The notes under the pieces are model-generated. The model worked only from the letters and a program-made list of their open reading frames with translations, was not told the DNA's origin and did not search any database. From the IMG/VR virus record IMGVR_UViG_3300022602_000038, positions 76,721 to 140,720 of that record: DNA of 64,000 nt. The stretch is one strand, 5' to 3'. The position numbers and the translations under genes were made by a program. How positions within the stretch are numbered: the stretch's first letter is position 1; each line of letters starts with the position of its first letter. Positions 1-64,000 of this stretch are shown here, one piece after another. Origin of the DNA: a virus.

Positions 1-339
1 TATTGTACACAAGATTATCATGTAAGAAAGCTTTTAGAGTCGTCAATGTCAGATACGTTTAATATAAGAACGTCTACTGGTAATATGGAGCCTAGAGATC
101 CTACATTAAATGTTATAAAACTATCCTTAGTAGACGATCAATTAAATGAAATTAGAACATATATACTACACGGCGCTTTTGTTACTGGTGTAGGAGATAT
201 GGGGTTTGATGCTACTAAAGATGGCGGAGTACAAGAGGTTTCAGCTACAATAGCGTATCAGTATTGGACTACAGCTCCAAGCTCAGATATTTCAGAAATA
301 GAAGATGTAATAAACATAGCAGAATCTTTATTAGGTTAA
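1..339 (+). CDS. Tail tube protein (T4 gp19-like), 5'-truncated by window edge
   Basis: Frame open from base 1; C-terminal pattern RTYILHGAFVTGVGDMGFD...EVSATIAYQYW resembles the gp19 tail-tube fold; upstream of baseplate genes. Confidence 0.7.
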   Translation, partial: YCTQDYHVRKLLESSMSDTFNIRTSTGNMEPRDPTLNVIKLSLVDDQLNEIRTYILHGAFVTGVGDMGFDATKDGGVQEVSATIAYQYWTTAPSSDISEIEDVINIAESLLG

Positions 340-343
340 CATT

Positions 344-1099
344 ATGGCATATATTATAGGTCCAAACGCTCAAATAGTACCGTACGGTTCTTTACAAAAT
401 AGGAACGGTATAGGGTCTGACGTACAGTCGTTTTTAAGCTTTTTAAGTTCTCCAGACACTCAAATACCGTTACAGTCTAACTTTCTCATAGTATTTGATA
501 GATTACCTGGAGCGTTTCTTAACGGTAATACATTTCCGGCCTCTTTTGAAAATCAGTGGAATATACAAAACACACAAGACGCTTTAATACAGGTAATTAC
601 ATCTAATCAAAACTCACCGTTCGGTGGTTATGCTTGTTTATTTGCACAAGGGTTTTCCTCTCCTACTGAAAATGTAGATATAGCTCGTCAAAACGTATTA
701 TCTGGACCTTCTGGTGGTTTAATAGGTGGTCTTACTAGTGCGGGTAGAGCGCCTTTTAATAGTTTAGATATAGACTTTTTAGAAACCAACAGTTCTTTTA
801 TAGACTTTGTTATTAGACCGTGGGTAGCGCTGATTGGACATTATGGGTTAATAAATAGAGATCCTAACTCAGCTCAAAACGTAAAAGCAGATATTTCAGC
901 AGTATTGTTTGATAAAAATAACAACAACAATATAAGAAAAATATTTTCGTTTAAAGGTTGTGCACCTACAGGAGTAGGTACCATAGCACATGTATATGGA
1001 GACGATAGAGCATCTACAGCAAATAAAGTATCTTTCCAATACAACACGTACGGTATAAGCTACAGCTCTGGTACTGCTTCCGGTGGATTGTCTTATTAA
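344..1099 (+). CDS. Tail tube-like / baseplate tail-tube initiator (gp19/gp54-like)
   Basis: RKIFSFKGCAPTGVG...VSFQYNTY gp19/gp54-like C-terminal motif; synteny. Confidence 0.55.
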   Translation: MAYIIGPNAQIVPYGSLQNRNGIGSDVQSFLSFLSSPDTQIPLQSNFLIVFDRLPGAFLNGNTFPASFENQWNIQNTQDALIQVITSNQNSPFGGYACLFAQGFSSPTENVDIARQNVLSGPSGGLIGGLTSAGRAPFNSLDIDFLETNSSFIDFVIRPWVALIGHYGLINRDPNSAQNVKADISAVLFDKNNNNNIRKIFSFKGCAPTGVGTIAHVYGDDRASTANKVSFQYNTYGISYSSGTASGGLSY

Positions 1100-1119
1100 G
1101 TAGATATTTTTACTGGTTA

Positions 1120-1127
1120 TATAAATA
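1120..1127 (+). promoter_or_regulatory. T4-type late promoter TATAAATA
   Basis: Exact TATAAATA 10 nt before ATG 1138; gp55-like sigma is encoded in the window. Confidence 0.6.
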
Positions 1128-1137
1128 AAATATAACT

Positions 1138-2076
1138 ATGGGATTTGTTTATGGAGTTAAACTACCGGGCCTTGATAAAAAAATATGGGCAAAAGAACTT
1201 ACATCTAAGTTGTATAGAGATTTAGTTAAATCCCTTTATAACACTGATAGTACAGCGTTTTTACAACATCTTAACTTTATAATTGAACACGTTTCTCCCG
1301 GGATACTACAAGAAGACCTTAATGTTATAGATAAGGTTATTCTTTTACTTAATATGAGAGCAATTTCTATTAATCCGGATCTTAAATTGAAAGCAACTTG
1401 CCCTATAACAAAGAAAGAATTTGAAAAAAATATAAAGATAGAAGAAGTATTGAGTAAATTTGAAAACTTTAAATATAATGGTAATGTTGAATGTGATGGA
1501 ATAAAGATATCTCACAGCATTATTAAAGCAAAAGACGAATTTAATTTTATAGATATAGATCAAGAAAAGTTATTTTCCTACCGTCTTGCGTCTAGTATTG
1601 ATAGTATTTGTGTTGATAATAAAGATATACTATTTAAAGACCTTTCATTTGAGGAAAGAGTGCAGGTTGTAGAAACGTTACCGTTAAACGTAACAACTAA
1701 AGTGCAGGAATCTTTAAGCAGTATTGAAGAAGAGTTATCCAAAACAAAGCTACTTTCAATACATTCTCCGTTTGCAAAGGTATATGTTGTAGATATACCA
1801 GTTTCAACTAATGTGGTTGTTTTACTTGAGTTTTGTAAATCAGTCTTTAATGACGATCTAGGCAACTTGTATAGGTTAAATTTTAATTTAGTTAATAAAG
1901 CAGGTTTTACACCGGAATACGCTGATAGTATACCACCATCAGAACAATTACTTTATTGGATGTATTTTGTACAACAAGCACAAAAAGAACAACAAGCGGC
2001 AGAAGGCACCTCTAGTAACAATCCGTCATTTAACGGTAGTAAGGTCGGGGTAGAAACACCAAGTGAATTCACTTGA
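1138..2076 (+). CDS. Baseplate hub assembly protein (gp26-like, possibly with gp51-like C-terminus)
   Basis: LNVIDKVILLLNMRAISI...CP motif of gp26-like proteins; C-terminal GFTPEYADSIPPSEQLLY resembles gp51. Confidence 0.6.
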   Translation: MGFVYGVKLPGLDKKIWAKELTSKLYRDLVKSLYNTDSTAFLQHLNFIIEHVSPGILQEDLNVIDKVILLLNMRAISINPDLKLKATCPITKKEFEKNIKIEEVLSKFENFKYNGNVECDGIKISHSIIKAKDEFNFIDIDQEKLFSYRLASSIDSICVDNKDILFKDLSFEERVQVVETLPLNVTTKVQESLSSIEEELSKTKLLSIHSPFAKVYVVDIPVSTNVVVLLEFCKSVFNDDLGNLYRLNFNLVNKAGFTPEYADSIPPSEQLLYWMYFVQQAQKEQQAAEGTSSNNPSFNGSKVGVETPSEFT

Positions 2077-2106
2077 AAACCAGATTCTTTTAGTAAATCT
2101 ATATAA

Positions 2107-2916
2107 ATGAGCAGTAATTTTAATAACATTATTTCCGTACTGGATACAATTAATAAGAACGCAACTGTACCAGTATATATACCTAGTTTAAAAAGAGAAG
2201 TAAAGTTTAAAAATCTCAACACCGGTCAACAGAAGAACCTTTTAAAAGCAGCAGTTGATAACCCTGTATTTCAAACACGTTTTACTATTGCCTTGTATAA
2301 TATTATTGTAGAGAATTGCACTGAGAAAGACATATTAATTTCTTTAACAACTATAGATAGTGCTGCAATTGCTGTACAGCTTAAGATAGCTGCAAGCGGT
2401 GCAACCTACACATTAAATCAAAATGATAAAAAATACAAGATTGACCTTCAATCTGTTGTAGACAAATTTAAGGCTTCTTCTACTCTTGATCCTGAAACTA
2501 TTTCAGACACTCCTTTTACTGTACAGGTCGGTATGCCTTTATTTGTAGAACAATACAATCTAGAAAAACAACTTAGAGAAAAAGATTTAAATGATCAACA
2601 AGTTGTAAACACTCAATTAACAGAAACAATTGGTGATGCATTTATTGGGGAAGTATCAAAGTTTATTAAAGAAATTAGTGTATTTCATGATAATACAGAT
2701 GAGTCTCTTGGTTATAAGTCTTTACCGTTTACCAAACGACACACTATATTAGAAAAAATTCCTACTACAGTTATTAAGAACGTGTTAAATTATATGGAAA
2801 AATACGTTTCTATACAGAAGGATATATTAACTGTTACTGGAACGGATATAGATACTGAAGAAACTGTTAGTGATTTGTTACTTTCTATTGATACTACCTT
2901 GTTTGTTGTTAACTAA
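2107..2916 (+). CDS. Baseplate hub assembly protein (second gp26-like paralogue)
   Basis: VYIPSLKREVKFKNLNTGQQK...LTTID N-terminal gp26-like motif. Confidence 0.6.
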   Translation: MSSNFNNIISVLDTINKNATVPVYIPSLKREVKFKNLNTGQQKNLLKAAVDNPVFQTRFTIALYNIIVENCTEKDILISLTTIDSAAIAVQLKIAASGATYTLNQNDKKYKIDLQSVVDKFKASSTLDPETISDTPFTVQVGMPLFVEQYNLEKQLREKDLNDQQVVNTQLTETIGDAFIGEVSKFIKEISVFHDNTDESLGYKSLPFTKRHTILEKIPTTVIKNVLNYMEKYVSIQKDILTVTGTDIDTEETVSDLLLSIDTTLFVVN

Positions 2917-2955
2917 TAATACTTAAGAGGTACATCTGGTACCTAAGTATTTAAT

Positions 2956-5661
2956 ATGGCAGATACTAACAAGGATAAAGGAGTAGCACCAGCTAAGCCT
3001 GCAGCTACATCTAAAACAGCTGATGCTGGCCCTATACCTAAAAAGTGGTTAGATAGTATGCTCGCTCAATCTAAGGATTTACCGAAAGGTTTAGAAGCAA
3101 TACAAAAACAGTTATCTACAGGAGATACAAGAGTTGTTAATCAATTAGTGTTGCAAACTGCTGTTTTAAATGATATAGCTAAAGCTGTTGGTCCGGATCT
3201 TAGAAACACTTTACTTGATACTTTTAAATCGTTTAAAAAAGATACTCAAGATAAAGAAGAAGAGAAAACATACAAAGACCGTAAAAAACAAAAAGATAAA
3301 GAAAAAGCTGATGATGAAACTAAATTGGTGAAAGATTTAGGCAATGTTGTGTCTAAAGCTACAAAACAATCTACAGGAGATGAAAGTGAAGCTGCTAATA
3401 AAGCAGCTTTAGAAGCAAAAATTGCTAATGCAGAAAGCGGTAAAGTTGAAGTAACGCCTACTACTATAGTTGGTATAAAAAAAGAAGTAGCAGAAGAATT
3501 AGGCAAGTCTATTGCTTTAGCTTTAAAAGGAATAAAAACAGATACTGGTGGAGTAGCAGGCTTCTTCACGACAATAGTAAATGCAGTAAAATCTCTAGGA
3601 CCTGCCTTAGCTTCTTTAGGTAAAGGTTTAGGGAACGGGTTTGCCGGTCTAGGTAAAGGTATTGGTGCAGGTATAGCAGGAGTAGGTAAAGGAATTGGTG
3701 GTTTCTTGGCAGGTATTGGGGAAGGATTTAAAATACTAGGACCTGGCTTAAAAGCTTTTGCAAACCCTCAAGCTGCTATAGGTTTAGGTTTAGTGGTGCT
3801 TGCTATAAACGGTTTAGCTTTAGCTTTAAGATTAGCTGCACCTGCAATAGCAGCAGCAATGCCGTTCTTCGTAAAATTAGCAGAAGTATTAGGTACAGTA
3901 CTAATGCACGCAATAGATAAGATACCTGATATGATTAAAGCCGTAGGGGTCGCTATTGGAACTGTATTAACTATGGCCGGGCCTGTAATTATACAACTTA
4001 CTAAGGTTATAGGTACGTATTTAATTAATGTTATAAAAAATATTGGTACTACTATTGAAAATTTAGTTAAAATAGCAGGTCCATTTATTGTACAAATTGT
4101 TAAAATAGTTAAAGAAGCAGTGGTACAATTAGCGCCTTACGTGGTACAGATAGTTAAAACTGTTAAAGATGCATTTGTACAGTTGGCTCCTTTTGCAGTA
4201 CAAATTATTAAACTGTTTAAAGAAACTGTTGCCATAGTAATGCCGTACATATTAGAATTAGGTAGAGCTATTAAAGATATACTCGTTACAGCTTTAGATC
4301 TTTTAAAACCAGTATTACTAGCATTAGTACCTATATTAGACAAAGTAGTAACGTTTTTAGGTACAAACTTAACTGAAGCTATAAAATATGTCGGACCAGT
4401 ACTAAAAGATTTGAGTGAAAGTATAAAGATTGCAGTTGCCGGTTTATCTGACATATTAACTGGAGTAATTACTCTTGCAACTCATTTGGTTGACGATATA
4501 AAAGATATATTTGTTAAGGGGGTAGATGGTATAACGGATTTAGTACATACAATAGGAGATACAGTACAGGGCTCTATTAAAGCTATTGGAGATTCTATTG
4601 TTAATGTAATTAACACGGTTACTGATAGTATTGTTCGTTTAAGTACAGTAAGTGGAGATAAATTAAAAGAAACAGCAGGTGGTATAGCAGCAGTTGCTGG
4701 TGCTATGGCTTTATTTGCAGGTGGAGCAGTAGCAAGTGGTTTTGGAAACCTTATAGGTGGTTTAGCTTCTAAGATAGGTGGTCAAAAGCCTCCTTTAGAG
4801 CAACTAATAGCTATAGGAGAACAAGCAGATAATTTCACTAAGGTAGCTGATGGACTGAAGCAAGTAAAAGAAAGTATGATCTCTTTTAGTGGTCTTAAAG
4901 TAGATTTAGATCCTATTAAAAAGTTTGCAGACGTAATAGGTGTACTTAAAGATAAATTATCAAATACGGTAGGTAGCGTATTTAGCGGAATTACAAGTAA
5001 AGTAACTGGTACTAATCCGTTAGATTTAATAGTTAGTATAGCAGATCACGCTGATAGTATAGATGATGTGGCTGATAGTATTAAATCTCTTATTGATAAT
5101 TTTAACAAGGCAGATGTTGCAAAAATAACTGCTGTAATGGCAGCACTTGCAATGACTCCAACTCAAGCTGCTGTTTTAACTCAAACAGCAGCTGCTCCAA
5201 GTACTCCTGCTACTCAAACAGCAGCTGCTCCAAGTACTCCTGCTACTCAAACAGCAGCTAGTGTAAGCGGAGCAAGCGAAAGCGCTACAACTACAACTAG
5301 CCAAACAACCAAAGTTAATACCGTAAATGAACAGGTAACTAATCTTAACAAATTATCTACTCAAGCAGCTACACCATCAGTAGAAGTACCGCAAATGAGA
5401 GAAGTTAATGAAAACCTTCAACTTGTAGCAGCTAAACTAGATAGTTTAATAAAATTAACTCAAGTTCAAATCGAAATTGAAACTAAAGATACAAGAAAAG
5501 GAGAAGCAAGTATAGCGTCTACTACAACTAGTACAAATCAAGTTATTTCTAATAGTAATCCTAACATTACTATAAACGGAGATTCCGGTAATAGAGACAT
5601 TCCTTACCTAGAACGTAATAAGTATAGACAAACCTTAATGTACACAAGAGGATTATTATAA
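2956..5661 (+). CDS. Tape-measure-like protein
   Basis: 901 aa, Ala/Gly-rich, long amphipathic 11/22-residue helical repeats, hydrophobic segment; between baseplate genes; TAAGTA at 2944-2949. Confidence 0.7.
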   Translation: MADTNKDKGVAPAKPAATSKTADAGPIPKKWLDSMLAQSKDLPKGLEAIQKQLSTGDTRVVNQLVLQTAVLNDIAKAVGPDLRNTLLDTFKSFKKDTQDKEEEKTYKDRKKQKDKEKADDETKLVKDLGNVVSKATKQSTGDESEAANKAALEAKIANAESGKVEVTPTTIVGIKKEVAEELGKSIALALKGIKTDTGGVAGFFTTIVNAVKSLGPALASLGKGLGNGFAGLGKGIGAGIAGVGKGIGGFLAGIGEGFKILGPGLKAFANPQAAIGLGLVVLAINGLALALRLAAPAIAAAMPFFVKLAEVLGTVLMHAIDKIPDMIKAVGVAIGTVLTMAGPVIIQLTKVIGTYLINVIKNIGTTIENLVKIAGPFIVQIVKIVKEAVVQLAPYVVQIVKTVKDAFVQLAPFAVQIIKLFKETVAIVMPYILELGRAIKDILVTALDLLKPVLLALVPILDKVVTFLGTNLTEAIKYVGPVLKDLSESIKIAVAGLSDILTGVITLATHLVDDIKDIFVKGVDGITDLVHTIGDTVQGSIKAIGDSIVNVINTVTDSIVRLSTVSGDKLKETAGGIAAVAGAMALFAGGAVASGFGNLIGGLASKIGGQKPPLEQLIAIGEQADNFTKVADGLKQVKESMISFSGLKVDLDPIKKFADVIGVLKDKLSNTVGSVFSGITSKVTGTNPLDLIVSIADHADSIDDVADSIKSLIDNFNKADVAKITAVMAALAMTPTQAAVLTQTAAAPSTPATQTAAAPSTPATQTAASVSGASESATTTTSQTTKVNTVNEQVTNLNKLSTQAATPSVEVPQMREVNENLQLVAAKLDSLIKLTQVQIEIETKDTRKGEASIASTTTSTNQVISNSNPNITINGDSGNRDIPYLERNKYRQTLMYTRGLL
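5179..5259 (+). repeat. 33-bp tandem repeat (about 2.5 copies) encoding TQTAAAPSTPA
   Basis: actcaaacagcagctgctccaagtactcctgct at 5179 and 5212, partial copy at 5245. Confidence 0.95.
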
Positions 5662-5662
5662 C

Positions 5663-6901
5663 ATGGCCACTCCTTCTATACCTAATTACAATCCTATACT
5701 ATTTCAATGGAACTCTCCAACTAACGATTTAGGTTCTTTTGTATTAGGTCCTGTATCAAATGATAGTTATGATGAAAACGATGTTAGCGGTGTAATAGAT
5801 GTGTTTAACACTTTTGATTGGACTTTGACACCTCCAGATGGTCGCCAACATATACCTAAAGTTATATTAACTGAATATAGGCAGAATTTATCTAGTGAAT
5901 TACAAGGTTATTTATATAGCGCGAGAGGTCAATTAACAAATGTACAAGTAGCAGCAGCTGTAGGTGCACCTGCTGGTCAAGCATTTACTAATAATGCTAG
6001 TACAGCTGTAAAAGATGTTACTAATAATAACGCATTAGGAGATATTGCACAAAAAGCTTTAAACACAGCCTCCCAACAGCTTCAAAAAATTAGTAATTCG
6101 GATGCAGTATCAAAGTTACCGGACTGGGCTACAGGACCTTTTTCTCCGTATGATGGTTTATATTCTATAGTACCAACAGGTTTTAGTTATGTTTTACCGT
6201 ATTATTCAGACAATGGAACAGTGCAAGTTAGTAATCAATGGGGTGAAGCAGGTAGTGACTTTGTAAATGCAGCTGGTGGTGTTCTTGGTGGTTTAAAAAC
6301 AATGTTAGGTGGTGGTAAAGGCGCAGAAGGCGGTACAGACGCAAAAACCTCGGGCGGACCTGGAGTAATAGGTAAATTAGTTCAAGGCGGTACTCAAGTG
6401 TTTAAAAACCTACCTGCTATGGGGTATGCTGCAACTGCTGGTGTATCTGTGGCAGAAAAACCTCAAGCGTATAAAGGTTCTTCAGCAATGGAAGATGCTG
6501 TTGTAGATTTTTATCTATATAATACAACAGATAGCGATGTTACAGCTATACAGAAAAACTGGGAGCTTTGTTACCTGTTAACGTATCAAAATTTACCTAA
6601 CAGAAAGGGTATTAATTTTCTCGATGCCCCTTGCTTGTATGAAGTAAAAATACCAGGTTATAAGTATCTACCTATAGCAACTCTATCTAACATATCAGTT
6701 ACAAATGTAGGTAATGTAAGGTTAATAGATATTACTACCGGCGAAGTTGTCAATAACGGTAATACAACTGGTCCTAAAATTAAAATGATTCCTGAAGCGT
6801 ATCATATAACTTTAACGTTTAAAGGTGTTTTAATTAATAGCCAAAACTTATTTTTGTTTAATGCTGATCCTGAACAATCAGTTAGTATAAGCGTATCATA
6901 A
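5663..6901 (+). CDS. Baseplate tail-tube cap (gp48-like) structural protein
   Basis: Position after tape measure; PCLYEVKIPG...LSNISVT...PEAYHITLTFK tube-fold-like C-terminus. Confidence 0.5.
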   Translation: MATPSIPNYNPILFQWNSPTNDLGSFVLGPVSNDSYDENDVSGVIDVFNTFDWTLTPPDGRQHIPKVILTEYRQNLSSELQGYLYSARGQLTNVQVAAAVGAPAGQAFTNNASTAVKDVTNNNALGDIAQKALNTASQQLQKISNSDAVSKLPDWATGPFSPYDGLYSIVPTGFSYVLPYYSDNGTVQVSNQWGEAGSDFVNAAGGVLGGLKTMLGGGKGAEGGTDAKTSGGPGVIGKLVQGGTQVFKNLPAMGYAATAGVSVAEKPQAYKGSSAMEDAVVDFYLYNTTDSDVTAIQKNWELCYLLTYQNLPNRKGINFLDAPCLYEVKIPGYKYLPIATLSNISVTNVGNVRLIDITTGEVVNNGNTTGPKIKMIPEAYHITLTFKGVLINSQNLFLFNADPEQSVSISVS

Positions 6902-6902
6902 A

Positions 6903-7268
6903 ATGAATCAAACCCCTCAAAAACAAAACGATATTACAGCTTTAACTCCTTTAGAGAGTTTTAGATATGAAAACATTTTTAATGTATATAAAAATGATAA
7001 TAACGATTATTTTTATAACATTTTAAGTAAAGTTAATTTTCCAGCTGTTATAGATGAAAGTTATTATGATACATATACTGTATCTACTAATTCTTCTCCG
7101 TATACATTTATATCCTACAGAATTTACGGTACTACATTATTATGGTGGTTAATTTGTGCAGTTAACAATATTAAGAACCCTGTATTTTTTCCACAACCAA
7201 ATACTCAATTAAAGTACTTAAAACCAGAATATGTTCGGTTAGTACTTAATCAAATAATCAATTCTTAA
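6903..7268 (+). CDS. Baseplate wedge protein (gp53-like, LysM-like)
   Basis: ISYRIYGTTLLWWLICAVNNIKNP motif typical of gp53. Confidence 0.8.
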   Translation: MNQTPQKQNDITALTPLESFRYENIFNVYKNDNNDYFYNILSKVNFPAVIDESYYDTYTVSTNSSPYTFISYRIYGTTLLWWLICAVNNIKNPVFFPQPNTQLKYLKPEYVRLVLNQIINS

Positions 7269-8800
7269 TGGCAGCAGAAAACATTACAAGTCAGCTAAGA
7301 GTTAATGGTCAAACATATAACTTTAATCTATTCCTGTATAATGCACAGGGTATAATGTTTCCTATCAACACAGCTGCTTTAGTACAGCTTTCTATTGAAG
7401 AAGATTCTAGAGAGTGGTTTAAACGTGGCTCTATTATATTAGACAACAAAGAAAATATAATAGAACGTAGACCGAATGAATTCGTAAGTGCAGATGCTAA
7501 TTATAAGTTTCGTAATGATGGTAGAGATATGCTATTAGTATACATTAAACCAGTATATGATAGTCCTACAACAACTATACAAGACGATCCATTCCCTTCT
7601 GATGGTTGGGAATTACATTACATATTTTCTGTATATGATGTAGAAGATTTACCAGGAGATACACTTTCAAATAAAAAAATTAAATTGTATTTGTGGGAAT
7701 ATGATTACCAGCTTTTTGTAGAAACAACTACAAGTGGTTGGTGTACTAACAATGCATTATATAATTTATACCCTGAATTAAACGGTAAATCTAGTATACT
7801 ACCAGACTCCCAACGTAAAATACCTACAGGTTTAGCTATAAAAGATCTTATTAGTACAGTTTTAGATGCTAGAAGTAGTAAGCAAATATTTAGTGATAAT
7901 TGGGATCCAGGCGCAAGTAATATATTCTATACCCCACCTACTAATAATAACTCTATTGATGATTTAGATTATCTTTTTAATAAACACGTAGCAAGTAAAA
8001 AATATGGTCAAATAGACGGAGACGTACCTCTATTATATAGAATGAGATACGATAAGAAATGGATACTAACATCTCTTTCAAGTCAACTTTCTTTAGCTGT
8101 AGATAATGGTCAAGCTGGTCCCCTACAATCAGAGCAGTTTTATATAACGTCTACTACACCTACTGGGGTTATTATACCATCATTATTTAAAACACCACAA
8201 TCAAACGGTAAAGATCGTAATTTAAATTTAGGTTATTTAAGTTCTATTAGCAACTATCAATTTGTTGATATGTCCGCTTTAGATAACACATTTACACTTA
8301 TTAATCTACCTTGTTCAAGTAATAGTACTACTACAAAACAGTTTAATATAGATGTAGCTGATACTACTATACAAAGCACTAAAGATTACTTTCAGGCAAA
8401 CTACGTAAACAAGTTTAGTAATAATAAATCTCCAACAGCCATGCTTTCTTTGAACAAAACTAAAACTCAAAGCTTAGCTTATAAACAGCCATATTCTTAT
8501 AGTTCTACAAAACTAGAAAGATATCCAGATGCTAGGAACAGAATATTAAAATCAGGATTCTTTTTAAATCAATGTATTAATTTTACTGTACCTGGTAGTA
8601 CAGTACGTATGGCAAATACGTTTATAGGGTTGGATCGACGTACAGGTTCAGTAGATGCTGATTTTGATGAGAAACTTCTCGGTCAATGGTATATAATAAA
8701 GGTTACCCATACTTTTACTCAAAATAGTTATACAAATACAATTACCGCTGTGAAACCACATGCGGATAAGAATATACAGATACAAGATAATGTACTGTAA
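7268..8800 (+). CDS. Baseplate hub protein (gp27/VgrG-N-like)
   Basis: LSIEED...GSIILDN at N-terminus; VPG...GQWYIIKVTHTF...YTNTITAVK at C-terminus; synteny. Confidence 0.6.
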   Translation: MAAENITSQLRVNGQTYNFNLFLYNAQGIMFPINTAALVQLSIEEDSREWFKRGSIILDNKENIIERRPNEFVSADANYKFRNDGRDMLLVYIKPVYDSPTTTIQDDPFPSDGWELHYIFSVYDVEDLPGDTLSNKKIKLYLWEYDYQLFVETTTSGWCTNNALYNLYPELNGKSSILPDSQRKIPTGLAIKDLISTVLDARSSKQIFSDNWDPGASNIFYTPPTNNNSIDDLDYLFNKHVASKKYGQIDGDVPLLYRMRYDKKWILTSLSSQLSLAVDNGQAGPLQSEQFYITSTTPTGVIIPSLFKTPQSNGKDRNLNLGYLSSISNYQFVDMSALDNTFTLINLPCSSNSTTTKQFNIDVADTTIQSTKDYFQANYVNKFSNNKSPTAMLSLNKTKTQSLAYKQPYSYSSTKLERYPDARNRILKSGFFLNQCINFTVPGSTVRMANTFIGLDRRTGSVDADFDEKLLGQWYIIKVTHTFTQNSYTNTITAVKPHADKNIQIQDNVL

Positions 8801-8829
8801 CAATAATGTTTACTAGGTAAGTATATATA

Positions 8830-9624
8830 ATGGCTAACACAGTAGTCAAAACGTTTGATCTATATAATTCCACTTTCTATTGGAATGGATACACGTTAAG
8901 TAATGCACTGAGCACTCAATTAAGTGTTACGCAAGCGTATTACGCTACTCAATATAGTTCAAATGTTATAGGTTCTCAAATTGACTTTTTTACAGAATTA
9001 GCAGGTGTAACAGCTAATAATATAGCGTTTAATTTAAGCGGTATCACTATAGGCAATCTACCCTATCTCTGGAGCAAATATTGGTGGGATGAAGCAATGT
9101 ATTACTCTAATAGTTATGTACTAAGCGCTATAACTACTAGTTTTCCAACTTATTACCAGTCTTTTTCAGAGTCTGTAGGTTGTTTGTATTATATACAAGA
9201 CCCTGTAACGGTACCTTATAGTAGTTTAATTAGTTCGCTAATACCCCCGACGGTATCTAATAATATTCAAAGTTTTTATGCTACTGTAAACAATTTATTT
9301 GCTACTAATATAGCAGCTATTGGACCTAAGGGTACTGATACAGCCCCGAATAACAGTAGTCTTATAGCTCCTACATCTGATCAATTACGTAGATTTAATT
9401 CAAGCGCTAGTTTAGCAAATACTATTAACGGTACATACCCAATATTAAGTATGTTTTTACCTTTTAATAACAATGTAGTGGGTAATCTTATTACCCCTTA
9501 TAATTGGTATAGCTTTATGCCTTATGACGATAGTAGTTTAGAATTCGGTTTATTAGTAGACCAGACAAACTCTATTATTTCTTCTCAAATAACTCTTCCA
9601 GTAAGTGCTCTGCAAGTAACATAA
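8830..9624 (+). CDS. Hypothetical structural protein (S/T/N/Y-rich)
   Basis: 264-aa ORF between hub and spike; TAAGTA at 8818-8823. Confidence 0.5.
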   Translation: MANTVVKTFDLYNSTFYWNGYTLSNALSTQLSVTQAYYATQYSSNVIGSQIDFFTELAGVTANNIAFNLSGITIGNLPYLWSKYWWDEAMYYSNSYVLSAITTSFPTYYQSFSESVGCLYYIQDPVTVPYSSLISSLIPPTVSNNIQSFYATVNNLFATNIAAIGPKGTDTAPNNSSLIAPTSDQLRRFNSSASLANTINGTYPILSMFLPFNNNVVGNLITPYNWYSFMPYDDSSLEFGLLVDQTNSIISSQITLPVSALQVT

Positions 9625-9625
9625 T

Positions 9626-11626
9626 ATGCAAACTTTTAATTCAACTTATTTAGGTATAGTAGTACAGAACAACGACCCGGAGTATCGTGGTAGAGTAAAA
9701 GTATGGGTACCGCATATAAACGGGTCTGTATATAACAAATGGGCTCAATTAGGTGCAGATCGTAGTTTTAAATTTCCTGGTACTAATATAAGTTCAGATT
9801 TAAATTTAGTTTTAGATACAGTTAAAGATCAATTACCTTGGGCAGAACAATGTGCTCCAATAGTAGGTGAAAGTGCAACTGGTTACTATAACGCTTACAC
9901 TACACAAGCTACTACATCAGATGCTGCTTTTTCATATAGTTTATCAGGTACAAATTTTTCAAATAATTACACTCAATTTAATTTAAATAGTGAAGGTATA
10001 GGCGAAAAACCTGGTTTTGTATATGAAAAATACGGCACTAAATTAACCGATGCTTTTACAGATACTACTGCGAATAATACAAGCATGGTTAATCAAAACG
10101 GTGCACAGTATAGGCCGTCTACGTATTCTAATGCTGCTAAAGGTATATTTGCTATACCTAAAGTAGGAGCTCATGTATGGGTGTTCTTTAGAGACGGCAT
10201 GCCGGTATACCCTGTCTATATGGGCACTATTTCAAGTCAAGATGATTTTGCAAGTATATTTAACACTCAAGATGGCGCTTATCAAGACTACCCTCAAACG
10301 TTTGAAAATGTAAACAAAAACCTTAGACAAACTGAAGATGTTAATACCCATACATATCGTAATAAAATGGTTATTAACCAAAGAGGTGCAGCTATAGAAA
10401 TTATCAATACTACTGATAGAGAACAGTTTAAAGTGACTCACTTTGCGGGTGGTTTTCTGGAATTTAACAATAAATTTAACTCTTTATTTAGTCCTAAAAA
10501 TTTACAACTTCTTACTCTGAGAGACAAATTTGAAACGATAAGAGGTCATAATAATTTATTTGTAGATAGAAATTTCGATAATACTGTACAGGGAGATTAC
10601 TTGATTAAAACAGGTAATTTAAATACTACCGCGATGCAGAACTGGGTTACTGCTTATACAGCTATAGCCAACTTATTAGCATTACCTGAAGGCTCTGCTG
10701 GTAAAGATAGTTTAGCCGCAACAATAACAGCTCAAGCTGCTGCCTTAGCTGCTGCTGAAGCAGAACTAGGATTCGGTGGTAATTATGTTGAAACAGTAAC
10801 TAAGCATAAATTCCTTAATGTAGGTTTAGTGTTTAATACATTTGCAAGTACTAGGTATAACTTAACTAACAAAACTGTTTCTCAATACAGAAACGCTACA
10901 GGTTCTGGTACAACTTTAACTACAACTACAATACCGGCAATAGAGTATACATTTATAGATGATATGCCTGGTGGTAATCTAACTCAAACCATAGGTAATA
11001 AATACAGTTTATTAGTTGGTTCAGGTGGGGTTGATATTAAAACAACCGGCCCTGTGAACATTGGCGGCACTATAATGGCTGTAGCAGGTAAACAAGTTAA
11101 TATAGCATCTACTGATGATACTAATATTGATGGTGGTACTAACTTATCTGTTATAGCAACTTTAATGACTATAAGAACTCGTAACAGACAACAAGTAGTT
11201 ATTGATGATAATTTAGGTATTAGTAAAAATGTTATTATTGGAGGTGGTGCTTATGCAAACGGGGAAATGTTCGTACAACATATAACAGCTCCTGTTGAAT
11301 TTCAATTAACAGAAGCTACAAAAATAAGCGATACAACTTATACTATTACAGGGGCTACTATTACAGGTTCTGGTACAGGCCCTGGTGGATCTTACGTATC
11401 TGGAAATACTATTAATATCTCTGGTGGTACATTAGCAATTAATCAAACCCATCAACATTATTATAAGAATATACCATTAACAATGCTTGCTAGTAATTCT
11501 GCAGTTAGTACAGCCGCAGAAGCTCTTAATGCGGGTAGTTCAGCTTCTACTGCTACAGCGGTATCTGATGGGTATAAATCCGATCCAAGCGGTCGTACTC
11601 CTCCTTCTGATCCACGTACAAATTAA
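9626..11626 (+). CDS. Baseplate central spike (gp5/VgrG-like), no recognisable lysozyme domain
   Basis: GIVVQNNDPEYRGRVKVW and IPKVGAHVWVFF..G OB-fold motifs, beta-helix repeats, distal HQH. Confidence 0.85.
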   Translation: MQTFNSTYLGIVVQNNDPEYRGRVKVWVPHINGSVYNKWAQLGADRSFKFPGTNISSDLNLVLDTVKDQLPWAEQCAPIVGESATGYYNAYTTQATTSDAAFSYSLSGTNFSNNYTQFNLNSEGIGEKPGFVYEKYGTKLTDAFTDTTANNTSMVNQNGAQYRPSTYSNAAKGIFAIPKVGAHVWVFFRDGMPVYPVYMGTISSQDDFASIFNTQDGAYQDYPQTFENVNKNLRQTEDVNTHTYRNKMVINQRGAAIEIINTTDREQFKVTHFAGGFLEFNNKFNSLFSPKNLQLLTLRDKFETIRGHNNLFVDRNFDNTVQGDYLIKTGNLNTTAMQNWVTAYTAIANLLALPEGSAGKDSLAATITAQAAALAAAEAELGFGGNYVETVTKHKFLNVGLVFNTFASTRYNLTNKTVSQYRNATGSGTTLTTTTIPAIEYTFIDDMPGGNLTQTIGNKYSLLVGSGGVDIKTTGPVNIGGTIMAVAGKQVNIASTDDTNIDGGTNLSVIATLMTIRTRNRQQVVIDDNLGISKNVIIGGGAYANGEMFVQHITAPVEFQLTEATKISDTTYTITGATITGSGTGPGGSYVSGNTINISGGTLAINQTHQHYYKNIPLTMLASNSAVSTAAEALNAGSSASTATAVSDGYKSDPSGRTPPSDPRTN

Positions 11627-11637
11627 GTGGAAAAATA

Positions 11638-11665
11638 TTGACTTTTAAGTAAGTTCTTTTATTAT
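11638..11665 (+). promoter_or_regulatory. Sigma70-like promoter (TTGACT-16-TATTAT) with an overlapping TAAGTA, upstream of the glycosylation cassette
   Basis: Sequence motifs ending 6 nt before ATG 11672. Confidence 0.45.
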
Positions 11666-11671
11666 ATTTTT

Positions 11672-12940
11672 ATGGAAGAAACTATATTTGTACAAATAGC
11701 AGCTTATAGGGATTCAGAATTAATACCTACAGTAAAAAATTGCTTAGCTCAAGCTGAGCACCCTGAACGTTTACATATATCGATCGGGTGGCAACATAGT
11801 CCAGATGAAAATGTAGATGAAATTGCTAATCTTGAAAACGTAACTATTGTATCATACCCGCACACAGTTGCAAAAGGACCGTGCTGGATAAGAAGAGCAA
11901 TACAAGAGGAATATAAGGACGAAACGTACACCCTACAATTAGATTCTCATCACCGTTTTATAAAAAATTGGGATACGGAAATTATTGCAATGTATAAAGG
12001 TTTAATTGCAGATGGTGTTAAAAAACCTATTATATCTTCTTATTTGCCAAGTTATGAACCTAAAAATGACCCAGCAAACCGAACAATAGATATTTGGCAA
12101 GTTAATTATGATAGGTTTATACCTGAGGGTCCTATATTTCAACGTCCTTCAACTATTAAAAATTGGGAGACATTAACCAAACCAGTACCAGCGCGTACTA
12201 TTTCTGCTCACTTTTTATTTACACGCGGACAGTGGATTAAAGAAGTGCCATATGATAGTCAATTATATTTTCATGGAGAAGAAATTACATTAGCTGTAAG
12301 ATCTTACACACACGGTTACGACTTGTTTCATCCTCATAAAATTATTGCATGGCATCAATATACTAGAGAAGGTCAAAGAAAGCATTGGGATGATAGTTCA
12401 ATGTGGAACAATCTCAACATGTATAGTTATGCAAGAGTTAAAATGTTATTAGGTATTGACGGGGTAGATAATAAATTAGCAAAATTCGAAGAAACAAATA
12501 CTGGTCTTGGTACGGAAAGAACACTCTCTCAATTTGAAAGATATGCTGGTGTAGAATTTAAAACCCGTAAATTACATAAAGATACAGTTGCTGAAATTTT
12601 ACCTCCTATAAATTTTCAAGACGAAGAAACGTTTCAAAAAAACTTATGCTCTGTCTTTAAACATTGTTTAGATGTGTTTAAACCTGAAGTGCCTTTAAGA
12701 GATTATACTTTTTGGGCTATATCATTTCAAGACAGACTCGGTAATGATTTATACCGACAAGATGCTGATTTAGCTGAAATTGAACGCGCTATGTTTGAAA
12801 ATCCAAACGACAAGTTTGCACATATATGGAGAGAGTTCAGTACAAATGAAAGACCTTATAAATGGGTAGTATGGCCATATAGTAAATCTAAAGATTGGTT
12901 AACTGACAGGATAGAAACAGTTATTAACTATGGTAATTAA
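11672..12940 (+). CDS. GT60/Gnt1-like GlcNAc transferase (Skp1-hydroxyproline GlcNAc-transferase family) with extra C-terminal domain
   Basis: IFVQIAAYRD, GPCWIR, LQLDSHHRF, ISSY.P, FHGEE..LAVRSYTHGYDLFHP, WHQY motifs. Confidence 0.85.
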   Translation: MEETIFVQIAAYRDSELIPTVKNCLAQAEHPERLHISIGWQHSPDENVDEIANLENVTIVSYPHTVAKGPCWIRRAIQEEYKDETYTLQLDSHHRFIKNWDTEIIAMYKGLIADGVKKPIISSYLPSYEPKNDPANRTIDIWQVNYDRFIPEGPIFQRPSTIKNWETLTKPVPARTISAHFLFTRGQWIKEVPYDSQLYFHGEEITLAVRSYTHGYDLFHPHKIIAWHQYTREGQRKHWDDSSMWNNLNMYSYARVKMLLGIDGVDNKLAKFEETNTGLGTERTLSQFERYAGVEFKTRKLHKDTVAEILPPINFQDEETFQKNLCSVFKHCLDVFKPEVPLRDYTFWAISFQDRLGNDLYRQDADLAEIERAMFENPNDKFAHIWREFSTNERPYKWVVWPYSKSKDWLTDRIETVINYGN

Positions 12941-12958
12941 TTTTAAAATCTATACATT

Positions 12959-14221
12959 ATGAACAATACAACTACAACTGATAACACTATCTTTATACAG
13001 ATAGCATCTTACAGAGATTCAGAATTAGTACCTACTATAAAGAATTGTATACAGAACTCAAACGCACCAGAAAACTTAAGGTTTTGTATAGCATGGCAAC
13101 ACGGTCCTGAAGAAAATATCGATGAATTAAAACAATATTCTAATATTAATATTATAGATTTAGATTACATTCACACCAAAGGTGTATGCTGGGCTCGTAA
13201 CAAAATACAACAATTATATGCAGGTTACCCTACAAAATACACGCTACAATTAGATTCCCATCATCGCTTTGTAAAAGGTTGGGATACTCTTTTGATAGGT
13301 ATGGTTGAACAATTACAGGCAAAAGGATATAAAAAACCTTTACTTACTGCCTATTTACCTAGCTATAACCCTTCAAATGATCCTGCTGAAAGAGCAATGT
13401 ACCCCACTAGAATGGATTTTGATAGGTTTATACCTGAAGGAGCTGTTTTTTTCAGGCCCGCTGTAATTGAAAATTGGGAAAATTTAACTGAACCTGTACC
13501 TGCACGTTGGTATTCTGCGCATTTTTGCTTTACATTGGGGGAATTTTGTACAGAAGTTCAACATGACCCAGAGTATTTGTTCCATGGAGAAGAAATTAGT
13601 ATAGCAGCAAGAGCGTATACCCACGGTTACGACTTGTTTCACCCTCATAAAATTATTGCATGGCATGAGTATAGCCGTAGCTATAGACCTAAACAATGGG
13701 ATGATAGTCCGACATGGTTTATAGAAAATAGAATTTCTCACTTACGTAACCGTAAGTTTTTTAGTATGGACGGAGAAGTAAGAGATATAAGCTTTGGTAA
13801 TTATGATTTCGGTACTGTAAGAACATTACACGACTATGAACAATACGCAGGTATTGATTTTAAAAAGCGTGGGGTACAAGAATATACAATTAAAAATAAA
13901 CCAGCCCCTAACCCTAAGGTAGAGGATTGGGATAAATCTATCATTTCTCTTTTTAGACATTGTATTGATATACCTTTTGAAGCTTTACCAGAACAAGACT
14001 ATGATTTTTGGTGTATAGCCTTTTCAGATAAAAACGGTCAAGAGATTTATAGAGAAGATGCAGATATAGATGAAATTGAAAGTATGCGTAAAGATCCTGA
14101 CATGTATTATAAAATATGGAGACAGTTCATTACCCCTAATCTTCCTGTAAAATGGATAGTCTGGCCTCACACAAAAAGTAAAGGGTGGGGAGATCCTATT
14201 ATACAGAATTTAATTCCTTAA
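12959..14221 (+). CDS. GT60/Gnt1-like GlcNAc transferase, tandem paralogue
   Basis: IFIQIASYRD, GVCWAR, LQLDSHHRF, FHGEEISIAARAYTHGYD; colinear with upstream gene. Confidence 0.85.
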   Translation: MNNTTTTDNTIFIQIASYRDSELVPTIKNCIQNSNAPENLRFCIAWQHGPEENIDELKQYSNINIIDLDYIHTKGVCWARNKIQQLYAGYPTKYTLQLDSHHRFVKGWDTLLIGMVEQLQAKGYKKPLLTAYLPSYNPSNDPAERAMYPTRMDFDRFIPEGAVFFRPAVIENWENLTEPVPARWYSAHFCFTLGEFCTEVQHDPEYLFHGEEISIAARAYTHGYDLFHPHKIIAWHEYSRSYRPKQWDDSPTWFIENRISHLRNRKFFSMDGEVRDISFGNYDFGTVRTLHDYEQYAGIDFKKRGVQEYTIKNKPAPNPKVEDWDKSIISLFRHCIDIPFEALPEQDYDFWCIAFSDKNGQEIYREDADIDEIESMRKDPDMYYKIWRQFITPNLPVKWIVWPHTKSKGWGDPIIQNLIP

Positions 14222-14224
14222 TAA

Positions 14225-15121
14225 ATGTCAAAAACATTATTTGTTACTAGCTATTACGGTAAACTATGGAGTACGAAATTCGGTGGTAGATCTGGTAGAG
14301 AAGAAAACTACTTAAGATCTTTTGTTTCTCTAGTAAGAATGCCTGCTGATTTTGTAATTTATACTTCTGAAGAAGAAAAACCTATAATTGAAAAATTTAT
14401 AAGTGAGCATATTGTAACTACTAATAGAATTACAATTATTGTTTATAATTTAGAAAATTTCATACATCACGTAAAGATAAACAGTATACTTGGCGGGTTT
14501 AATAATCTTCAACCGGATAGATGCTTTGAGATACAGTACGGTAAATTGTATTGGTTGGAAAATCATTTAAATGAAGATTACGAAACAATTTACTGGGTTG
14601 ACATAGGACTCTCTCATATAGGTTTATGGCCACAAAAATATACATTCGGACATGACTGGTATACTAAGCAGTTTTATTTCAATATATTTAACGGAAACTT
14701 ACTAAACAACCTTAACGATAGTGTAATAAAACAAGATAAAATCTTTACTATTGCTTTAGATCAGACTATAAATAAGGGATACGGCAACGCTGCTGCAAAA
14801 TACTACACTCATAATAATTCTCATAATATAGGTAAAATACATGTTGTAGGTGGACTATTTGGCGGTACTAAAAGTAGAGTTAAAGATTTAATTACTAAAT
14901 TTAAAGAGAAAACTATACAAGTATTATCTGATGATGCTTTATATACAGAAGAACAAATACTATCTATACTTGTTACTAACGAGCCTGAACGTTATATAAT
15001 AGAATTATTTGAAAACTGGTATCATGAAGACAGTAAAGGTTTTGAACACACTCTAACAAAATATAAAAAATCTTTTTATCAAATTTTTGAAAAATATAAT
15101 AATGTTTCAAATGCAAAATAA
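14225..15121 (+). CDS. HtrL/YibB (WlaTC)-like putative glycosyltransferase
   Basis: TLFVTSYY, IYWVDIG, VVGGLFGG, TEEQIL motifs. Confidence 0.7.
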   Translation: MSKTLFVTSYYGKLWSTKFGGRSGREENYLRSFVSLVRMPADFVIYTSEEEKPIIEKFISEHIVTTNRITIIVYNLENFIHHVKINSILGGFNNLQPDRCFEIQYGKLYWLENHLNEDYETIYWVDIGLSHIGLWPQKYTFGHDWYTKQFYFNIFNGNLLNNLNDSVIKQDKIFTIALDQTINKGYGNAAAKYYTHNNSHNIGKIHVVGGLFGGTKSRVKDLITKFKEKTIQVLSDDALYTEEQILSILVTNEPERYIIELFENWYHEDSKGFEHTLTKYKKSFYQIFEKYNNVSNAK

Positions 15122-16715
15122 AGAATTTATTGTTTCTATTTATGGCTCTCATAACGCTGCTATAGCTTTTTATTATAAGGGTAAGATCGACGTTTATGAA
15201 GTAGAAAGATATGTAGGGTATAAAAACTCCGGTCTTTCTCAGTACAAGTTTATTTGGCCTACGGATATTTTTATAGATTTAATTATTAAAGACTATAAAC
15301 TAAGAAATAATATCAATCAAATACCAGATGTATTATTGTGGAGTAGAACAGACTGTAACCATAATAACACTAAATACATGTTTCATGAAAATATTGAAAC
15401 AAAAGAGTGTATACCCGGAGCATTACATCATATGGCGCATGCGAGCGGAACCTTTTACCAATCTACATTTAATAAAGCTTTAGTTATTTCTTTTGATGGT
15501 GGTGGGGAAGATGGGTTTTTTAATATCTACTTTGCAGATAGAGAAACAGGTTGCAGTCTTATAAGCAAAATAGATATAGATTTAGGTTTTGCATATATGA
15601 TTTTAGCACATTACTTAAAAGATATAAACCGAGAAAATTCATTAAGCGATGGCAATTTAATTTACTCAGGAAAATTAATGGGCTTGACCGGATACGGCAA
15701 GTTAAATCCTGATTGGCTACCAGCGTTTAAACAATTTTATTACAGCAAACCTGACGGTAATAATTATACGGAAAAAATTAAAATCCTAAAGGATGCAATC
15801 GGTGTTGATTTTAATGATATATATAGACTGAGTGGTTATACAGCATACAACATAGCAGCTACACATCAACAAGCATTTGAAGATGTGTTTTTTGAAAAGG
15901 TAGATTCAATTATAAATGATTATCCAGATTTACCTATTTGTGTAACAGGTGGTTGTGCACTTAATGTATTGTTAAATACAAATATAAAGAAAAAATATAA
16001 CAGGCAAATGTTTGTAGCTTCTAACTCAAATGATTGTGGACAAGCTGCAGGTATGTTATTAGAGTATTTAAAACCACCCACCCAAATAGATTTATCTAGA
16101 ACAGGTACCCCTATATTAGATTATGGTTCTATAGGAGAATACATGTATGAATGTAGTAATAAATGTAAAATTAGCAAAGTTACAAACAAGGAAGTAATTG
16201 AATTACTACAAAAAGGTAAAATAATTGGAGTACTAAGAGGTTTAAGTGAACATGGACCAAGAGCATTAGGTCACAGAAGTATTATTTGCGATCCAGGTAA
16301 AGAAAACATGAAAGATGTACTGAATCAGAAAGTAAAAAATAGAGAATGGTATAGACCGTTTGCGCCTATTGCATTAGTAGAAACAGCAAACAATTATTTT
16401 GATATAACTGAATATTCACCATATATGTCTTTTGCTTTTGATGTAAGAGAAGAATGGAAAAGCAAATTAAAATCTGTTACTCATATAGACGGAACAGCTC
16501 GAGTACAAACACTTAAGAGAGAAGATGATGCATGGCTGTATGATTTAATTAAAGATTTTGGTGCAAAATCCGGGTATGAAGTAATACTAAATACAAGCTT
16601 TAATGTAAACGGTAAACCTATATTAACAACTGTTAAAGACGCTTTTAAAGTATTTAATACTACTAAACTTGATTGTCTTATTATTGAAGATAATTTAATT
16701 GTAAAGAACCAATGA
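15111..16715 (+). CDS. NodU/CmcH-family O-carbamoyltransferase
   Basis: SHNAA, HHMAHA, SFDGGG, GKLMGL, GGCALN, EHGPRALGHRS, KNREWYRPFAP, HIDGTAR, LNTSFN; start taken at MQNKEF (track gives 15087). Confidence 0.95.
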   Translation: MQNKEFIVSIYGSHNAAIAFYYKGKIDVYEVERYVGYKNSGLSQYKFIWPTDIFIDLIIKDYKLRNNINQIPDVLLWSRTDCNHNNTKYMFHENIETKECIPGALHHMAHASGTFYQSTFNKALVISFDGGGEDGFFNIYFADRETGCSLISKIDIDLGFAYMILAHYLKDINRENSLSDGNLIYSGKLMGLTGYGKLNPDWLPAFKQFYYSKPDGNNYTEKIKILKDAIGVDFNDIYRLSGYTAYNIAATHQQAFEDVFFEKVDSIINDYPDLPICVTGGCALNVLLNTNIKKKYNRQMFVASNSNDCGQAAGMLLEYLKPPTQIDLSRTGTPILDYGSIGEYMYECSNKCKISKVTNKEVIELLQKGKIIGVLRGLSEHGPRALGHRSIICDPGKENMKDVLNQKVKNREWYRPFAPIALVETANNYFDITEYSPYMSFAFDVREEWKSKLKSVTHIDGTARVQTLKREDDAWLYDLIKDFGAKSGYEVILNTSFNVNGKPILTTVKDAFKVFNTTKLDCLIIEDNLIVKNQ

Positions 16716-18493
16716 ACAAAAGTCAAAGAATGTACACTAATGATCCAATAACGGTAAACACGCCTACCGTTGCGGGTACAAAAACTGTAAAAGTAGATGT
16801 TACTAATACTACCAGTGAAAATTTAACTGTAGTTACTGGTATTTGGGATCTTAAGAGAGACCAAGCTGGAGACGGATTTAAAAGACCATTTGAACATTAT
16901 ATAACTAATTTTATATCTCTTTTAAAGACAAATGTAAAAATGTATATTTACATTGAAAAGAAATACGAAAGTCTTGTATGGAAATATAGAACCCCGCATA
17001 ATACTTCAGTTCGTATTAAAGAAGTAGAAGAATTTAAAACAAACTTTAGTTTTTATGAAGATGTACAAAAAATACGTCTAAGTGAAAAATGGAGAAAACA
17101 AGCAGATTGGTTAGGTCAAAGCACACAAGCTACATTAGAGTATTATAACCCTATGGTTATGTCAAAAATGTTTATGTTGCATGACGCTGTTTGTGCAAAT
17201 CCGTTTAATACTGATTACTATATATGGTTAGATGGGGGTATTACTAACACGGTACATGAAGGTTATTTTACACATGATAAAATACTAGATAAATTAGAAC
17301 CTTGCTTAAGAAGTTTTTTATTCGTTTCTTTTCCTTACACTGGCAATACTGAGATACACGGGTTTGAAAGAACTGGTATGAACACTTTTGCTAAAGCAAA
17401 ATCCGTTGATTATGTATGTAGAGGTGGCTTGTTTGGTGGCCATAAAGATATAATTCGAAAGGCTAATAATACATATTATCATTTGCTTAATGCAACTTTG
17501 AAGCAAGGATACATGGGCACAGAAGAAAGTATTTTTACTATCATGGCTTATTTACAGCCAGATATATACAATCGTTTTGTAATACAAGATAACGGGTTGA
17601 TAAATTATTTTGCAGAAGCACTTAAAAACAATGATGTACAATTGGTAGTATCTGCTAAACCTAAAGTTAAACCCGTATTTTTAGATAAAATAAAAACCGC
17701 ATTATACGTTATTACATTTAACTCTCCAAAACAGTTTGAAACGTTAGTTGAGAGTTATCTTAAACAACCTAATTTTATTAGAGGTACTGTAAATTATCTA
17801 CTAGATAACAGTACTGATGCTAGCACTACCCCTGCTTATGCAGCTCTATGTGAAAAGTACGGCTTTGAGCATATAAAGAAAGATAACTTAGGTATATGTG
17901 GAGGTAGACAGTTCATAGCAGAGCATTTTGATAAAACAGAATGGGATTATTACATTTTTCTTGAAGATGATATGCTTTTAAAGAACTCCGATGCAAAGCC
18001 TTGTGATAACGGTTTTGTAAGTTATGTACCAGATTTATATGTAAAAGCTATTAAAATAATTGCTGGTTATGATTATGATTTTTTAAAATTTAGTTATACT
18101 GAATTTTACGGAAACAATGGCACCCAATGGGCATGGTATAATGTACCTCAAGAAGTAAGAGAAAAAAACTGGCCAGATCAATGTACATTACCACCTGAAG
18201 GTACAGATCCAAATTCGCCTCGTACACTATTTAAGAATATAAACAGTATGGAAGGGTTAGCTTGGGCAGATGGAGAAATCTATTACTGTAATTGGCCTCA
18301 GATTGTATCTAAAAAAGGTAATAAAAAAATGTTTTTAGAAACTAACTGGACGTATTACTATGAACAGACATGGATGTCTCATATGTACCAACTTACATTA
18401 AAAAATGAATTAAAAGGTGCAGTATTATTAGCTTCCCTTATTAATCATGATAGGTTTGAACATTATGACGGCTCTTTAAGAAAAGAAACGTAA
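16712..18493 (+). CDS. HtrL/YibB-like domain fused to a C-terminal GT-A (GT2-like) domain
   Basis: VVTGIWDL, YYIWLDGG, GGLFGG, GTEESIFT; then YVITFN, LDNS, NLGICGGR, FLEDD. Confidence 0.75.
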   Translation: MNKSQRMYTNDPITVNTPTVAGTKTVKVDVTNTTSENLTVVTGIWDLKRDQAGDGFKRPFEHYITNFISLLKTNVKMYIYIEKKYESLVWKYRTPHNTSVRIKEVEEFKTNFSFYEDVQKIRLSEKWRKQADWLGQSTQATLEYYNPMVMSKMFMLHDAVCANPFNTDYYIWLDGGITNTVHEGYFTHDKILDKLEPCLRSFLFVSFPYTGNTEIHGFERTGMNTFAKAKSVDYVCRGGLFGGHKDIIRKANNTYYHLLNATLKQGYMGTEESIFTIMAYLQPDIYNRFVIQDNGLINYFAEALKNNDVQLVVSAKPKVKPVFLDKIKTALYVITFNSPKQFETLVESYLKQPNFIRGTVNYLLDNSTDASTTPAYAALCEKYGFEHIKKDNLGICGGRQFIAEHFDKTEWDYYIFLEDDMLLKNSDAKPCDNGFVSYVPDLYVKAIKIIAGYDYDFLKFSYTEFYGNNGTQWAWYNVPQEVREKNWPDQCTLPPEGTDPNSPRTLFKNINSMEGLAWADGEIYYCNWPQIVSKKGNKKMFLETNWTYYYEQTWMSHMYQLTLKNELKGAVLLASLINHDRFEHYDGSLRKET

Positions 18494-18494
18494 T

Positions 18495-18524
18495 AAAAAA
18501 AGCCTCGCATTAGCGAGGCTTTTT
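18495..18524. terminator. Bidirectional intrinsic terminator
   Basis: A7-GCCTCGC-atta-GCGAGGC-T5 between convergent genes. Confidence 0.9.
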
Positions 18525-18647
18525 AGTTTTATTATCTATTTTTACAACAGGTTGTGGTTTGTTCTTTTTGAAAATCTCATCCCACCTATCACAGTACTCT
18601 GAGTACGGTACCGCTAGTGGTCTTGGTTTACTACCTTTACCAGACAT
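18510..18647 (-). CDS. Small hypothetical protein (45 aa, MSGKGSKPRP...), not in ORF track
   Basis: Manual translation MSGKGSKPRPLAVPYSEYCDRWDEIFKKNKPQPVVKIDNKTKKPR; ATG 3 nt after the stop of 18651..19130. Confidence 0.7.
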   Translation of the reverse strand: MSGKGSKPRPLAVPYSEYCDRWDEIFKKNKPQPVVKIDNKTKKPR

Positions 18648-18650
18648 AAT

Positions 18651-19130
18651 TTAACTCCTTGGTAAATTGTTATTTGTTGTTACAACGTAAACAGGCTCTT
18701 TAGTTTTAATACTAACATTATACGGTTTAAAGAACTTATTGCCTACATTTGCAATTGCTTGCCCGATAGAAGATACAGGATATTTTTGTCCTTTCTTAGA
18801 AGCATTAAAGTTGTATGCACCTTTCTTAATAGACTCTAATACTTCAGTAACATCATCATCTTCTGGTATTTGTACAACCCACCCTACTAAGTCTTTAGTA
18901 ATAATTCCCTCTTTATCAGATACAAGAATTACGTATTGTTTCTTTACTTTAGGAGCACCATCATCTTCTGTTTCTGGTGTTTCTTTAGTTGTTTCTGGGG
19001 ATGTTTCATCTATTGTTAATGTAGCTTCATCTAAAGCTGCTAACACTTTTTTAACAATAGCTTCGTCTCGAACAATTTGTTCAAGAGCCTGTTTAACGGT
19101 ATCAAGTTGGACGTACTCTTCTTTGCTCAT
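18651..19130 (-). CDS. Hypothetical protein
   Basis: 159-aa ORF with TTGATT...TGTGATATTAT promoter directly upstream. Confidence 0.75.
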   Translation of the reverse strand: MSKEEYVQLDTVKQALEQIVRDEAIVKKVLAALDEATLTIDETSPETTKETPETEDDGAPKVKKQYVILVSDKEGIITKDLVGWVVQIPEDDDVTEVLESIKKGAYNFNASKKGQKYPVSSIGQAIANVGNKFFKPYNVSIKTKEPVYVVTTNNNLPRS

Positions 19131-19186
19131 ATTGTTAATATAATATCACATTATTTTAAATAATCAAGTATAAGTTGGATTTGTTA

Positions 19187-19246
19187 AAATGTATTAAAGA
19201 CCCTAAGATAACCTAAAGTAATATTAAATACCCTTAAAAATCCCAA
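19187..19246. repeat. Imperfect 30-bp tandem duplication with ~10-bp sub-periodicity
   Basis: tattaaagaccctaagataacctaaagtaa / tattaaatacccttaaaaatcccaatataa. Confidence 0.65.
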
Positions 19247-19328
19247 TATAATCTTAGTTTGTTGTAGTAATACTATAGTAGCCTCTTTTTTATTATCCAA
19301 CGTTGTGTAAGTATAATAAATCACTTTT

Positions 19329-19553
19329 ATGAAATTTCAACAATTAATGGAAAGCTATGGATTAATAAAACAAGAAAAAAGAATGTTTTATCCAAGAGAC
19401 TTTAATTTAACTAAAGATTTTTTAAAAGCATTAACTAAAGAGCTTGAAGTGCAAGAAAAAGCAGGTATTACCCCTGAAAAATTTGCTCATAAATTGAATA
19501 GAGCATTACAGTGGCACATTTCTGATTACAGCGAACGTAAAAAACAAAAGTAA
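19329..19553 (+). CDS. Hypothetical protein (possible internal head protein)
   Basis: 74 aa; TAAGTA at 19308; N-terminus MKFQQLME. Confidence 0.7.
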   Translation: MKFQQLMESYGLIKQEKRMFYPRDFNLTKDFLKALTKELEVQEKAGITPEKFAHKLNRALQWHISDYSERKKQK

Positions 19554-19561
19554 TTAAACAT

Positions 19562-19591
19562 AAAAAAACCCCTACACCGAAGTGAGGGGTT
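19562..19591 (-). terminator. Intrinsic terminator with UUCG loop
   Basis: Minus strand aacccctcac-TTCG-gtgtagggg-T7 after the OMP gene. Confidence 0.85.
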
Positions 19592-19612
19592 AATTTATAT
19601 TGTTCTAACTAA

Positions 19613-20356
19613 TTAGAACTTGAATTTGTAACCAATATTATAACCAGTGATTTGGTTAGCTGAGCTTGTTAAGTCAGTGCGTTGTGCAAATAGATTTGCT
19701 GCAACACCGTGGAACTCAAGTCCAACCCCTGGTTGATAGTATTTCTTAACGCTCTTAAGAGCAGCAATAGTAGCAGCACCTGGATCATTGAAACCAACAA
19801 CTAGTGCTGGAACAACCTTCAGTGCACCGAACGTATTAATTGGTGTATTGACACCGAATTCATAGTTGTTGCTACGATTAATTGTATCGTTAAGGGCGCG
19901 TCCTTGCCAGTTAAGGTGACCACCGAACCAGCTACCACTTAATTTAACAAATGGTAAGAAGTTGTGATTAGCTTGACCAACTGTTTCAGCTGCATTTACG
20001 TGTCTCAACTCAGCACCAAGCGTTAAGTCAGCGAGAGGAGACGTGAACTTGTAACCAGCATCAAGATAAACACGTTTTAAACCAGAAGCATCGGTTGTTG
20101 CAGTTGTTACTGATTTACCAGCAACTACAGCAGTCGAATACGTGGTCGTTGAACTGACTTTATCAAATGCTGTTACAGCAAGATCAATGCCATATACATT
20201 TGTGCCAACACCAGCTGTTGCGTAGTTAGTACCGACTAATAGACCTTGTTGAATTAATTTCGAGGTAAATCCAACGTCTAAGTCGCCGCTAACAGGAGCA
20301 GCTTGTGCAACGATTGCGATTAAGGTTAATGCGAGGAATGTTAATAGTTTCTTCAT
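19613..20356 (-). CDS. Outer-membrane beta-barrel protein (porin-like)
   Basis: Sec signal peptide MKKLLTFLALTLIAIVAQA, alternating beta-strands, C-terminal YNIGYKFKF BAM-type signal; TATAAATA at 20370-20363. Confidence 0.8.
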   Translation of the reverse strand: MKKLLTFLALTLIAIVAQAAPVSGDLDVGFTSKLIQQGLLVGTNYATAGVGTNVYGIDLAVTAFDKVSSTTTYSTAVVAGKSVTTATTDASGLKRVYLDAGYKFTSPLADLTLGAELRHVNAAETVGQANHNFLPFVKLSGSWFGGHLNWQGRALNDTINRSNNYEFGVNTPINTFGALKVVPALVVGFNDPGAATIAALKSVKKYYQPGVGLEFHGVAANLFAQRTDLTSSANQITGYNIGYKFKF

Positions 20357-20380
20357 ACTATATATTTATATAGCCTTGCC

Positions 20381-20419
20381 AAAAAAACCTTAACTTTTTA
20401 ATTTGTTTTTAAGTTAAGG
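20381..20419 (-). terminator. Probable terminator after tRNA-Glu
   Basis: ccttaactt...aagttaagg inverted repeat followed by T7 on the minus strand. Confidence 0.6.
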
Positions 20420-20429
20420 ATATATTAAA

Positions 20430-20504
20430 TGGTACCACCAAGGGGAATCGAACCCCTATTATCGAGATGAAAACCCGGTGTCCTAACCGTTAGACGATGG
20501 CGGC
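20430..20504 (-). tRNA. tRNA-Glu(TTC)
   Basis: gccgcca...tggtggt-A-CCA acceptor, GGTTCGATTCC T-arm, anticodon loop TT-TTC-AT. Confidence 0.9.
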
Positions 20505-20517
20505 ATAAATTTTATAA

Positions 20518-21738
20518 TTACACATTTACAAATTTAGTCAAATCTATTTGATAACCTTTTATATATTCATCAATTACAAAATCATTCATTTTCCAAAAAG
20601 ATGTGGTTGGTTTACCGTTTATAACAGTATTAACAGCCCAACTTTTAAATCTATTACAGTTATTTAGTCTGTTTAAAGCAGCTGGTTTAGCATATTCCCA
20701 AAAAGAACTTTTAATATTATTAGGACCTGCGTAGTTGATTGCTAATAACGATTGTATTGCTTCAATATTGTTTACATACCATTCGTTTATTGCTAATGTA
20801 AGTCTACTATAATCTTCACTCCAATTTAATCTTAATATATAATCAGTCACGTTTTGCATTACATTTGTATAAAAATGTAAAGGTAAGGACATATGTGGCT
20901 CAAAAAAATGAAGTTTATTACCTAAATACAATATTCTATTATCCATTGCATTTTTTTTATAATATTGTTCCCAAGAAAACCGTCTTAACTTAGAAGCATC
21001 AATATTTTTTATTTTTGAAAAATGTTCAATTGCTTCTTCTTCGCTTGTGATATTATTATTATAAAGATATCCCCAAGTTGTTCTATGTTGTAATGGTATA
21101 CTAAACATCCACCCGTTTTTATGTACGTAAGCTCCTGTAAAGTTAAATTTATCTAAATTTTCTTTAATTTCAGGATAAAGAATTACAGAATTTACAACTT
21201 TAAAATCAGGAAACAGATATTCTTTAGAATTTAACTCTTCAGGGGTTGGAGTGCCCATACAATCTATTACAAAATCGTAGTTATATTTATCTTTAACACC
21301 AAAAACTGTCGCCGATCTTTCATCTTGCTTTATATCAATAACAGTGTCATGTATTTCTTTAAAATTATTATATAAAGCAGTTAATCTTTTTAAAGTAAAT
21401 TTACTAAAAGTGTCGCTATTAAAATTTATACCAGGTGCACTACGTACAATAAAATTTTTGCCATTTGCTTCTTCCCAAAAATATCTAACACTCCATTTAG
21501 TCGTACAATCTAATTCCGCACCTTCAGTTACTATATCAAAATTTAAAGCATGATAAAGCAGCTCGTAAATTAAAGATGTACTTGTCTCTCCAACTTGTAC
21601 TGGTGTAATGTTAGGATCGTGTATACAATGCACCTCTAAATTTTTTACTAATTTTTGTTTGGATTTTTTTAAAACTGCAAAAATTTGCAATAAAGCTATA
21701 GCACTTGCAGTGCCGTTACCGATTATACAAATTTTCAT
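20518..21738 (-). CDS. Tryptophan-halogenase-like flavoprotein (short type)
   Basis: IIGNGTAS, VGETS, conserved Lys (TTKW), IDCMG, GWMFSIP, LGNKLHFFEP. Confidence 0.8.
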   Translation of the reverse strand: MKICIIGNGTASAIALLQIFAVLKKSKQKLVKNLEVHCIHDPNITPVQVGETSTSLIYELLYHALNFDIVTEGAELDCTTKWSVRYFWEEANGKNFIVRSAPGINFNSDTFSKFTLKRLTALYNNFKEIHDTVIDIKQDERSATVFGVKDKYNYDFVIDCMGTPTPEELNSKEYLFPDFKVVNSVILYPEIKENLDKFNFTGAYVHKNGWMFSIPLQHRTTWGYLYNNNITSEEEAIEHFSKIKNIDASKLRRFSWEQYYKKNAMDNRILYLGNKLHFFEPHMSLPLHFYTNVMQNVTDYILRLNWSEDYSRLTLAINEWYVNNIEAIQSLLAINYAGPNNIKSSFWEYAKPAALNRLNNCNRFKSWAVNTVINGKPTTSFWKMNDFVIDEYIKGYQIDLTKFVNV

Positions 21739-21739
21739 T

Positions 21740-22924
21740 TTAACAAAAGTCTTTTGGTTCTAGTTTGTACCCATCAAAATAATCTTTTAATATGCTTTCT
21801 GGGTGAGACCAATAAGAGCTTACTATACCGTCCTTATTTTCCAAACACCATAATTTAAAAATTATAGAGCTATTTAATCTTTTTCGAGATTTTTCTAATG
21901 CATAATCCCAAAAAGGGCTTTTGATATTGTTAAGACCTGCGTAATTAATAGCAACCATATCTTGTAATTCTTCTACACTACGCATGTGAAATTGATTCAC
22001 CTTTAAAGAAATAGACTTAGGGTCAGGGTTATTAAAAACCTCTCCAGTAAAAAACATTAACACGTTACCATAATAATGCAGTGGCATTGCCTGGTGCGGT
22101 TCAAAAAAATACAACCTATTACCCAAGTATAATATTCTATTATCCATTGCAAGCTTTTTATAGTATTGTTTCCAAGTGAGTTTTCTTAACTTAGAAGTAT
22201 CAATATCTCTTATTTCTGAAAAATGTTTAATTGCTTCTTCTTCACTTGTAATGGTATTGTTATAAAGATACCCCCAAGTTTTTCTAGTAGTCAAAGGAAT
22301 ACCAAACATCCATCCGTTTTTATGTACATATGCGGAAGTGTATAGCTCGTCTGTTTTTATAGGCTCTGGGTATGCTATTACTGAATTTACAGAAACCCAA
22401 TCTGGTGCTTTATAATCTTTATTTGTTTCCACGTTAGGTGGTGTACCTCTACAATCTATTATATAATCATATTTATATGTATTTTTTTCGCAAGATACAT
22501 ATACATTAGAACCATCTTGAGTAATATTTGTTACGTTATCTTTTATCTTTACAAAGTTATTGAATTTTTTTTCAACTTCATCTATTACATAAAAACTGAA
22601 TTTTTCACTATTTATATGAAATCCAGGCTCATTATGGCGTACTGTAAAATTATTACCATTTGCCTCTTCCCAGAAATACTTTGCACACCATTTAAGTGTA
22701 CCATCAAACTTTGGTGCATCTCTTAATATGTCATAGTCTAAAACATTAAAGAGCGCTTTATTAACTAATCTTGAAGTGCTTTCTCCAACTTGAGTGGTAG
22801 AAATGTTAGGGTTATATATACAATGAATTTCAGCGTTTTTTAGTTTATTGAGTTTAATTTTTTCAAACAACCACAATAAAGAAAAAGCCCCTGCTGTACC
22901 TGCTCCTATTACACATATTCTCAT
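21740..22924 (-). CDS. Tryptophan-halogenase-like flavoprotein (short type), tandem paralogue
   Basis: VIGAGTAG, VGEST, TLKW, IDCRG, GWMFGIP, LGNRLYFFEP. Confidence 0.8.
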   Translation of the reverse strand: MRICVIGAGTAGAFSLLWLFEKIKLNKLKNAEIHCIYNPNISTTQVGESTSRLVNKALFNVLDYDILRDAPKFDGTLKWCAKYFWEEANGNNFTVRHNEPGFHINSEKFSFYVIDEVEKKFNNFVKIKDNVTNITQDGSNVYVSCEKNTYKYDYIIDCRGTPPNVETNKDYKAPDWVSVNSVIAYPEPIKTDELYTSAYVHKNGWMFGIPLTTRKTWGYLYNNTITSEEEAIKHFSEIRDIDTSKLRKLTWKQYYKKLAMDNRILYLGNRLYFFEPHQAMPLHYYGNVLMFFTGEVFNNPDPKSISLKVNQFHMRSVEELQDMVAINYAGLNNIKSPFWDYALEKSRKRLNSSIIFKLWCLENKDGIVSSYWSHPESILKDYFDGYKLEPKDFC

Positions 22925-22955
22925 AAAAACTATTTACTAAAGATTTATATTATTC

Positions 22956-22991
22956 AATAAAGAACCCGGCTTGAAGAAATCCAAGCCGGGT
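22956..22991 (-). terminator. Intrinsic terminator
   Basis: acccggcttg...caagccgggt 10-bp stem with T-rich tail on the minus strand. Confidence 0.75.
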
Positions 22992-23012
22992 GTAGTTTAC
23001 TAGCTTATAATA

Positions 23013-23198
23013 TTAAAAGAGATGTTGATGAGGTGCTGAAATAGCTTCTTTCCAAACTATTACTGCTTTACCCCACATCTTTTTAATACTTTCAACGAAC
23101 TTTAACTTTGTCTTACTGTTACCTATCTTATAGTCCTCGTATGCGAGTCTAACAAGACCACCAACAGCAAGATAACTTGTTATGATTATTGCTTGCAT
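23013..23198 (-). CDS. Small hypothetical protein (61 aa)
   Basis: Has its own promoter, structured leader and terminator. Confidence 0.65.
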   Translation of the reverse strand: MQAIIITSYLAVGGLVRLAYEDYKIGNSKTKLKFVESIKKMWGKAVIVWKEAISAPHQHLF

Positions 23199-23343
23199 AT
23201 GTGTTGTTTTGTTGAGAACCGCAGCCCGGAGGCTTTGGTTGTTGTGCTAGATGTTGTCACTAGCACAAATATTTACTCAAGATTTTCCTATAACAATAAA
23301 AATATCCATAGGAATAAACTATCACTTCTATTTGGATGATAAA

Positions 23344-23419
<76 letters not shown>

Positions 23420-23451
23420 TAAATTTGTAATACATTTACAAATATGCAAAA

Positions 23452-23536
23452 TGGTGGGTACACTTGGACTCGAACCAAGGAAGCTGTGAAGCAGCAGATT
23501 TACAGTCTGCCGTAATTGCCGCTATACGATATACCC
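23452..23536 (-). tRNA. tRNA-Tyr(GTA)
   Basis: gcaga-CTGTAAA-tctgc anticodon arm, long variable arm, GGTTCGAGTCC, ACCA end. Confidence 0.95.
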
Positions 23537-23548
23537 AAAAAAAATGTA

Positions 23549-23652
23549 ACGGCTATAGGTTGCAAGCTCGAGTGCCAATTCGTTGATACCGTAAACAGAA
23601 AGGTGAAAAAAGTTTACATCCTTGATCCCTATAGTGTCACCTTAACAGCCGT
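23549..23652 (-). ncRNA. Unassigned structured RNA between tmRNA and tRNA-Tyr
   Basis: Closing helix acggc+ctatagg / cctata-gccgt, internal gtaaac/gtttac hairpin, 7-nt AAGGTGA/TCACCTT long-range pairing, followed by a U tract. Confidence 0.6.
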
Positions 23653-23656
23653 AAAA

Positions 23657-24039
23657 TGGTGGACCTGAGGGGAGTTGCACCCCTGTGTTCCGTAACGTTC
23701 TTACCAGTTTCTACAAGCTTAGCACTATTATTAAAGTGTATACCCATAGTGCTGATATACAAGTTGTTTGGTAGTGTTCCTGCTATTCTACTACCATTGA
23801 ACAGTCAGTCTCGCTGAATGACGATTACAATATATAGCGAGAATCTATACTATAACCGATCGAGCTTAAGCAGCTGCGAGTGCGAAGCTTTCGCTGAATG
23901 AAAGAGATTCTTTCACAGAAGCGACTGCGTTCTTGAGGCTTTGAATAATGCCGGTTGTTTTTGTAGTAATTTATAAAGGATTTACTAATCCTGCTTGCTT
24001 CTAATACATCTGCCACAGAGTCGAATCTGGTACAGGCCC
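23657..24039 (-). ncRNA. ssrA: tmRNA
   Basis: 5' GGGCCTG...GATTCGAC; 3' T-arm and CAGGTCC-A-CCA with G3:U70; internal tag ORF ending FALAAA-stop. Confidence 0.95.
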
Positions 24040-24083
24040 ATTAAAATATGTTAAAGAACAGTAAGTAATATAATATATTTACA

Positions 24084-24497
24084 ATGAATAGCAACTTAAA
24101 AGTACTATCAGAACAATATCAATTAATGATTGAAAAACGCGTTCAACCTGATCCAACTACAGAAGAATCTCTTATACAGTTTTTAGATAAAAGAGCTGCA
24201 GGAGCTGCTAAGATTGCACACAGTGCTAAGGAAAAAGGCGGTTTTAGTACATTAACCGCTATTCACTTTGCAGCAAAAGCTAAACCTTATGCAGAGTGTG
24301 AAAAAATGGAAAACGCTCCTAATAAAGATTGCGATAGAGCCAACGCTCATTATAAGAAAAAAGCTGAAGAGTTACACACAAAACTAGCAGATTTAGATAA
24401 ACTAACTCAAAAAGAGTTTCAAGCTCTTATGGGTGAGTTAGAAGTTTACGGGGAAGTCTATATACGCGCTACAAAGCCAAACAGCTTAAAGATTTAA
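24084..24497 (+). CDS. Hypothetical protein (possible internal head protein)
   Basis: 137 aa; TAAGTA at 24062; N-terminal LSEQY...MIE. Confidence 0.7.
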   Translation: MNSNLKVLSEQYQLMIEKRVQPDPTTEESLIQFLDKRAAGAAKIAHSAKEKGGFSTLTAIHFAAKAKPYAECEKMENAPNKDCDRANAHYKKKAEELHTKLADLDKLTQKEFQALMGELEVYGEVYIRATKPNSLKI

Positions 24498-24907
24498 AAA
24501 GTAAATTCGTAATCTTTAGCGTATTTTGTATTTTTAGTTTGCTTATTTTTTAGTTCTCTTACTCTTAAGCATAAGCTTTGTTTTGTATTTTTTAATACAT
24601 TGAGCGGTATATTATAAAACATATCTGTATCTGGGCAATACACAATAAACAAATCAACGTTCTTGTCACTGTACACAATACGGGTTTTACTTTTATTGTT
24701 TTGTTGTTTGATTTTACTAATGCCTTTTATTGTACCATCAACAAGTTTACGCGATTTAATCTGTACCCGTTTATAAGAATTATTATATCTCACGAGGAGA
24801 TCGTGTTGTAAGCCGCTGTTAATAACGTTACAAACTTCTATATTATTTTTAATACATAGAAGTATAAATTTTTGTTCAGCAATATCTCCAATAACTCTTC
24901 GATCCAT
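24494..24907 (-). CDS. Free-standing PD-(D/E)XK endonuclease (group I intron-associated type)
   Basis: GDIAE...HDLLV...RVQIKS...Y....VDLFIVY motif. Confidence 0.8.
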   Translation of the reverse strand: MDRRVIGDIAEQKFILLCIKNNIEVCNVINSGLQHDLLVRYNNSYKRVQIKSRKLVDGTIKGISKIKQQNNKSKTRIVYSDKNVDLFIVYCPDTDMFYNIPLNVLKNTKQSLCLRVRELKNKQTKNTKYAKDYEFTF

Positions 24908-24912
24908 ACTAT

Positions 24913-26499
24913 TTAATATCTTTCAGAAAGATAAGAAAGAAGTGTTTTGTGATTGATTAAAGATGATCTTACAAGTTGAATATTTTTTATATATTTTTGT
25001 AATTGAGCTTTATATCTTATTTTTCTAATACCTATATTAAATGAGTCAAAAGCTTCTTTTGCTTTTTGACAGTCATAAAAATTAATACCTGTACCTACTT
25101 GCAACCAACTGTCTATAGTAAAGTATATATTATTTATACCACTCTCTGTTACGTTAGATAATATTAATGCGTCGTTATTATCAAGAAGTTTTTGTACCAT
25201 TTCAGGTGCTTTATTATTTGTATTAAAATTTGCCCAAAAAGGTGTATCCGTTCTTTCAGTTAAATAATGAAAATAGATGAAATTTAAAATCTCTTGATTT
25301 AGTTTTAATACAGAATCGTTGTAGGATTTCATTTGATACGGGTCAGAGAATATTAAACCTCTTATATGTTGAGAAAAATATCTTAAAGACGATATGGTAA
25401 CCCATATAGATGTAGCTTCAAGTGGTTCTATAAAACCAGCTGCAAGCCCAATAGCGACACAGTTTTTTATCCAGGGGGTTTCGTATTGACCAGCTTCAAA
25501 TGTGAACTGCCTGTTTATAACCGTATCTGTTCCTGTATATTCATCAATTTCTTTTTTAATACTCTCGTCATCAATCTGATTACTATCAAATACATACCCG
25601 CACCCATATCTATCCTGTAAAGGTATTTTCCACATCCAACCATATTTCATAGCTATAGCTTCTGTGTATGGTGGTATTTCACCATTTTTAATTGGTGAAA
25701 AAAACGTCATACTTTTATTTACAGGTAAATATTCTTTATAACTTTTCCAGTTATTATTAAAAAAATCCCCTATAATTTTACGTTTAAAACCTGAACAATC
25801 AAAGACAAAATCACACCTTATTGTAGGGTCTGCATTTATTAATGTTAAAGAAGTTATATTACCTTCTTTATCGGTATTTATTTTACTTACCGTGCTTTCA
25901 ATTACTTTAATATTTCTTGCTTTACCTACAAATTTTAAAAAATCTGCAAGCATAACTGCATTAAAATGTAATGCATATGGTCCTAAGATATCAAAATGAT
26001 ATGTATTATCTTGAGTTTTGTTTTCAATATTACTGCTTACTACGAATTTTGTTGTGTAATCTTCACAAGTAATATATGTAAGGTCTATTTTATTTAAAGG
26101 CTCTCTGTTTGCTATTCTTTCTAAAGCTTCTAATGATAATATACTTTGACCTATAGTTGTATTTTGATTATAATTTACACTATAATTATCTGTACTGAAT
26201 CCGTGATAGTAATATTTATTATCGCCGTTCCAGTTGGTAAATTTAATACCGTTTTTTATAGTACCACCAGCGTGCTTTACAATATCACTTGCTGAAATGT
26301 TTAACTCTTGTAAAAAATTTACTAAATGTGGTGTTGAACCTTCTCCGGCTCCTAGAATTCCTATTTCAGAGCTTTCTATAAGCGTTATACTTACATTTGG
26401 GTATTCTTTACGTAAAAATAAAGCTGTCAACCAGCCTGATGTACCACCTCCAACTACTACAAATTTGTAATCTTTACTGTCAAGGTTATTAAAGGCCAT
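24913..26499 (-). CDS. Flavin-dependent halogenase (PrnA/tryptophan halogenase family)
   Basis: GGGTSG, GAGEGSTP, IKNGI (catalytic Lys), DCSGF, GWMWKIP, GFIEPLEATSI. Confidence 0.9.
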   Translation of the reverse strand: MAFNNLDSKDYKFVVVGGGTSGWLTALFLRKEYPNVSITLIESSEIGILGAGEGSTPHLVNFLQELNISASDIVKHAGGTIKNGIKFTNWNGDNKYYYHGFSTDNYSVNYNQNTTIGQSILSLEALERIANREPLNKIDLTYITCEDYTTKFVVSSNIENKTQDNTYHFDILGPYALHFNAVMLADFLKFVGKARNIKVIESTVSKINTDKEGNITSLTLINADPTIRCDFVFDCSGFKRKIIGDFFNNNWKSYKEYLPVNKSMTFFSPIKNGEIPPYTEAIAMKYGWMWKIPLQDRYGCGYVFDSNQIDDESIKKEIDEYTGTDTVINRQFTFEAGQYETPWIKNCVAIGLAAGFIEPLEATSIWVTISSLRYFSQHIRGLIFSDPYQMKSYNDSVLKLNQEILNFIYFHYLTERTDTPFWANFNTNNKAPEMVQKLLDNNDALILSNVTESGINNIYFTIDSWLQVGTGINFYDCQKAKEAFDSFNIGIRKIRYKAQLQKYIKNIQLVRSSLINHKTLLSYLSERY

Positions 26500-26539
26500 A
26501 CTAATATTTTAGTATGAACTCAATAAAAATCAATTACAA

Positions 26540-26854
26540 TTACATTCCTACCTCTTCGTCTTTAGCTAAAGCAGCTTCAACATCTTGTAGCATGTCTGCT
26601 GCTTCAGTAATATGAGTTACCATCCAAGCATGTAAAGGAGCTTCTGGACTTAAATTTTTAAGCATTTCAGCTAATCTAGGCGCAACTTCAGCAGCTTGCA
26701 TTGCTTTAGTTAAAGCCATGTCGACATTATGAGTACTTTTCGTTCCGTCATGATGTACAGGTACATCTGTAATTTCAATAGCTTCTTCTCCAACTGGAGT
26801 TTCATTAACTAAAGAATATTTTTCGGATAAAATTTTATAAGCATTACGTGACAT
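26540..26854 (-). CDS. Hypothetical acidic protein (possible internal head protein)
   Basis: Start revised to MSRNAYKILSEKY, 8 nt after TATAAATA (26870-26863). Confidence 0.65.
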   Translation of the reverse strand: MSRNAYKILSEKYSLVNETPVGEEAIEITDVPVHHDGTKSTHNVDMALTKAMQAAEVAPRLAEMLKNLSPEAPLHAWMVTHITEAADMLQDVEAALAKDEEVGM

Positions 26855-26922
26855 ATATATTATATTTATATAATCCGTGCAGGAAAATTGCATTTAGCTA
26901 AATATATGTTATATTATATGTT

Positions 26923-27492
26923 ATGGGAATGTACGATACAATAACAGTTAAAGATAAACTACCTTGGACTGATGAAATGTGGGAAGAGGGATTACCTAAC
27001 AATTGTAATGAATTTCAAATTAAAGGATTAATAGAGGGATTAGCTAATTACAAGATTGAAAATGGTAAACTGTTATTACAAAAGTTTAAAGAAGTAAAAC
27101 TAGTAGATACAGAAACCTGTAATGGTTGGAGTAGTGCATTACAACGTTCCGGGGAGTATTGGGAAGATCAAAACTACCACGGTAAGCTTAGTTTTTATGA
27201 TTATGTACCAAACGAAAAGATCGGCAATAATGATTGCTGGGTAGAATTTACAGCAACTTTCACTAACGGTCAGATTGATAAAATTGAAGTGTCTAAGTTT
27301 GAAAAAAACGATAACACTGAACGCATCGAAAAGTGGAATGAAATAACTAACGAATTACGTCGAAATAACAAACGGTGGATTAACAAATACTTCAATCATA
27401 CAAAACCTATACGTTGGTTTCGTAGATGGGTATGGTATGAGCTTTGGTATAGGGCTGGTCAGTTTTGCAATAAAATGCAAATCTTATGGTAA
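26923..27492 (+). CDS. Hypothetical phage protein (MGMYD.I type)
   Basis: MGMYDTI...FQ.K.L...W.EF.A.F.NG pattern familiar from phage hypotheticals. Confidence 0.7.
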   Translation: MGMYDTITVKDKLPWTDEMWEEGLPNNCNEFQIKGLIEGLANYKIENGKLLLQKFKEVKLVDTETCNGWSSALQRSGEYWEDQNYHGKLSFYDYVPNEKIGNNDCWVEFTATFTNGQIDKIEVSKFEKNDNTERIEKWNEITNELRRNNKRWINKYFNHTKPIRWFRRWVWYELWYRAGQFCNKMQILW

Positions 27493-28152
27493 TTAACCTT
27501 TAATGCAATGAGCTACTAATAGCCCGTTCCACCACCCTAGCTTATCACCGAATGTCATTGGTCCGCTTGGACCTTGAATAACTGTAGTATCAGCTACTAT
27601 TTGTTTATGATACTGTATAGATATATTGTTATCTCTTAAAGCATCCATAGTACCTCTTTGAACTTCCTCCCAGTTATAGTCATCTACTATCAATATAAAC
27701 TCTTTAGCTAAACTATTGTAATAATGAGCAATAGCTTTGTATTGTGAATCATAGCTATGCTCTCCATCATAAAAATATGTATTGATATCTTTAATACCGA
27801 AGTCTAACGGGTTAATTGCAAAGCAATCAGCATCCAAAAAATTAGCTCTATTGTCATAGTCTAATAATCGTCTAGTGTTTTTATGAAATTCTAATCGAGG
27901 ACCGGTAAATTGAGTAAAGTTATCTATTGCGATATGATAAGCAGGAGTGTTTTTATATAACGCAGATATTAATGTAGATCCTTTCCATGTACCTATTTCC
28001 AGGTAAGAAGTTTCTTGATTAATAATATTATTAAAAAAATGCCTTGTTTTATTACCAGACATTCCTTCTAAAGTTAATATTTCTGAAGTTAATTTGGATT
28101 CTTGAGCTTCAGCTTTTTTAACCGCTTGTATAATTGTTTCAGTAAAATTCAT
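27493..28152 (-). CDS. Class I SAM methyltransferase (Methyltransf_24-like)
   Basis: YLEIGTWKGS, FYDGEHSY, LIVDDYNW. Confidence 0.85.
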   Translation of the reverse strand: MNFTETIIQAVKKAEAQESKLTSEILTLEGMSGNKTRHFFNNIINQETSYLEIGTWKGSTLISALYKNTPAYHIAIDNFTQFTGPRLEFHKNTRRLLDYDNRANFLDADCFAINPLDFGIKDINTYFYDGEHSYDSQYKAIAHYYNSLAKEFILIVDDYNWEEVQRGTMDALRDNNISIQYHKQIVADTTVIQGPSGPMTFGDKLGWWNGLLVAHCIKG

Positions 28153-28712
28153 ATATTAAAGTAACACCAACATTGTTCTCCACAAAACAAACTATCATCA
28201 TCTTTATTAAAAAAATGTCTTACAGCTTGTCGTACTCCTTCATCATTATAATAATCATGACCTGCTATATGCCCACCTTTCTTTAATTTTGGAAACCAAG
28301 CTTTAAGGTCTTCTAATACCGCTTCATATGCATGATTAGCATCTATAAAAATAAACTCCAACGAACTGTCTGCAAATTGTTTAGCAGCTTCTACAGAATT
28401 TATACGTACAGGTTCTACAACATGTTCTACAGGTTTAATATTCTCTTTAAACAAATGCCACACTAAATCTTCGGGTACACTACTTGGATCTTTAAGATTT
28501 AATCCGTCAACAGTAAATCTGTTCCATACATCTACCACGGTAAGTTTTATATCTTTCTTAGAATTAATAATCTCTACTGCCATATAAGCAGTGGAAGCGC
28601 CTTGAAACGCCCCTACTTCCACGAAATGTGCATTATCATACTGCTTAACCATATGAGCATATAGTTGCGGAAATGTAAACCAACCGGGTATCTTATAATG
28701 AAAATGTTCCAC
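28149..28712 (-). CDS. Class I SAM methyltransferase (Methyltransf_24-like)
   Basis: FVEVGAFQGAS, FIFIDANHAYE, GGHIAGHDY. Confidence 0.9.
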   Translation of the reverse strand: MEHFHYKIPGWFTFPQLYAHMVKQYDNAHFVEVGAFQGASTAYMAVEIINSKKDIKLTVVDVWNRFTVDGLNLKDPSSVPEDLVWHLFKENIKPVEHVVEPVRINSVEAAKQFADSSLEFIFIDANHAYEAVLEDLKAWFPKLKKGGHIAGHDYYNDEGVRQAVRHFFNKDDDSLFCGEQCWCYFNI

Positions 28713-28791
28713 GTGTAATTACATTTATAAATCTATTAAAACAATTCAAGCTTAGTTGATTTATCTAATGACAAGTAGTTAATATTATATT

Positions 28792-29415
28792 ATGTATAAA
28801 GAACCTACACAAACAGAACAAGTACAAACTGGTATAAACGTAATGTTCGTAGAGCTACTATACAAAAAAAACATACTACATTTGTTTAAAGATAAGAACG
28901 AACTATTCTATAAAAAATCCTTAGAACTTAAAGAATTTTCTCCTGTAATATCAAACTGGAATTGTGATACATTTAATACAATGTATACATATGAATTAAC
29001 GAGAGACCCACTGTTTAAAGATTTAATTGAAGAATGTAAACAACAAGTTGCTATGTTTGCTACAAAATTTGGAGTGGTAAATAAGAGAATTGAATGTATT
29101 AATGCCTGGCTTAACGTAGCTTTACCTGGCAATTTTCAAGAGTATCATATACACAACAATAGTCATTTTAGTTTAGTATATTATGTAAAAGCGCCTAAAA
29201 ATGGCGGGGAACTTATTCTTAAAAGCCATGAAGCGGATTCAGATATGTTTGCATTGCCAGCAACTGAATACGCAAAAGCTTCTAATAAAGTATTTAGATT
29301 TTATCCTCAAGAAGGCGATTTAGTTGTTTTTAGGTCTAATATTTCTCATATGGTTAATAAAAATATGAGTAATGAAAATAGAGTTAGTATAGCAATGAAT
29401 CTTAATGTTATTTAA
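28792..29415 (+). CDS. 2OG-Fe(II) oxygenase (TIGR02466-like)
   Basis: WLN...HIH...SLVYY...EGDLVVFRS...H.V...RVSIAMN. Confidence 0.85.
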   Translation: MYKEPTQTEQVQTGINVMFVELLYKKNILHLFKDKNELFYKKSLELKEFSPVISNWNCDTFNTMYTYELTRDPLFKDLIEECKQQVAMFATKFGVVNKRIECINAWLNVALPGNFQEYHIHNNSHFSLVYYVKAPKNGGELILKSHEADSDMFALPATEYAKASNKVFRFYPQEGDLVVFRSNISHMVNKNMSNENRVSIAMNLNVI

Positions 29416-29694
29416 TTAAAATTTAACTTCTCCGACTCCAATACGGCCGTTATCATTTTGTACTAAAAGTACCTTTACAGGTAATTCTTGTTTAAGAATT
29501 CTTGCTTCATTTATTGCTTCATTCGTATCTGGGTATTTTTTAGCCTTATTTAAGTCTTTACCCCAGTCATTATTACCATAAAACAATAAACCTTCTTGTA
29601 ATATGTTACGTGCATTTACAAACGTAACAGATGCATCCATTATTATAAACTCTTGAGTCATTACCGTACTTTTTGACGTTTTGTTAAATTCCAA
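29416..29694 (-). CDS. Hypothetical protein
   Basis: ORF in minus-strand operon; true start may be MTQEF. Confidence 0.6.
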   Translation of the reverse strand: MEFNKTSKSTVMTQEFIIMDASVTFVNARNILQEGLLFYGNNDWGKDLNKAKKYPDTNEAINEARILKQELPVKVLLVQNDNGRIGVGEVKF

Positions 29695-29855
29695 ACCTCT
29701 GTAGTTCCTGATTTATATGTAACGGTTAATGTATTACCATTCATAAAAAACGAGCTTAATTCTCTTGAACCAAGATGTATTGAAAAGTAAGGTGCACCGG
29801 TTAGTGCATCAAATACTTGTAAAAAATCTTTAACTGGTCTTGCTGAGTATGCCAT
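29661..29855 (-). CDS. Hypothetical protein (64 aa)
   Basis: Tightly coupled ORF in operon. Confidence 0.6.
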   Translation of the reverse strand: MAYSARPVKDFLQVFDALTGAPYFSIHLGSRELSSFFMNGNTLTVTYKSGTTEVWNLTKRQKVR

Positions 29856-29856
29856 A

Positions 29857-30393
29857 TTATCTGTATTGTTTTTTTAATAAACGCCATGTCGGGCTATCAA
29901 TAACGACTTTACCATCATCGATGTTTTCAATCATACTGAGAGCTTGATCAATAGTGTTGTATATATATTTATGTTTAAGTTGCCCCATAAGCCATAAAGG
30001 CGTATTTTCTTTACCACCTTCAATAACGACAAATATAGGTTTTCGTGAAGCTACAGCGGTAGATAGTTCTTCAGCTGTACCCCAACTAGCAGTGCTCGGT
30101 ATAATATAAGCAATAATAAAATCCGATCTATCTACTAAGTTAAGATCAAATCTACGAATAGTCTTAGCCCATTCAGTTACTTTATCGTATTCTCCGTTTT
30201 TCATATGTTGACGCATACGAATACGTACATCTGGTGATTCGTCGCTATCACTAATAAACGGTTTTTTGTACGGGTTAAAAACTGTAATGTTGCGTGGTAA
30301 TAAAGAGCTTTCTACTTTTTCTCTCCAGTTACTACCATCAGCATACTCCATTGCTCCAATAGTATAACATTTAGTACGATATAATGTATTCAT
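29857..30393 (-). CDS. Nucleoside 2-deoxyribosyltransferase / NMP N-glycosidase-like protein
   Basis: Y..G.M...WR...VFNP...DL..VD.SD...SWGTAEE motifs. Confidence 0.75.
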   Translation of the reverse strand: MNTLYRTKCYTIGAMEYADGSNWREKVESSLLPRNITVFNPYKKPFISDSDESPDVRIRMRQHMKNGEYDKVTEWAKTIRRFDLNLVDRSDFIIAYIIPSTASWGTAEELSTAVASRKPIFVVIEGGKENTPLWLMGQLKHKYIYNTIDQALSMIENIDDGKVVIDSPTWRLLKKQYR

Positions 30394-30396
30394 ATA

Positions 30397-30960
30397 TTAA
30401 ATGTTAATTATTTTATGTAATTCTTCAAGAGAATTAATCATTATATCTGCTAAACCTACATTTATAATTTCAATACCTACGTAATGATGGTATTCTGAAG
30501 TAAGGCTATGTTCTTTATGTTTATAACCACAATCTGCTAATCTTTGAGCAATATAGTTTTCCCGACCTTCTTGAAAGTCTACATCGCTTTTTTGTACTTT
30601 ATGTGGTAATTCAGACATAGAATAAATTGAACCATGCATCATTGCAACAGCACCTGGCATTACAATACGCTTACCTTTCGTACCTGATGCAAGTAAAAAG
30701 GTACCGGTACTTTGAGCATTAGATGGTACTAGTATAGCTACATCACTTTTTAAAAGCTTAAACACGTTCGCTAAAAAAATACCATCTTCAATATTACCAC
30801 CATCAGAATTAATAATTAAAAGTATATCTTTATTAGACTTTTTATCTAACAGAAACAACTGTCTTACTATTTCTGCAGCGCTAGATTCGGTAATTTCTCC
30901 GCTGAGAATTATTACTCGCTCACTTCCAAGCGTTTTAATTGTTTTTCTATTTGTAGGCAT
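30397..30960 (-). CDS. clpP: ClpP-like protease subunit
   Basis: RVIILSGEI, LIINSDGG, AQSTG (Ser), KGKR, MMHG (His), GLAD. Confidence 0.8.
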   Translation of the reverse strand: MPTNRKTIKTLGSERVIILSGEITESSAAEIVRQLFLLDKKSNKDILLIINSDGGNIEDGIFLANVFKLLKSDVAILVPSNAQSTGTFLLASGTKGKRIVMPGAVAMMHGSIYSMSELPHKVQKSDVDFQEGRENYIAQRLADCGYKHKEHSLTSEYHHYVGIEIINVGLADIMINSLEELHKIINI

Positions 30961-31214
30961 TTTATGCTGTATAAGTTATGTTCAATGTCTTTAGCGGTTT
31001 TAAATTTCATAATAAGCGTATCAGTACGTCTATTAACATAATCTTGTATATCTAAAGGTTTAATAAATTTCATACCTTCTGGGCTATCAAAGTTAATACC
31101 TTTATCTTCACATTTATCAGCAATTATATCAACTGCTTCAAGTAGTGCTGCCCACCGAGCAAATTCATAAAGAGTAATCTTATTTGTCGTAGCTTCTACG
31201 GTATTATAATCCAT
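30912..31214 (-). CDS. Hypothetical protein
   Basis: Start taken at MDYNTVE; coupled in operon. Confidence 0.6.
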   Translation of the reverse strand: MDYNTVEATTNKITLYEFARWAALLEAVDIIADKCEDKGINFDSPEGMKFIKPLDIQDYVNRRTDTLIMKFKTAKDIEHNLYSIKCLQIEKQLKRLEVSE

Positions 31215-31629
31215 TTGTTGATGTTGTGTTAGGGATCGGAGCTGGTTCATACATTGGTTCTGTTACTATTGCTGTTTCTGCCGTTAAATAAACTGAATTT
31301 TTAACATTACAGTGGCCGCAAACAAAACGATTTTCTTCAGAAGTACGAATTAGTACTTCATTTTCTTTATGACATGCAGCACATTCTACTTTCATAGTGT
31401 TTTGTGCTATAATTTCAACCTCTCTTAACTGAAACACTCTTTTGTCACGAGCAGCTTTATATTCTATATATGTATTAAATAGGTAAAAACCTATGAATTG
31501 TGTTAAAAATATAGCTATAAACCATAGACCGAACGAATGGCCTGTAAACTGTGCAATTCCACCAGCAACTGATGAAATTATTATGGTTATAACTATAGAC
31601 TTTAATAAGGCTAATAAGTTATTATTCAT
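31204..31629 (-). CDS. Membrane protein with C-terminal Zn ribbon
   Basis: Two hydrophobic segments followed by CAAC...CGHC. Confidence 0.7.
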   Translation of the reverse strand: MNNNLLALLKSIVITIIISSVAGGIAQFTGHSFGLWFIAIFLTQFIGFYLFNTYIEYKAARDKRVFQLREVEIIAQNTMKVECAACHKENEVLIRTSEENRFVCGHCNVKNSVYLTAETAIVTEPMYEPAPIPNTTSTNGL

Positions 31630-31652
31630 TAGACCGTATTAAACGGTCTTTT

Positions 31653-32057
31653 TTACTTTGGTGCAAGAGAAAACTTGTCTAAATCAGCAGCTAATTTACG
31701 ACAAGCTACCATAATTCCGTTTAACTTACGACGAAACTTGTTGAGTTCTTTTTCTTTACCTTTAAAAAGCGGTAAACTCTCTGCTTGGCGTGCTTTATTT
31801 CTTAAATCTTGAGTTTTTAAGTAAAGATTTGCTAAATCTTTTAAAGAATCTTGAAGAGGGAATGGTAAATCTTCTGCTAAACCTAACTGTCTATCTCTAT
31901 CCTTTACAGAGGACATTTTGCTTAGCGTAGGAACTGAATCTTTGCTAAATTCATACGCAGAAGTAGTCTCTGGCGCTTGAGAACCAGTTTGTGCTCCTGT
32001 ATAATAGGAGGATTCGTCTAATAGTTTTTTAGTTTTTCTTGTTTTCACCAGGTTCAA
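31653..32057 (-). CDS. Hypothetical protein
   Basis: ORF in operon; start uncertain. Confidence 0.6.
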   Translation of the reverse strand: MNLVKTRKTKKLLDESSYYTGAQTGSQAPETTSAYEFSKDSVPTLSKMSSVKDRDRQLGLAEDLPFPLQDSLKDLANLYLKTQDLRNKARQAESLPLFKGKEKELNKFRRKLNGIMVACRKLAADLDKFSLAPK

Positions 32058-32220
32058 TACTTATTGTTCCAACCATAAATCTATTAGAACATTTTGGACA
32101 AATCCAGTGAGCTTCATTAACAATATTTTTACCGTTATTAACTCGCATAACACGAGGATGTACATGAGGTTGACCACAAGTGGTGCAAGTAACTGGTCTA
32201 GGCTCTACTTTAGGATACAT
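32029..32220 (-). CDS. Small Zn-ribbon protein
   Basis: CTTC...WICPKC; TAAATA upstream. Confidence 0.7.
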   Translation of the reverse strand: MYPKVEPRPVTCTTCGQPHVHPRVMRVNNGKNIVNEAHWICPKCSNRFMVGTISIEPGENKKN

Positions 32221-32267
32221 ATATGTGTATATTTACTATAAACCCCTAAAAATACCCGGTAAAATTG

Positions 32268-32567
32268 TTATTTTTTTGGTATAGATGTAGTTAAAGAGTT
32301 ATAATACTCAGCTAAACATACATCATACACCGATTTAGGTAGTACATCTACAGGTTCTAATACTTTATTAGCAATACCCCAGTTAAACTCTGTTTTAGGT
32401 ATAATTCGTGTATGTTTATCAGGTAAAGAAAAAAATGTACATTCCTCCTCACTTTCTTTTATCTTTACCAGCCACTCACCCTTAAATTTACCTTGTAAAA
32501 CTACGTAAATGTAACGGTTTTTATTTAAAAGCCGTAATTTTATTTTTTTAATTAGGATTGAAACCAT
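32268..32567 (-). CDS. Hypothetical protein
   Basis: Start taken at MVSILIKK. Confidence 0.55.
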   Translation of the reverse strand: MVSILIKKIKLRLLNKNRYIYVVLQGKFKGEWLVKIKESEEECTFFSLPDKHTRIIPKTEFNWGIANKVLEPVDVLPKSVYDVCLAEYYNSLTTSIPKK

Positions 32568-32997
32568 ACGGATCACTACCGTTAGAATTAGCAATGTTTT
32601 GATTAATTTTATACATTACCCGTCTTAAACGTTCAAGTATTGCATCTTGATCAGCAGAAGAATCTGCAGAAACCATTTCAATTGGATTATTATTAAGGTC
32701 GTAACCAATAATCATAAACGGACCCATGAACTCTTTGATCATTTGTTCAAGGTTCTCGATTTCTCTCTTTTTTTCTTTTACTACTTTACTCTTAATACTT
32801 GCATATTCAAGTTGAGCTAACAGAAGCATATCTTGTATTTTTTTCTGTTCAGGATCAACTATAGTTTTTGCTACGTCTAGAGGTGTGGGTGGTAGTTTAT
32901 CTGTAACTACCACCGTTGGTGTAGGAGAAGGTGAAGAAGTTTTTTTAGTTTTACTAGTTGTAGTAGTTTTTGAATTTTTAATGTTCTTTTTCACCAT
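32548..32997 (-). CDS. Hypothetical protein with T/S/P-rich N-terminus
   Basis: 149-aa ORF; TAAATA upstream. Confidence 0.65.
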   Translation of the reverse strand: MVKKNIKNSKTTTTSKTKKTSSPSPTPTVVVTDKLPPTPLDVAKTIVDPEQKKIQDMLLLAQLEYASIKSKVVKEKKREIENLEQMIKEFMGPFMIIGYDLNNNPIEMVSADSSADQDAILERLRRVMYKINQNIANSNGSDPYGFNPN

Positions 32998-33011
32998 ATA
33001 TATTTACAGAA

Positions 33012-34070
33012 TTATCGCACTAAACTACGTAATTCTGCCTCTGATACAGTAGCTGTAAAGCCGTCAGGGATACCTTTAACAATACATCCAATAGCATCAT
33101 GAGAATGTAAGCTTTCTAAATGACTGCATACAATTTTAAAGTCTACTACTCGCTTTTCTTTATTGAACTCCTCGTACAATAAACGAGATGCATCTTCAAC
33201 AAACTTAAGATATGCGCCGTTTAATTCAGCAAAAGCTTGTTCATCTTCTCTCTTAACCATTACTTGTGTTTCTGTTTTAAGAGCATTTAAGCACATTTGC
33301 TGTATTTCTTCAAACCAAATATGGTCGTTGTATTTTAACGATATACGGGCTGTAGAACGTTGTGAATGAGACACGACTGCTTTATTACGATGCTTACGAG
33401 CGTGTTCACCTAATTCAAAAGAACAAGGACAAGCAGAGGAATAAACAAAATCAAAATGTACAATTTTATCAAATACACCTTGTTGGTTTAAGTTACACTC
33501 AATAGCAATATTATAGTATTGATAACCTGCATTGCCGGAACGCAAACTCTGTTGAATGATAGGATAAGATATTTTAAGAATAATCTTTGCGTCAAATGTT
33601 TGTAAGTTCTTTTTGTAAAGTTTTAAAACATCTTCAATATAGTTAGCATCAAATACGTTATCTTTATGCTCATAAAAAGAACGAATAATACGCGACATAT
33701 TAATACCTTTCTTTTCAGCAGCTAAAGAAACTGTACCTGTAACAGCAGTTTCTAATTCAATAACTGATCCATCTGCTTTTGTCCATTTAAGTGGTAATTT
33801 AAAATTATGAATACCTACTTGTTGAATAGCTACCTTTGCACCTTGTATTAGAGATGAAGGTCCGTTCTGTAAATCAGGTAAAGTAGCAATATAATTAGAG
33901 TCTACTTTAAGATTAGTATCGTAGTTACGATCAGGTTCCTTGTAACCTAAATTTGCTTTACTAAAATCTATAGTATTAGTATTTTCTTTATCTTCGCCAA
34001 GCCAATCGTATGTTTGAGTATTTGTGTTTTTCACGTGTATAAAATTTTCTCCTGTTGTATATGTTTTCAT
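33012..34070 (-). CDS. folE2: GTP cyclohydrolase IB (FolE2)
   Basis: LPDLQ, IQQVGI, KGINMSR, SACPCS, SHSQRS, VKREDEQAFAE, FVEDA.R, H.ESLHSHDA. Confidence 0.95.
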   Translation of the reverse strand: MKTYTTGENFIHVKNTNTQTYDWLGEDKENTNTIDFSKANLGYKEPDRNYDTNLKVDSNYIATLPDLQNGPSSLIQGAKVAIQQVGIHNFKLPLKWTKADGSVIELETAVTGTVSLAAEKKGINMSRIIRSFYEHKDNVFDANYIEDVLKLYKKNLQTFDAKIILKISYPIIQQSLRSGNAGYQYYNIAIECNLNQQGVFDKIVHFDFVYSSACPCSFELGEHARKHRNKAVVSHSQRSTARISLKYNDHIWFEEIQQMCLNALKTETQVMVKREDEQAFAELNGAYLKFVEDASRLLYEEFNKEKRVVDFKIVCSHLESLHSHDAIGCIVKGIPDGFTATVSEAELRSLVR

Positions 34071-34672
34071 GAAACAGTTGAGTGTCGACTAAAAAGTAAA
34101 TTAAAAGAAATACTAATTCTTTCATTATCAGTAGTATTAGGTTCAGTATTGTGTAATAACCAAGAAGGAAATAAAATCAACATACCTTCCTCCGGGGTTA
34201 TATACTCTAACTCAAGTATTGAATTATAACACCAGGAAGCATTTAACATAAAATTAGGGTTTCTAAAAATAATTTTTCCATCTTTACTATTTGTTTTAAA
34301 ATAATAAACCCCACATAAGTCGACTGGACCATGAGTGTGGGCATAAGCATAGTCATTTTTATTTGAAATGGTCATCCAGGACTCTGAAATGTTATAATTT
34401 GTTGTTTTATTATAATTGAGATGAGTAAGGTATGTAATTACGTGCTTAAGTAACTCTCCTTTAAATATATTAATCTTGTAATCTGTAATTAAATTACTAT
34501 TAAAAGTAGGATCATTTATTAAGTGAGTACCTCTCCAGCCTTTTTGTCTGTCAAATGTATTTTTTTGTTTAAGGTCTTGATATACTTGTTCAAAACTTTC
34601 CTGTACTAAGCTAAATACAGGCTCTTCAAACTTAGCAATATATAAAGGGGTAGAGAAAAGATTTTTAATCAT
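34067..34672 (-). CDS. 2OG-Fe(II) oxygenase (TIGR02466-like)
   Basis: LFSTPLY, SWM, HTH, GVYY, EGMLILFPSWLLH, RISISFN. Confidence 0.9.
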   Translation of the reverse strand: MIKNLFSTPLYIAKFEEPVFSLVQESFEQVYQDLKQKNTFDRQKGWRGTHLINDPTFNSNLITDYKINIFKGELLKHVITYLTHLNYNKTTNYNISESWMTISNKNDYAYAHTHGPVDLCGVYYFKTNSKDGKIIFRNPNFMLNASWCYNSILELEYITPEEGMLILFPSWLLHNTEPNTTDNERISISFNLLFSRHSTVS

Positions 34673-34997
34673 GTTTGTTTTTAATATATGTTTCAGATTT
34701 ATTATTAATACCGTATTTTACAAGATAACTTATTATAACCTCAATTGAGTCGGTTTTCAACTTAAATTTTTCAGGTATAAATTGACCTCCATCATATATT
34801 TCAAAATATGTGTCTCCAAACATAGATTGATCGTTTACATAGCAAGTGCAAAGAATCGATGCATTGCCTGGATCAATCATTACTGTCCAGTTACGAGGAT
34901 CTGTTTCACTGTACTCGTCAAAGAGTTTATACACTACATAACCTGAGTCTTTGAGTCTCTTAATAAAGTAGCTTTGAGTTGTAATTTTATTAGCCAT
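34665..34997 (-). CDS. Hypothetical protein
   Basis: 110-aa ORF coupled to the clamp gene. Confidence 0.65.
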   Translation of the reverse strand: MANKITTQSYFIKRLKDSGYVVYKLFDEYSETDPRNWTVMIDPGNASILCTCYVNDQSMFGDTYFEIYDGGQFIPEKFKLKTDSIEVIISYLVKYGINNKSETYIKNKHD

Positions 34998-35731
34998 TAT
35001 TTTACTAATCCTGAGATAATAAATTTAAATTCAGACTCTTCTGTAGGTTTAACGTAAAACACCATTACTTTAGTTTTAAGATTAATACCTACTCTAGCTT
35101 TATTAAAACGTATACCTGATAGAGTTCTAAAAACATCTAACGTAAAAGGTAATACTTGAGGTAATGGTTGACCTTCTATTTTATTAGATATTTTAAGGTT
35201 AATACTGTCGGTATTACTCTTTTCTTTATCTCCTAGCTCACAATATACTCCGTCTGTTTGACCGTAAATGTAAATCTTATTAGTGTCCGTAGTAAATGAA
35301 CTTACTTTAAAGATTTCTTGTAATTTCTTATGTTCTATATCAAAATAGGAATCCAACACTAAAGCATCGATTTTTTCTTGTTTTACGGATGTCTTAGGTA
35401 CTATAGCATCATCAATAAAGTGAAATTTAAACTGAATAGAAGATGACCTATAAACAAGATTATTACTGTTAATAGTAAAAGTTACATCTTCTTCTTCAAT
35501 ACAATCAATAACTCGTAGTAACTTCTTAATATCCCCAATATTAAGGGATTGCTCGGTATCTACGTTAAAAGGGTAACTGTATTTACCTAAAACAAGTACT
35601 CCTGTTTCTGGTTTATTACATATTACACTTAAACCGTTTTTATTTACTTTTACAGAAGCTACATCTACTACTTTACCTATTACACTTAAGAAGTTGTCCG
35701 TAAAATCTTTTTTAGCCAGCTTGAGTTCCAT
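34997..35731 (-). CDS. DNA polymerase sliding clamp (gp45-like)
   Basis: 244 aa, two-domain clamp pattern (IGDIKKLL..I), replication operon context. Confidence 0.7.
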   Translation of the reverse strand: MELKLAKKDFTDNFLSVIGKVVDVASVKVNKNGLSVICNKPETGVLVLGKYSYPFNVDTEQSLNIGDIKKLLRVIDCIEEEDVTFTINSNNLVYRSSSIQFKFHFIDDAIVPKTSVKQEKIDALVLDSYFDIEHKKLQEIFKVSSFTTDTNKIYIYGQTDGVYCELGDKEKSNTDSINLKISNKIEGQPLPQVLPFTLDVFRTLSGIRFNKARVGINLKTKVMVFYVKPTEESEFKFIISGLVK

Positions 35732-36347
35732 TTGTTACTTTCGGTTTTTTTTTATTATTGTTATCAGCTAAAGCGTTAACTTTATCTGTTAATATGTTAA
35801 CCGAGTTTTGTAATTTATCAATAGCATTTATAATATCTTCATAACGAGTTTGTTTATTTAAATCAAACTCCATTTGATTAGGGTCATTATATGGTTGAGG
35901 AGTAGTAGTAAAAAGTTCAGGTTGCACTTCTGGAGCAACTACAAAAGGTGCTGGTTGTTGAGGTGCAGATGGTACAAAAAGTTGTGGGCTCGGTTGAGCG
36001 TATTGTTGAGGTATAGGTTGTGCTTGTACTGGAGCAGGTCTAGGTGGCTGGCTTTGTTGAGGTACCATACCAGCAGCTTTAGCGAGTTGAGATGGCATTA
36101 ATTGAGCCATATTAACATCGGTTATATTTAAATTACCTCCAACAGCTGCTTTCTTAATATCTGTTATATTGTTCTGTACAAGCTTACCTAACATAGCTGC
36201 AGCAATCATTTGTTCTTGGGTAAGACCATTAGGTGCAGTAGCTATTCTAGCTGCTTCTTCATTAGACATAGCAGGAACAGCAGACCGCTGTTGAGCGGCC
36301 TGCTGACGTGCTTGTAATATTTGCTGTCTTCTTTGTTCTTCAGTCAT
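35712..36347 (-). CDS. Q/P/A-rich low-complexity protein with C-terminal coiled coil
   Basis: Composition; lies between gp32-like and gp45-like genes. Confidence 0.7.
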   Translation of the reverse strand: MTEEQRRQQILQARQQAAQQRSAVPAMSNEEAARIATAPNGLTQEQMIAAAMLGKLVQNNITDIKKAAVGGNLNITDVNMAQLMPSQLAKAAGMVPQQSQPPRPAPVQAQPIPQQYAQPSPQLFVPSAPQQPAPFVVAPEVQPELFTTTPQPYNDPNQMEFDLNKQTRYEDIINAIDKLQNSVNILTDKVNALADNNNKKKPKVTNGTQAG

Positions 36348-36352
36348 TAGGA

Positions 36353-37273
36353 TTATAGATCATCAAGTCCGTCTAGAATTGATTTCACTTTATCATCATT
36401 TACAGAAACTTCATCAGAAGCAACTTCTACAGCTTGCTTAACTACAGGCTTTACTGAAGAGGATTTTGGTGTATCGTATGGTACATCGTCATCATTATCA
36501 ACAGGTGCCGTTTGCTTAGGAGCTGCTGCATCTTTACCGAAGTAATTGATATTTAAGAATTCTTCGATTTCTGCTGCTGTATTATGAGTTAAGAAGGAGT
36601 TTAAATCATGTACACTGTTTAGAACTTCTTCAGCCTTACTGTCATCTAAACCTTCAATAGGGCTAGGGTTTAAGAACTTTGATGCTACATATGTTGGGTA
36701 TTTAACAGGCGCACCTGGCTTATCAGAAACTAGTTCTGCTTTAATACGTAAGTTACAACCGTTAGGGCTTAAATCAAAGATTTTAGCTCCAAATTCAGCA
36801 GAATCATCTCCATTAATTGCTGATTCAATAATCTTGTTAAGTTGACGACCGTAACGTAAGATTTTAACTGTGCCGTTATTTTCAGGATTCTTAGGATCTT
36901 GAATAACATATACATTAACATACCAGTTTTCTTTGATACGGATATTAGCTTTTGCGCGAGCAATATCTTCTTCACTGCCGTCTCTTAAAGTCTTAAAATA
37001 TAACTCACTAATCGGGCAACGTTCACCCCATGTTTTTGGTGAAATGATATTTACATACTTACCATTAACTACATTATTCCAACCGTGATGGTAGTAGTGT
37101 AAAAATGTTTCTGCAGGTTTATTCTTATTAGGTAAAAGCCTTACTAAAACAGTAGAAGGAGCATCAATAGAAAGAATTTCCTTATAGCTAGGACCACCAT
37201 TAGTTTTTGTCTTCGAGTTTTCTAAAGCACTTTTAATGCTTTCAAACATACTTGCGTTGAATGTAGTTTTCAT
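36353..37273 (-). CDS. Single-stranded DNA-binding protein (gp32-like)
   Basis: VRLLP, HGW, CPI, YVNVYVIQDP.NPENNG.VK, IFDL..GCN, acidic C-terminal tail. Confidence 0.9.
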   Translation of the reverse strand: MKTTFNASMFESIKSALENSKTKTNGGPSYKEILSIDAPSTVLVRLLPNKNKPAETFLHYYHHGWNNVVNGKYVNIISPKTWGERCPISELYFKTLRDGSEEDIARAKANIRIKENWYVNVYVIQDPKNPENNGTVKILRYGRQLNKIIESAINGDDSAEFGAKIFDLSPNGCNLRIKAELVSDKPGAPVKYPTYVASKFLNPSPIEGLDDSKAEEVLNSVHDLNSFLTHNTAAEIEEFLNINYFGKDAAAPKQTAPVDNDDDVPYDTPKSSSVKPVVKQAVEVASDEVSVNDDKVKSILDGLDDL

Positions 37274-37274
37274 A

Positions 37275-37925
37275 TTAATTAATTTTATTAGTTTTGGTTA
37301 TTTTAGTTATTAGTTGTATGCCCTTATCAATAATGTCTTTTGCTTTAACAGATGCGTTTAATCTCATTTTATATTTTGCAATGTTATTAACAGCACCTTT
37401 TAAATAAATTTCTTTATCTTGAAGGGTAAATAAGTTTAGGTTAGTTTCAAAGAAAGGCAACTTGATCAATACATAAATGTTGATTAAACCGTTAGCATAA
37501 TCAACAAACGGAGTAGATACATATCCGCTATTACTTTGACAGTATTGTTCTAATGTTATTTTATTGTTCACACAGTACGTGCCTATATATTTTAAAGTCT
37601 TTTTAATATCGTTTATTTGATCTTCTGTATCCGGGGATTCTTCTTTTCTTTGTTTTAAAAGATTATTGTATACTGCAATTGCTTTTTGAGTGGTGTAAAA
37701 ATTTAAAGGGAAGTACGTTTCATCTTTATATATAATGTAAGGAGCTTGAAAGAAATCGTAAGGAGATATCTGCGGTAGTTTTTTAAAAAACAGTTCCAAT
37801 CTCTTACAAATTACTCCTTCCGGTGTACTTTCAAAAGTACTAAAATCCTTTCGAGGCCTCCACGGAGCATTTTGCGCTCGTTTAGCAGTACCCAACCAAG
37901 CATTATATATTTCTGGTACGTTCAT
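37275..37925 (-). CDS. Hypothetical protein, possibly gp59-like helicase loader
   Basis: Size (216 aa) and position next to gp32 as in T4; no decisive motif. Confidence 0.4.
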   Translation of the reverse strand: MNVPEIYNAWLGTAKRAQNAPWRPRKDFSTFESTPEGVICKRLELFFKKLPQISPYDFFQAPYIIYKDETYFPLNFYTTQKAIAVYNNLLKQRKEESPDTEDQINDIKKTLKYIGTYCVNNKITLEQYCQSNSGYVSTPFVDYANGLINIYVLIKLPFFETNLNLFTLQDKEIYLKGAVNNIAKYKMRLNASVKAKDIIDKGIQLITKITKTNKIN

Positions 37926-37934
37926 TTAGGTGTC

Positions 37935-38231
37935 TCATGATTTTAACACCTCTCTCACAACTTTGCTACGGCATAAGTTAGGATTATACCGTAAAAATAG
38001 CAATAACGCTTCTCTTTCACTATCTAATTGTACCATTCTCATAAAGATCTTTTTATAGACCTTATTTTTAACAATCAATGAAAAAATTGTAACACTATTA
38101 AGTTTTTTATTATGTATAATAGAACAGAAAGAACTAAACTTAATCAATTCAAACTCTATCTCTTCATCCGTTAAAGAACTTAGCGGGTTATTAATAACTG
38201 CATCTTGTAAGGCACCAATTACACCGGACAT
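37935..38231 (-). CDS. Hypothetical protein
   Basis: 98-aa coupled ORF. Confidence 0.6.
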   Translation of the reverse strand: MSGVIGALQDAVINNPLSSLTDEEIEFELIKFSSFCSIIHNKKLNSVTIFSLIVKNKVYKKIFMRMVQLDSEREALLLFLRYNPNLCRSKVVREVLKS

Positions 38232-39142
38232 TACACTACTGAGGTTAATTGTTTAGTGAATTCCATGAATGCGTCGGTAACCTTACCGCCTGCAGCATAT
38301 TCATGTCCACCGCCTTCACAAAGCTTAGCTGATAGCTTTGAAAGATCTATTGTACAGTTCTTATTTTTTCTAAAAGAAACGTGAGAATTGTTAGGGTTAA
38401 TAAAAAATACTATATCTGAACTATGTTCTTTAATCAAATAATCACAAATTTCGTTAACAAACTTGCTTCCCATTGTACCGGTAACTTTCCAGGGTGTTTT
38501 GTTGAGATTTACAGTACCTGAAAATATTTGTAAGTTTTTTATGGTTAAATCTCTATTTGTTATATGATCTTTAATTAGATTTTTTTCCATTTGGGTAAAC
38601 TGATCAAAACCATTATAAAATCTCTCTAAAAACTTATGTGAACGAGTCTTGTCTAATGTACGCTGCGTGTTAGTATACAAACAATTTAAGTTGTAAGTTT
38701 CTTTATGCTTAAATTGATAACTGTCATAATCATCTGCTAACACTATAAACTGCCTTTGCTCAGGGGTTAATGTTAATTTATCTTTAAAATGATTATATAC
38801 TAGCTTTGCACATGAACTCGTTACAGTAATATTTGTTTTTGCGTTTTTATACTGACTCTTTACTTTTTCATGAGTAGAATGATGATCAATTATAATTGAT
38901 TTCGGGTTATCAATTAAGTCAATACAGTTGCCAGTATCTAAATCTAAAAAATAAACAGCATCGTAATTATTGATACTATCAGTTTCAGCCCATTTTAAAA
39001 ACTCTTTTCTAAAATTAGTAACAGTTACGCCTTTGAAAGGTATAGTGCCTGGTTTTGCATTTAACGCCCAATGCAGAGCAATTAGACTTGCAGTTCCGTC
39101 TAAATCTATATCTGTAAAAACGTATATATTGTTACTACTCAC
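38231..39142 (-). CDS. DHH/DHHA1 phosphoesterase
   Basis: DIDLDG, FLDL, IIDHH, SFR, GGGHEYAAGG. Confidence 0.9.
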   Translation of the reverse strand: MSSNNIYVFTDIDLDGTASLIALHWALNAKPGTIPFKGVTVTNFRKEFLKWAETDSINNYDAVYFLDLDTGNCIDLIDNPKSIIIDHHSTHEKVKSQYKNAKTNITVTSSCAKLVYNHFKDKLTLTPEQRQFIVLADDYDSYQFKHKETYNLNCLYTNTQRTLDKTRSHKFLERFYNGFDQFTQMEKNLIKDHITNRDLTIKNLQIFSGTVNLNKTPWKVTGTMGSKFVNEICDYLIKEHSSDIVFFINPNNSHVSFRKNKNCTIDLSKLSAKLCEGGGHEYAAGGKVTDAFMEFTKQLTSVV

Positions 39143-39155
39143 TATTCTATTTAAC

Positions 39156-40520
39156 TTATTTGCTTATATTTTCCAGTTTTTTTTCCAAATCATAAGCTAT
39201 ATCGGCATTTTTATCTTTTTTATATGATGTTAATCCGATATAATCACTTTCTTCTGTGAGTGTCAAGGTGTTATAATCAATTTTCATTGAAGTTGCACCG
39301 TGTTTAGGTCCTAAACGGTTTTTTATACCACCTACCTTAATATATCCTAATTCCCTGTCCTCTTCTTCTTGATGTATAGACCAAACTACATCTGCAGTCA
39401 TTGCAACACCAAAGGATTCAGATATTGTATCTAAACTAGGCGATTCCATACCTTCTCTATTAGTTTGAATTGCACTTACAATAGGTATATTAAAAAAATA
39501 TGTTAATGCTCTTAATTCTTCTGAATTTGCTTTGCCTTGTTCATAAGAATTTTCACCCACACTTGGTTTAAGTAGTCCAAGATAGTCTATCACGAGTATA
39601 TCCGGTTTTATCCCCTTTTTAATGAGAGACTCAATATAGCTCTTAATACCAGATACTGTAGTACTTTTAGGCGGAAATTCCTTAATGATTAACTTGTGTT
39701 TTCTTTGTTCTACTACTCCCTTTAAATACGTTTCCAACGAATCAATATTAGTTTGAAGATCTTTCATTGGAATTTTAGAAAGGTGGCTACTAATTCTCTT
39801 AGCATACATAATTTCAGGCATTTCTAAAGTAATAAGAACTGTTGTAAGTCCTTTTTCAGCCATATTACTTGCAACATTACCTAAAAATATACTTTTACCG
39901 ACGTTAGTAGGTCCAAGAAATAAATAAAGTGCTCTTCCGTTTTTAGATAAACCACCGCCAATATTTGAATCAATAAAATCCCAACCGGTAGGTATTACTT
40001 CATTGTGTGCACCTAGCTCTTTAATAACCCTCTGGTAATCTCCATAAAAGTCTAAACCTATATCACTTACTAAACTAATATTACAAGCTTTTTCAAATAT
40101 AGTTAAAAACTTACTATAATCGGCTTTATCATTTGTAACGTCATCTACAATTTTAAGAACTGCAGAGTGTACAGCTCTTTCTTTAAAGAATACTTCTGTG
40201 TTACTAATAAGTTCATTTATGTCTCCAGTTTCTATTTGTTTATAGAAACTAAACGTTTCCTTTATTAGTTTTATGTCTTCTTCTTTGTTAAGATATGTTC
40301 TTATTTCAGTAGTAGTCGGTAACGTGTTTCTCTTTGCGTAGAAATCCTTTATTATACTGATTACTAACTTATTACCAGGTTGCTTGAAGTTTTCTGGTGT
40401 TAAATAATTGAACACTAAAGAAGTATAGTAAGAGTTTGTAAGTGCATTACATGCTACTATACTTTCAAAGTATTCAGTATTAACTTGAAGTTTGTTCTTC
40501 ATATCTTTATTATAACTCAT
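39156..40520 (-). CDS. Replicative DnaB-like helicase (gp41)
   Basis: GPTNVGKS, ITLEM, IIKEFP, VIDYL, QTNR, ISES.G...TAD, KNR. Confidence 0.95.
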   Translation of the reverse strand: MSYNKDMKNKLQVNTEYFESIVACNALTNSYYTSLVFNYLTPENFKQPGNKLVISIIKDFYAKRNTLPTTTEIRTYLNKEEDIKLIKETFSFYKQIETGDINELISNTEVFFKERAVHSAVLKIVDDVTNDKADYSKFLTIFEKACNISLVSDIGLDFYGDYQRVIKELGAHNEVIPTGWDFIDSNIGGGLSKNGRALYLFLGPTNVGKSIFLGNVASNMAEKGLTTVLITLEMPEIMYAKRISSHLSKIPMKDLQTNIDSLETYLKGVVEQRKHKLIIKEFPPKSTTVSGIKSYIESLIKKGIKPDILVIDYLGLLKPSVGENSYEQGKANSEELRALTYFFNIPIVSAIQTNREGMESPSLDTISESFGVAMTADVVWSIHQEEEDRELGYIKVGGIKNRLGPKHGATSMKIDYNTLTLTEESDYIGLTSYKKDKNADIAYDLEKKLENISK

Positions 40521-40525
40521 ATTAT

Positions 40526-40557
40526 AAAAAAAGCTAAGGTTGCCCTTAGCTTTTTTT
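40526..40557. terminator. Intrinsic terminator after uvsX
   Basis: A7-GCTAAGG-ttgc-CCTTAGC-T7. Confidence 0.85.
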
Positions 40558-40560
40558 GTT

Positions 40561-41700
40561 TTATTCTGTAGTTTCTTCTAACGGTTCGTCAGGCACTACA
40601 TCTAACGCCCCACCATACCGTACCTTTTCTTTAAGAGTTTCTTCTAAAGCTGGTATAACCTTCTTTTCCCAAAACTCTGTATCGTTTTCCCAAGTTTTAG
40701 CATAACCGATCTTTTCACCGTTAAATTGAAAAGTAGAACCGGTTTGCTGAATTACACCGAATGCAACTGCCATATCTTTAAGACCTGCATAACGACTTAA
40801 TCCTGTACGGAAATTGTTATACAGTTCTGCCTTTAAGAAAGGAGGTGCAAAACGGTTTTTTACAGTCATAGCCGAAAGTGTAACACCACTTACATTATGA
40901 GCTACCGCGATTGCTTCTTCACCTTCGTTTTTATCAATCTTCTCGTTTCGAGTCGCAAGCTGTACCAACAAAGAAGCAAGATAAATAGGGCCACTACCAC
41001 CGGATTGTTTTTTAACCAATTCAGGATATAAGGATGTCGGGTTGTCATAAATGTGATTAGTGAACAAAATAGGCACACGAGCTTTAGCTGCTTTAAACGT
41101 AAGTGCACGCATCATGGACTTCATAGCTTTAGCTTTTGTACCCATATCTGCTGCATCCTTACCTTCAGTAACATCTCGAAGCTCTTTAGCACTTGCTAAA
41201 TTACCAAGACTATCAATAGCAATGATAACCTTTAGATCAGGATCATTAGCTGCAATAATTTTATCTAAGAATGTAGCGATTTGATTACGACAATCTTCTA
41301 CTGTTTCAACAGGATAATACTTAAGACGTTTAGGGTCAACGCCTACTCCTTCTGCAGATTGCCTATCTACAGCTGCTTCTGTGTCCCATACAGCTGCAAA
41401 ATAACCTTTCTTTTGTGCATTAGCAATGATCTTATTAACAATGAGTGTCTTACCTGCACCGGAAGGACCGGAGAAACCAGTAACCCTACCAACAGGAATA
41501 CCCTTATATAAAGATCCAGAAAAAATAGCATTAAGCGCATAAGAACCTGTATCAATCCAGTCACCTACAATAGATAATGAATTATCCTCAGAAAGCATAG
41601 ATGCATCTGTATTAAGTGCATCTACTGCTTCAAAGATATCTTTTAACGAAGAAACCTTAGTCTCTTCGTTATTGTTTTCTGTACGTGGTTTACGTGCCAT
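40561..41700 (-). CDS. uvsX: RecA-like recombinase UvsX
   Basis: IDTGSYALN, GPSGAGKT, DTE, IDSLGNL, NHIY, SGG.G, KNR. Confidence 0.95.
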   Translation of the reverse strand: MARKPRTENNNEETKVSSLKDIFEAVDALNTDASMLSEDNSLSIVGDWIDTGSYALNAIFSGSLYKGIPVGRVTGFSGPSGAGKTLIVNKIIANAQKKGYFAAVWDTEAAVDRQSAEGVGVDPKRLKYYPVETVEDCRNQIATFLDKIIAANDPDLKVIIAIDSLGNLASAKELRDVTEGKDAADMGTKAKAMKSMMRALTFKAAKARVPILFTNHIYDNPTSLYPELVKKQSGGSGPIYLASLLVQLATRNEKIDKNEGEEAIAVAHNVSGVTLSAMTVKNRFAPPFLKAELYNNFRTGLSRYAGLKDMAVAFGVIQQTGSTFQFNGEKIGYAKTWENDTEFWEKKVIPALEETLKEKVRYGGALDVVPDEPLEETTE

Positions 41701-41705
41701 ATAGA

Positions 41706-42050
41706 TTAGCTTTTGTCGTCAGCGTCAAAAAGCTTAATAGTAGGAGCTGCTGTATCAGCAGGCTTAAACATTTCTATGTATTGTGCAACAAGATTTGCTT
41801 CTAGTTCAATATTTGAAGCAATAGCTACATTTTCTAAACTATAAGTCCAGTTTGGTGCAACGTCTCTGTTCTTTAAGAATTCCCTAAAAAGTAGAGGGTA
41901 GAGCTGTACTTGTAATTTCTTTTCATTAGTAGGAGCTACGTTTAAGATAGCTGGCTTAGTAATGGTTAAGGTAGTATCAGTCTGTTCTACTAAGGTAGCA
42001 ACAATAGTGCGTTGAATATTATCAAGAAAAACAATAATTTTTGGTTCCAT
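41706..42050 (-). CDS. Hypothetical protein (possible Sm-like fold)
   Basis: IVATL...LTITKPA.L...QLYP pattern; own TTGATT...TATAAT promoter. Confidence 0.55.
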   Translation of the reverse strand: MEPKIIVFLDNIQRTIVATLVEQTDTTLTITKPAILNVAPTNEKKLQVQLYPLLFREFLKNRDVAPNWTYSLENVAIASNIELEANLVAQYIEMFKPADTAAPTIKLFDADDKS

Positions 42051-42086
42051 AAAGTTATATTATATGATATTTTAATTTAATCAAGG

Positions 42087-43013
42087 TTATTGACGAGGAA
42101 ATTTATGATAAAGAGCTTTAGGATTAACTAAATTACTATCCAATAAATCTTTGTGAGATGCTCTAGTAGGTACAATATCCCAACCGCCACGACGAGCGTA
42201 AAAACATGTTACTAAAAGCTCTTGTGGTTCTAGTAAGTCCCAAAGACGCTTATAAGCGGCTTCGCAAATTTCTTCATGAAAATGGCACTCATTACGTAAT
42301 GAAACAACCCATTCAAGTAAAGAATTTTCGTTGACTGCTTTATTCCCTTTATAATAGATATAAATGTCTCCGGAATCTGGCTGCTTGGTGATCTTACAAT
42401 TAGAACGTAAAAGAGAGCTCATATAATGACCCTCTACAGTACCTACTGATTTATTATTAATTTTTAATAAATCTGGTGTTTCGTTAAACACTGTAAATTT
42501 AAGCTTTTCTGCTTTAGGTATATTTTCAAGTACGGTCCAACCATAAGGTTCTTCAGTATTATATACATCAAAGAGTCTATTATCAAAATGTTCTTTACTC
42601 AGTAATTGAGAGAACAGTTCTACCTTTACATTCGTTTCAAGTAATAAAGAAAGGTCCTTCTCTGCTGTCTTTTTAATGTTCTTAAGTACTTGAGCACTGG
42701 TTTTACCCATATGCTGCATATTAAATGAATTCCAGTAAAGTTTCATTGATTTAGATTCTACAATGAAATCATTTGTACAAGGATATACTACTTTTGCAAC
42801 ACAAGTAACAGGCAAGCCTTTATCTGTTAATGCACTACATTCATAGCCGTTCCAAATATCATAACCTACAAACGGTAGGTCTTTATTCTTAAGATCGAGG
42901 TACGTACGATTGCGTTGACGTTCTTCTCGAACCAATATTTCAGGTGTATAAGTAGTTGGAGAATCTACTCTTTGTCCAAGTACTTTGTCAATATTATTAG
43001 TGTTATAGCTCAT
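42087..43013 (-). CDS. queF: preQ0 reductase QueF (bimodular type)
   Basis: DIWNGYE, VESKSMKLYWNSFN, LRSNCKITKQPD (catalytic Cys), FHEEICE, YARRGG. Confidence 0.95.
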   Translation of the reverse strand: MSYNTNNIDKVLGQRVDSPTTYTPEILVREERQRNRTYLDLKNKDLPFVGYDIWNGYECSALTDKGLPVTCVAKVVYPCTNDFIVESKSMKLYWNSFNMQHMGKTSAQVLKNIKKTAEKDLSLLLETNVKVELFSQLLSKEHFDNRLFDVYNTEEPYGWTVLENIPKAEKLKFTVFNETPDLLKINNKSVGTVEGHYMSSLLRSNCKITKQPDSGDIYIYYKGNKAVNENSLLEWVVSLRNECHFHEEICEAAYKRLWDLLEPQELLVTCFYARRGGWDIVPTRASHKDLLDSNLVNPKALYHKFPRQ

Positions 43014-43578
43014 TTGTAAAATCTTTTTGTATTTCAGTAATTACTTTGTTAACTCTTTCTTCAACAGTACCCATCACATAAACAAGTTTATCTGTAGGCA
43101 TTGAGTGATGTTTGATATAAAAATCAAATTGTTTTACCACTCCATCAAAAAACTCTCTACCTGTACTTCTTTCCCCATCGTCTTTTAAATCAAGTTCAGG
43201 TACAATATAGAAAATCTTATCATAGGTCTTTATTAATTGTTCATAGATGCTTAGGGCAGCTTGATATATCTCCTTGTTAATTTGACCCTTTTCATAAAAA
43301 TATGAAGTGTAGGATATACCATCTAAAGCACCTCTATCTAATACCCAGTTACCTGGAGTTAAAGCAAATTCTAAGTGTCTAGCCATCACCAAGTATTGCG
43401 TTAAAGATGTACCTCCTTCATTAATAGGTACATTTAAATCTTTTAAACCTCTAGTTAAATTAGTTCTAAATGAAAAATGATTGTCGTCTAAAAACAATTC
43501 ATTCTTTAGAGCTTTTACTAAAGTAGTTTTACCTTGTGAATGAGCGCCACATATAGCAGCTTTATAATTAGTTCTCAT
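43003..43578 (-). CDS. P-loop nucleotide monophosphate kinase-like protein (AAA_28/NadR-like)
   Basis: GAHSQGKTT, LDRGALD...Y, DDGER. Confidence 0.75.
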   Translation of the reverse strand: MRTNYKAAICGAHSQGKTTLVKALKNELFLDDNHFSFRTNLTRGLKDLNVPINEGGTSLTQYLVMARHLEFALTPGNWVLDRGALDGISYTSYFYEKGQINKEIYQAALSIYEQLIKTYDKIFYIVPELDLKDDGERSTGREFFDGVVKQFDFYIKHHSMPTDKLVYVMGTVEERVNKVITEIQKDFTNEL

Positions 43579-44159
43579 AGTTTATTATTTAATATTTTAT
43601 TCTTCATAAACGCAACCCAATTATTAATTGCAAGTTTATGTAAATCCTCAATAAATAAATCCAAACTTTTAAAATCCGTATACAAATCTTCTGTTTTAAA
43701 ACTTGTCTCTGAAACGACCCTACCAGCATCTACTTCTGGTATAACTTCATGAATAACATGTCCATGTACATTATACTTTTTTGTGGGGTATGTTTGCCAC
43801 ACTTTAGCTTGTGGATCTTTACCTTTTAATTCAGGAAATTTAGTAATAAGACCAGGGTGACCGTTATATATTTTAAATTTACTGCATATCTCTGGTGGTA
43901 CAATACGAAGAAACCCGTGTAATGTAATTATATCAGTAAATTTAATAGCTTCTCTATATTCTTGTACAGTTGGCTTTTTAGGTATAAAAATAAAACGATC
44001 AAAACATCTTTCAAGAAATTTTGGGTTAATTTTATCTAAATCTTCAAAGCTTTTATTAGTAATAATTGCATCTGGAAATCGCCCTATCTTTGTAGATAGT
44101 TCATATATCTCAGAACCACTCTGAGAAAAAAATGCTTTCCAGATTATATTGCGTTTCAT
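43575..44159 (-). CDS. PurN-like formyltransferase (candidate DpdN)
   Basis: FFSQSGSE, LHGFLRIVP, YNGHPG, HEVIPEVDAG. Confidence 0.85.
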   Translation of the reverse strand: MKRNIIWKAFFSQSGSEIYELSTKIGRFPDAIITNKSFEDLDKINPKFLERCFDRFIFIPKKPTVQEYREAIKFTDIITLHGFLRIVPPEICSKFKIYNGHPGLITKFPELKGKDPQAKVWQTYPTKKYNVHGHVIHEVIPEVDAGRVVSETSFKTEDLYTDFKSLDLFIEDLHKLAINNWVAFMKNKILNNKL

Positions 44160-44386
44160 ATATTTAAGCGAAACCCTATTGTATTATCACTAAAAAAAAT
44201 TACAAGGGTAAAATCAACAATACCGTGTTTTATTAGGTAAGGTTTAACATCAGATAGTTCTTTTACTGGGAGTTCACAATTACGAATACAATCCCAAAAA
44301 TAATAATTCCGAACAGAAACATTATCTGCCAAGAGGTGGGGGTAATTTGCATGAACAGAATTAGTTATAGCTTCTAAAGTTGTCAT
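44156..44386 (-). CDS. Small hypothetical protein within the deazaguanine module
   Basis: 76 aa, ATGA-coupled on both sides. Confidence 0.65.
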   Translation of the reverse strand: MTTLEAITNSVHANYPHLLADNVSVRNYYFWDCIRNCELPVKELSDVKPYLIKHGIVDFTLVIFFSDNTIGFRLNI

Positions 44387-45189
44387 CCATTAACGTAATT
44401 TCTAAACTCAATTAAATTACTTGCAATGATTCTTTCTTGTATTGTGTCTGGTACTACATCTAACAGATCTACAAGCTTAGTAGACTCTTTTTTCCAGTTA
44501 CCTATTGCGTCAGTGTATCTTATTCTTTTAATACCATGAACAATAGGAGATGATGTATCTAATGTTTCGATCCAATTATATTCAGGACCTTGATAGAAAC
44601 TAAACTCTCTCGGGTGAGCACAACCTAGTAAGTGATGAGGTTTGTCTTTATTAATAATACCATCGTTCATTAATTGGGTGAGTGTTATTACTCTACCCAT
44701 CATATAAGATACCCACTTGTTAGGGTGCGGAAATAGTTTAAGATAATAAGAGTAATCGAACGATATAGCTAATTTATCTACATCAATTTCTTGATCTAAA
44801 GTTACATAACATTTAACTAACTCTGCATAAGTTTTACCTTGTACAACACCGATAGTTTTAGAGTTATTAAGAAAATCCCACTCTCTCCATAGACATTTCT
44901 TAGCAGATTCAATTGTACCGTTACAATCTTCTAATACATCTGGTATAATATATTCAGTGGGATTAAGCTTTTCTATCCAGTAAGCATAACGTTTAGAATC
45001 AAAAGCTGTACCTAATTCAAATATAGAGTTATCTAATAGAACATGTCTACCTTGTTCTAAACTATCTACAAAGAAGGAATAATAATCAGCATGATGTTCA
45101 AATAAATGCACTAATGCATAATCATAATCGTTGTATGTACGAGACATCTCGAGCATACTTAAAGGAGATTCGTGAGAAATTTTAATCAT
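44383..45189 (-). CDS. Divergent TGT-like guanine transglycosylase (candidate DpdA3-type)
   Basis: LLDNSIFE, IIPDV, GVVQG, HHLLG, LDTSSP match the order of TGT/DpdA barrel motifs; next to polB and QueF. Confidence 0.7.
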   Translation of the reverse strand: MIKISHESPLSMLEMSRTYNDYDYALVHLFEHHADYYSFFVDSLEQGRHVLLDNSIFELGTAFDSKRYAYWIEKLNPTEYIIPDVLEDCNGTIESAKKCLWREWDFLNNSKTIGVVQGKTYAELVKCYVTLDQEIDVDKLAISFDYSYYLKLFPHPNKWVSYMMGRVITLTQLMNDGIINKDKPHHLLGCAHPREFSFYQGPEYNWIETLDTSSPIVHGIKRIRYTDAIGNWKKESTKLVDLLDVVPDTIQERIIASNLIEFRNYVNG

Positions 45190-47750
45190 GAGAATAAATT
45201 AAATAAGTCTGTTTGTACTTCGCTATTAGTTTGTGGTAATTGCCAGTTAAGAGCGTCATATACAGCTTTAACTGGTGGTGTTATAATAGTATCGAACATT
45301 TCTTGATAATCAACTTGAAAATCGTTTAATTCCGGTGGAAAAGTACCTGTATAACATAGAGTATCAATATTATACTTGTTACCTGCAATGTAAATTTTCT
45401 TTACTTTACCGCCAGATGTAATTCTTTCGTACTTGTTTTCAAGATTTCTATGTTTTAATAGCTGATTATACCAAATAGCACCTTTTACGTGATTTGGAGT
45501 ACCTTTTGATATTTTAAATCCTTCAGCCTTGACTTCATGCTTTTCAATATCACTTAAACCGCCTCTAATAGCGATATCATCAGTAGAAAGCTTCTTAAAC
45601 GTATCGTAAACCTCTCTATATAGAGTATTAGCTTTATTATGATCTTGACCTAACAAACTATTTTCAATGACTCGCTTAATAAGTTCTTTAGCTTTTTTAG
45701 GTGTAGTAGAACGTGCAATTTCAACTCCAACGTATTTAAACTTATTAACATCAGCACCTTCATCGTTTAATACGTGTATAATATAACGTTTCTTTTGTAG
45801 GTAAACACCTACATCACAAATAGATTCTCTCTTAAAAAAGTAACGAGGGTCAATAGATTTAAACTCAGATGCAGACCATTTCTTAATCTCACTATTTAAA
45901 TATGTACCTATTTCTTTATCTATCAGGTTTAATCCCTCTGGGGTTACTTTACCCTCAGCAAATAGCTTTATCTTAAGCTTATCAACAATTGGTTGAATAG
46001 TAACATGAGTACTGTCAGTGTCACCATATATATTAAGAGAAACGTCAACTCCGTATTGCTCTTTAGCATATGTATCAAGGATAACACCTGCTTGTTTAAC
46101 CACCGACTGACCAGTAAGAGTAATGCTACCGGCGTGATCACTATCACAAATAGGGCTAAACTTATTAGCAAAAACACCGTAGATAGAATTAAGAAGAATC
46201 TTAATGACGTGCTGTATGGTGTCAGCTCGTTCCATATTAGACTTACACGTTTTGTACTCATCTGTATTTGGGGTTAATTTACTTAGCTTCTTTTTATAGT
46301 CTATATACTCATTTTTGTTTTTTACACGTTCACTGTAAAGACCATCAATTAAAGATGGTACAACACCTTTTTTCTTTTGAGTATACAGTACACCTGCTTT
46401 AGATATAGCTAGCTTTTCAACTTCTAAAAACCTATCAAACTTACTAGCAGTTATTTCATGAGTATTACCGCTAGCTGTAAGCAACGTAACTGTTTCATCT
46501 GTACGCTTTAATATCTTACCCATTTTAGTTTCAGGTGATATATTAAGAGTAATAATGGTATTAGGATATAGAGAGTTAGCATCATAACTAACAATAGAAG
46601 TTTTTAAACCTCTTTCTGGTTCTCTTACATAACCGCCGTCAATTTCATCTCTTAGTGGTCCGCCCACGAAAGTTGGTATAATCATGCCGTGTTTATAAGC
46701 TTCTAACGCAACACAACCAGTAACAATAGATACCTTACCTAAAGCAGCTTCAAAACTTGTTAGTCCTTTTGTCGCTAACATGCGAATGATTTTAAAGAGC
46801 TGTAATTTACGCTCCATTCTGACAAGCAGTTCAACATCTTGAATATTATAATTAACAAAGTTATTCCAATCGCTTTGAGATAAAGTAGCTAGGTTTGTAG
46901 CATTAATAGCTAGTTTACCTTCTCCGAGCTCGTGTTCTGCAACAAAGTTAAGAGAGTATGATTCAAGTAATTGACGTGAGAATCCCTTATACACTTCAAG
47001 ATAATCCATAGCTGCAATGCCATGTATGTACCACTTATCTAATTTCTGTCCTTTAACAAATATCCCCTCTCTACACCATACGCTATTTACAGGTGATAAT
47101 CTCTTAGCTGCACCATCTCCGAAGATACTTGTAAGACGATTAATAATGTAAGGAAAGTCGAAAAAGTCTGTATTCCAACCAGTAAGAATATCTGGGTAAT
47201 TATCGTCTTTTTCAAAGAATTCGATAAACTTACTGAGCATATCTACTTCGTTTTTACATAATGTGTAAATTACATTCTTTCTGTCAGTACTGTACGGACT
47301 ACATCCCCAAGTATAAAAATTTTCAGATAGATTATCGTAAACTGTTATAAGATTAATAGGGTGCTTAGCGTCTTTAGCTTCCGGAAATTCATCTGGAGAA
47401 TAAACTTCAATATCTAAGAAAAATATCTTAAGTGGAAACTTAGTAAACTCAGGTTTATCGTATTCGTCTTTAAACGTATCTATAAGAAACTGCTGTTCTA
47501 CTTGAATGTTGTGGTATAGTCGCTTAATAGCGCCATCTTGAGACGCTCTATTACGTTCGTAGCTATTTTTATAAACCTTCTTTTTAAGTTTAGTATTAAA
47601 AATAGATAAAGCGTCAGCCGTATCAAGATTAGTTTCTATGTAGAAATAAGGTAAATGTGGTTGTTTTTTTACAACACGATTACCATTTTCATCCCATGTA
47701 AAAAGATGACAGATACTATCTTTTGAACTATAATAAACGTTTCGGTACAC
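45186..47750 (-). CDS. Family B DNA polymerase (gp43)
   Basis: LDIE, GWN...FD, YNIQD, YDANSLYP, KILLNSIYG, YGDTDS, KKRY; C-terminal QTDLFNLF clamp-binding-like tail; GTG start. Confidence 0.97.
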   Translation of the reverse strand: MYRNVYYSSKDSICHLFTWDENGNRVVKKQPHLPYFYIETNLDTADALSIFNTKLKKKVYKNSYERNRASQDGAIKRLYHNIQVEQQFLIDTFKDEYDKPEFTKFPLKIFFLDIEVYSPDEFPEAKDAKHPINLITVYDNLSENFYTWGCSPYSTDRKNVIYTLCKNEVDMLSKFIEFFEKDDNYPDILTGWNTDFFDFPYIINRLTSIFGDGAAKRLSPVNSVWCREGIFVKGQKLDKWYIHGIAAMDYLEVYKGFSRQLLESYSLNFVAEHELGEGKLAINATNLATLSQSDWNNFVNYNIQDVELLVRMERKLQLFKIIRMLATKGLTSFEAALGKVSIVTGCVALEAYKHGMIIPTFVGGPLRDEIDGGYVREPERGLKTSIVSYDANSLYPNTIITLNISPETKMGKILKRTDETVTLLTASGNTHEITASKFDRFLEVEKLAISKAGVLYTQKKKGVVPSLIDGLYSERVKNKNEYIDYKKKLSKLTPNTDEYKTCKSNMERADTIQHVIKILLNSIYGVFANKFSPICDSDHAGSITLTGQSVVKQAGVILDTYAKEQYGVDVSLNIYGDTDSTHVTIQPIVDKLKIKLFAEGKVTPEGLNLIDKEIGTYLNSEIKKWSASEFKSIDPRYFFKRESICDVGVYLQKKRYIIHVLNDEGADVNKFKYVGVEIARSTTPKKAKELIKRVIENSLLGQDHNKANTLYREVYDTFKKLSTDDIAIRGGLSDIEKHEVKAEGFKISKGTPNHVKGAIWYNQLLKHRNLENKYERITSGGKVKKIYIAGNKYNIDTLCYTGTFPPELNDFQVDYQEMFDTIITPPVKAVYDALNWQLPQTNSEVQTDLFNLFS

Positions 47751-47782
47751 AGCTTAATATTGTGGTACCATTTACCAAAATA

Positions 47783-48964
47783 TCAAGAAAAATATAGTCT
47801 CGTGAACTCATCAATATGATCTTCTAACCAGTATTTAGATGCAACTTTACGAGCACTATCAGATTCTGTAAGGTAAATACGGCGATCCGATAAGACCTTT
47901 TTAAGTTTATCAATCATTTCATCTGCTGTATTGAAACGTAAAGGTGCTACCGGAGATGTATTATACGGTGTTAAATCTTGACATATACATGGTAAGCCTA
48001 GTGCACCAGCTTCTAAATACTTAATTGGTGCTTTAGCTAAATTAAATTTGTTATTTTGTAGTGGAGCGATAGCCGCGTTTAAGTTTAAACTACTAAATGC
48101 AGCAGGGTAGTTCCAAATAGTAGCCCATGGTGTATACTCAATGTCACCGCTTCTTACTAAGTGATGCAGTTCTTGAGGTACACCACCCATTAAAACCCAC
48201 TTAAAGTACTTAGATGTTTTAATAATAACATCTGCAATATCACCGAAGTCGTCTTTTATACCTGGTACATTGGCAACATTAAAGTGTGTGGGGCTGCCAA
48301 TATAACCTACCCTTGGACGTTTCTTATTTGCTTCGTAATTTTCTGTAATTTTTACTTTACTATAAAATCTGTCCATCCAGAACTTAGGCATGTAATTAGG
48401 TAATGTTATACCTTTTACCCCAGTTTTTTCTTGATAATATTTTGACATGTAGTCTGTAGGGGTTGTAATACCGTCACATAACTGCATAATCTTTTCAGCT
48501 GTTTGAGTTATAGTCGGATCTACAAACGCTTCTCTAGCTTTATTGTACAGTGGTATATCATCTGGATATATTACATCGTCAATATCATAGTAAATCTTAA
48601 ACTTGTTTGTTTTGTTAGAAACTGCCCTTAAATACTGTACAAATTGTAATTGGGTAGGAGTAACCTGTCTTTGTATTCTTACAGAACTAATTCCATCATA
48701 AAAATTATCCTGTAAAATCATAAAATTATTATTGTTAATAATTCCTAATTGATTGCCGTTTATTACTGTTTCTGGCCAATGAATTCTCCAGAAACCACAA
48801 CCTTGATGATCTGCAGCATAACTTACAGCTCTTTTAGTACCGCCTGGTAATCCTGTAACTGGAGCAGAAGGTTGTACTGTTTCATTTACTAATGGACTAC
48901 CAAAAGCAGGAGCTCCTAAAGGTAGTTGTGGAGCACCAAATACTCCGTTATTAAGATTTATCAT
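47783..48964 (-). CDS. Glycosyltransferase (GT-B-like)
   Basis: GCGFWRI.WP, YDIDD, LPNY, VGYIGSPTH, IAPL..N.FN.AK..IKYLE. Confidence 0.75.
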   Translation of the reverse strand: MINLNNGVFGAPQLPLGAPAFGSPLVNETVQPSAPVTGLPGGTKRAVSYAADHQGCGFWRIHWPETVINGNQLGIINNNNFMILQDNFYDGISSVRIQRQVTPTQLQFVQYLRAVSNKTNKFKIYYDIDDVIYPDDIPLYNKAREAFVDPTITQTAEKIMQLCDGITTPTDYMSKYYQEKTGVKGITLPNYMPKFWMDRFYSKVKITENYEANKKRPRVGYIGSPTHFNVANVPGIKDDFGDIADVIIKTSKYFKWVLMGGVPQELHHLVRSGDIEYTPWATIWNYPAAFSSLNLNAAIAPLQNNKFNLAKAPIKYLEAGALGLPCICQDLTPYNTSPVAPLRFNTADEMIDKLKKVLSDRRIYLTESDSARKVASKYWLEDHIDEFTRLYFS

Positions 48965-50771
48965 AGTTTGTAGTTCTAGTTGTTATGCCGTTTTTCTTTT
49001 CAAGATAAACAATTTCTCCTCCGATACAGTATTTTTTACTTTCTTTACGATGAGAAATGATGTAAATTGATTCATTATAATTATCTACTCGATCTTTAAG
49101 AATATCAAGTACTAACTCAATACCTTTCTCGTCTAAAGATGAGTCAAATAGTTCATCAAACATACTTAAATTCAACCACACATCTGCTTGCGCTCTTCGT
49201 ATATCCTGAAATGTAAAAAGCATTGCAAGGTCTATAGCTTTTCGTTCAGCACCTGAAAAATTGAAATAACTACATTCTACACCACGCTCATTAGTAATAA
49301 TTTCTTCGAAAAACTCATTAAATACAACAGTACTATTACTTTCTAATTTACGTAGATACACACTCAATCGAGTATTAAGAACTTGTAGTATCTTTTTAAC
49401 GATAAACGATTTTACGCCTTCTTCAGATGTAATAAGTTTAGCATTTTCAATAATATCTAGCTTTTCTTGTAAATTGACTGTACTGTTTTTAATATCTAAC
49501 TGTCTTCTTAATATCTTATCAATACTAACCTGTAAATCATTGGAGTCATTATTGAGTTGATCTATATCAACTACTAACGACTGCAACCAAGATTCAAGTT
49601 GTTTAACTCGTTGTTCGACGTTCTTTACCTCTTGTTTACGTAAAGTAAATTCATTTAATTTACGCTCCATAGCTGGTATAGCTGTATCAAGTTTATCTAA
49701 TCCTTTTTGAGCAGCAACTAACCGTTCTTTTTCTTTATCTCTTATTTCAGTATATTTGACTATTTCTACTTCACAGTCAGCTTTATCCTTTTCGTATTGG
49801 GTGTTAGCAGCTTCAGCTAAATCCTTACCGCAATAAGGACATTTACTATCGACTTTTTTAATTTTTTTAATACGGTCAGTATTAAATTTAATATGCGCTT
49901 CTGCTTCTGTTACGACTTTATTAATACCGGCTACTTTTTTATTATAACTCTTCTCAGCTTCTTTTAAAAGCTTTAGATCTGTTTCGATTTTTTCTTGTGC
50001 TTGAGAGTTTACAGGTTCAAATTTACTTAACTTTACATTTAAATCCTCAAGTTCTTTTTTGTTGTTTGACTGCCGATCCTGCAATACTTTTAATCTCTTT
50101 TTCTTGTTTTCTTCGTAAATGTCTTTCTGTTTAGTAGCATCTAATAAAGACCTTTCAGTTTCTTCAAACTTAGTAGTTTCAATATCTAAAGCTTTTTTAG
50201 TATCGTTATAATCAGATCTTACCTGTAATAACATTTCTCCAAACACTTCAAGACCAAGTATACCTTCAATAAACTTTCGCTTTTCTACTTTCTTTTGTGC
50301 CATGAACGGTATAGTATTATTAATAGACATAATAATACTATTTTGAAGTACTTCAGAAGAGGTCTTAATTGTATCTACGATTAATTCTGTGGTTTGTGGT
50401 ACACCAGAACGAGTAACATCTTCTCCGTTTACATAGAATAAACATCTAGTAGGATTAATTGTTCTTATGATTTTACATTCGTTTATTTTATCACTCTGAT
50501 AACTAAACTCTAATTCAACTTCACACAATTGATCCGGTGCTTGGTTATTAACTATGTTTTCCTTTTTAAGGTCTCGTATAGTACTACCATATAGAGCAAA
50601 GTGCACTGCATCTGCTATAGTAGATTTACCAACACCGTTTGCTCTATCAGATTTGTCGTAATTACGACCGGTAATAATATTAAGACCTGGTTTAAACGTA
50701 ATTTCTACAGGTTTCTTACCAACAGATAAGAAATTAGACAGTTTTATACGCTTAAAATAAACATAACGCAT
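48951..50771 (-). CDS. Recombination endonuclease ATPase subunit (gp46/SbcC/Rad50)
   Basis: NFLSVG, NGVGKST, CPYC zinc hook, FSGAE, DELFDSSLD, ISH. Confidence 0.95.
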   Translation of the reverse strand: MRYVYFKRIKLSNFLSVGKKPVEITFKPGLNIITGRNYDKSDRANGVGKSTIADAVHFALYGSTIRDLKKENIVNNQAPDQLCEVELEFSYQSDKINECKIIRTINPTRCLFYVNGEDVTRSGVPQTTELIVDTIKTSSEVLQNSIIMSINNTIPFMAQKKVEKRKFIEGILGLEVFGEMLLQVRSDYNDTKKALDIETTKFEETERSLLDATKQKDIYEENKKKRLKVLQDRQSNNKKELEDLNVKLSKFEPVNSQAQEKIETDLKLLKEAEKSYNKKVAGINKVVTEAEAHIKFNTDRIKKIKKVDSKCPYCGKDLAEAANTQYEKDKADCEVEIVKYTEIRDKEKERLVAAQKGLDKLDTAIPAMERKLNEFTLRKQEVKNVEQRVKQLESWLQSLVVDIDQLNNDSNDLQVSIDKILRRQLDIKNSTVNLQEKLDIIENAKLITSEEGVKSFIVKKILQVLNTRLSVYLRKLESNSTVVFNEFFEEIITNERGVECSYFNFSGAERKAIDLAMLFTFQDIRRAQADVWLNLSMFDELFDSSLDEKGIELVLDILKDRVDNYNESIYIISHRKESKKYCIGGEIVYLEKKNGITTRTTNYDKS

Positions 50772-50846
50772 TAGTTATAATATAGCTTATAATCCATTAA
50801 AATCTACTTGCTTAATTCAGACTCCCTGTATAAATACAGTCACAGT

Positions 50847-51596
50847 ATGACTGACTTAAAAGATTTAACTTTTTTAATAGCATTAAAAATCGATAGTGAG
50901 GATCGTCTTAATAATTTAGATACTACTATCAATTATTTGCAGTATCACTTTAACACAAATATTGTAATTTGTGAACAAGATGTACAGCCGAAAATAAAAA
51001 ACCGGTATAATTGTGAATACGTTTTTAGTGAAACTAAAGAGTTTTTCAATAGACAAAGAGGTGTTAATTTAGCTGCTAGAAAAGCCAAAACCCCTGTTAT
51101 TGTACATTATGATGCGGATATTTTATTAACCCCTAATCAAATTAAAAAGTCAGTTGAAATAATTTCAACAAAACAAGCGCAAATCGTTTACCCGTATGAT
51201 GGAAAGTTTTACGATGTACCTAAGAAATACCACTCGCAAATAAAGCAAACTAATAGTTTAGATGATATTAATTTAGCTGAATGTACTTTATTTAATCCGC
51301 ATTCAGTTGGTGGTGCAGTATTTTTTGATACTAATGTGTTTTGGGAAGGTGGCGGTGCTAATGAAAAATTTATAGGTTTAGGGTATGAAGATAATGAAAT
51401 TCATACAAGATTTAAAACGTTAGGCTATCAAATTGCTAGAGTGTCTAAACCGTTATTTCATTTAACTCATGAAAGAAAAGAAACCTCATTTAATTATAAT
51501 CCGTATCTAGACTATAATCGTTTAGAATATCTTAAAATTGAAAAAATGTCTAAGCAAGAGTTAATTAATGAAGTTAGTACCTGGAACTGGAAATGA
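50847..51596 (+). CDS. GT2/GT7-like glycosyltransferase (galactosyltransferase-like)
   Basis: R..N, EQD, FNR..G.N, YDAD, GG.NE.F.G.GYED.E, HL.H; start after TATAAATA at 50829-50836. Confidence 0.8.
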   Translation: MTDLKDLTFLIALKIDSEDRLNNLDTTINYLQYHFNTNIVICEQDVQPKIKNRYNCEYVFSETKEFFNRQRGVNLAARKAKTPVIVHYDADILLTPNQIKKSVEIISTKQAQIVYPYDGKFYDVPKKYHSQIKQTNSLDDINLAECTLFNPHSVGGAVFFDTNVFWEGGGANEKFIGLGYEDNEIHTRFKTLGYQIARVSKPLFHLTHERKETSFNYNPYLDYNRLEYLKIEKMSKQELINEVSTWNWK

Positions 51597-52402
51597 TTAC
51601 ATTTAAAGCATTAGGCCGCAACGGCAATACGGGTAATTCTTTGTTTCAGTTTGCTGCGCTCATATCTATTGCAAAAGATAAAGGGTATGATGTTAAGATA
51701 CCGAATAACCCTACATATTTTGATGTAAACTATAAATGTACTAATTATTCTATACTTGATGGTTTTAACATAAAAGTACCGTTTTTAAGTAACAATGAAT
51801 CTAATACAATTGTTAATACATTTCAAGAAAACGGTTTTCACTTCCAAAAAGAAATATACAACATAAAAGACAATACAAACTTATTGGGGTACTTTCAAAG
51901 TGAAAAGTATTTTATACACAACAAACAGTACATATTAGATAATTTAACGTTTAAGGATGAAATTATAGAAGCTGCAAAAAGTATTTTTACAGAAAATAAA
52001 ATAACACCTGAAGATACTACTTCAATACACATACGTAGAGGTGATTTTACTTCGAAGCAGTATTATCACCCACTCATGGGGCCTGAGTATTATGCAGCAG
52101 CCTCTAAAGCTACAGCGTCAAAGTATTATATTGTTTTTTCAGATGATATTGACTGGTGTATGAAAGCCTTAGGTAATAACGGCAACGTAAGATATTCCAC
52201 TAACAAAAACCCGTTTGTGGATATGTGCGCTATGAGTATGTGCAGTAACAATATTATTGCTAATAGTACTTTTAGTTGGTGGGGTGCATGGTTTAATAAG
52301 AACCCCAATAAAGTTATCGTGGCACCTAAAAAGTGGTTTGGTCCAGGGTACGCTGACTGGAATACAGCAGATCTATACCCGTCTACCTGGTTAACGATTT
52401 AA
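51593..52402 (+). CDS. GT11 alpha-1,2-fucosyl/colitosyl-transferase
   Basis: GN.LFQ.A, GYFQSEKYF, HIRRGD, FSDDI.WC, IIANSTFSWWGA, P..W. Confidence 0.9.
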   Translation: MITFKALGRNGNTGNSLFQFAALISIAKDKGYDVKIPNNPTYFDVNYKCTNYSILDGFNIKVPFLSNNESNTIVNTFQENGFHFQKEIYNIKDNTNLLGYFQSEKYFIHNKQYILDNLTFKDEIIEAAKSIFTENKITPEDTTSIHIRRGDFTSKQYYHPLMGPEYYAAASKATASKYYIVFSDDIDWCMKALGNNGNVRYSTNKNPFVDMCAMSMCSNNIIANSTFSWWGAWFNKNPNKVIVAPKKWFGPGYADWNTADLYPSTWLTI

Positions 52403-53570
52403 GTTGTATTTCGTTAAGAAAAGTAGCAAATTTTAATAAATCCCGCTCTTTTACTTTACTATGTAAACCTACATAAAATCCCTGATTATGCAGTAGTTCA
52501 CTATTAACAAAGTCTTTACTGTAATACTGCTTTAAACACGTTTGTCGTAAAAGATTACCGGATATAATAGGTCTAAATTCAATATTATTATCTAAGCAAT
52601 ACTTTTGAGCAGCTTTATAATGTTCTTTAAACCTAAAATATAAAGGTATACAAAAAGGTACATCTTCTTGACTAGTAAATGAACCGCCAGTTCTAACGTT
52701 CCAAAGCATTACGTTAGTGTTTGTTATACTTTCGTAGAAGTATTTGTAAAGTTCTACTCTTTTATCTTTATAAAACTCTTTTCTCTTTAAATCTAATAAA
52801 CCTATAAATGCATTGATATTAGTATTTCTGAAATTATTACCTAAAATATTAAAATCAAAACGAGAATCTACGTCTGGGTTTTGATATGTTTCTTTATTTT
52901 CTTTAAGACTACGTACCATACCATGATTACGAGCCATTAAAAAGTATTCATATTCCGTTTTATCATTAGTAAAAATAAAACCACCCTCTACACTTTGTAA
53001 TTGATGGCCAAAATAAGTACTTGTAGTGGAAGTAAAGTAACTTGAAACGTTTTTATGATTGTATTGACCAAGAGTGTTCTCACAGTTATCTAACATTATT
53101 TTAACCCCAAATTCTGCTTCTATCTTTTTAATACGGTCAATATCAGGTACAAAGCCTAACAAACTAGTAATAAACACACAAGCTACTTTATCTTTATTTT
53201 CTTTTAAATACGTGGCGAGTATGTTAAGATCTAAAGACAGATCATTAAATCCTATATCTATAAACTTCGGTTCAAACCCTTCTCTTATGAAAGGAGACAC
53301 TGAAGTAATCCATGTAGTGGAAGGAAAAATTACAACGTTTTTATCTTTTGTGTAAAACTTATCTTTAAGGTACATTGCTAATATAGTATTAGCAGTTGAA
53401 CCACTAGATACAAACACAGAGTATTTACTACCCACATAATCTTTCATGGCGTTTTCGTACTCTTGTACTTTATCTGCCATAGTCCAAAAGTTTTTCTTAT
53501 TAAGAAAAAACGAACATATTTGTAGTTTGTCTAAGAAAGTGAAATTTGATTCGTTAAGTGACCAGCCCAT
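52383..53570 (-). CDS. PLP-dependent sugar 3-dehydratase, ColD-like (DegT family with His at the Lys position)
   Basis: SSGSTAN, DNCE, STYFGHQLQSVEGG, RNHG..R, RPIISGN; no Fe-S Cys cluster; start taken at MGWSL. Confidence 0.75.
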   Translation of the reverse strand: MGWSLNESNFTFLDKLQICSFFLNKKNFWTMADKVQEYENAMKDYVGSKYSVFVSSGSTANTILAMYLKDKFYTKDKNVVIFPSTTWITSVSPFIREGFEPKFIDIGFNDLSLDLNILATYLKENKDKVACVFITSLLGFVPDIDRIKKIEAEFGVKIMLDNCENTLGQYNHKNVSSYFTSTTSTYFGHQLQSVEGGFIFTNDKTEYEYFLMARNHGMVRSLKENKETYQNPDVDSRFDFNILGNNFRNTNINAFIGLLDLKRKEFYKDKRVELYKYFYESITNTNVMLWNVRTGGSFTSQEDVPFCIPLYFRFKEHYKAAQKYCLDNNIEFRPIISGNLLRQTCLKQYYSKDFVNSELLHNQGFYVGLHSKVKERDLLKFATFLNEIQLKSLTR

Positions 53571-54483
53571 GAAAGTAATTATCAAAAGTTTTCTTTATTC
53601 CATCAGTTAATAGAGTATATTTAAAATCTGGAAATACATTTAAAAGTGCTTCAGATGATACATCTTTTCTGTACCCACCATCAGGTTTTGTACTATCCCA
53701 TTTAATTTCTAAGTCTGTTGCATCACATACAGTTAGAGCGGTTTCTGCAATTTGCTTTACGCTATATACTTCGTTAGTAGCAACATTAGCATTAGGGTAG
53801 GTGTTAGTAGTAATACAGCGATATATAATTTGTGCTAAATCATCAGCATACATAAACTGCCTTAAAGGTTTACCAGTACCAAACAATGTTATGTACTTTT
53901 CATTTCTCTTTTTAGCTGTAGCTATTTTATGTACTAAACTTGAAACAAAATGTGCTTTATCTCCAGTAAAGTGATCGTATTCGGAATATAAATTACATGG
54001 AATAAGATAATTATAATTTGTACCGTATTGTTTATTATAACTATCTATTTGTACACCTAAACATCTTTTTGCATACCCATACGAGAAGTTACTTAATGCT
54101 GGAGGTCCTAAATGTAGAGTTTCTTCTTTTAAAGGATACTGATTTACTGGTAATGTATCAGGATAAATACATGTACTTAAAATTCCTATAAAACGTTCTG
54201 CTTTGTACTTATAAGCTGCTTTTAGTACGTTTGTATTAATGTAAATGTTGTCTTCAAAAAACTCTACCGGGTTGTTAATGTTATCCATTATGCCACCCAC
54301 TTTAGCAGCTAAATGCACCACTATATTAGGTTTAAATTTATTAAACGCTTCTTCAACTGATTTATAATCAGTTAAATTACAGTTTTTACGGCTCAAATAA
54401 AATGTATTATAAATAGAACCTGATAGGTATTTACGTAGATGTTTACCTACCATACTTGTACCGCCTGTAATTAATATGTTCAT
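53554..54483 (-). CDS. GDP-L-fucose synthase / ColC-like epimerase-reductase
   Basis: ITGGTSMVG, HLAAKVGGI, STCIYP, YGYAK, PCNLY, GTGKPLRQF, KPDG. Confidence 0.9.
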   Translation of the reverse strand: MNILITGGTSMVGKHLRKYLSGSIYNTFYLSRKNCNLTDYKSVEEAFNKFKPNIVVHLAAKVGGIMDNINNPVEFFEDNIYINTNVLKAAYKYKAERFIGILSTCIYPDTLPVNQYPLKEETLHLGPPALSNFSYGYAKRCLGVQIDSYNKQYGTNYNYLIPCNLYSEYDHFTGDKAHFVSSLVHKIATAKKRNEKYITLFGTGKPLRQFMYADDLAQIIYRCITTNTYPNANVATNEVYSVKQIAETALTVCDATDLEIKWDSTKPDGGYRKDVSSEALLNVFPDFKYTLLTDGIKKTFDNYFHGLVT

Positions 54484-55274
54484 TTATTTGTAATAACTTT
54501 ACAAAGCTTGGCTATATTTTTTTGATTTATTTTTCTAATTTCACTTATGTTTATTACCTTAGGTGATATGTTAATATCAAAGTTAATATAATTCTGATAT
54601 GTAATTGACTCTATTTTATTTGTTACATAAGGTGTTGTACCACTCATAAGTGCTTCAACAATCTTACCTTTATTATGATATAAAATACCATTACCAGCTT
54701 CATCTCTCCCGGAAGGTACTATAACGCTTCCATGATATGTACTGACTGTTCTGAATAGTTTTTTAAAATCTTCAGCAATTAAACTATCAAACGTTATAGG
54801 TATATCTGTGTGTTCGTTTTTTAATTGAACAGTATTAGGTGGTAATTTTCTATTTAAACCTAAATGTCCATAATAACATAAATTACCTGTTTTAACTGGT
54901 ACCTTATCAGGAAACAATGCTTCATTCATAACATATTCAGAAATAATTGTTTCTACTGTAGGAAATCTATCTTTAAACTGTTTATCAAACAAAACAATTT
55001 TATCTAATAAATTATTTTTAATAAAAATATCTGGACCAGCAAAACCAAAAGGATCATATACTATATACACTACTGGTCTATTTTTTTGTTTACAATCATA
55101 TGCTTTTTGCAGACATTGTCTAAAAGTTGTAATATTTGCAGCAGGGTCTAAAACAAGACCAATGTCAAAATTGTCATCGTTATCGTTGACAAAAGTTAAA
55201 TTATTACGCAAACACGGTAACGTGTGTTGAGTATTAAATGGATGAACAAGCGGGTTAAGAAGCTTTATTTTCAT
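54480..55274 (-). CDS. Hypothetical protein, possibly glycosyltransferase-related
   Basis: Inside glycan island; YYG...KIVEALMSG resembles a GT-B C-terminal motif. Confidence 0.5.
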   Translation of the reverse strand: MKIKLLNPLVHPFNTQHTLPCLRNNLTFVNDNDDNFDIGLVLDPAANITTFRQCLQKAYDCKQKNRPVVYIVYDPFGFAGPDIFIKNNLLDKIVLFDKQFKDRFPTVETIISEYVMNEALFPDKVPVKTGNLCYYGHLGLNRKLPPNTVQLKNEHTDIPITFDSLIAEDFKKLFRTVSTYHGSVIVPSGRDEAGNGILYHNKGKIVEALMSGTTPYVTNKIESITYQNYINFDINISPKVINISEIRKINQKNIAKLCKVITNK

Positions 55275-56070
55275 ATATTGTTTCGTATATCCAGTCTTCA
55301 GCTAGTAAAAATTGTTGTGCAAGTTTAAAATTTTCTTTTATTGCTTGAGCCTTACTTGCATAATATTCAGGTGTACAAAGCTTGAGTTTTTCCTTTAGTT
55401 CTTCTAAAGTGTCAAACGTAATAAACCCATCTACATTAAAAAAATTGCCTATAGAAGGACATCCCCAATAAATCGGAATAGTACCTGTCATTAAACAATC
55501 GATAAGTTTTTCTGTAAAATAAAAATCTCTCTTACAGTTTTCAATAACAAAATGAAAATAATAGTTCTTAAGGCCTGTAATCTTGTCTGGTATAGGTCTG
55601 TAACCATTACCAAATACATCTATTTTAGAACCGCCTGCTTTAATAATAGTGTGTCTTAATTTATGACCAGGTAACTGATTCTTACCTGATGCAATAATAG
55701 AAAATAACTTATTTTTTTGTTCTGTATAGAGATTGTAATCAACTTTATCTATCCAACAGCCACCAAACGGTACGAATCGAGCATTACTAAGACTAGTTAA
55801 TAATTCCTTTTCATGTGTCCAAATTGTCTTAAACTTGTTGCTGTTTAATTTAACATATTCGTAATTTGCAGGAGATACACCTACTGATTCTAATAACCAC
55901 CCAATACCACCGTTACATTCAGTTAAATGATTGTCAGTATAGATAGTTTCTAAAGACGGTCCAGTATTACGATTCCACTTTATTTTGTCCGTAAATGTTT
56001 TAGGTGGTAACGGGTTATTACTAAACAAACAATGAGCAAATGTACTGTCTTTTAAATAAAGCTCTTTCAT
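55255..56070 (-). CDS. GT10-like (alpha-1,3-fucosyltransferase-like) glycosyltransferase
   Basis: S.K...GH.LRH, Y.F..VIEN, YFTEKLIDC...GTIPIYWG. Confidence 0.8.
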   Translation of the reverse strand: MKELYLKDSTFAHCLFSNNPLPPKTFTDKIKWNRNTGPSLETIYTDNHLTECNGGIGWLLESVGVSPANYEYVKLNSNKFKTIWTHEKELLTSLSNARFVPFGGCWIDKVDYNLYTEQKNKLFSIIASGKNQLPGHKLRHTIIKAGGSKIDVFGNGYRPIPDKITGLKNYYFHFVIENCKRDFYFTEKLIDCLMTGTIPIYWGCPSIGNFFNVDGFITFDTLEELKEKLKLCTPEYYASKAQAIKENFKLAQQFLLAEDWIYETIYENKAS

Positions 56071-56870
56071 ACTTTGTATTTTTTATAAATTGTTTTTAAA
56101 TTTTCTAATACAACGCTTAACGAAGTATCTTTATTTTCTACAGCAGACACACCATGAAGTTTTCTGTAATAATCAGAACCTTTAATCATATTTTCAGTCC
56201 ATATTTTAGTATGAGATATAGAGCTATTTTGTATTGAACCTGGTATTTCTTCTATTAATTCATCACTGTTAGCTACATCTGGAAACCACCAAAAAGCAGG
56301 TAAGAACCCAGTTTTAATGCCCCTTTGACAAAGCTCTACATGTTCCCAAGCGTTCTTAAACTTTTCATCGTGATAACCTACCTGTTCAATAAAAATTTTG
56401 TTAAAATAAGAAAGTGCACCTACACAATTTAAATTAAGAGCAACCTTTACGTTATTAGGATACTCTACAATGTAGCGAGCTTTAGCACTTTTATAATCTG
56501 ATGTTCTGTTTGCAGGTCCGTGGTAACCAAAGTTTAAATGCATGATACCCGATGCATTGGCAGTATCTATGTATTTCTGCCATATAGTAGGTGATTTAAT
56601 AACCATGTCGTTCTCTAAAAGAAATATATGATCACACTTTCTATTCATAAGAACCCGCATGGCATTGTTTTTAGCTACTCCTACAGTTTGATACGGAGGT
56701 CTATTGTTCATGATTTCAATATCAGAACTCAGTGTACCGTCAGGTATTTTAATACCATCATTAACTAAAATAAGCTCATCTACATTACCTCGATTCGTTA
56801 TTACACTTTCTACACATTTTTTTGTGTATTCAATTCTGTCACAGGCTATGATTGCAAGTCCAATTTTCAT
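56067..56870 (-). CDS. GT2-family glycosyltransferase
   Basis: IIACDR, LVNDG, VGVAKN, FLLEND, VGYHDE.F. Confidence 0.8.
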   Translation of the reverse strand: MKIGLAIIACDRIEYTKKCVESVITNRGNVDELILVNDGIKIPDGTLSSDIEIMNNRPPYQTVGVAKNNAMRVLMNRKCDHIFLLENDMVIKSPTIWQKYIDTANASGIMHLNFGYHGPANRTSDYKSAKARYIVEYPNNVKVALNLNCVGALSYFNKIFIEQVGYHDEKFKNAWEHVELCQRGIKTGFLPAFWWFPDVANSDELIEEIPGSIQNSSISHTKIWTENMIKGSDYYRKLHGVSAVENKDTSLSVVLENLKTIYKKYKV

Positions 56871-57919
56871 GTTTTTATAGATTTGTGGTAAAGTTCAGTT
56901 ATATAAGTCTTTACCTTATCTTTATTCTTAATATCAAGTAAATCAATGAATTCTAGTATAGAATTTTCAACACTTATATTAAAATTTTTAGCATTTGCTT
57001 CTTCTGCATTATACTTTGAAAGTTCAGCATAATCGTATTCTATAGTAAGTTCAGTAGGCTTTATAGATGATAGTTTACGTACTATTTTATCTATTACTTC
57101 TGGTTCTACTTGTTTATCCACATAAAACTTTATTATATTGTTCTGTATAATTGTTTTAAGTTCTTCTTCTTCATAAACTTCATTAACTATATCTGTGTAC
57201 TTTAATTTATTGTATTTAGGTGATATTGTATTTTCAATAAACTCGTATTTTACAGTTTCCAAGTCAAGTATATACAATCCTTTAGTGGTTTCGTAATCCC
57301 CCCAATCTTGTTGATATGGGCATCCTACATAAAGAACAGTACCTTCTTTATATTTGCGTTCTTCTCTATGATGGAAATGTCCAGTTATAACTAACTTGGC
57401 TTTACTCAACAGATCAGATGCTTTTAATCCATGAGTACATATCTTAAATGCATTCATCTTAAAACTATTAATTTCAAAATGGCCAAAGATTATATCACAT
57501 TCGGGTATCTGACTGACATCTTGTCCCCAAGGGCAGAACGCTATTTTTTTCTCTTGAAGATCAGCCACAACAAGAGTATCAACAACAGTAATGTTAGACC
57601 AGCCTCTGAGAATAGAAACTGAATTAATAGTACTGTTATCGCGATAAAAAGCATCATGGTTGCCCACAGTAATGATAATATTAAAGTCCCTAAGGACGTC
57701 GAAAATATCAGTAACATTATGAAGAGTATTAACAGCAATATCATTACGGTCATGAAATATGTCTCCTGGTATAATTATATCTTTTATGTTTCTTTGTTTA
57801 AATTGTGCAGCAGCCCACTTTGCATGTTCAAGAGCAGTCTTGTGCCATGTTTCGCTATTACGGTGAACTCCGTAATGTGGATCTGAAAATATCCCTACCT
57901 TAGATTTAATTAGCTTCAT
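56867..57919 (-). CDS. Recombination endonuclease nuclease subunit (gp47/SbcD/Mre11)
   Basis: SDPHYG, GDIFH, GNHD, GHFE, GHFH, YVG.PYQ; start taken at MKLIKSK. Confidence 0.95.
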   Translation of the reverse strand: MKLIKSKVGIFSDPHYGVHRNSETWHKTALEHAKWAAAQFKQRNIKDIIIPGDIFHDRNDIAVNTLHNVTDIFDVLRDFNIIITVGNHDAFYRDNSTINSVSILRGWSNITVVDTLVVADLQEKKIAFCPWGQDVSQIPECDIIFGHFEINSFKMNAFKICTHGLKASDLLSKAKLVITGHFHHREERKYKEGTVLYVGCPYQQDWGDYETTKGLYILDLETVKYEFIENTISPKYNKLKYTDIVNEVYEEEELKTIIQNNIIKFYVDKQVEPEVIDKIVRKLSSIKPTELTIEYDYAELSKYNAEEANAKNFNISVENSILEFIDLLDIKNKDKVKTYITELYHKSIKT

Positions 57920-58418
57920 TATTGTTACGTTTATTAGGGTTAACAGGATCATCCACCCCTACTTGTGGTCCTATAACACTATAAACCTCTTCTTGATATG
58001 CTGCTAAAGTATCTCTCATACGTTTTTCCTTTTTAATACGGCTTCTCCAACAATTAAAAGAAATTGAATTAAAATATGAGAATGGATTAGCTCCTTTATC
58101 AAATCTATATTTCTTTTGTTTTAAAGCATTAAACATATTAATAAGAGAATCTCCTATAGCATCTTCTTTAAACGTATAGTTAATAAAATTAGGAGCATGT
58201 GCAAGTCCATAAGCAATGTTCTTTATCATTAACGCAAGGTTATCAGAAATAACGCCAGATTTATAATAATTTTCAAGCTCTTCAGTGAAATCTTTAGGAT
58301 TTACATAGTACTCCTTTTTAGCTTTTACTACAGCTTTTTTAGTTTCAGATATTTCTTTCACTGGTTTTTCAGCTTTCGTTGATTTGTTTAATGGTGGTTT
58401 GTATGTTTTCAAGGTCAT
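57906..58418 (-). CDS. Late-transcription sigma factor (gp55-like)
   Basis: YYVN...F, IA.GL...PNFINYT, D.I.D, NPFSYF..I..N...RI.KEK. Confidence 0.9.
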   Translation of the reverse strand: MTLKTYKPPLNKSTKAEKPVKEISETKKAVVKAKKEYYVNPKDFTEELENYYKSGVISDNLALMIKNIAYGLAHAPNFINYTFKEDAIGDSLINMFNALKQKKYRFDKGANPFSYFNSISFNCWRSRIKKEKRMRDTLAAYQEEVYSVIGPQVGVDDPVNPNKRNNNEAN

Positions 58419-59832
58419 AGAATTCTTTTCGTTTTTGAAAGTGTTTTTTGCCGTATACTAAATTATCTACGATATCAATAATAGTTAATACACTCTTATT
58501 TTCATTTGTACGTAAACCGCGGCCAATAGATTGTAAAGTCTTTATTTTCGACTTACCGCCTGCAGCAAAGATAATATAGTGTATATTTTTAATAGAAATA
58601 CCTGTAGAGAATATTTTACTTATAGCTATACACACAATATTATCATGTTGTTCCATTAATTGTTGTATTTTCAATCTATCTTCTACTTCTACACTACCTT
58701 GAATAAAAAATACTTGCTTATCTTTTAAATTAGTGGATAGTTTATCATACAGTTTCTCTCCATGTGCAATATGATCAATTAATATAAGACAATTGTTCTT
58801 AAACTTATCAATTACTTTACTTATAAGAAGGTTTCTAAAATCACTATTATGAATAAATTCTAACTCTGTTAAGTAACGCTGAGAAGCTGAAACTTCATTA
58901 TAATCTGGCTTAACATTGTATTCAATGTTTAATGCTAAAGCTTGAGCGTTAGCTATATATTTTCCACCAGCTGTTTCTCTTAATTCAGTAGTAGTCTTTT
59001 TAAAGATTACCGGTCCGATGTAATTGTTTATGTTCCATTTATCGATATTATTTTCTGGTAATGTTCCTGTAAACCCAATACGTCTCAATGTAGGAATTTT
59101 ATCAATTAACTTACAAACTTTATTACCTCTACGTAACTTATGGCACTCATCTACAACTAACAAGCCTGCTTTGTTGAACCAAGTAATATCTGACTGTTTA
59201 CTTTGTAAAATACCCATATTAGCAATGATAACACGGGCATTAGGGTCTAATTCAGAGTCTCCAGTCCACTTGCTTACTATTTCCATAGGAAAGTTGTAAG
59301 ATGTAAAGTCTTTAAATGTTTGGGAAACTAAACCTAAATCAGGAACAACTATTAGTATTTTTTCTGTAGGCTCTATGTGATGTAACGCAGCATATACTAA
59401 ATTAGCAATAATTAAGGTTTTACCACCACCAGTTGCTAGTTCAACCACTCCGTAACCTTTATCTAATGCATTGTTAATAGCTATCTGCTGGTAATCTCTA
59501 AGCTCAAAATTACTTTTAAGTTTTTTTACAAGTTCATCTAAACCCGGCCCAACTATATGAGTTTTCCGTACTATATCACTATATTCCTGGTTTGTTTTAA
59601 TTTCAAATGGTATAGCCTGGGTTTTAAGATAATCTATAATCTCTGGTACTAACCCGATACCGCAATAACCTGAATTTGTTATAGCATATATACGTTGAGG
59701 TAGAAATCTCTGATACCGATTAAAACGTGCAGCAGCATTCTTTACACTAAAATGTTCTTTAATGTTGCTGAGGTAATCTGATACTATTTTTACCTCTTTA
59801 CGTTTCGGATCATAATTAAACTCAACTACCAT
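58369..59832 (-). CDS. uvsW: SF2 helicase UvsW
   Basis: LRDYQ, ATGGGKT, DECH, GFTGT, FSTGISI, QSIGRGLR. Confidence 0.95.
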   Translation of the reverse strand: MVVEFNYDPKRKEVKIVSDYLSNIKEHFSVKNAAARFNRYQRFLPQRIYAITNSGYCGIGLVPEIIDYLKTQAIPFEIKTNQEYSDIVRKTHIVGPGLDELVKKLKSNFELRDYQQIAINNALDKGYGVVELATGGGKTLIIANLVYAALHHIEPTEKILIVVPDLGLVSQTFKDFTSYNFPMEIVSKWTGDSELDPNARVIIANMGILQSKQSDITWFNKAGLLVVDECHKLRRGNKVCKLIDKIPTLRRIGFTGTLPENNIDKWNINNYIGPVIFKKTTTELRETAGGKYIANAQALALNIEYNVKPDYNEVSASQRYLTELEFIHNSDFRNLLISKVIDKFKNNCLILIDHIAHGEKLYDKLSTNLKDKQVFFIQGSVEVEDRLKIQQLMEQHDNIVCIAISKIFSTGISIKNIHYIIFAAGGKSKIKTLQSIGRGLRTNENKSVLTIIDIVDNLVYGKKHFQKRKEFYDLENIQTTIKQINES

Positions 59833-60233
59833 TACGTCGTTTCCAGTTTTTGTAGGTCAATTACATTTTTACAATCAAATGTAAGTGAGCTTGTGAGTTT
59901 TTCTACCTTTTCAAGATACTCTATTAAGGTTTCAAGCTTTTCTATACATTCAGAAAGCTTAATAATGTCAGGGTTGTTAAAGGTAGCTTGATCAACAGCT
60001 TGTTTACTAAGTGCAACAGGTTGATTGGCTGATATAGCTCTAATAGCTTTCTTTTTAGCATCAGCGAATTTTTTAAGTTGTGATTTATGTATCATCATCC
60101 TAGCTACCCATTTGTGCTTTATAGTGGGTATAATCATAGCTTTATCTTTTAAGGATAATTCATCAACCCTTATATCCTGTACTATCTCGTTTTGATAGTT
60201 AGTAAAAATTTGATCAAAGTCTGGTAGCTCCAT
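59832..60233 (-). CDS. uvsY: Recombination mediator UvsY-like
   Basis: Helical 133-aa protein (MELPDF...) immediately upstream of uvsW; P..KHKW motif. Confidence 0.6.
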   Translation of the reverse strand: MELPDFDQIFTNYQNEIVQDIRVDELSLKDKAMIIPTIKHKWVARMMIHKSQLKKFADAKKKAIRAISANQPVALSKQAVDQATFNNPDIIKLSECIEKLETLIEYLEKVEKLTSSLTFDCKNVIDLQKLETT

Positions 60234-60275
60234 ATTTAACTGTATAAGTATAACGTATATTACAAAAAATTCAAC

Positions 60276-60548
60276 ATGAAAAGATTCAATCAAAGGGTAA
60301 AAGAAATATTAGAAGATGCAGGTTTAGGTATGACTACTACCACTGCAGGATTAGCTAATACAAACCCGCCTGGTAATATTGGTCAAAGTGGTCCTAGTGT
60401 ATATGGCCCGCCTGATGATGCTCGTAATCTTTTTGGTACAGAGGTAGAAAAACCTAAAAAGAAAAGCAAATTTAAAGCACCTAAAAAAAATCCTGGGTTT
60501 AAGACACCGTTTAAAATGATCCGTAGAACATTACCAAAATCTTTGTAA
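60276..60548 (+). CDS. Hypothetical protein (basic C-terminus; possible internal head protein)
   Basis: MKRFNQRVKEILE; TAAGTA at 60245. Confidence 0.65.
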   Translation: MKRFNQRVKEILEDAGLGMTTTTAGLANTNPPGNIGQSGPSVYGPPDDARNLFGTEVEKPKKKSKFKAPKKNPGFKTPFKMIRRTLPKSL

Positions 60549-60558
60549 ATCCTTACAA

Positions 60559-61053
60559 ATGGATTTAGGTCATTGGCAAACTACCCTTTCTATCGACAGT
60601 AACAATCTCCCTTACGGTTTTATTTATATTATTACCAATACGGTTAATGGTAAAAAATATATCGGTAAAAAACAAATCAAAACGGTCAAAAAGTTAAAAC
60701 CTTTAAAAGGTAAAAAAAATAAAAGGCATTTTGAAATAGAAACAGATTGGAAAACTTATACATCTTCTTCAAATGATGTTAACGAAGATATAATAAAACA
60801 CGGTAAAGATAAGTTTATATTTGAAATAGTAAAGTTTTGTCAAAGTAAATTTGAATTAGCTTATTATGAAGCTAAATTACAATTTGATAATGATGTACTA
60901 TTAAAAGAAGGATTCTACAATGGTATTATAAATTGTAGAATGGGTAGAGCGCCAAATGCTTTACTTAAAAATTTGCTTGACTTAAAACTAGCAGCTCCTA
61001 GTATATTGTTAAATGAAAACCCAAAAAATAGCCCTAAATCTAATAGTAGTTGA
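60559..61053 (+). CDS. GIY-YIG endonuclease
   Basis: GFIYIITN..NGKKYIGKK, W..Y.SS, E, FYN. Confidence 0.85.
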   Translation: MDLGHWQTTLSIDSNNLPYGFIYIITNTVNGKKYIGKKQIKTVKKLKPLKGKKNKRHFEIETDWKTYTSSSNDVNEDIIKHGKDKFIFEIVKFCQSKFELAYYEAKLQFDNDVLLKEGFYNGIINCRMGRAPNALLKNLLDLKLAAPSILLNENPKNSPKSNSS

Positions 61054-61504
61054 TTTTGAAACTACAGCAAGGGATGTTTTAAATTGGTATTATACGGATT
61101 TAAATAATGTTTATGGTTTAGATGAAAGTAGTATAACTACTAGAGATAAAAGTAAAATGCTACTCTATTTTACTTTAGAAACCGTTACAAAAATCCAAAA
61201 AGATCTTAACAATTACAAAAATACAATATTTTACATTAACAAAAATGCTAACATAGATCAAGACGTTATTAATAAGTTGTTATACATTGCAAAGTCAATA
61301 CCTATACCAATATATCAGGATACTGTAGATTTTAATGTATTATCGGATAAAACAGGGGAAACAATTGAACTAACAAATAATATAAAACAATACCGTTTTA
61401 ATTTTGATTTCAGCAAGTATTCCCAAAGAAAAATAAAACTCTTCTTTGAAAAACATAAAACTAATTCCAAGAACCCAGCTCTAAAAATCCCCTCCTATAT
61501 ATAA
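61013..61504 (+). CDS. Hypothetical protein
   Basis: 163 aa; TTGACT-type promoter inside the upstream gene. Confidence 0.65.
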   Translation: MKTQKIALNLIVVDFETTARDVLNWYYTDLNNVYGLDESSITTRDKSKMLLYFTLETVTKIQKDLNNYKNTIFYINKNANIDQDVINKLLYIAKSIPIPIYQDTVDFNVLSDKTGETIELTNNIKQYRFNFDFSKYSQRKIKLFFEKHKTNSKNPALKIPSYI

Positions 61505-61515
61505 TAATAATAATT

Positions 61516-61662
61516 ATATAAGGTGAGCGAAGCGAACCTATAAAAGGCTGACAAGCCTTTAAGCCCGCAAGGGCTTTTTAATTCATATTATGGAGGAATG
61601 TGAATATAGTACTTCAACCTCTATCTCCTGGTATTATATTAAGAGTATCCAGAAAAAATCAA
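61516..61662. other. Hairpin array plus leftward sigma70-like promoter; candidate origin or ncRNA; third hairpin may also be a + strand terminator
   Basis: aggt-gaGCGAAGCga-acct, aaaggc-tgacaa-gccttt, aagccc-gcaa-gggctt-ttt, gagg..tgaa/ttca..cctc; TTGATT-18-TATAAT on minus strand at 61662-61633. Confidence 0.5.
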
Positions 61663-61705
61663 GAGTATGTCTTTTAAAAATGTTGTAAGCTAGTAAATAT
61701 AACAA

Positions 61706-62044
61706 ATGGACAAGTTTTACGAAGGTTTTAAAACAAACAGTAAGTTTCTTAAGCTTATTGAACAATATGCCAGTAATTTATCTGGTCAACCTACATCTTC
61801 CGGTGCAAATCCAGGCGCGAACCCTGGTACTGCATTAACTCAACCTCAACCTACTGCTCAAACACAAGCAACAAGTACTGCCCAACAACAAGCTACTGCA
61901 GCAGCTGTAAAGAAAGCAGCAGATGCACAAAAACAAGCAGCTAAAGCAGAACTTCAAACCTTACAACAAACAAGTCAACAGAGAATTAAAGCATTACAAA
62001 ACTTCTTAGCTGGTAAAGGTCCTTACGTACCACCATCTCAATAA
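61706..62044 (+). CDS. Q/A/P-rich hypothetical protein (possible internal head protein)
   Basis: TAAATA at 61694; N-terminal FLKLIEQY. Confidence 0.65.
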   Translation: MDKFYEGFKTNSKFLKLIEQYASNLSGQPTSSGANPGANPGTALTQPQPTAQTQATSTAQQQATAAAVKKAADAQKQAAKAELQTLQQTSQQRIKALQNFLAGKGPYVPPSQ

Positions 62045-62054
62045 AACAAATAAC

Positions 62055-62393
62055 ATGAGCAAATTTAATAAAAAGATAAACGAAATATATTACGGTATAT
62101 TAGGAGAAGCTGGAGAACAACCTGGTTTAGATCAAACTGGCGGGCCGCAGCAAGATCCTAACGCTCCAGCACCAGCTCCTGCTCCTGCTGCAGCACCAGC
62201 CCCTGCTCCAGAAGAACCTCAACCAATGACACCTGAAGGTAAAAAGTTTTTGGTTGAATTAGCATTAAAGTGCTTAGCAGTCAATCCAGATACAATTAGC
62301 CAGGCAGATAAAGCTATTTTTGATACACACGTTACTACTTCTAATGCCGATGAAGTAGAAAAAAGAATTAAAGATATAGTAGAAGGTCTTTAA
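62055..62393 (+). CDS. Pro/Ala-repeat hypothetical protein (possible internal head protein)
   Basis: MSKFNKKINE...ILGE; (AP)n linker. Confidence 0.7.
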   Translation: MSKFNKKINEIYYGILGEAGEQPGLDQTGGPQQDPNAPAPAPAPAAAPAPAPEEPQPMTPEGKKFLVELALKCLAVNPDTISQADKAIFDTHVTTSNADEVEKRIKDIVEGL

Positions 62394-62929
62394 AGGTAAT
62401 AAAACTTATGGTGACCTACAGTCACTGTTTCGTATCCTTTGTCAACTAAATCTTTTACCCAGTAAGGCTGTATTTTTGTAGTGTGATAGTATGTAGCGCC
62501 GTTTGTGTGATTGGTAAGTGGTGCTTGTAGTATCTGTATAGCTAAATCCCATCTAGATTTAAAATGTGGATCGTGTTTAGCTTTTTTAATAGCTGCATCT
62601 ACACCTGCATTGAAACATGAAAATTGTTTATGAGCGGTAACTATGTCGTAGAGTGATTTATGTTGTTTTTCAGCTCTATTATGTATAACTTCATTTACTG
62701 CTTCCATACCGGTTCTACCCTCACCAGCTGCTTCCAATACAATACATGCAACTACAGCTTCAACTCTACGCATTTGATCTTTTTTAGCAAAATCCGCAAA
62801 ACTATAAGCAGGTTTGTCAACGGTTTGTACATGAGCTGGGGGTGGTACTACAAACTCAATTGGAGGGATAGCTTCGTTGAGAATCATATTAAAAGTTTCA
62901 TTAAAAGAGCTTTTCCTGTCGTTTTGCAT
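62390..62929 (-). CDS. SleB-like cell wall hydrolase (Hydrolase_2)
   Basis: EAAGE...GM.AV..VI.NR, QFSC.N, T.GATYYH, PYW, VGHHKFY. Confidence 0.9.
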   Translation of the reverse strand: MQNDRKSSFNETFNMILNEAIPPIEFVVPPPAHVQTVDKPAYSFADFAKKDQMRRVEAVVACIVLEAAGEGRTGMEAVNEVIHNRAEKQHKSLYDIVTAHKQFSCFNAGVDAAIKKAKHDPHFKSRWDLAIQILQAPLTNHTNGATYYHTTKIQPYWVKDLVDKGYETVTVGHHKFYYL

Positions 62930-62965
62930 TTATTTATACTTATCGTTAACTAAGTACTAATAAAC

Positions 62966-63322
62966 GTGAAACTAAAGTACCGTAATAAAATATATAATAG
63001 CGAAAGAATACCATTATTTTTATATTTTAAAAGCAGCTCAGCACGTAAAGAGTTTGCAAACGTACTTTTAAAGTATGAAAAACTAAACGAATTTAAACAA
63101 TTTAATCTTGTACATTCAATATTAGCTGGAAATACAGTTATTAAGGATAAAAGAGCACCTATCTTTTTTTCTATAGATACAAAAGAAGAAAGAGGTGTAC
63201 TAATAAAAGGACTGTTTATAGTAGAAGATGAAGACAGTAATGCAATGTTATGTACACCACCCGACATTAAAGAAGAGATACTACAAGATTGGATAGAAAA
63301 ATACTTGGATAAGCTTAAATAG
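62966..63322 (+). CDS. Hypothetical protein
   Basis: 118 aa, GTG start after TAAGTA at 62951. Confidence 0.6.
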   Translation: MKLKYRNKIYNSERIPLFLYFKSSSARKEFANVLLKYEKLNEFKQFNLVHSILAGNTVIKDKRAPIFFSIDTKEERGVLIKGLFIVEDEDSNAMLCTPPDIKEEILQDWIEKYLDKLK

Positions 63323-63359
63323 CGGTTGAATTTTAAGTTTTTTGTGTTACTATACGTAT

Positions 63360-63824
63360 ATGGGCAAATATACGTCTACAAAAGTAATTCCGTTAGGTTC
63401 TTGTGCATTTCGTCAACCTTTCGCAAAAAGCCATTGTCGGTTATTACATGGTTACCGTTTACAAGCTAAATTTTGGTTTGAATGTAATGAACTAGATGAA
63501 AATAACTGGGTAGTAGATTTCGGTGGTCTTAAAGGTCTTAAGTCTTCTTTAGAAGAAACATTTGATCATACAACTTGTGTATGGATTAAAGACCCAGAAA
63601 TAGATACCTTTAAAGATCTACATACTAAAGGTATAGTTGATCTTAGAACTTTTACTGACGGGGTGGGTATTGAAAAGTTTGCACAGTTTTGTTATAACCA
63701 AGCAAATTTATATGTAAAAGGTTTAACTAAAGAAAGATGCTGGTGTTCTAAAGTAGAGGTATGGGAACATGAAGGCAATAGTGCATGCTATGAAACAATT
63801 TATAACGGTGAGTGGAAAAGTTAA
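63360..63824 (+). CDS. queD: 6-carboxytetrahydropterin synthase QueD
   Basis: SHCRLLHGY, WVVDFG, FDH, VEVWE; start taken at MGKYTS. Confidence 0.9.
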   Translation: MGKYTSTKVIPLGSCAFRQPFAKSHCRLLHGYRLQAKFWFECNELDENNWVVDFGGLKGLKSSLEETFDHTTCVWIKDPEIDTFKDLHTKGIVDLRTFTDGVGIEKFAQFCYNQANLYVKGLTKERCWCSKVEVWEHEGNSACYETIYNGEWKS

Positions 63825-63845
63825 TTATCTATAATATAATAAAAT

Positions 63846-64000
63846 ATGAGCGAAATTAATTCTAATAAAACCCTATTCTTATCTGATGATTTTGTATTCT
63901 ATACACTAGAAGGAGAAGGTCGTTATATTGGTTACCCTTCAGTGTTTATGAGATTATCAATGTGTAATCTCACATGTATTGGTTTTAAGAGTGAGGATGC
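63846..64000 (+). CDS. queE: 7-carboxy-7-deazaguanine synthase QueE (radical SAM), 3'-truncated
   Basis: Manual translation MSEINSNK...FYTLEGEGRYIGYPSVFMRLSMCNLTC. Confidence 0.9.
   Translation, partial: MSEINSNKTLFLSDDFVFYTLEGEGRYIGYPSVFMRLSMCNLTCIGFKSED

Follow-up and report, generated by a model that had tools for sequence, protein, structure and literature searches.

What is the short RNA that lies between the tmRNA gene and a tRNA-Tyr gene on the minus strand of a phage genome, and what might it do there? The window analyzed here is a stretch of 64,000 nucleotides from IMG/VR record IMGVR_UViG_3300022602_000038. The record is 140.7 kb long, is estimated by CheckV to be 65% complete and has a G+C content of 32-33%. 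Its DNA polymerase is of the T4 type and shares 30-32% identity with those of cyanophage, pelagiphage and Sinorhizobium T4-like phages; the carrier is a distant T4-like myovirus. BLASTN against 50,697 phage records revealed no close cultured relative, the tRNAs alone being matched, and the element itself or a podovirus copy of it found no match in the same records even at E ≤ 1. The stable-RNA island and the genes around it are arranged as follows (positions in the window).

24913-26499, minus strand: flavin-dependent halogenase-family gene (Trp_halogenase, E 3.9e-99)
24494-24907, minus strand: PD-(D/E)XK endonuclease gene (PF11645, E 4.7e-23), beside the RNA island
24067-24094, minus strand: promoter-like site TTGCTA-16-TATATT (consensus match only), upstream of the tmRNA
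23657-24039, minus strand: tmRNA (RF00023, 68.8 bits), ending in CCACCA at 23657, 4 nt upstream of the element
23653-23656, minus strand: UUUU spacer from the tmRNA to the element
23549-23656, minus strand: At1-family RNA ("X"), matching positions 1-108 of the RF02496 model; the element counted from ACGGC covers 23652-23549
between the element and tRNA-Tyr, minus strand: spacer of 12 nt, TACA followed by T8
23452-23536, minus strand: tRNA-Tyr (GTA), called by ARAGORN and Rfam, 12 nt downstream of the element
23344-23419, minus strand: tRNA-Met (CAT), called by ARAGORN and Rfam, the final RNA gene of the cluster
21740-22924, minus strand: halogenase-family gene (Trp_halogenase, E 2.8e-25)
20518-21738, minus strand: halogenase-family gene (Trp_halogenase, E 2.6e-25)
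16712-18493: HtrL/YibB-like gene, directly after the following gene
15087-16715, plus strand: Nol-like carbamoyltransferase gene (phrog_1601, E 2.6e-117)

The tmRNA is missed by ARAGORN and called by Rfam. The three halogenase-family genes that flank the island are paralogous, and the endonuclease gene is placed as homing-type nucleases are in other phage tRNA clusters, e.g., segB in T4. The carbamoyltransferase and the HtrL/YibB-like gene look like a sugar- or nucleotide-modification module of the phage. A consensus scan of positions 23200-24200 returned zero terminator-like sites, so none lies inside the tmRNA-X-tRNA cluster, and the promoter-like site at 24067-24094 is the candidate start of a common transcript. 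Co-transcription of the element with the tmRNA and the two tRNAs, as the first-pass annotation had proposed, is plausible because of this promoter-like site upstream of the tmRNA and the lack of a terminator-like site in the interval scanned; the four RNAs would form one apparent transcription unit. The coordinates and pairings first reported for the element, including its start 4 nt after the tmRNA CCA and the U tract behind it, are all present in the sequence.

When scanned against Rfam 15, the element matched RF02496 (Atu_At1, "Rhizobiales sRNA") over the full length of the model (1-108 of 108) with 63.3 bits and E-values of 3.7e-08 over the whole window and 4.6e-10 locally; the whole virus record gave the same result. 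All helices of the model are present and zero non-canonical pairs were flagged. The element had been presented as an unassigned, novel ncRNA whose novelty would be lost on a match to a known family in an Infernal/Rfam search. That match is now found and the novelty is gone; the description as a real pseudoknotted ncRNA stands. The curated gathering score of RF02496 is 60 bits, and the window copy lies just 3 bits higher; membership was therefore tested independently on relatives. The first motif derived from the alignment retrieved 19 viral contigs, all of them RF02496 matches (60.7-88.4 bits), a second one at least 120 bacterial genome loci and 40 viral contigs, and a looser one 105 viral contigs with 95 distinct copies. 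Among 77 non-redundant sequences 33 alignment columns are invariant, and the window copy has all 33. The junction sequence is likewise invariant from Rhizobiaceae to low-GC phages. The taxonomic label "Rhizobiales" does not fit the window copy, whose carrier is a phage; the label is too narrow and needs changing, and the membership in RF02496 stands.

The window copy shares with Rfam Atu_At1 the same helices and the motifs UUUU..UUUC (loop), CAACGAA..GGCA..CGAGC and ACC. It differs from other At1 RNAs in being encoded by a phage, in its G+C content (about 42% versus 60-65%), in the length of P1 (5 bp versus a terminal helix of 11-14 bp), in the pseudoknot strands (AAGGUGA/UCACCUU versus AACCGGA/UCCGGUU), and in being embedded between tmRNA and tRNA with no promoter of its own. 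Neither ARAGORN nor the Rfam tRNA model detected a cloverleaf in the element, and both called only the flanking tRNA-Tyr and tRNA-Met, in line with the first statement that it is not a tRNA.

The following structural features were assigned to the element, all on the minus strand.

23648-23652: P1, 5' strand ACGGC, pairing with 23549-23553
23549-23553: P1, 3' strand GCCGT
23647-23646 with 23636-23635: P2 (2 bp), whose loop holds the 5' strand of the pseudoknot
23637-23643: pseudoknot, 5' strand AAGGTGA
23600-23606: pseudoknot, 3' strand TCACCTT, in the 15-nt loop of P4, with invariant UUUU and UUUC flanks
23628-23633: P3, 5' strand TATAGG, pairing with 23554-23559
23621-23624: P3b, 5' strand CAAG, pairing with CTTG at 23563-23566
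23590-23618: P4 hairpin TGTAAAC/GTTTACG (23618-23612 with 23596-23590, 15-nt loop)
23566-23589: invariant core with P5 and its CAACGAA (23585-23579), GGCA and the unpaired CGAGC (23570-23566)

The pairings CTATAGG/CCTATAG and ACGGC/GCCGT together close the molecule. The predicted overall fold consists of the terminal helix P1, a three-way core (P3/P3b, P4 and P5), and a kissing pseudoknot of 7 bp that joins the loops of P2 and P4. So folded, the RNA would display the invariant unpaired nucleotides UUUU/UUUC, GA, CAACGAA, GGCA, CGAGC and ACC. The minimum free energy of the single sequence (-22.6 kcal/mol; z = -0.48 versus shuffles) is not beyond chance. Since this value is ordinary, the structure is unproven by the sequence alone, and its support is supplied by homology and covariation.

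For the covariation analysis the 77 non-redundant sequences were aligned with MAFFT and a hand-written structure (P1, P2, pseudoknot, P3, P3b, P4 and P5) was imposed. Paired cells amount to 95.8%, versus 77.1% after column shuffling and 37-45% when the partners are slid by 1-3 columns, and 26 of the 36 pairs show changes on both sides. All seven pairs of P1 (alignment columns 17-23/122-128) covary. The pseudoknot, first proposed from the exact complementarity of its two strands in the window, reaches 99.3% pairing, and five of its seven pairs show compensatory change; homologues and covariation, the check suggested for it at the time, bear it out. Its variants include AACCGGA/UCCGGUU, AAGCGGA/UCCGCUU, AAAUCGG/CCGAUUU, AGGUUGG/CCAACUU and AAGCUAG/CUAGCUU, next to AAGGUGA/UCACCUU in the window. 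Compensatory changes were also found at 4 of 6 pairs in P3, at 3 of 4 in P3b (99.7% paired) and at 7 of 7 in P4, the helix formerly described as a GTAAAC/GTTTAC hairpin with a pyrimidine-rich loop. The GCA-CTCGAGC-TTGC arm of the first-pass annotation is not conserved; its place is taken by P3b (CAAG/CTTG) and the small CAACGAA hairpin P5, with CGAGC invariant and unpaired. Rfam draws the first hairpin (P2) with 4 bp. Its two inner pairs compete with the pseudoknot and show zero compensatory change, one of them being unpaired in 17 of the 77 sequences, and the 4-bp version was rejected. Because the competing inner pairs lack compensatory change, the 7-bp kissing interaction is the better model. 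A coding reading was rejected as well: the open frame differs between rhizobial and podovirus copies, stops interrupt it in the window copy, and the covariation fits an RNA.

At least 95 distinct copies are found in phages, and about 8 of 95 adjoin tRNA or tmRNA genes. In the lineage of the window (with contigs L002-L004, L013, L014 and L016) the element begins 4 nt past the CCA of the tmRNA, and tRNAs or an ORF come next. On L185, a contig of 27% G+C, a minus-strand copy (L185:7392-7498, 57.2 bits) lies 16 nt upstream of the tmRNA (L185:6994-7375). The linkage to tmRNA exists in two gene orders, that of L185 being reversed relative to the window. Two further copies (L184:162-272 and L247:2688-2798) run antisense within arrays of 13-18 tRNAs, squeezed between two tRNAs; at these loci a promoter-like sequence, TTAGAA-16-TAAATA, extends over the antisense of the adjacent tRNA. 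Podoviruses of alphaproteobacterial hosts carry copies as well, some with a portal protein about 39% identical to that of Rhizobium phage RHph_TM3_14A and others of the Roseobacter, Pelagibacter and Puniceispirillum phage types; L017 and L169, fragments that are 13-17% complete according to CheckV, were grouped with this setting. Here a -10-like hexamer lies ~7 nt before P1, giving the RNA its own sigma70-like promoter, and another promoter stands immediately behind the RNA. The RNA was not found in the cultured relatives RHph_TM3_14A and phiM6.

A group of phages with ~40% G+C (L183:2512-2618 and about 50 similar loci, within L180-L252) carries a variant in which P1 is missing. It scores 47.6 bits, and current annotation misses it because this is under the RF02496 cut-off. 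Between the stop codon of the preceding gene (endolysin, holin, Dps-like, 50-aa basic protein and others) and the core of the variant lie 0-7 nt, and a terminator comes after the core. The 50-aa lysine-rich basic protein (phrog_16028, e.g., L009:5237-5389) adjoins the RNA in 31 viral loci and in three arrangements. Its relatives in metagenomes number at least 8000, all unnamed, and usually occur without the RNA in arrays of tiny genes (DUF6496, DUF6321) near the terminase. As an obligate partner it was rejected, the family being very large and the RNA being present in 0 of 20 sampled loci of the protein.

The founding member, At1, was described by Wilms et al. (2012, PMC3384568) in Agrobacterium tumefaciens C58, between atu5055 and atu5056 on the At plasmid. 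It is a discrete RNA of 113 nt in dRNA-seq and a single band of 115 nt on the Northern blot, with the strongest signal at high optical density. A literature search found no publication naming "Atu_At1" or "RF02496" and no published function of the family; nothing relevant to it was found in Lee 2013, the Hfq RIP-seq paper and the 50-genomes ncRNA paper. By BLASTN the RNA is located on 50 plasmids of Rhizobium, Agrobacterium, Shinella, Sinorhizobium/Ensifer and Phyllobacterium. A genome scan added Sphingomonas/Sphingopyxis, Devosia, Brucella/Ochrobactrum, Inquilinus and Flavobacterium-type genomes, with 1-3 copies per genome and three in the Agrobacterium genome that was searched. The distribution is patchy: under strict filters the RNA was detected in none of 150 further Alphaproteobacteria and in 2 of 150 further Bacteroidota that were sampled.

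The motif GGAAC-N15-18-[ACG]TT, which we take to be the consensus of the EcfG/RpoE2 general-stress promoter, precedes 75 of 99 non-redundant bacterial copies versus 29 of 1980 background windows. In the Rhizobiaceae the distance from the end of this promoter to the invariant G of P2 is constant at 18-22 nt; relative to P1 the promoter lies about 10-15 nt upstream (loci L021-L149). The start of transcription is thereby placed at the base of the extended P1. The placement agrees with the stationary-phase expression of At1. The promoter is missing from the sphingomonad copies and from a subgroup with TGGGATG upstream; these copies may use another sigma factor.

A terminator-like hairpin follows 23 of the 99 bacterial copies within 120 nt (about 5-60 nt), making these stand-alone units, and in one synteny group (21 loci) the RNA and terC converge. 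Many other bacterial copies lie 15-60 nt upstream of an ORF on the same strand with no terminator in between. The same-strand genes downstream encode DJ-1/PfpI (9 of 76), LigD (4), LuxR-type response regulators (4), PNPOx-like proteins (2), EEP nucleases (2), alpha/beta hydrolases (2), DUF892, DUF763 and TspO. In Bacteroidota the copies lie among genes for DJ-1/PfpI, OsmC, PNPOx-like proteins, TspO and a disulfide reductase. Clustering of the flanking ORFs for a conserved partner yielded synteny groups only (terC, CitMHS, SDR, TetR and GluRS). The family is tied to general-stress gene sets in two phyla, with no single partner gene.

These neighbourhoods bear on the view that the RNA works in cis, as a leader or 3' element, be it a riboswitch-like aptamer or a put-like antiterminator, that controls read-through into what lies downstream, here the tRNAs via the T8 tract. 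The rhizobial transcript would begin at the base of P1, immediately downstream of the EcfG promoter, many copies stand 15-60 nt before stress genes (ligD, EEP nuclease, PNPOx-like, alpha/beta hydrolase), a PNPOx-like gene comes next after the RNA both in a Shinella plasmid and in a Bacteroidota genome, and terminator-like hairpins follow the 23 bacterial copies as well as many of the phage copies that abut stop codons. Yet the downstream genes are heterogeneous, the 21 loci convergent with terC have nothing downstream to control, and the phage copies precede another promoter, tmRNA or tRNAs, or close an operon. A conserved expression platform was not found, nor was a terminator-like site in the window cluster, and At1 accumulates as a discrete RNA of 115 nt (PMC3384568). 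Control in cis is accordingly considered unlikely.

Small self-cleaving ribozymes, including the HDV-like theta ribozymes, are compact and pseudoknotted, abut phage stable-RNA genes and have a patchy distribution. The element could be a new self-cleaving ribozyme or processing element that cuts at or near its own boundary, releasing either the 3' end of the tmRNA or the precursor of the tRNAs in this phage and trimming mRNA ends elsewhere. It has a compact pseudoknotted core with invariant junction nucleotides, a patchy, multi-copy and phage-rich distribution, and a placement against functional RNAs or stop codons; the 3' end of At1 is defined although many copies lack a terminator. Against this, neither boundary of the RNA carries a conserved nucleotide, copies directly behind a promoter would have nothing to cut off, and the single full-length band of At1 argues against internal cleavage (PMC3384568). 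Unlike in the theta type, the 5' and 3' ends of At1 RNAs pair together and there is no nested double pseudoknot. The dRNA-seq protocol used for At1 reportedly relied on 5' ligation and poly(A) tailing, which argues against 5'-OH or 2',3'-cyclic phosphate ends. The Rfam search of positions 23300-24100 under permissive filters gave no match to ribozyme, riboswitch or Y-RNA families at E ≤ 1, with zero matches to the hammerhead, HDV-like, twister, twister-sister, pistol and hatchet models, which agrees with the first failure to fit hammerhead, HDV, twister and pistol cores by eye. Self-cleavage is on balance quite improbable.

About equally improbable is that the RNA works as a conventional base-pairing sRNA, with mRNAs regulated via the conserved loops that it exposes. 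At1 was classed as an sRNA gene of A. tumefaciens and is growth-phase regulated (PMC3384568), and control by EcfG is shared with the stress sRNA GsrN. GsrN of Caulobacter is EcfG/SigT-dependent, enriched in stationary phase and uses a C-rich loop for base pairing; the homologues proposed for it in rhizobia are neighbours of the ecfG-nepR-phyR locus (PMC5869019). Like GsrN, At1 is an EcfG-dependent small RNA of Alphaproteobacteria; it differs in its location at other loci, its pseudoknotted core and its presence in Bacteroidota and phages. Most of the At1-family RNA is locked in a covarying tertiary fold, and its unpaired segments are invariant from Alphaproteobacteria to phages of ~27-40% G+C although the targets would differ. 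The Hfq RIP-seq paper on A. tumefaciens does not mention At1 in its main text.

Ro and Y RNAs are known from some phages that have tRNA/tmRNA clusters, and the element might be a partner of the Y-RNA type for a Ro60 (Rsr) protein or an RtcB repair module. Like the At1 family, bacterial Y RNAs (YrlA/YrlB with Rsr/Ro60) are stress-linked, highly structured, free ncRNAs. At L023:1552-3108 (minus strand), on a Shinella plasmid, a copy is located just after rtcR, with a gene for a 518-aa hypothetical protein and rtcB on the opposite side; the 660-nt gap at this locus could hold Y RNAs. This neighbourhood occurs once in more than 100 contexts. The At1-family RNA has no Ro-binding stem and no tRNA-like domain or T-arm, it is not matched by the Y_RNA and YrlA models, and genes for TROVE/Ro, RtcB and SmpB were not found in the 140.7-kb record, which is 65% complete. 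A Y-RNA-like role is highly improbable. The first guesses at function (Y-RNA-like decoy, processing element or ribozyme) have gained no positive evidence and are unsupported, because no TROVE/Ro or RtcB gene was found, At1 runs as a full-length band, and most relatives lie far from tRNA and tmRNA genes.

The reading preferred here, with a probability of roughly one half, is that of an autonomous structured RNA that would be released from the tmRNA-X-tRNA precursor, act in trans and bind a conserved partner. Unrelated transcripts hold the same core at their 5' or 3' side, internally or in antisense; this is most simply explained by an RNA whose function sets in after release or does not depend on what flanks it. 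The element would be transcribed together with the tmRNA and the two tRNAs, and host tRNA-processing enzymes would then free it, with RNase P cleaving at tRNA-Tyr. Endo- or exonucleolytic trimming may remove the AU-rich spacers of 4 nt and 12 nt back to P1. The free, stable RNA would act in trans, its rigid pseudoknot-locked fold binding a conserved cellular partner, probably a protein complex or possibly a small ligand. In cellular members this partner would be part of general-stress or stationary-phase physiology, and the phage copy may mimic or supply the host RNA during infection. A universal partner fits better than seed pairing with mRNAs because the loop and junction sequence is invariant across phyla. 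The strongest arguments for action in trans are that the core does not depend on its context, that At1 accumulates as a discrete transcript, that some bacterial copies stand alone, and that loops and junctions are invariant. The weakest points of this reading are the still hypothetical partner, the many leader-like bacterial copies, and the P1-less copies in mRNA 3' ends. As the phage copies that abut stop codons have no P1, not every member of the family is a free RNA closed by a terminal helix. The patchy distribution of the family, in multiple copies and linked to phages, is one that small self-cleaving ribozymes typically share, and it counts against the trans-acting reading.

A parallel to the position of the element is found in T4, where the stable RNAs C and D (rnaC and rnaD; species 1 and 2) are likewise small, close the phage tRNA cluster and abut a tRNA gene (T4 annotation). 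The RF02496 model gave no match at E ≤ 1 on the rnaC/rnaD region. Homology to these RNAs was rejected, there being no relation in sequence or structure; the analogy is one of context only.

It is possible, if doubtful, that the family represents a functionally new and widespread class of RNA, e.g., a small ribozyme, a ligand-sensing aptamer, or a binder of the ribosome, RNA polymerase or RNA-decay machinery that reprograms it under stress. Such a class would have been captured repeatedly by unrelated phages (T4-like myoviruses, alphaproteobacterial podoviruses and the ~40% G+C group) and twice linked to tmRNA. Orphan RNAs of like profile (raiA, OLE, ROOL/GOLLD and HEARO) have repeatedly proved biochemically unusual. 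If this were true, the Rfam entry would be a mere name for an undiscovered mechanism.

New here are the membership of phage copies, the linkage to tmRNA in two gene orders, the much broader family range, the pseudoknot backed by covariation, the general-stress promoter and the P1-less variant. The 2012-13 Rfam entry for a plasmid-borne "Rhizobiales sRNA" describes an RNA of complex fold under the alphaproteobacterial general-stress sigma factor, which also occurs in Bacteroidota. Phages carry it too: three or more unrelated groups, with five different placements in the transcript. Its genetics are tractable, with few copies each in A. tumefaciens and S. meliloti. For large phages, the At1-family RNA is a third kind of cargo in stable-RNA islands, besides tRNAs and tmRNA, and it may offer a handle on the interference of phages with host stress or dormancy.

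Follow-up and report, generated by a model that had tools for sequence, protein, structure and literature searches.

A predicted fdPreQ1 DNA-modification module of the DpdA3/DpdN type chained to the DNA polymerase gene of an uncultured T4-like phage

What does a phage make with a guanine transglycosylase-like gene, a formyltransferase-like gene and a preQ0 reductase gene that are chained to its DNA polymerase, and at what stage would the product enter its DNA? The question is raised by a 64,000-nt stretch (hereafter, the window; positions 76,721 to 140,720) of IMG/VR record IMGVR_UViG_3300022602_000038, a 140,720-bp contig of an uncultured T4-like phage that is about 65% complete (Table 1). 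On the minus strand, the genes for PolB, a TGT-fold protein (DpdA3), a small protein (orf76), a PurN-like protein (DpdN), a kinase and QueF form one chain with overlaps of 4, 4, 4, 4 and 11 nt, the first being that between the PolB stop and the DpdA3 start. This chain of overlaps had been noted in a sequence-only reading of the window, and the ORF coordinates agree with it. PolB itself matches the DNA_pol_B and exonuclease domains of Pfam (3.9e-22 and 5.4e-18) and phrog_262 (7.6e-189).

Table 1. Module genes and associated features; positions count from the first nucleotide of the window.
Feature	Position	Strand	Basis or remark
tRNA-Tyr, GUA anticodon	23452-23536		phage-encoded
FolE2-type GTP cyclohydrolase I, pathway step one	33012..34070	-	PF02649 7.8e-66
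Hairpin, 16-bp stem, A/T runs at its sides	40524..40559	.	terminator scan; directly after UvsX
QueF, bimodular NADPH-dependent preQ0 reductase (preQ0 to preQ1)	42087..43013	-	Pfam
AAA_28 (NadR ribosylnicotinamide-kinase-like) P-loop kinase	43003..43578	-	Pfam AAA_28
DpdN, PurN-like formyltransferase	43575..44159	-	Pfam, TIGR, identity to immuto DpdN
orf76, small protein	44156..44386	-	ORF, conservation in relatives
DpdA3-subfamily guanine transglycosylase, 268 aa	44383..45189	-	homology, AF2 model, Foldseek
PolB, family B DNA polymerase (T4 gp43-like)	45186..47750	-	Pfam, phrog_262
QueD, 6-carboxytetrahydropterin synthase	63342..63824	+	PF01242 2.2e-16
QueE, 5' fragment, first 51 codons (63846-63998)	63846..64000	+	stopped by contig end

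The order GT-PolB-DpdA3-orf76-DpdN-kinase-QueF-orf114-UvsX recurs in every related IMG/VR contig long enough to display it (about 50), and the arrangement is therefore not due to chance. The hairpin is probably a bidirectional terminator that closes the transcription unit running from GT through PolB to UvsX; the terminator scan found no convincing minus-strand terminator within the chain. Chaining to polB would give expression of the module together with replication.

The TGT-fold protein had been proposed to be of DpdA type, and sequence and structure comparisons bore this out, its nearest references being the DpdA3 proteins of Flavobacterium phage immuto (50.7% identity, 8e-78) and of CP220-like phages (42% identity, about 3e-47), both full length in tblastn. 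It also matches phrog_19058 (9e-52). As judged from its AF2 model (pLDDT 96.2, pTM 0.92), the protein is a trimmed TGT (beta/alpha)8 (TIM) barrel: Foldseek returned 229 matches at E<=1e-3, with TGTs making up 50/50 among the matches listed, and the alignment with TGT (VIA) spans 232 of the 268 residues (Z 17.9, rmsd about 3.2 A). D53, D84 and D211 are invariant across 66 diverse members, and H186-L-G189 is likewise invariant. The block HLLG...D-[ST]-x-x-P can be aligned with that of bacterial DpdA (7ui4), and D211 falls in the block aligned with the S-I-D-S nucleophile region of that structure. Active-site aspartates of TGT/DpdA enzymes serve as general acid/base, in base recognition and as nucleophile (PMC10164549); going by motif order, D53 and D84 would take the corresponding roles. 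DpdA3 would exchange guanine for a 7-deazaguanine through a covalent aspartate intermediate. At 90% identity, DpdA3 proteins form 4,129 clusters, none of which carries a Pfam assignment, showing an abundance of the system among uncultured phages.

Identity as a canonical tRNA-guanine transglycosylase (PF01702) was also tried and failed on family models and on the zinc-binding Cys/His cluster: the Pfam search gave no match, hence no PF01702, TIGR00449 scored under its cut-off (E 0.003; 16 bits, cut-off 47.6), and no zinc-binding Cys cluster was found among the 4 scattered Cys, with no CxCxxC.

Could the enzyme nonetheless act on tRNA, for example on the phage's own tRNA-Tyr(GUA)? Its fold is that of the tRNA-guanine transglycosylases and the candidate substrate is encoded on the contig, but we consider such a role highly improbable. 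The nearest characterised relatives belong to DNA-modifying phage systems in which G is fully replaced, and about 140 TGT residues are missing from DpdA3, any Cys-rich zinc motif among them. Moreover, queuosine modification of tRNA has no use for a formyltransferase, for a kinase or for a complete de novo pathway, and relatives of DpdA3 occur widely in phage contigs with the module preserved.

From its sequence, DpdN is predicted to transfer a formyl group from a formyl-folate donor to preQ1, at the aminomethyl position. It shares 43% identity with the DpdN of immuto, which holds the equivalent position, and matches Formyl_trans_N (3.1e-6, Pfam) and the TIGR PurN model (3.2e-8, under the PurN equivalog cut-off); profile comparison placed PurN structures first (9e-12), with Met-tRNA formyltransferase at 8e-5. 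The protein is a bare PurN core. Its invariant positions comprise N99-G-H101-P and D144, equivalent to the PurN catalytic triad Asn/His/Asp, and an F-S-Q-x-G-S-E loop that aligns with the PurN loop binding the GAR phosphate. A dN/dS of 0.16 indicates purifying selection. Because DpdN is always linked to DpdA3 and sometimes fused with it (natural DpdA3::DpdN fusions in P0135 and P0260), its substrate must be a preQ1 species. Co-encoded with it here are DpdA3, FolE2, QueD, the QueE stub and QueF, QueC being seen only in the long relatives.

Synthesis of preQ1 from GTP would require FolE2, QueD, QueE, QueC and QueF. QueF exceeds the cut-offs of both its Pfam domains (QueF_N 3.3e-28, QueF 3.4e-17) and matches TIGR03138 at 2.6e-65 (221 bits, under the equivalog cut-off of 293); the ESKSMKLY motif and the catalytic Cys in SNCKITKQPD are intact, and identity to immuto QueF is 41%. 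FolE2 and QueD lie elsewhere in the window, as the sequence-only reading had stated, but of QueE, also listed there, only the 5' fragment is present. FolE2 passes the cut-off of NF010200 (1e-76), and its gene is overlapped by a 2OG-Fe(II) oxygenase gene; QueD is 39.5% identical to that of immuto. All five NCBIfam matches of the QueE stub are QueE models (best 1.6e-5), and the stub is 96% identical to the start of the full 267-aa QueE in one relative (G001). QueC, previously unseen in the window, is absent from the entire 140,720-bp contig as well. A search past the right edge, made by way of relatives, found it in 5/5 long ones, just beyond the position matching the contig end. In G001, QueC starts 5.4 kb after the start of QueD, and by this comparison we expect the gene about 4.7-5 kb beyond the end of the present contig.

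Orthology and synteny tie the module to the DpdA3-DpdN-kinase-QueF block of immuto, in whose DNA 345,000 fdPreQ1 were measured per 10^6 nt, with dG undetectable (Cui et al. 2023, NAR, PMC10516641). Among phages, the fdPreQ1 nucleoside has been measured only in immuto (PMC10516641). Homology therefore supports assignment of the module as a DNA-hypermodification operon and a member of the published DpdA3/DpdN system. Its product is probably an fdPreQ1-type DNA base, in line with the formyl-preQ1 modification originally predicted, the support coming from homology through orthology and synteny with immuto. Most or all G would thus be replaced by 7-(formylamino)methyl-7-deazaguanine (fdPreQ1), and restriction enzymes would be blocked.

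A modified DNA with some other end product, or a pathway that is incomplete in this phage, has to be weighed here. Such a product might be dPreQ1 itself, or a more elaborate derivative in which the neighbouring glycosyltransferase or 2OG-Fe(II) oxygenase takes part; a conserved GT gene lies upstream of PolB, and the oxygenase gene overlaps FolE2. The contig shows neither QueC nor the greater part of QueE, the function of DpdN is a prediction in the literature (PMC10516641), and relatives vary, two lacking DpdN (L117, L120) and one lacking both DpdN and QueF (L088). We nevertheless regard this alternative as unlikely, since the catalytic motifs are all preserved, purifying selection acts on DpdN, QueC occurs in all long relatives and the gene set equals that of immuto, where the product was measured.

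Among the genes that follow DpdA3, the kinase is the most constant: in dereplicated loci it was present in 34/34, compared with 33/34 for QueF and 31/34 for DpdN. It matches AAA_28 at 2.9e-8 (34.5 bits, cut-off 27), its relatives give full-length AAA_28 matches down to 7e-22, the Walker A motif (G11-x4-G-K-T) is invariant, and the best PDB profile match is the NadR RNK domain (9x6f, 1e-4). PHROG and GenBank label it a thymidylate kinase (phrog_2107, 5e-23), but there is no match to Pfam Thymidylate_kin and the best thymidylate kinase structure has an E of 0.02. The protein is conserved with immuto gp203 and CP220 gp057, and small P-loop proteins also stand before the distant DpdA3-like genes of phages MA9V-3 and BSTP12. 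A kinase partner of DpdA3 goes unmentioned in the main text of Cui et al. 2023 (PMC10516641); its constancy suggests a simple reason for the failure of DpdA3 expressed alone. This co-transcribed P-loop protein would help DpdA3 at the cost of ATP, much as DpdB helps bacterial DpdA, or would serve nucleotide salvage.

The 76-aa ORF, which had been listed as a component without assignment, is a real, lineage-restricted protein that travels with DpdA3 and the kinase. It was found in 6/34 dereplicated loci, every one of the PolB lineage, and is retained in L088. In relatives it always has 76-79 codons, with 76-89% identity and a median dN/dS of 0.15. Its AF2 model reaches a pLDDT of 90.3; Pfam, PHROG and structure searches gave no family or structural match, and the fold is not a known one.

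At what stage, then, would guanine be swapped? In the published model the swap is post-replicative (Cui et al. 2023, PMC10516641), and that fdPreQ1 is made on replicated DNA is the reading we favour, tentatively and at slightly less than an even chance. It draws on the orthology and shared gene order with immuto, where fdPreQ1 takes the place of all dG, on the TGT fold with its three invariant Asp, the DpdN triad and the intact QueF motifs, and on the DpdA3::DpdN fusions and the presence of QueC in the long relatives. Furthermore, characterised TGT-superfamily enzymes all act on polynucleotides, and bacterial DpdA requires a partner ATPase (PMC10164549). A search of this contig and of relative G001 turned up no MazG, PRA-PH or HD dNTPase, which also argues for a swap on DNA. 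Against it we count the position of QueC and most of QueE off the contig, the product here being predicted from genes. Complete base replacement, moreover, classically proceeds via the nucleotide pool. DpdA3 is acidic (pI 5.4) and without an added nucleic-acid-binding domain, DpdN keeps the substrate-phosphate loop of PurN, and the partner belongs to a small-molecule-kinase family (AAA_28/NadR-RNK) and is not the ParB-like DpdB. Attempts with DpdA3 in E. coli also failed (PMC10516641).

Alternatively, fdPreQ1 would be made before replication, in the nucleotide pool, a possibility that we hold to be somewhat less probable. DpdA3 would then exchange the base of free deoxyguanosine or of one of its free nucleotides, DpdN would formylate dPreQ1 5'-monophosphate, the AAA_28 kinase would phosphorylate the product, a cellular NDP kinase would make the triphosphate and the linked polymerase would incorporate it; in some lineages a neighbouring MazG-like or HD enzyme would clear dGTP. 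The proposed DpdN substrate resembles GAR, the substrate of PurN, in that a few bonds separate its aminomethyl group from a ribose 5-phosphate, consistent with the alignment of the GAR-phosphate loop and with profile matches nearer to PurN than to Met-tRNA formyltransferase. The kinase is of the NadR nucleoside kinase family and stands behind DpdA3 in all 34 loci and also in CP220, the maker of a different base, and the P-loop proteins of MA9V-3 and BSTP12 point the same way. Genes for a MazG/PRA-PH NTP pyrophosphohydrolase are found next to DpdA3 in immuto, within the module in G007 and at a distance of about 4.5 kb from DpdA3 in G006, while an HD-kinase fusion adjoins DpdA3 in CP220. The module also abuts unrelated replicative polymerases, PolB here and PolA in L124, L130 and BSTP12. 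Finally, 100% replacement is confined to DpdA3 phages, the ADG nucleoside is present in the cytoplasm of CP220-infected cells, and attempts with DpdA3 by itself in E. coli did not succeed (PMC10516641). On the other hand, no member of the TGT family is known to use mononucleotides as substrates, the published model places the swap after replication, a dGTP-clearing enzyme was found neither on this contig nor on G001, and an NDT/DNPH1-like gene (29857-30393) lacks conservation even among close relatives. Both models can accommodate the fusions and the linkage to the polymerase.

DpdA3 phages show 100% replacement (PMC10516641), compared with 0.1-30% in other DpdA subfamilies, and our comparative results bear on how they reach it. 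If the pool route is true, DpdA3 would be the first TGT-family enzyme to act on free deoxyguanosine nucleotides and not on a polynucleotide; with DpdA3 acting on dG or dGMP, total G replacement would be pre-replicative, and DpdA3, the kinase and DpdN would together be an enzymatic source of 7-deaza-dGTP analogues.

Compared with known systems, DpdA3 shares with bacterial and archaeosine TGTs the fold and, inferred from the conserved Asp, the base-exchange chemistry, but identity is about 12-15%, and its 268 aa, without the zinc subdomain, contrast with about 370 aa. DpdN shares with PurN its best profile matches, the Asn-x-His and Asp residues and the substrate-phosphate-binding N-terminal loop, but it scores under the equivalog cut-off and is linked or fused to DpdA3. 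Pool-level replacement is exemplified by T4 hmC (dCTPase, dCMP hydroxymethylase and dNMP kinase) and by Z-genome phages (MazZ, DatZ and PurZ). The likeness to these would be one of layout only, a nucleotide-modifying enzyme and a kinase (with a dNTPase in some lineages) by replication genes; the central enzyme is without homology, and no dNTPase was found in this lineage.

Bacterial Dpd (DpdA with the DpdB ATPase; PDB 7ui4) has in common with the module the TGT-type barrel, the catalytic aspartates and the HLLG...D-S-x-x-P block. Bacterial DpdA depends on DpdB, an ATP-using, ParB-like partner (Gedara et al. 2023, PMC10164549), whereas the partner here is of a nucleoside/nucleotide-kinase family. 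It is also larger, with a large insertion that accounts for 30% of the structure (PMC10164549), and places preQ0 at rare sites (<0.1% of G), whereas total replacement is expected here. The CP220 group of Campylobacter phages, with its dADG genome, has a DpdA3 of 42% identity with a kinase of the same family directly after it, and there, too, replacement of G is complete (cited in PMC10516641). It differs in lacking DpdN and QueF, in its end base ADG, in an HD-phosphohydrolase/kinase fusion upstream of DpdA3 and in a module that is not beside a polymerase.

Immuto has the same order of DpdA3, small ORF, DpdN, kinase and QueF (51%, 43%, 33% and 41% identity for the four named proteins), and also QueD, QueE, a GTP cyclohydrolase and a nearby replicative polymerase. 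There, however, PolA lies two genes downstream, whereas here PolB is directly upstream on a T4-like backbone; the cyclohydrolase is FolE instead of FolE2; the small ORF has 50 aa compared with 76 aa, with no detectable similarity; and a MazG-like hydrolase and a phosphoribosyltransferase are present that were not seen here. The locus is one more phage lineage of the published DpdA3/DpdN system, ordinary for its kind; it places the system on a T4-like backbone, chained to PolB, and its related loci bring out a kinase partner that is always present.

The contig is 140,720 bp long and ~65% complete according to CheckV; the window forms its right-hand 64 kb, has a G+C content of ~32% and carries the T4-like replication genes PolB, UvsX and gp32 (Pfam, PHROGs). 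As proposed from the sequence alone, six minus-strand open reading frames (ORFs) overlap in one chain, by 4, 4, 4, 4 and 11 nt: the DNA polymerase PolB, the transglycosylase-like DpdA3, a 76-aa ORF (orf76), the formyltransferase DpdN, a P-loop kinase and QueF. A terminator scan found no convincing minus-strand terminator inside the chain and detected, after UvsX, a hairpin set between runs of A and T; the promoter scan was uninformative (54 sites versus 47 +/- 7 in shuffles). No GenBank phage matched the module in megablast, and relatives are detectable at the protein level only. Directly upstream of PolB lies a GT-B-type glycosyltransferase (GT; phrog_7162, 6e-23; Pfam below cut-off), which accompanies the chain in every relative of the PolB lineage. 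The window also holds a minus-strand block of two adjacent Methyltransf_24 SAM methyltransferases, a ClpP-like protease and a DHH/DHHA1 phosphoesterase.

Features of the DpdA3 locus and associated genes, in window positions
Feature	Position	Strand	Remarks
PolB	45186-47750	-	Chain member 1; Pfam, PHROGs, NCBIfam
DpdA3, 268 aa	44383-45189	-	Chain member 2; PHROG without a name only, 9e-52
orf76	44156-44386	-	Chain member 3
DpdN, PurN-like	43575-44159	-	Chain member 4; formyltransferase domain (Pfam, PHROGs, NCBIfam)
P-loop kinase	43003-43578	-	Chain member 5; AAA_28 (Pfam, PHROGs, NCBIfam)
QueF, bimodular	42087-43013	-	Chain member 6; Pfam, PHROGs, NCBIfam
FolE2	33012-34070		Above curated cut-off
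QueD	63342-63824		Found in window
QueE stub	63846-63998		First 51 codons, rest cut by contig end; 5/5 NCBIfam matches are QueE models
GT-B-type glycosyltransferase	47783-48964	-	
orf114	41706-42050	-	
NDT/DNPH1-family gene	29857-30393	-	PF05014, 1e-9, above cut-off
2OG-Fe(II) oxygenase	34067-34672	-	PF13759, TIGR02466
Hairpin, 16 bp	40524-40559		After UvsX
Methyltransferase, protease and phosphoesterase block	27493-28712, 30397-30960, 38231-39142	-	

The AlphaFold model of DpdA3 (pLDDT 96.2, pTM 0.92) matched tRNA-guanine transglycosylases (TGTs) in Foldseek (229 matches at E≤0.001, best 8e-9), bearing out the suggested TGT/DpdA membership, and VIA-align superposed ~232 residues on Z. mobilis TGT and archaeosine TGT (Z 17.9, 3.2 Å). 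While this is the fold of tRNA-modifying enzymes, DpdA3 differs from TGT in missing ~140 residues and the cysteine cluster, and we consider it very unlikely that it acts on tRNA instead of DNA. Across 66 representatives sharing 34–66% identity, D53, E58, P83-D84, R166, H186, L188-G189, D211, P215 and N258 are invariant. The top PDB sequence match of the family profile, bacterial DpdA 7ui4, is weak (E 0.26) and falls exactly over HLLG...D-[ST]-x-x-P, the region in which the nucleophile aspartate of bacterial DpdA has been placed; three aspartates are invariant across TGT and DpdA (Gedara et al., PMC10164549). Metagenomic members of this very large family form 4,129 clusters at 90% identity; at 50%, there are 1,634 representatives. 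Pfam assigns a family to none of them. Long forms include P0127 (475 aa), with a NUMOD3 homing-endonuclease motif at its C-terminus, and P0164 (586 aa) and P0247 (419 aa), whose 317-aa N-terminal and 160-aa C-terminal extensions, respectively, matched no family.

The sequence-only reading had placed FolE2, QueD and QueE elsewhere in the window. FolE2 and QueD are indeed complete, but QueE is just a 5′ fragment, recognised from the last 154 bases of the contig; because so few codons are present, it was missed on the contig by the generic Radical_SAM model and by the QueE of immuto, a Flavobacterium phage with formylated 7-deazaguanine (fdPreQ1) DNA. QueC, reported as not seen and suspected to lie beyond the right edge, is absent from both the window and the whole contig, and scored over cut-off in 5/5 long related contigs, of which four have the entire gene and G003 ends within it. 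The relative G001 (122.7 kb) has QueD followed by QueE, several small genes and QueC, with 5.4 kb from the start of QueD to that of QueC; this order would place QueC ~4.7 kb past the end of our contig. Given this order and the presence of QueC in all long relatives, the phage most likely has the whole pathway, part of which is cut off in the assembly. In QueF, both ESKSMKLY and the catalytic cysteine are retained. The window carries a 2OG-Fe(II) oxygenase gene overlapping the stop of FolE2; in two unrelated DpdA3 lineages (L106 5966-6580 and L110 5452-6021), FolE and DpdA3 directly flank such a gene, and its product may be an accessory of the deazaguanine pathway.

DpdN keeps Asn99, His101 and Asp144, and its profile matched PurN structures best, at 9e-12 compared with 8e-5 for Met-tRNA formyltransferase. 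An invariant FSQxGSE loop aligns with the PurN loop that holds the 5′-phosphate of the substrate. Metagenomes contain natural single-chain DpdA3::DpdN fusions (P0135 and P0260, 447 aa each), which lack an orf76-like linker. As an independent line of evidence, the fusions indicate that DpdA3 and DpdN act together.

We identified 52 IMG/VR loci at 83–93% DpdA3 identity, in which the order GT-PolB-DpdA3-orf76-DpdN-kinase-QueF-orf114-UvsX is kept wherever the contig reaches. A second scan using the family alignment recovered loci down to 49% identity, including other backbones with PolA and with FolE replacing FolE2. Neighbours were counted in 34 dereplicated loci extending at least 2.5 kb downstream of DpdA3, sampled from the best 80 matches to the window DpdA3 and covering the fdPreQ1-like clade: the kinase follows DpdA3 in 34/34, QueF in 33, DpdN in 31 and orf76 in 6. 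The related locus L088 (7001-10151; 59% DpdA3 identity) reads PolB-DpdA3-orf76-kinase-orf114-UvsX, with neither DpdN nor QueF, and presumably inserts a different 7-deazaguanine. Its gene content points to DpdA3 plus the kinase as the minimal core.

The kinase is thus the most constant neighbour of DpdA3, being retained in L088 and in two loci without DpdN (L117 and L120). It also directly follows DpdA3 in the Campylobacter phage CP220, though the modified base there (dADG) differs. The word 'kinase' is absent from the main text of Cui et al. 2023 (PMC10516641). Relatives match AAA_28 over its full length, down to 7e-22 (Pfam), and among solved structures the profile is closest to the NadR ribosylnicotinamide-kinase domain (1e-4), with thymidylate kinase reaching 0.02 only. 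Beyond Walker A, invariant residues (R43, INE52-54, TQ60-61, H68, E70, R82, D86 and D134-G-x-R-S) suggest a specific small-molecule pocket. In L117 (6120-7076), where QueF is present and DpdN absent, the kinase ORF extends to 319 aa, combining a full AAA_28 with a C-terminal part that weakly resembles GNAT acetyltransferases (E 0.0023, below cut-off); as a lead only, this locus may represent an acetyl-preQ1 variant.

Distant DpdA3-like genes (25–29% identity) occur in the Bacillus phage BSTP12 (L134 3896-6692), where the gene overlaps the DNA polymerase I start and is wrongly labelled 'NadR' in GenBank, and in the Chryseobacterium phage MA9V-3 (L135 2806-5774), where genes for an AAA_18/AAA_33 kinase and a dCTP-deaminase-like protein lie ahead of it. 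The small P-loop protein before the BSTP12 gene gives a weak P-loop match only. An HMM of the window-type kinase detects neither neighbour, which Pfam assigns to other P-loop families or matches weakly. Neither phage is named in the available text of Cui et al. 2023 (PMC10516641).

orf76 stayed the unassigned component it had been taken for, with no family in Pfam, PHROGs or NCBIfam and nothing in Atlas. It is nevertheless a real gene, always of 76–79 codons, with 76–89% identity in close relatives and 42–54% in the most distant, and a median dN/dS of 0.15, about equal to that of DpdN. Only 13 sequence clusters are known, all close; the ORF is confined to the PolB lineage, is missing from one relative (L080), and has two cysteines that are not invariant. 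The model (pLDDT 90.3) comprises two N-terminal helices, a β-hairpin, a helix and a second hairpin, with no structural relatives at E≤0.001 in PDB or BFVD by Foldseek and a best Z of 3.5 in the VIA wide search. The 50-aa gp205 at the same position in immuto shows no detectable similarity. Because L088 carries orf76 without DpdN or QueF, orf76 is predicted to belong with the transglycosylase–kinase pair and not with formylation; our best guess is that it could serve DpdA3 or the kinase as an adaptor or regulator specific to this lineage.

Two further candidates were rejected. orf114 was considered as a MazG-like counterpart of immuto gp208, but is β-rich, lacks the EExxE motif and stays with UvsX in L088, where QueF and DpdN are missing. 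Highly conserved, with 54 invariant positions in eight sequences and an acidic tail (...IKLFDADD), it is found immediately upstream of UvsX in every case and may have an accessory role in recombination or replication. A nucleoside 2-deoxyribosyltransferase (NDT)/DNPH1 family member, considered as a guanine-exclusion partner, is missing from immuto, CP220, three near-complete DpdA3 genomes and five window-lineage contigs, ten DpdA3 phage records in all. Being unconserved in DpdA3 phages and close relatives, it probably serves nucleotide metabolism independently.

In the published model, DpdA3 would swap the base on replicated DNA, and the P-loop protein could be an ATP-using helper, since bacterial DpdA requires an ATPase partner; characterised TGT-family enzymes all act on polynucleotides (PMC10164549). 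MazG, PRA-PH and HD searches found no dGTP-clearing enzyme on the contig or on G001, which counts for this DNA-level route, to which we give slightly less than an even chance. The same type of genome could arise if the swap preceded replication, at the level of the nucleotide pool, a possible but less probable course. Several observations are consistent with the latter. The constant partner of DpdA3 is a small-molecule-type kinase. Immuto encodes a MazG/PRA-PH NTP pyrophosphohydrolase next to DpdA3; the complete genome G007 has one within the module, and G006 has one at a distance of ~4.5 kb from DpdA3. In CP220, an HD–kinase fusion adjoins DpdA3. DpdN keeps its phosphate-type loop, and dPreQ1 monophosphate would chemically resemble GAR. 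DpdA3 is acidic (pI 5.4–6.1, weak evidence only) without an added binding domain, and the module abuts unrelated polymerases (PolB in the window; PolA in L124, L130 and BSTP12). Moreover, Cui et al. (PMC10516641) found total replacement with DpdA3 only and ADG nucleoside in the cytoplasm of CP220-infected cells, and DpdA3 alone failed, and could not be made active, in E. coli. The constant kinase, the fusions and the PurN-like phosphate loop make how DpdA3 achieves total replacement a bench-testable question.

Gene order in immuto matches that of the window (DpdA, a 50-aa ORF, a PurN-like formyltransferase, a 'thymidylate kinase' and QueF), with PolA two genes beyond QueF and identities of 51% for DpdA3, 43% for DpdN, 33% for the kinase and 41% for QueF. 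CP220-like Campylobacter phages encode a hypothetical protein 42% identical to the window DpdA3. Immuto DNA contains 345,000 fdPreQ1 per 10^6 nucleotides with no detectable dG, and the work reporting this coined the names DpdA3 for the transglycosylase subfamily and DpdN for the formyltransferase, whose function is predicted only (Cui et al. 2023, PMC10516641). Orthology, fold and synteny support the fdPreQ1 DNA modification first read from the sequence, which restates that work; taking the DNA-level and nucleotide-level routes together, the genome is very probably of the fdPreQ1 type. The locus is a further member of the published DpdA3/DpdN system, to which the comparative findings are the new addition.

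Follow-up and report, generated by a model that had tools for sequence, protein, structure and literature searches.

The window analysed here, a stretch of 64,000 nucleotides (positions 76,721 to 140,720 of IMG/VR record IMGVR_UViG_3300022602_000038) from an uncultured metagenomic lake virus whose contig is about 65% complete, contains an operon with overlapping starts and stops in the order PolB, DpdA3, a 76-aa ORF, DpdN, a P-loop kinase and QueF, all on the minus strand. The first gene of the operon encodes a family B DNA polymerase (PolB, 45186..47750) with DNA_pol_B and exonuclease domains (phrog_262, 7.6e-189) and lies directly upstream of a DpdA3-type TGT-like guanine/7-deazaguanine transglycosylase (44383..45189, 268 aa), identified from its homology to the enzymes of phages immuto and CP220 and from its TGT barrel. 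The conserved ORF between DpdA3 and DpdN (44156..44386) overlaps each neighbour by 4 nt and has homologues in 48 related loci, while searches of Pfam and PHROG returned no match to it. Downstream are DpdN, a PurN-like formyltransferase (43575..44159, 194 aa, PF00551), the DpdA3-linked P-loop kinase (43003..43578, 191 aa, ATG start, Pfam AAA_28 at 2.9e-8) and a bimodular QueF, the preQ0 to preQ1 reductase (42087..43013, 308 aa; QueF_N 3.3e-28 and QueF 3.4e-17). The kinase ORF shares 4 nt with the formyltransferase gene upstream of it and 11 nt with queF downstream, and was accepted as a real gene because it is conserved across hundreds of metagenomic homologues.

Elsewhere in the window are a FolE2-type GTP cyclohydrolase I for the first step to 7-deazaguanines (33012..34070, minus strand; PF02649, 7.8e-66) and, at the extreme end of the contig, QueD (63342..63824, plus strand), which shares 39% identity with immuto QueD by tblastn. 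QueC was searched for and was absent from the approximately 65%-complete contig; QueE and QueC presumably lie beyond the contig end. All of the elements listed in an earlier sequence-only reading of this stretch (kinase, formyltransferase, queF, TGT-like gene, NDT-like gene and PolB) were found where that reading had placed them. A megablast of the module against phages gave no match, and a scan for promoters and terminators in the operon did not rise above chance level. A 114-aa ORF (41706-42050) considered as a hidden MazG was rejected, as it had Sm-like/DUF6561-type Atlas neighbours, no Pfam match and a match to phrog_527, a family of unknown function.

DpdA3, DpdN and the NDT-like gene

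Sequence identity of the window DpdA3 was 51% with the DpdA annotated in phage immuto and 42% with CP220 gp056, and a DpdA3 profile recovered phiST CGPG_00065 (3.7e-19), while the protein had no match in Pfam. Its structure model (pLDDT 89) was identified by Foldseek as a TGT barrel (1.7e-8), and the motifs LDNS, PD, HLLG and LDTS were kept across the DpdA3 clades. Residues D53, D84 and D211 were invariant in DpdA3 and aligned with 9g DpdA1; they probably correspond to Asp95, Asp130 and Asp256 of bacterial DpdA (PMC10164549). Net charge was dropped as an indicator of DNA binding, since the DNA-acting 9g DpdA1 (317 aa, pI 5.6) is as acidic as DpdA3 (median pI 5.7, n=137). The shortness of the TGT-like protein had been put forward earlier as a sign of a nucleotide-level substrate, and its 268 aa are confirmed, but as evidence this counts for little, DpdA1 being 317 aa long and equally acidic. 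A predicted DpdA3-kinase complex reached a score of 0.02, where the mark to reach was 0.32, and the low score was taken as evidence neither way.

DpdN was 43% identical to immuto DpdN, and its best solved relatives were GAR transformylases. Aligned with E. coli PurN, it keeps the catalytic residues N-x-H and D as well as the S-G-S loop, which in PurN binds the phosphate of GAR. Two DpdA3-DpdN fusions (P0264 and P0374) were present among the homologues.

The NDT-like gene (29857..30393, minus strand, 178 aa) matched Nuc_deoxyrib_tr (PF05014, 1.1e-9) with 38.9 bits, the cut-off being 28.8, and YtoQ was the closest solved protein to its product (3.3e-4). As just one of the 24 DpdA3 phage records had it, it was placed outside the conserved module, and among 50,697 phage records it occurred in two unrelated phages only and in none of the isolate DpdA3 phages. 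Its identity in the sequence-only reading is therefore retained and its role in the module is not.

The kinase and its linkage to DpdA3

Residues 11-18 of the kinase form a Walker A motif (GAHSQGKT). The protein matched Pfam AAA_28 (PF13521) with 34.5 bits, above the cut-off of 27, and this domain was found in all but one of the 120 kinase homologues listed. It also matched phrog_2107, annotated as thymidylate kinase (5e-23). The window protein had no match to Pfam Thymidylate_kin (PF02223) at E <= 0.01 or to Pfam dNK (PF01712), and the immuto orthologue scored 17.3 bits against Thymidylate_kin, where the cut-off is 27. Foldseek searches with the kinase model (pLDDT 89) returned TMPK, dNK and NadR structures all at E ~1e-6, including NadR 6gyf (TMq 0.68, E 4e-6) and the TMPKs 4s2e (TMq 0.68) and 2yoh (7.4e-7); as the TMPK fold is common to dNKs and NadR, the fold leaves the kinase family undecided. 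The gene encodes a small-molecule kinase with the NadR-RNK, deoxynucleoside-kinase and thymidylate-kinase fold. A kinase profile run against the PDB scored best with the NadR RNK domain (6gye, 1.9e-6), followed by dNKs at 3e-4 (8j5e) and thymidylate kinase at 4e-3, and by this measure the kinase appears nearer to the nucleoside kinases (NadR RNK and dNKs) than to thymidylate or NMP kinases. The gene had been described as an NMP-kinase-like P-loop gene between the formyltransferase and queF; the P-loop and the position were borne out, while the NMP type was not, as NadR RNK and dNKs score better.

In the profile alignment to dNKs (8j5e), D81-R82 fell on the ERS motif and Q61 on the base-binding Gln, and the CP220 kinase has ER at the D81-R82 site. 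The P-loop, N53, R82, D86, Y90, R137 and R175 were invariant in the DpdA3-linked AAA_28 kinases including that of the Campylobacter phage CC_R7. Q61 was invariant in two of the alignments (A1 and A4), with K at the aligned position in CC_R7. The modelled fold and the conserved residues would fit a nucleoside or nucleotide substrate. This 191-aa kinase stands alone, with no NMNAT domain, and a search for longer relatives gave none.

The kinase was present in 61/61 IMG/VR loci with room downstream of DpdA3 (drawn from 80 loci fetched by DpdA3), on the same strand and 200-810 bp away. Reciprocally, DpdA3 was present in all 72 loci with room upstream that were drawn from 80 loci retrieved with distant relatives of the kinase, which were 45-93% identical to a query (P0109) that in turn shares about 40% identity with the window kinase. 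Combined, the linkage held in 133/133 informative viral loci, and each of the 20 DpdA3 clusters formed at 70% identity in these loci was kinase-linked. Thirteen loci with overlapping DpdA3, kinase and QueF genes and no DpdN kept the link, as did a locus lacking both DpdN and QueF (L061), Campylobacter phage CP220, whose base is dADG, and CC_R7, where the order is QueC, DpdA3, AAA_28 kinase and DNA polymerase. The link therefore goes with DpdA3 and not with the type of base. In phiST (CGPG_00066), MA9V-3 and four of their IMG/VR relatives a different small P-loop kinase was found, which adjoins DpdA3 on the upstream side in phiST, MA9V-3, L179 and L180 and lies about 1.4 and 2.7 kb upstream in L182 and L181, respectively; those of phiST and MA9V-3 exceed the AAA_18 cut-off. 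Bacillus phage BSTP12 and Weizmannia phage Youna2 had, beside DpdA3, a P-loop kinase of a third form that carries a DRF motif.

Among the 50,697 phage records the kinase occurred only in Campylobacter phages, Flavobacterium phage immuto and Streptomyces phages. The Streptomyces relatives (27% identity) were present in 62 phages, and the one checked, BoomerJR, was without DpdA3. No such kinase was found when looked for in 9g, CAjan and Rosebush, which carry DpdA1 or DpdA2 and are partially modified; a PF01702 (TGT) search missed DpdA in these three phages, so DpdA1 was taken from annotation. A jumbo phage with a distant DpdA3-like gene (L183) had no adjoining kinase. No DpdA3-kinase fusion was found by a search for longer kinase proteins, which gave none, or among the long DpdA3 representatives, the latter being DpdA3-DpdN fusions, homing-endonuclease read-through or unknown extensions. 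The kinase is a dedicated, near-obligate genomic partner of DpdA3 and not a chance neighbour. It is mentioned in neither of the two key papers (Cui 2023, PMC10516641; Hutinet 2019, PMC6884629).

Timing of guanine replacement

DpdA3 phages have been associated with complete replacement of G, so far established in immuto, phiST and CP220 alone, and DpdA3 expressed alone in E. coli gave no DNA modification whereas DpdA1 and DpdA2 did (Cui 2023, PMC10516641). A route through modified dGTP was put forward in 2019 (Hutinet 2019, PMC6884629) and set aside in 2023 after the discovery of DpdA3, when its only publication concluded that insertion is post-replicative; the same study noted the ADG nucleoside in CP220-infected cells (Cui 2023, PMC10516641). 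Literature searches found no reconstitution of the 2019 route, in agreement with the sequence-only reading, which had called the mechanism proposed and not reconstituted.

The near-universal link between the kinase and DpdA3 suggests that the phage produces its modified G at the level of free nucleotides, ahead of replication. Together with complete replacement and the inactivity of DpdA3 alone, this link fits a nucleotide-pool route better than exchange at the DNA level, and we favour the pre-replicative route over the published view with about even confidence. In such a route FolE2, QueD, QueE and QueC would make preQ0, which QueF would reduce to preQ1, and DpdA3 would exchange guanine for preQ1 on free deoxyguanosine or dGMP and not in finished DNA. 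The aminomethyl group would then be formylated by DpdN, a PurN-like enzyme apparently built for a 5'-phospho-sugar amine, and the kinase would phosphorylate the unusual deoxynucleoside or deoxynucleotide, which the host guanylate kinase may not accept. Host Ndk would form the triphosphate, and incorporation by the co-transcribed PolB would give DNA with all G as fdPreQ1. Because the kinase appears nearer to nucleoside kinases, the exchange could be on deoxyguanosine rather than on dGMP; with an enzyme of that type the route would be one kinase step short. Slightly more tentatively, DpdA3 may not be a DNA transglycosylase and would then be the first TGT-family enzyme to exchange guanine for a 7-deazaguanine on a free deoxynucleoside or deoxynucleotide, forming with the kinase a de novo pathway to a 7-deaza-dGTP analogue that is incorporated by the polymerase.

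Several observations count against the nucleotide-pool route. The dGTP-removing enzymes looked for (MazG, PRA-PH, MazG-like, dUTPase_2 and HD) were all absent from the approximately 65%-complete contig, no more than 6 of the 24 DpdA3 phage records had genes of this type, and they were missing from two of four near-complete IMG/VR genomes, although NTP pyrophosphatase or HD genes adjoin DpdA3 in immuto, phiST, L179 and CP220. The kinase relatives in Streptomyces phages, with BoomerJR lacking DpdA3, the jumbo phage with no adjoining kinase and the absence of DpdA3-kinase fusions also weigh on this side. Adjacency to PolB was dropped as evidence because the DNA-acting DpdA1 of phage 9g also adjoins a polymerase and clamp; the earlier reading was right that PolB is adjacent, but this discriminates nothing. 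Its pre-replicative inference is supported by the kinase linkage and by the absence of the kinase in partial modifiers.

In the published alternative DpdA3 swaps bases in finished DNA (Cui 2023, PMC10516641), here with very high efficiency. The kinase, acting on GMP or a nucleoside, would then recycle the released guanine, together with a phosphoribosyltransferase, to GTP for 7-deazaguanine synthesis. DpdA3 keeps the full TGT catalytic set, with Asp motifs in common with the DNA-acting DpdA1, and the characterised TGT and DpdA enzymes all act on polynucleotides, which speaks for exchange on DNA and against the pool route alike; a PRTase gene is present in the immuto cluster and 17 related loci, and a universal dGTPase was not found among the DpdA3 phage records. 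Guanine recycling accounts poorly for the kinase, however, as hosts already have an essential guanylate kinase, DpdA1 and DpdA2 phages also release guanine yet are without such a kinase, and the same slot is filled by three different kinase families. The kinase moreover stays with DpdA3, often overlapping it, and not with FolE, QueD or QueE, and exchange in finished DNA sits uneasily with the failure of DpdA3 alone in E. coli. Overall this explanation appears doubtful, though it is the strongest of the three alternatives.

It is less probable still that the P-loop protein is an ATPase powering processive DpdA3 exchange on DNA. Bacterial DpdA requires DpdB and ATP for exchange (PMC10164549), and a tight, often overlapping gene pair is the pattern expected of a two-subunit enzyme. 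By fold and by profile, however, the protein resembles small-molecule kinases and not ParB-like or translocase ATPases, its conserved residues outside the P-loop fall on motifs with which nucleoside kinases bind their substrates, and at 191 aa it is without a DNA-binding domain. An ordinary thymidylate kinase serving general DNA precursor supply and in the cluster by chance is very improbable, despite the name given by phrog_2107 and RefSeq annotations and a place among the best fold matches. The profile score for thymidylate kinase was about 1000-fold worse than for NadR RNK and the Pfam family was not matched by the window protein or, at 17 bits, reached by that of immuto; the 133 informative loci were all DpdA3-linked, the Streptomyces group was the only other one among the phage records to have the gene, and the immuto thymidylate synthase gene lies 7 kb off.

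The timing of complete 7-deazaguanine replacement, before or after replication, thus becomes a testable question, and a kinase partner absent from both key papers suggests why DpdA3 failed heterologously. If the nucleotide route is true it would be a fifth kind of pre-replicative base replacement and would offer an enzymatic route to 7-substituted 7-deaza-dGTPs, which have uses in sequencing and synthetic biology. Otherwise this would be a further example of the immuto-type fdPreQ1 system.

Comparison with known systems

The closest characterised system is that of Flavobacterium phage immuto, in whose DNA all G is replaced by fdPreQ1 (Cui 2023, PMC10516641). Both phages have the order DpdA3, small ORF, DpdN, kinase and QueF near a replicative polymerase, and the kinase and QueF are 33% and 41% identical, respectively, beside the 51% for DpdA3 and 43% for DpdN. 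Immuto differs in having PolA and FolE where the window phage has PolB and FolE2, and its MazG-like and PRTase genes were not found in the window contig. Its system was assigned to post-replicative modification with the kinase undiscussed (Cui 2023, PMC10516641). The CP220 group, with 100% dADG and a proposed modified-dGTP route (Crippen 2019, as cited in PMC10516641 and PMC6884629), has DpdA3 followed directly by an AAA_28 kinase 34% identical to that of the window. It differs in its base, ADG, in lacking QueF and DpdN and, in CP220, in an HD and AAA_33 kinase fusion (gp055) upstream of DpdA3.

T4 makes hmC with a dCMP hydroxymethylase, the gp1 dNMP kinase and a dCTPase, and Z-genome phages use PurZ, MazZ and DatZ. 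The proposed route would resemble these in passing an odd dNMP from a phage enzyme through a kinase to the phage polymerase, with complete replacement. It would differ in its base installer, a transglycosylase of the TGT fold acting on a mononucleotide, which is to our knowledge without precedent, and in that an enzyme to remove the canonical dNTP is missing or not shared by all DpdA3 phages.

The NadR RNK domain and dNKs (PDB 6gye, 8j5e and 8puu) share with the window kinase AAA_28, the P-loop, the (D/E)R motif, the Gln and a DDGxR lid, at an identity of about 20% at most, whereas the window kinase is phage-encoded, DpdA3-linked and without an NMNAT domain. The bacterial Dpd restriction-modification system (PMC10164549) likewise pairs a TGT-fold enzyme, DpdA, with an NTP-using partner, DpdB. 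DpdB is a ParB-like ATPase, while the partner of DpdA3 has a metabolite-kinase fold, and bacterial DpdA has the large DNA-binding insertions Ins1 and Ins8, whereas in DpdA3 only 57 residues follow the putative nucleophile Asp.

Gene content around the kinase

The P-loop kinase gene (43003-43578, minus strand) lies in a run of six minus-strand genes joined by start/stop codon overlaps, in the order PolB (45186-47750), the 268-aa TGT-like transglycosylase DpdA3 (44383-45189), a 76-aa ORF (44156-44386), the formyltransferase DpdN (43575-44159), the kinase and a bimodular QueF (42087-43013). Overlaps were 4 nt except for the 11 nt between the kinase and QueF genes, and the names of PolB, DpdN, the kinase and QueF were backed by Pfam and PHROGs. 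The elements listed in the sequence-only reading, namely the kinase and its neighbours, the short TGT-like protein, a nucleoside 2-deoxyribosyltransferase (NDT)-like gene assigned by family match (29857-30393) and the adjacent PolB, were all confirmed as present. The run is followed by genes for UvsX, DnaB, a DHH protein and gp32. The DHH/DHHA1 protein between DnaB and gp32 (38231-39142, minus strand) is a 303-aa NrnA/RecJ-like phosphoesterase that could yield mononucleotides from oligonucleotides. FolE2 (33012-34070) and QueD (63342-63824, at the very end of the contig) were also located, while QueC and QueE were not found in the 140.7-kb IMG/VR parent contig, which was judged approximately 65% complete and has the window as its right-hand 64 kb, and probably lie past the contig end.

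Auxiliary genes of this phage include a tryptophan-halogenase-family flavoenzyme (PF04820, 3.9e-99), two adjacent Methyltransf_24 genes and two 2OG-Fe(II) oxygenases (24913-26499, 27493-28712 and 34067-34672 on the minus strand, 28792-29415 on the plus strand). A sugar-modification block (47783-48964, minus strand, and 50808-56070, both strands) encoding GT1-like, GT2, GT11 and GT10 fucosyltransferase-like proteins, a DegT aminotransferase and an NAD-dependent epimerase/dehydratase adjoins the replication genes, with an SMC/Rad50-like ATPase (48951-50771) beside it.

Linkage of the kinase to DpdA3

Among 80 IMG/VR loci fetched with DpdA3 (58-93% identity), the kinase was present 200-810 bp downstream in all 61 with enough downstream sequence; in the remaining 19 the sequence ends within 918 bp. 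Conversely, distant kinase relatives were used to fetch a second set of 80 loci, and in 72 of these DpdA3 lay on the kinase strand and upstream, the spacing varying between a 67-nt overlap and 7 kb; the other eight had less than 1.7 kb of upstream sequence. Every one of the 20 DpdA3 clusters in the sample (70% identity) was kinase-linked. Thirteen loci had DpdA3, kinase and QueF without DpdN, and one (L061) kept the DpdA3-kinase link without DpdN or QueF. DpdA3 is followed by the kinase in Campylobacter phage CP220, whose modified base is dADG, and phage CC_R7 has the order QueC, DpdA3, AAA_28 kinase and DNA polymerase. The linkage therefore tracks DpdA3 and not the type of base made.

In the isolate collection the kinase occurred only in Campylobacter and Flavobacterium phages of the DpdA3 type and in 62 Streptomyces phages, of which the one checked, BoomerJR, had no DpdA3. 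The AAA_28 kinase gene of BoomerJR (27% identity), a phage with about 60 relatives, overlaps an FkbM-family methyltransferase gene (L003:7214-8612) and has a MazG gene 5 kb upstream; kinase and methyltransferase may represent another nucleoside- or nucleotide-level modification pair. No AAA_28 gene was detected in 9g, CAjan or Rosebush, which carry DpdA1 or DpdA2 and partial DNA modification, and 9g DpdA1 had no kinase neighbour.

Other kinases occupy this position in other DpdA3 clades. In phiST the gene directly upstream of DpdA3 encodes CGPG_00066, a small P-loop protein entered as unknown by Cui et al. (PMC10516641). Chryseobacterium phage MA9V-3 has a homologue of it upstream of its own DpdA3, and the two proteins each scored above the AAA_18 cut-off. 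This type was also upstream of DpdA3 in four IMG/VR relatives, directly in L179 and L180, at about 1.4 kb in L182 and at about 2.7 kb in L181. At the phiST-like locus L180 (2557-3096 and 3030-3983) the homologue is encoded as the C-terminal portion of a longer ORF (317 aa), and the N-terminal sequence of the preceding gene resembles by eye a dUTPase or dCTP-deaminase. In Bacillus phage BSTP12 and Weizmannia phage Youna2 the gene directly upstream of DpdA3 encodes a third type of P-loop protein, which has a DRF motif and gave a weak full-length profile match to AAA_28 kinases (E 3.8e-4). That different kinases fill the same slot argues that DpdA3 requires kinase activity as such. CP220 gp055 (L002:7047-8078), directly upstream of DpdA3, fuses an HD phosphohydrolase to an AAA_33 kinase domain; counting the downstream AAA_28 kinase, the CP220 transglycosylase would thus be flanked by two kinases and a hydrolase. 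No kinase adjoins one distant DpdA3-like gene, which lies in the 233-kb phage L183.

Properties of the encoded proteins

The confident kinase model (pLDDT 89) was about equally like thymidylate kinases, deoxynucleoside kinases and the NadR ribosylnicotinamide kinase (RNK) domain (E approximately 1e-6, TM 0.6-0.68). Sequence profiles separated them better, ranking NadR RNK (1.9e-6) ahead of deoxynucleoside kinases (3-4e-4) and thymidylate kinases (4e-3), and D81-R82 aligned to the dNK ERS motif, Q61 to the dNK base-binding Gln and DDGxR to the NadR lid. The sequence-only label of NMP-kinase-like was thus right as to a P-loop kinase and imprecise as to NMP, since the profile order and aligned motifs put nucleoside-phosphorylating enzymes nearest among characterised relatives.

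DpdA3 was modelled as a TGT barrel (pLDDT 89, 1.7e-8), and its LDNS, PD, HLLG and LDTS motifs are retained across all clades. Just 57 residues lie beyond the putative nucleophile Asp, a region where a DNA-binding insertion of 128 residues is present in bacterial DpdA (PMC10164549). The best solved relatives of DpdN were GAR transformylases, and the catalytic Asn/His/Asp and N-terminal S-G-S loop of E. coli PurN align with it; in PurN this loop grips the 5'-phosphate of the substrate. Two 447-aa proteins of the representative library (P0264 and P0374) are natural fusions of DpdA3 (1-267) with a DpdN part (about 272-446) 38-43% identical to window DpdN, while no DpdA3-kinase fusion was found among the longer relatives of either protein. 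A homing-endonuclease-like insertion separates DpdA3 and DpdN in two loci, as with the 268-aa GIY-YIG gene L104:2533-3339, and the NUMOD3 motif of a 475-aa long DpdA3 (P0243) probably reflects a similar insertion read through. In locus L122 the usual DpdN slot between DpdA3 and kinase holds a 181-aa protein (617-1162) with GNAT acetyltransferase matches under the cut-off (E approximately 1e-3), so judged from sequence an N-acetyl-preQ1 variant of the modification may exist.

Route of modification and comparison with known systems

The best single explanation, which we give an even chance, is a pre-replicative route through the nucleotide pool; it is plausible, testable and unproven. The product of DpdA3 would be an unusual deoxynucleoside or deoxynucleotide, a poor substrate for host kinases, and the phage kinase would act on it. 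A metabolite kinase has a clear role under this route and no evident one if DpdA3 acts on finished DNA. Besides the kinase linkage, three published findings fit the route: G replacement is complete in DpdA3 phages, E. coli expressing DpdA3 alone had unmodified DNA, and cells infected with CP220 were reported to contain the ADG nucleoside (Cui et al. 2023, PMC10516641). The likeness of DpdN to an enzyme whose substrate is a small phospho-sugar amine fits as well. A modified-dGTP idea for Campylobacter phages is cited in Hutinet et al. 2019 (PMC6884629).

Two supports offered earlier were dropped: the NDT-like gene, whose closest solved relative is YtoQ, occurred in one of 24 DpdA3 phage records and is not counted in the module, and PolB adjacency, like overall DpdA3 charge, does not discriminate between routes. 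Complete pre-replicative replacement normally requires an enzyme that clears the canonical dNTP, and this weakens the route. Genes of the MazG, PRA-PH or HD type adjoin DpdA3 in immuto, phiST, L179 and CP220, but were found in only six of the 24 records and not in the window contig (about 65% complete). The failure to find a DpdA3-kinase fusion, when DpdA3-DpdN fusions exist, also counts against it.

To our knowledge no TGT-family enzyme acts on mononucleotides, which weakens the nucleotide-pool route. The next reading is that DpdA3 works at the DNA level and the kinase supports it through supply or salvage, although we consider this unlikely given that the linkage is to DpdA3 itself. An ATPase cofactor resembling DpdB would account for tight linkage, but is improbable for a protein whose relatives are metabolite kinases. 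A plain thymidylate kinase agrees with the structural model and is very improbable in view of the profile ranking.

The kinase is a real gene and a conserved DpdA3 partner so far undiscussed in the literature: it is nowhere mentioned in Cui et al. 2023 (PMC10516641) or Hutinet et al. 2019 (PMC6884629), and our literature searches found no work on DpdA3 published after the former. Flavobacterium phage immuto, in which dG is fully replaced by the formyl-preQ1 base fdPreQ1 (Cui et al. 2023, PMC10516641), has the same gene order as the window, with DpdA3, a small ORF, DpdN, a 'thymidylate kinase' and QueF. The window cluster adds a new, uncultured member to this known immuto-type fdPreQ1 system.
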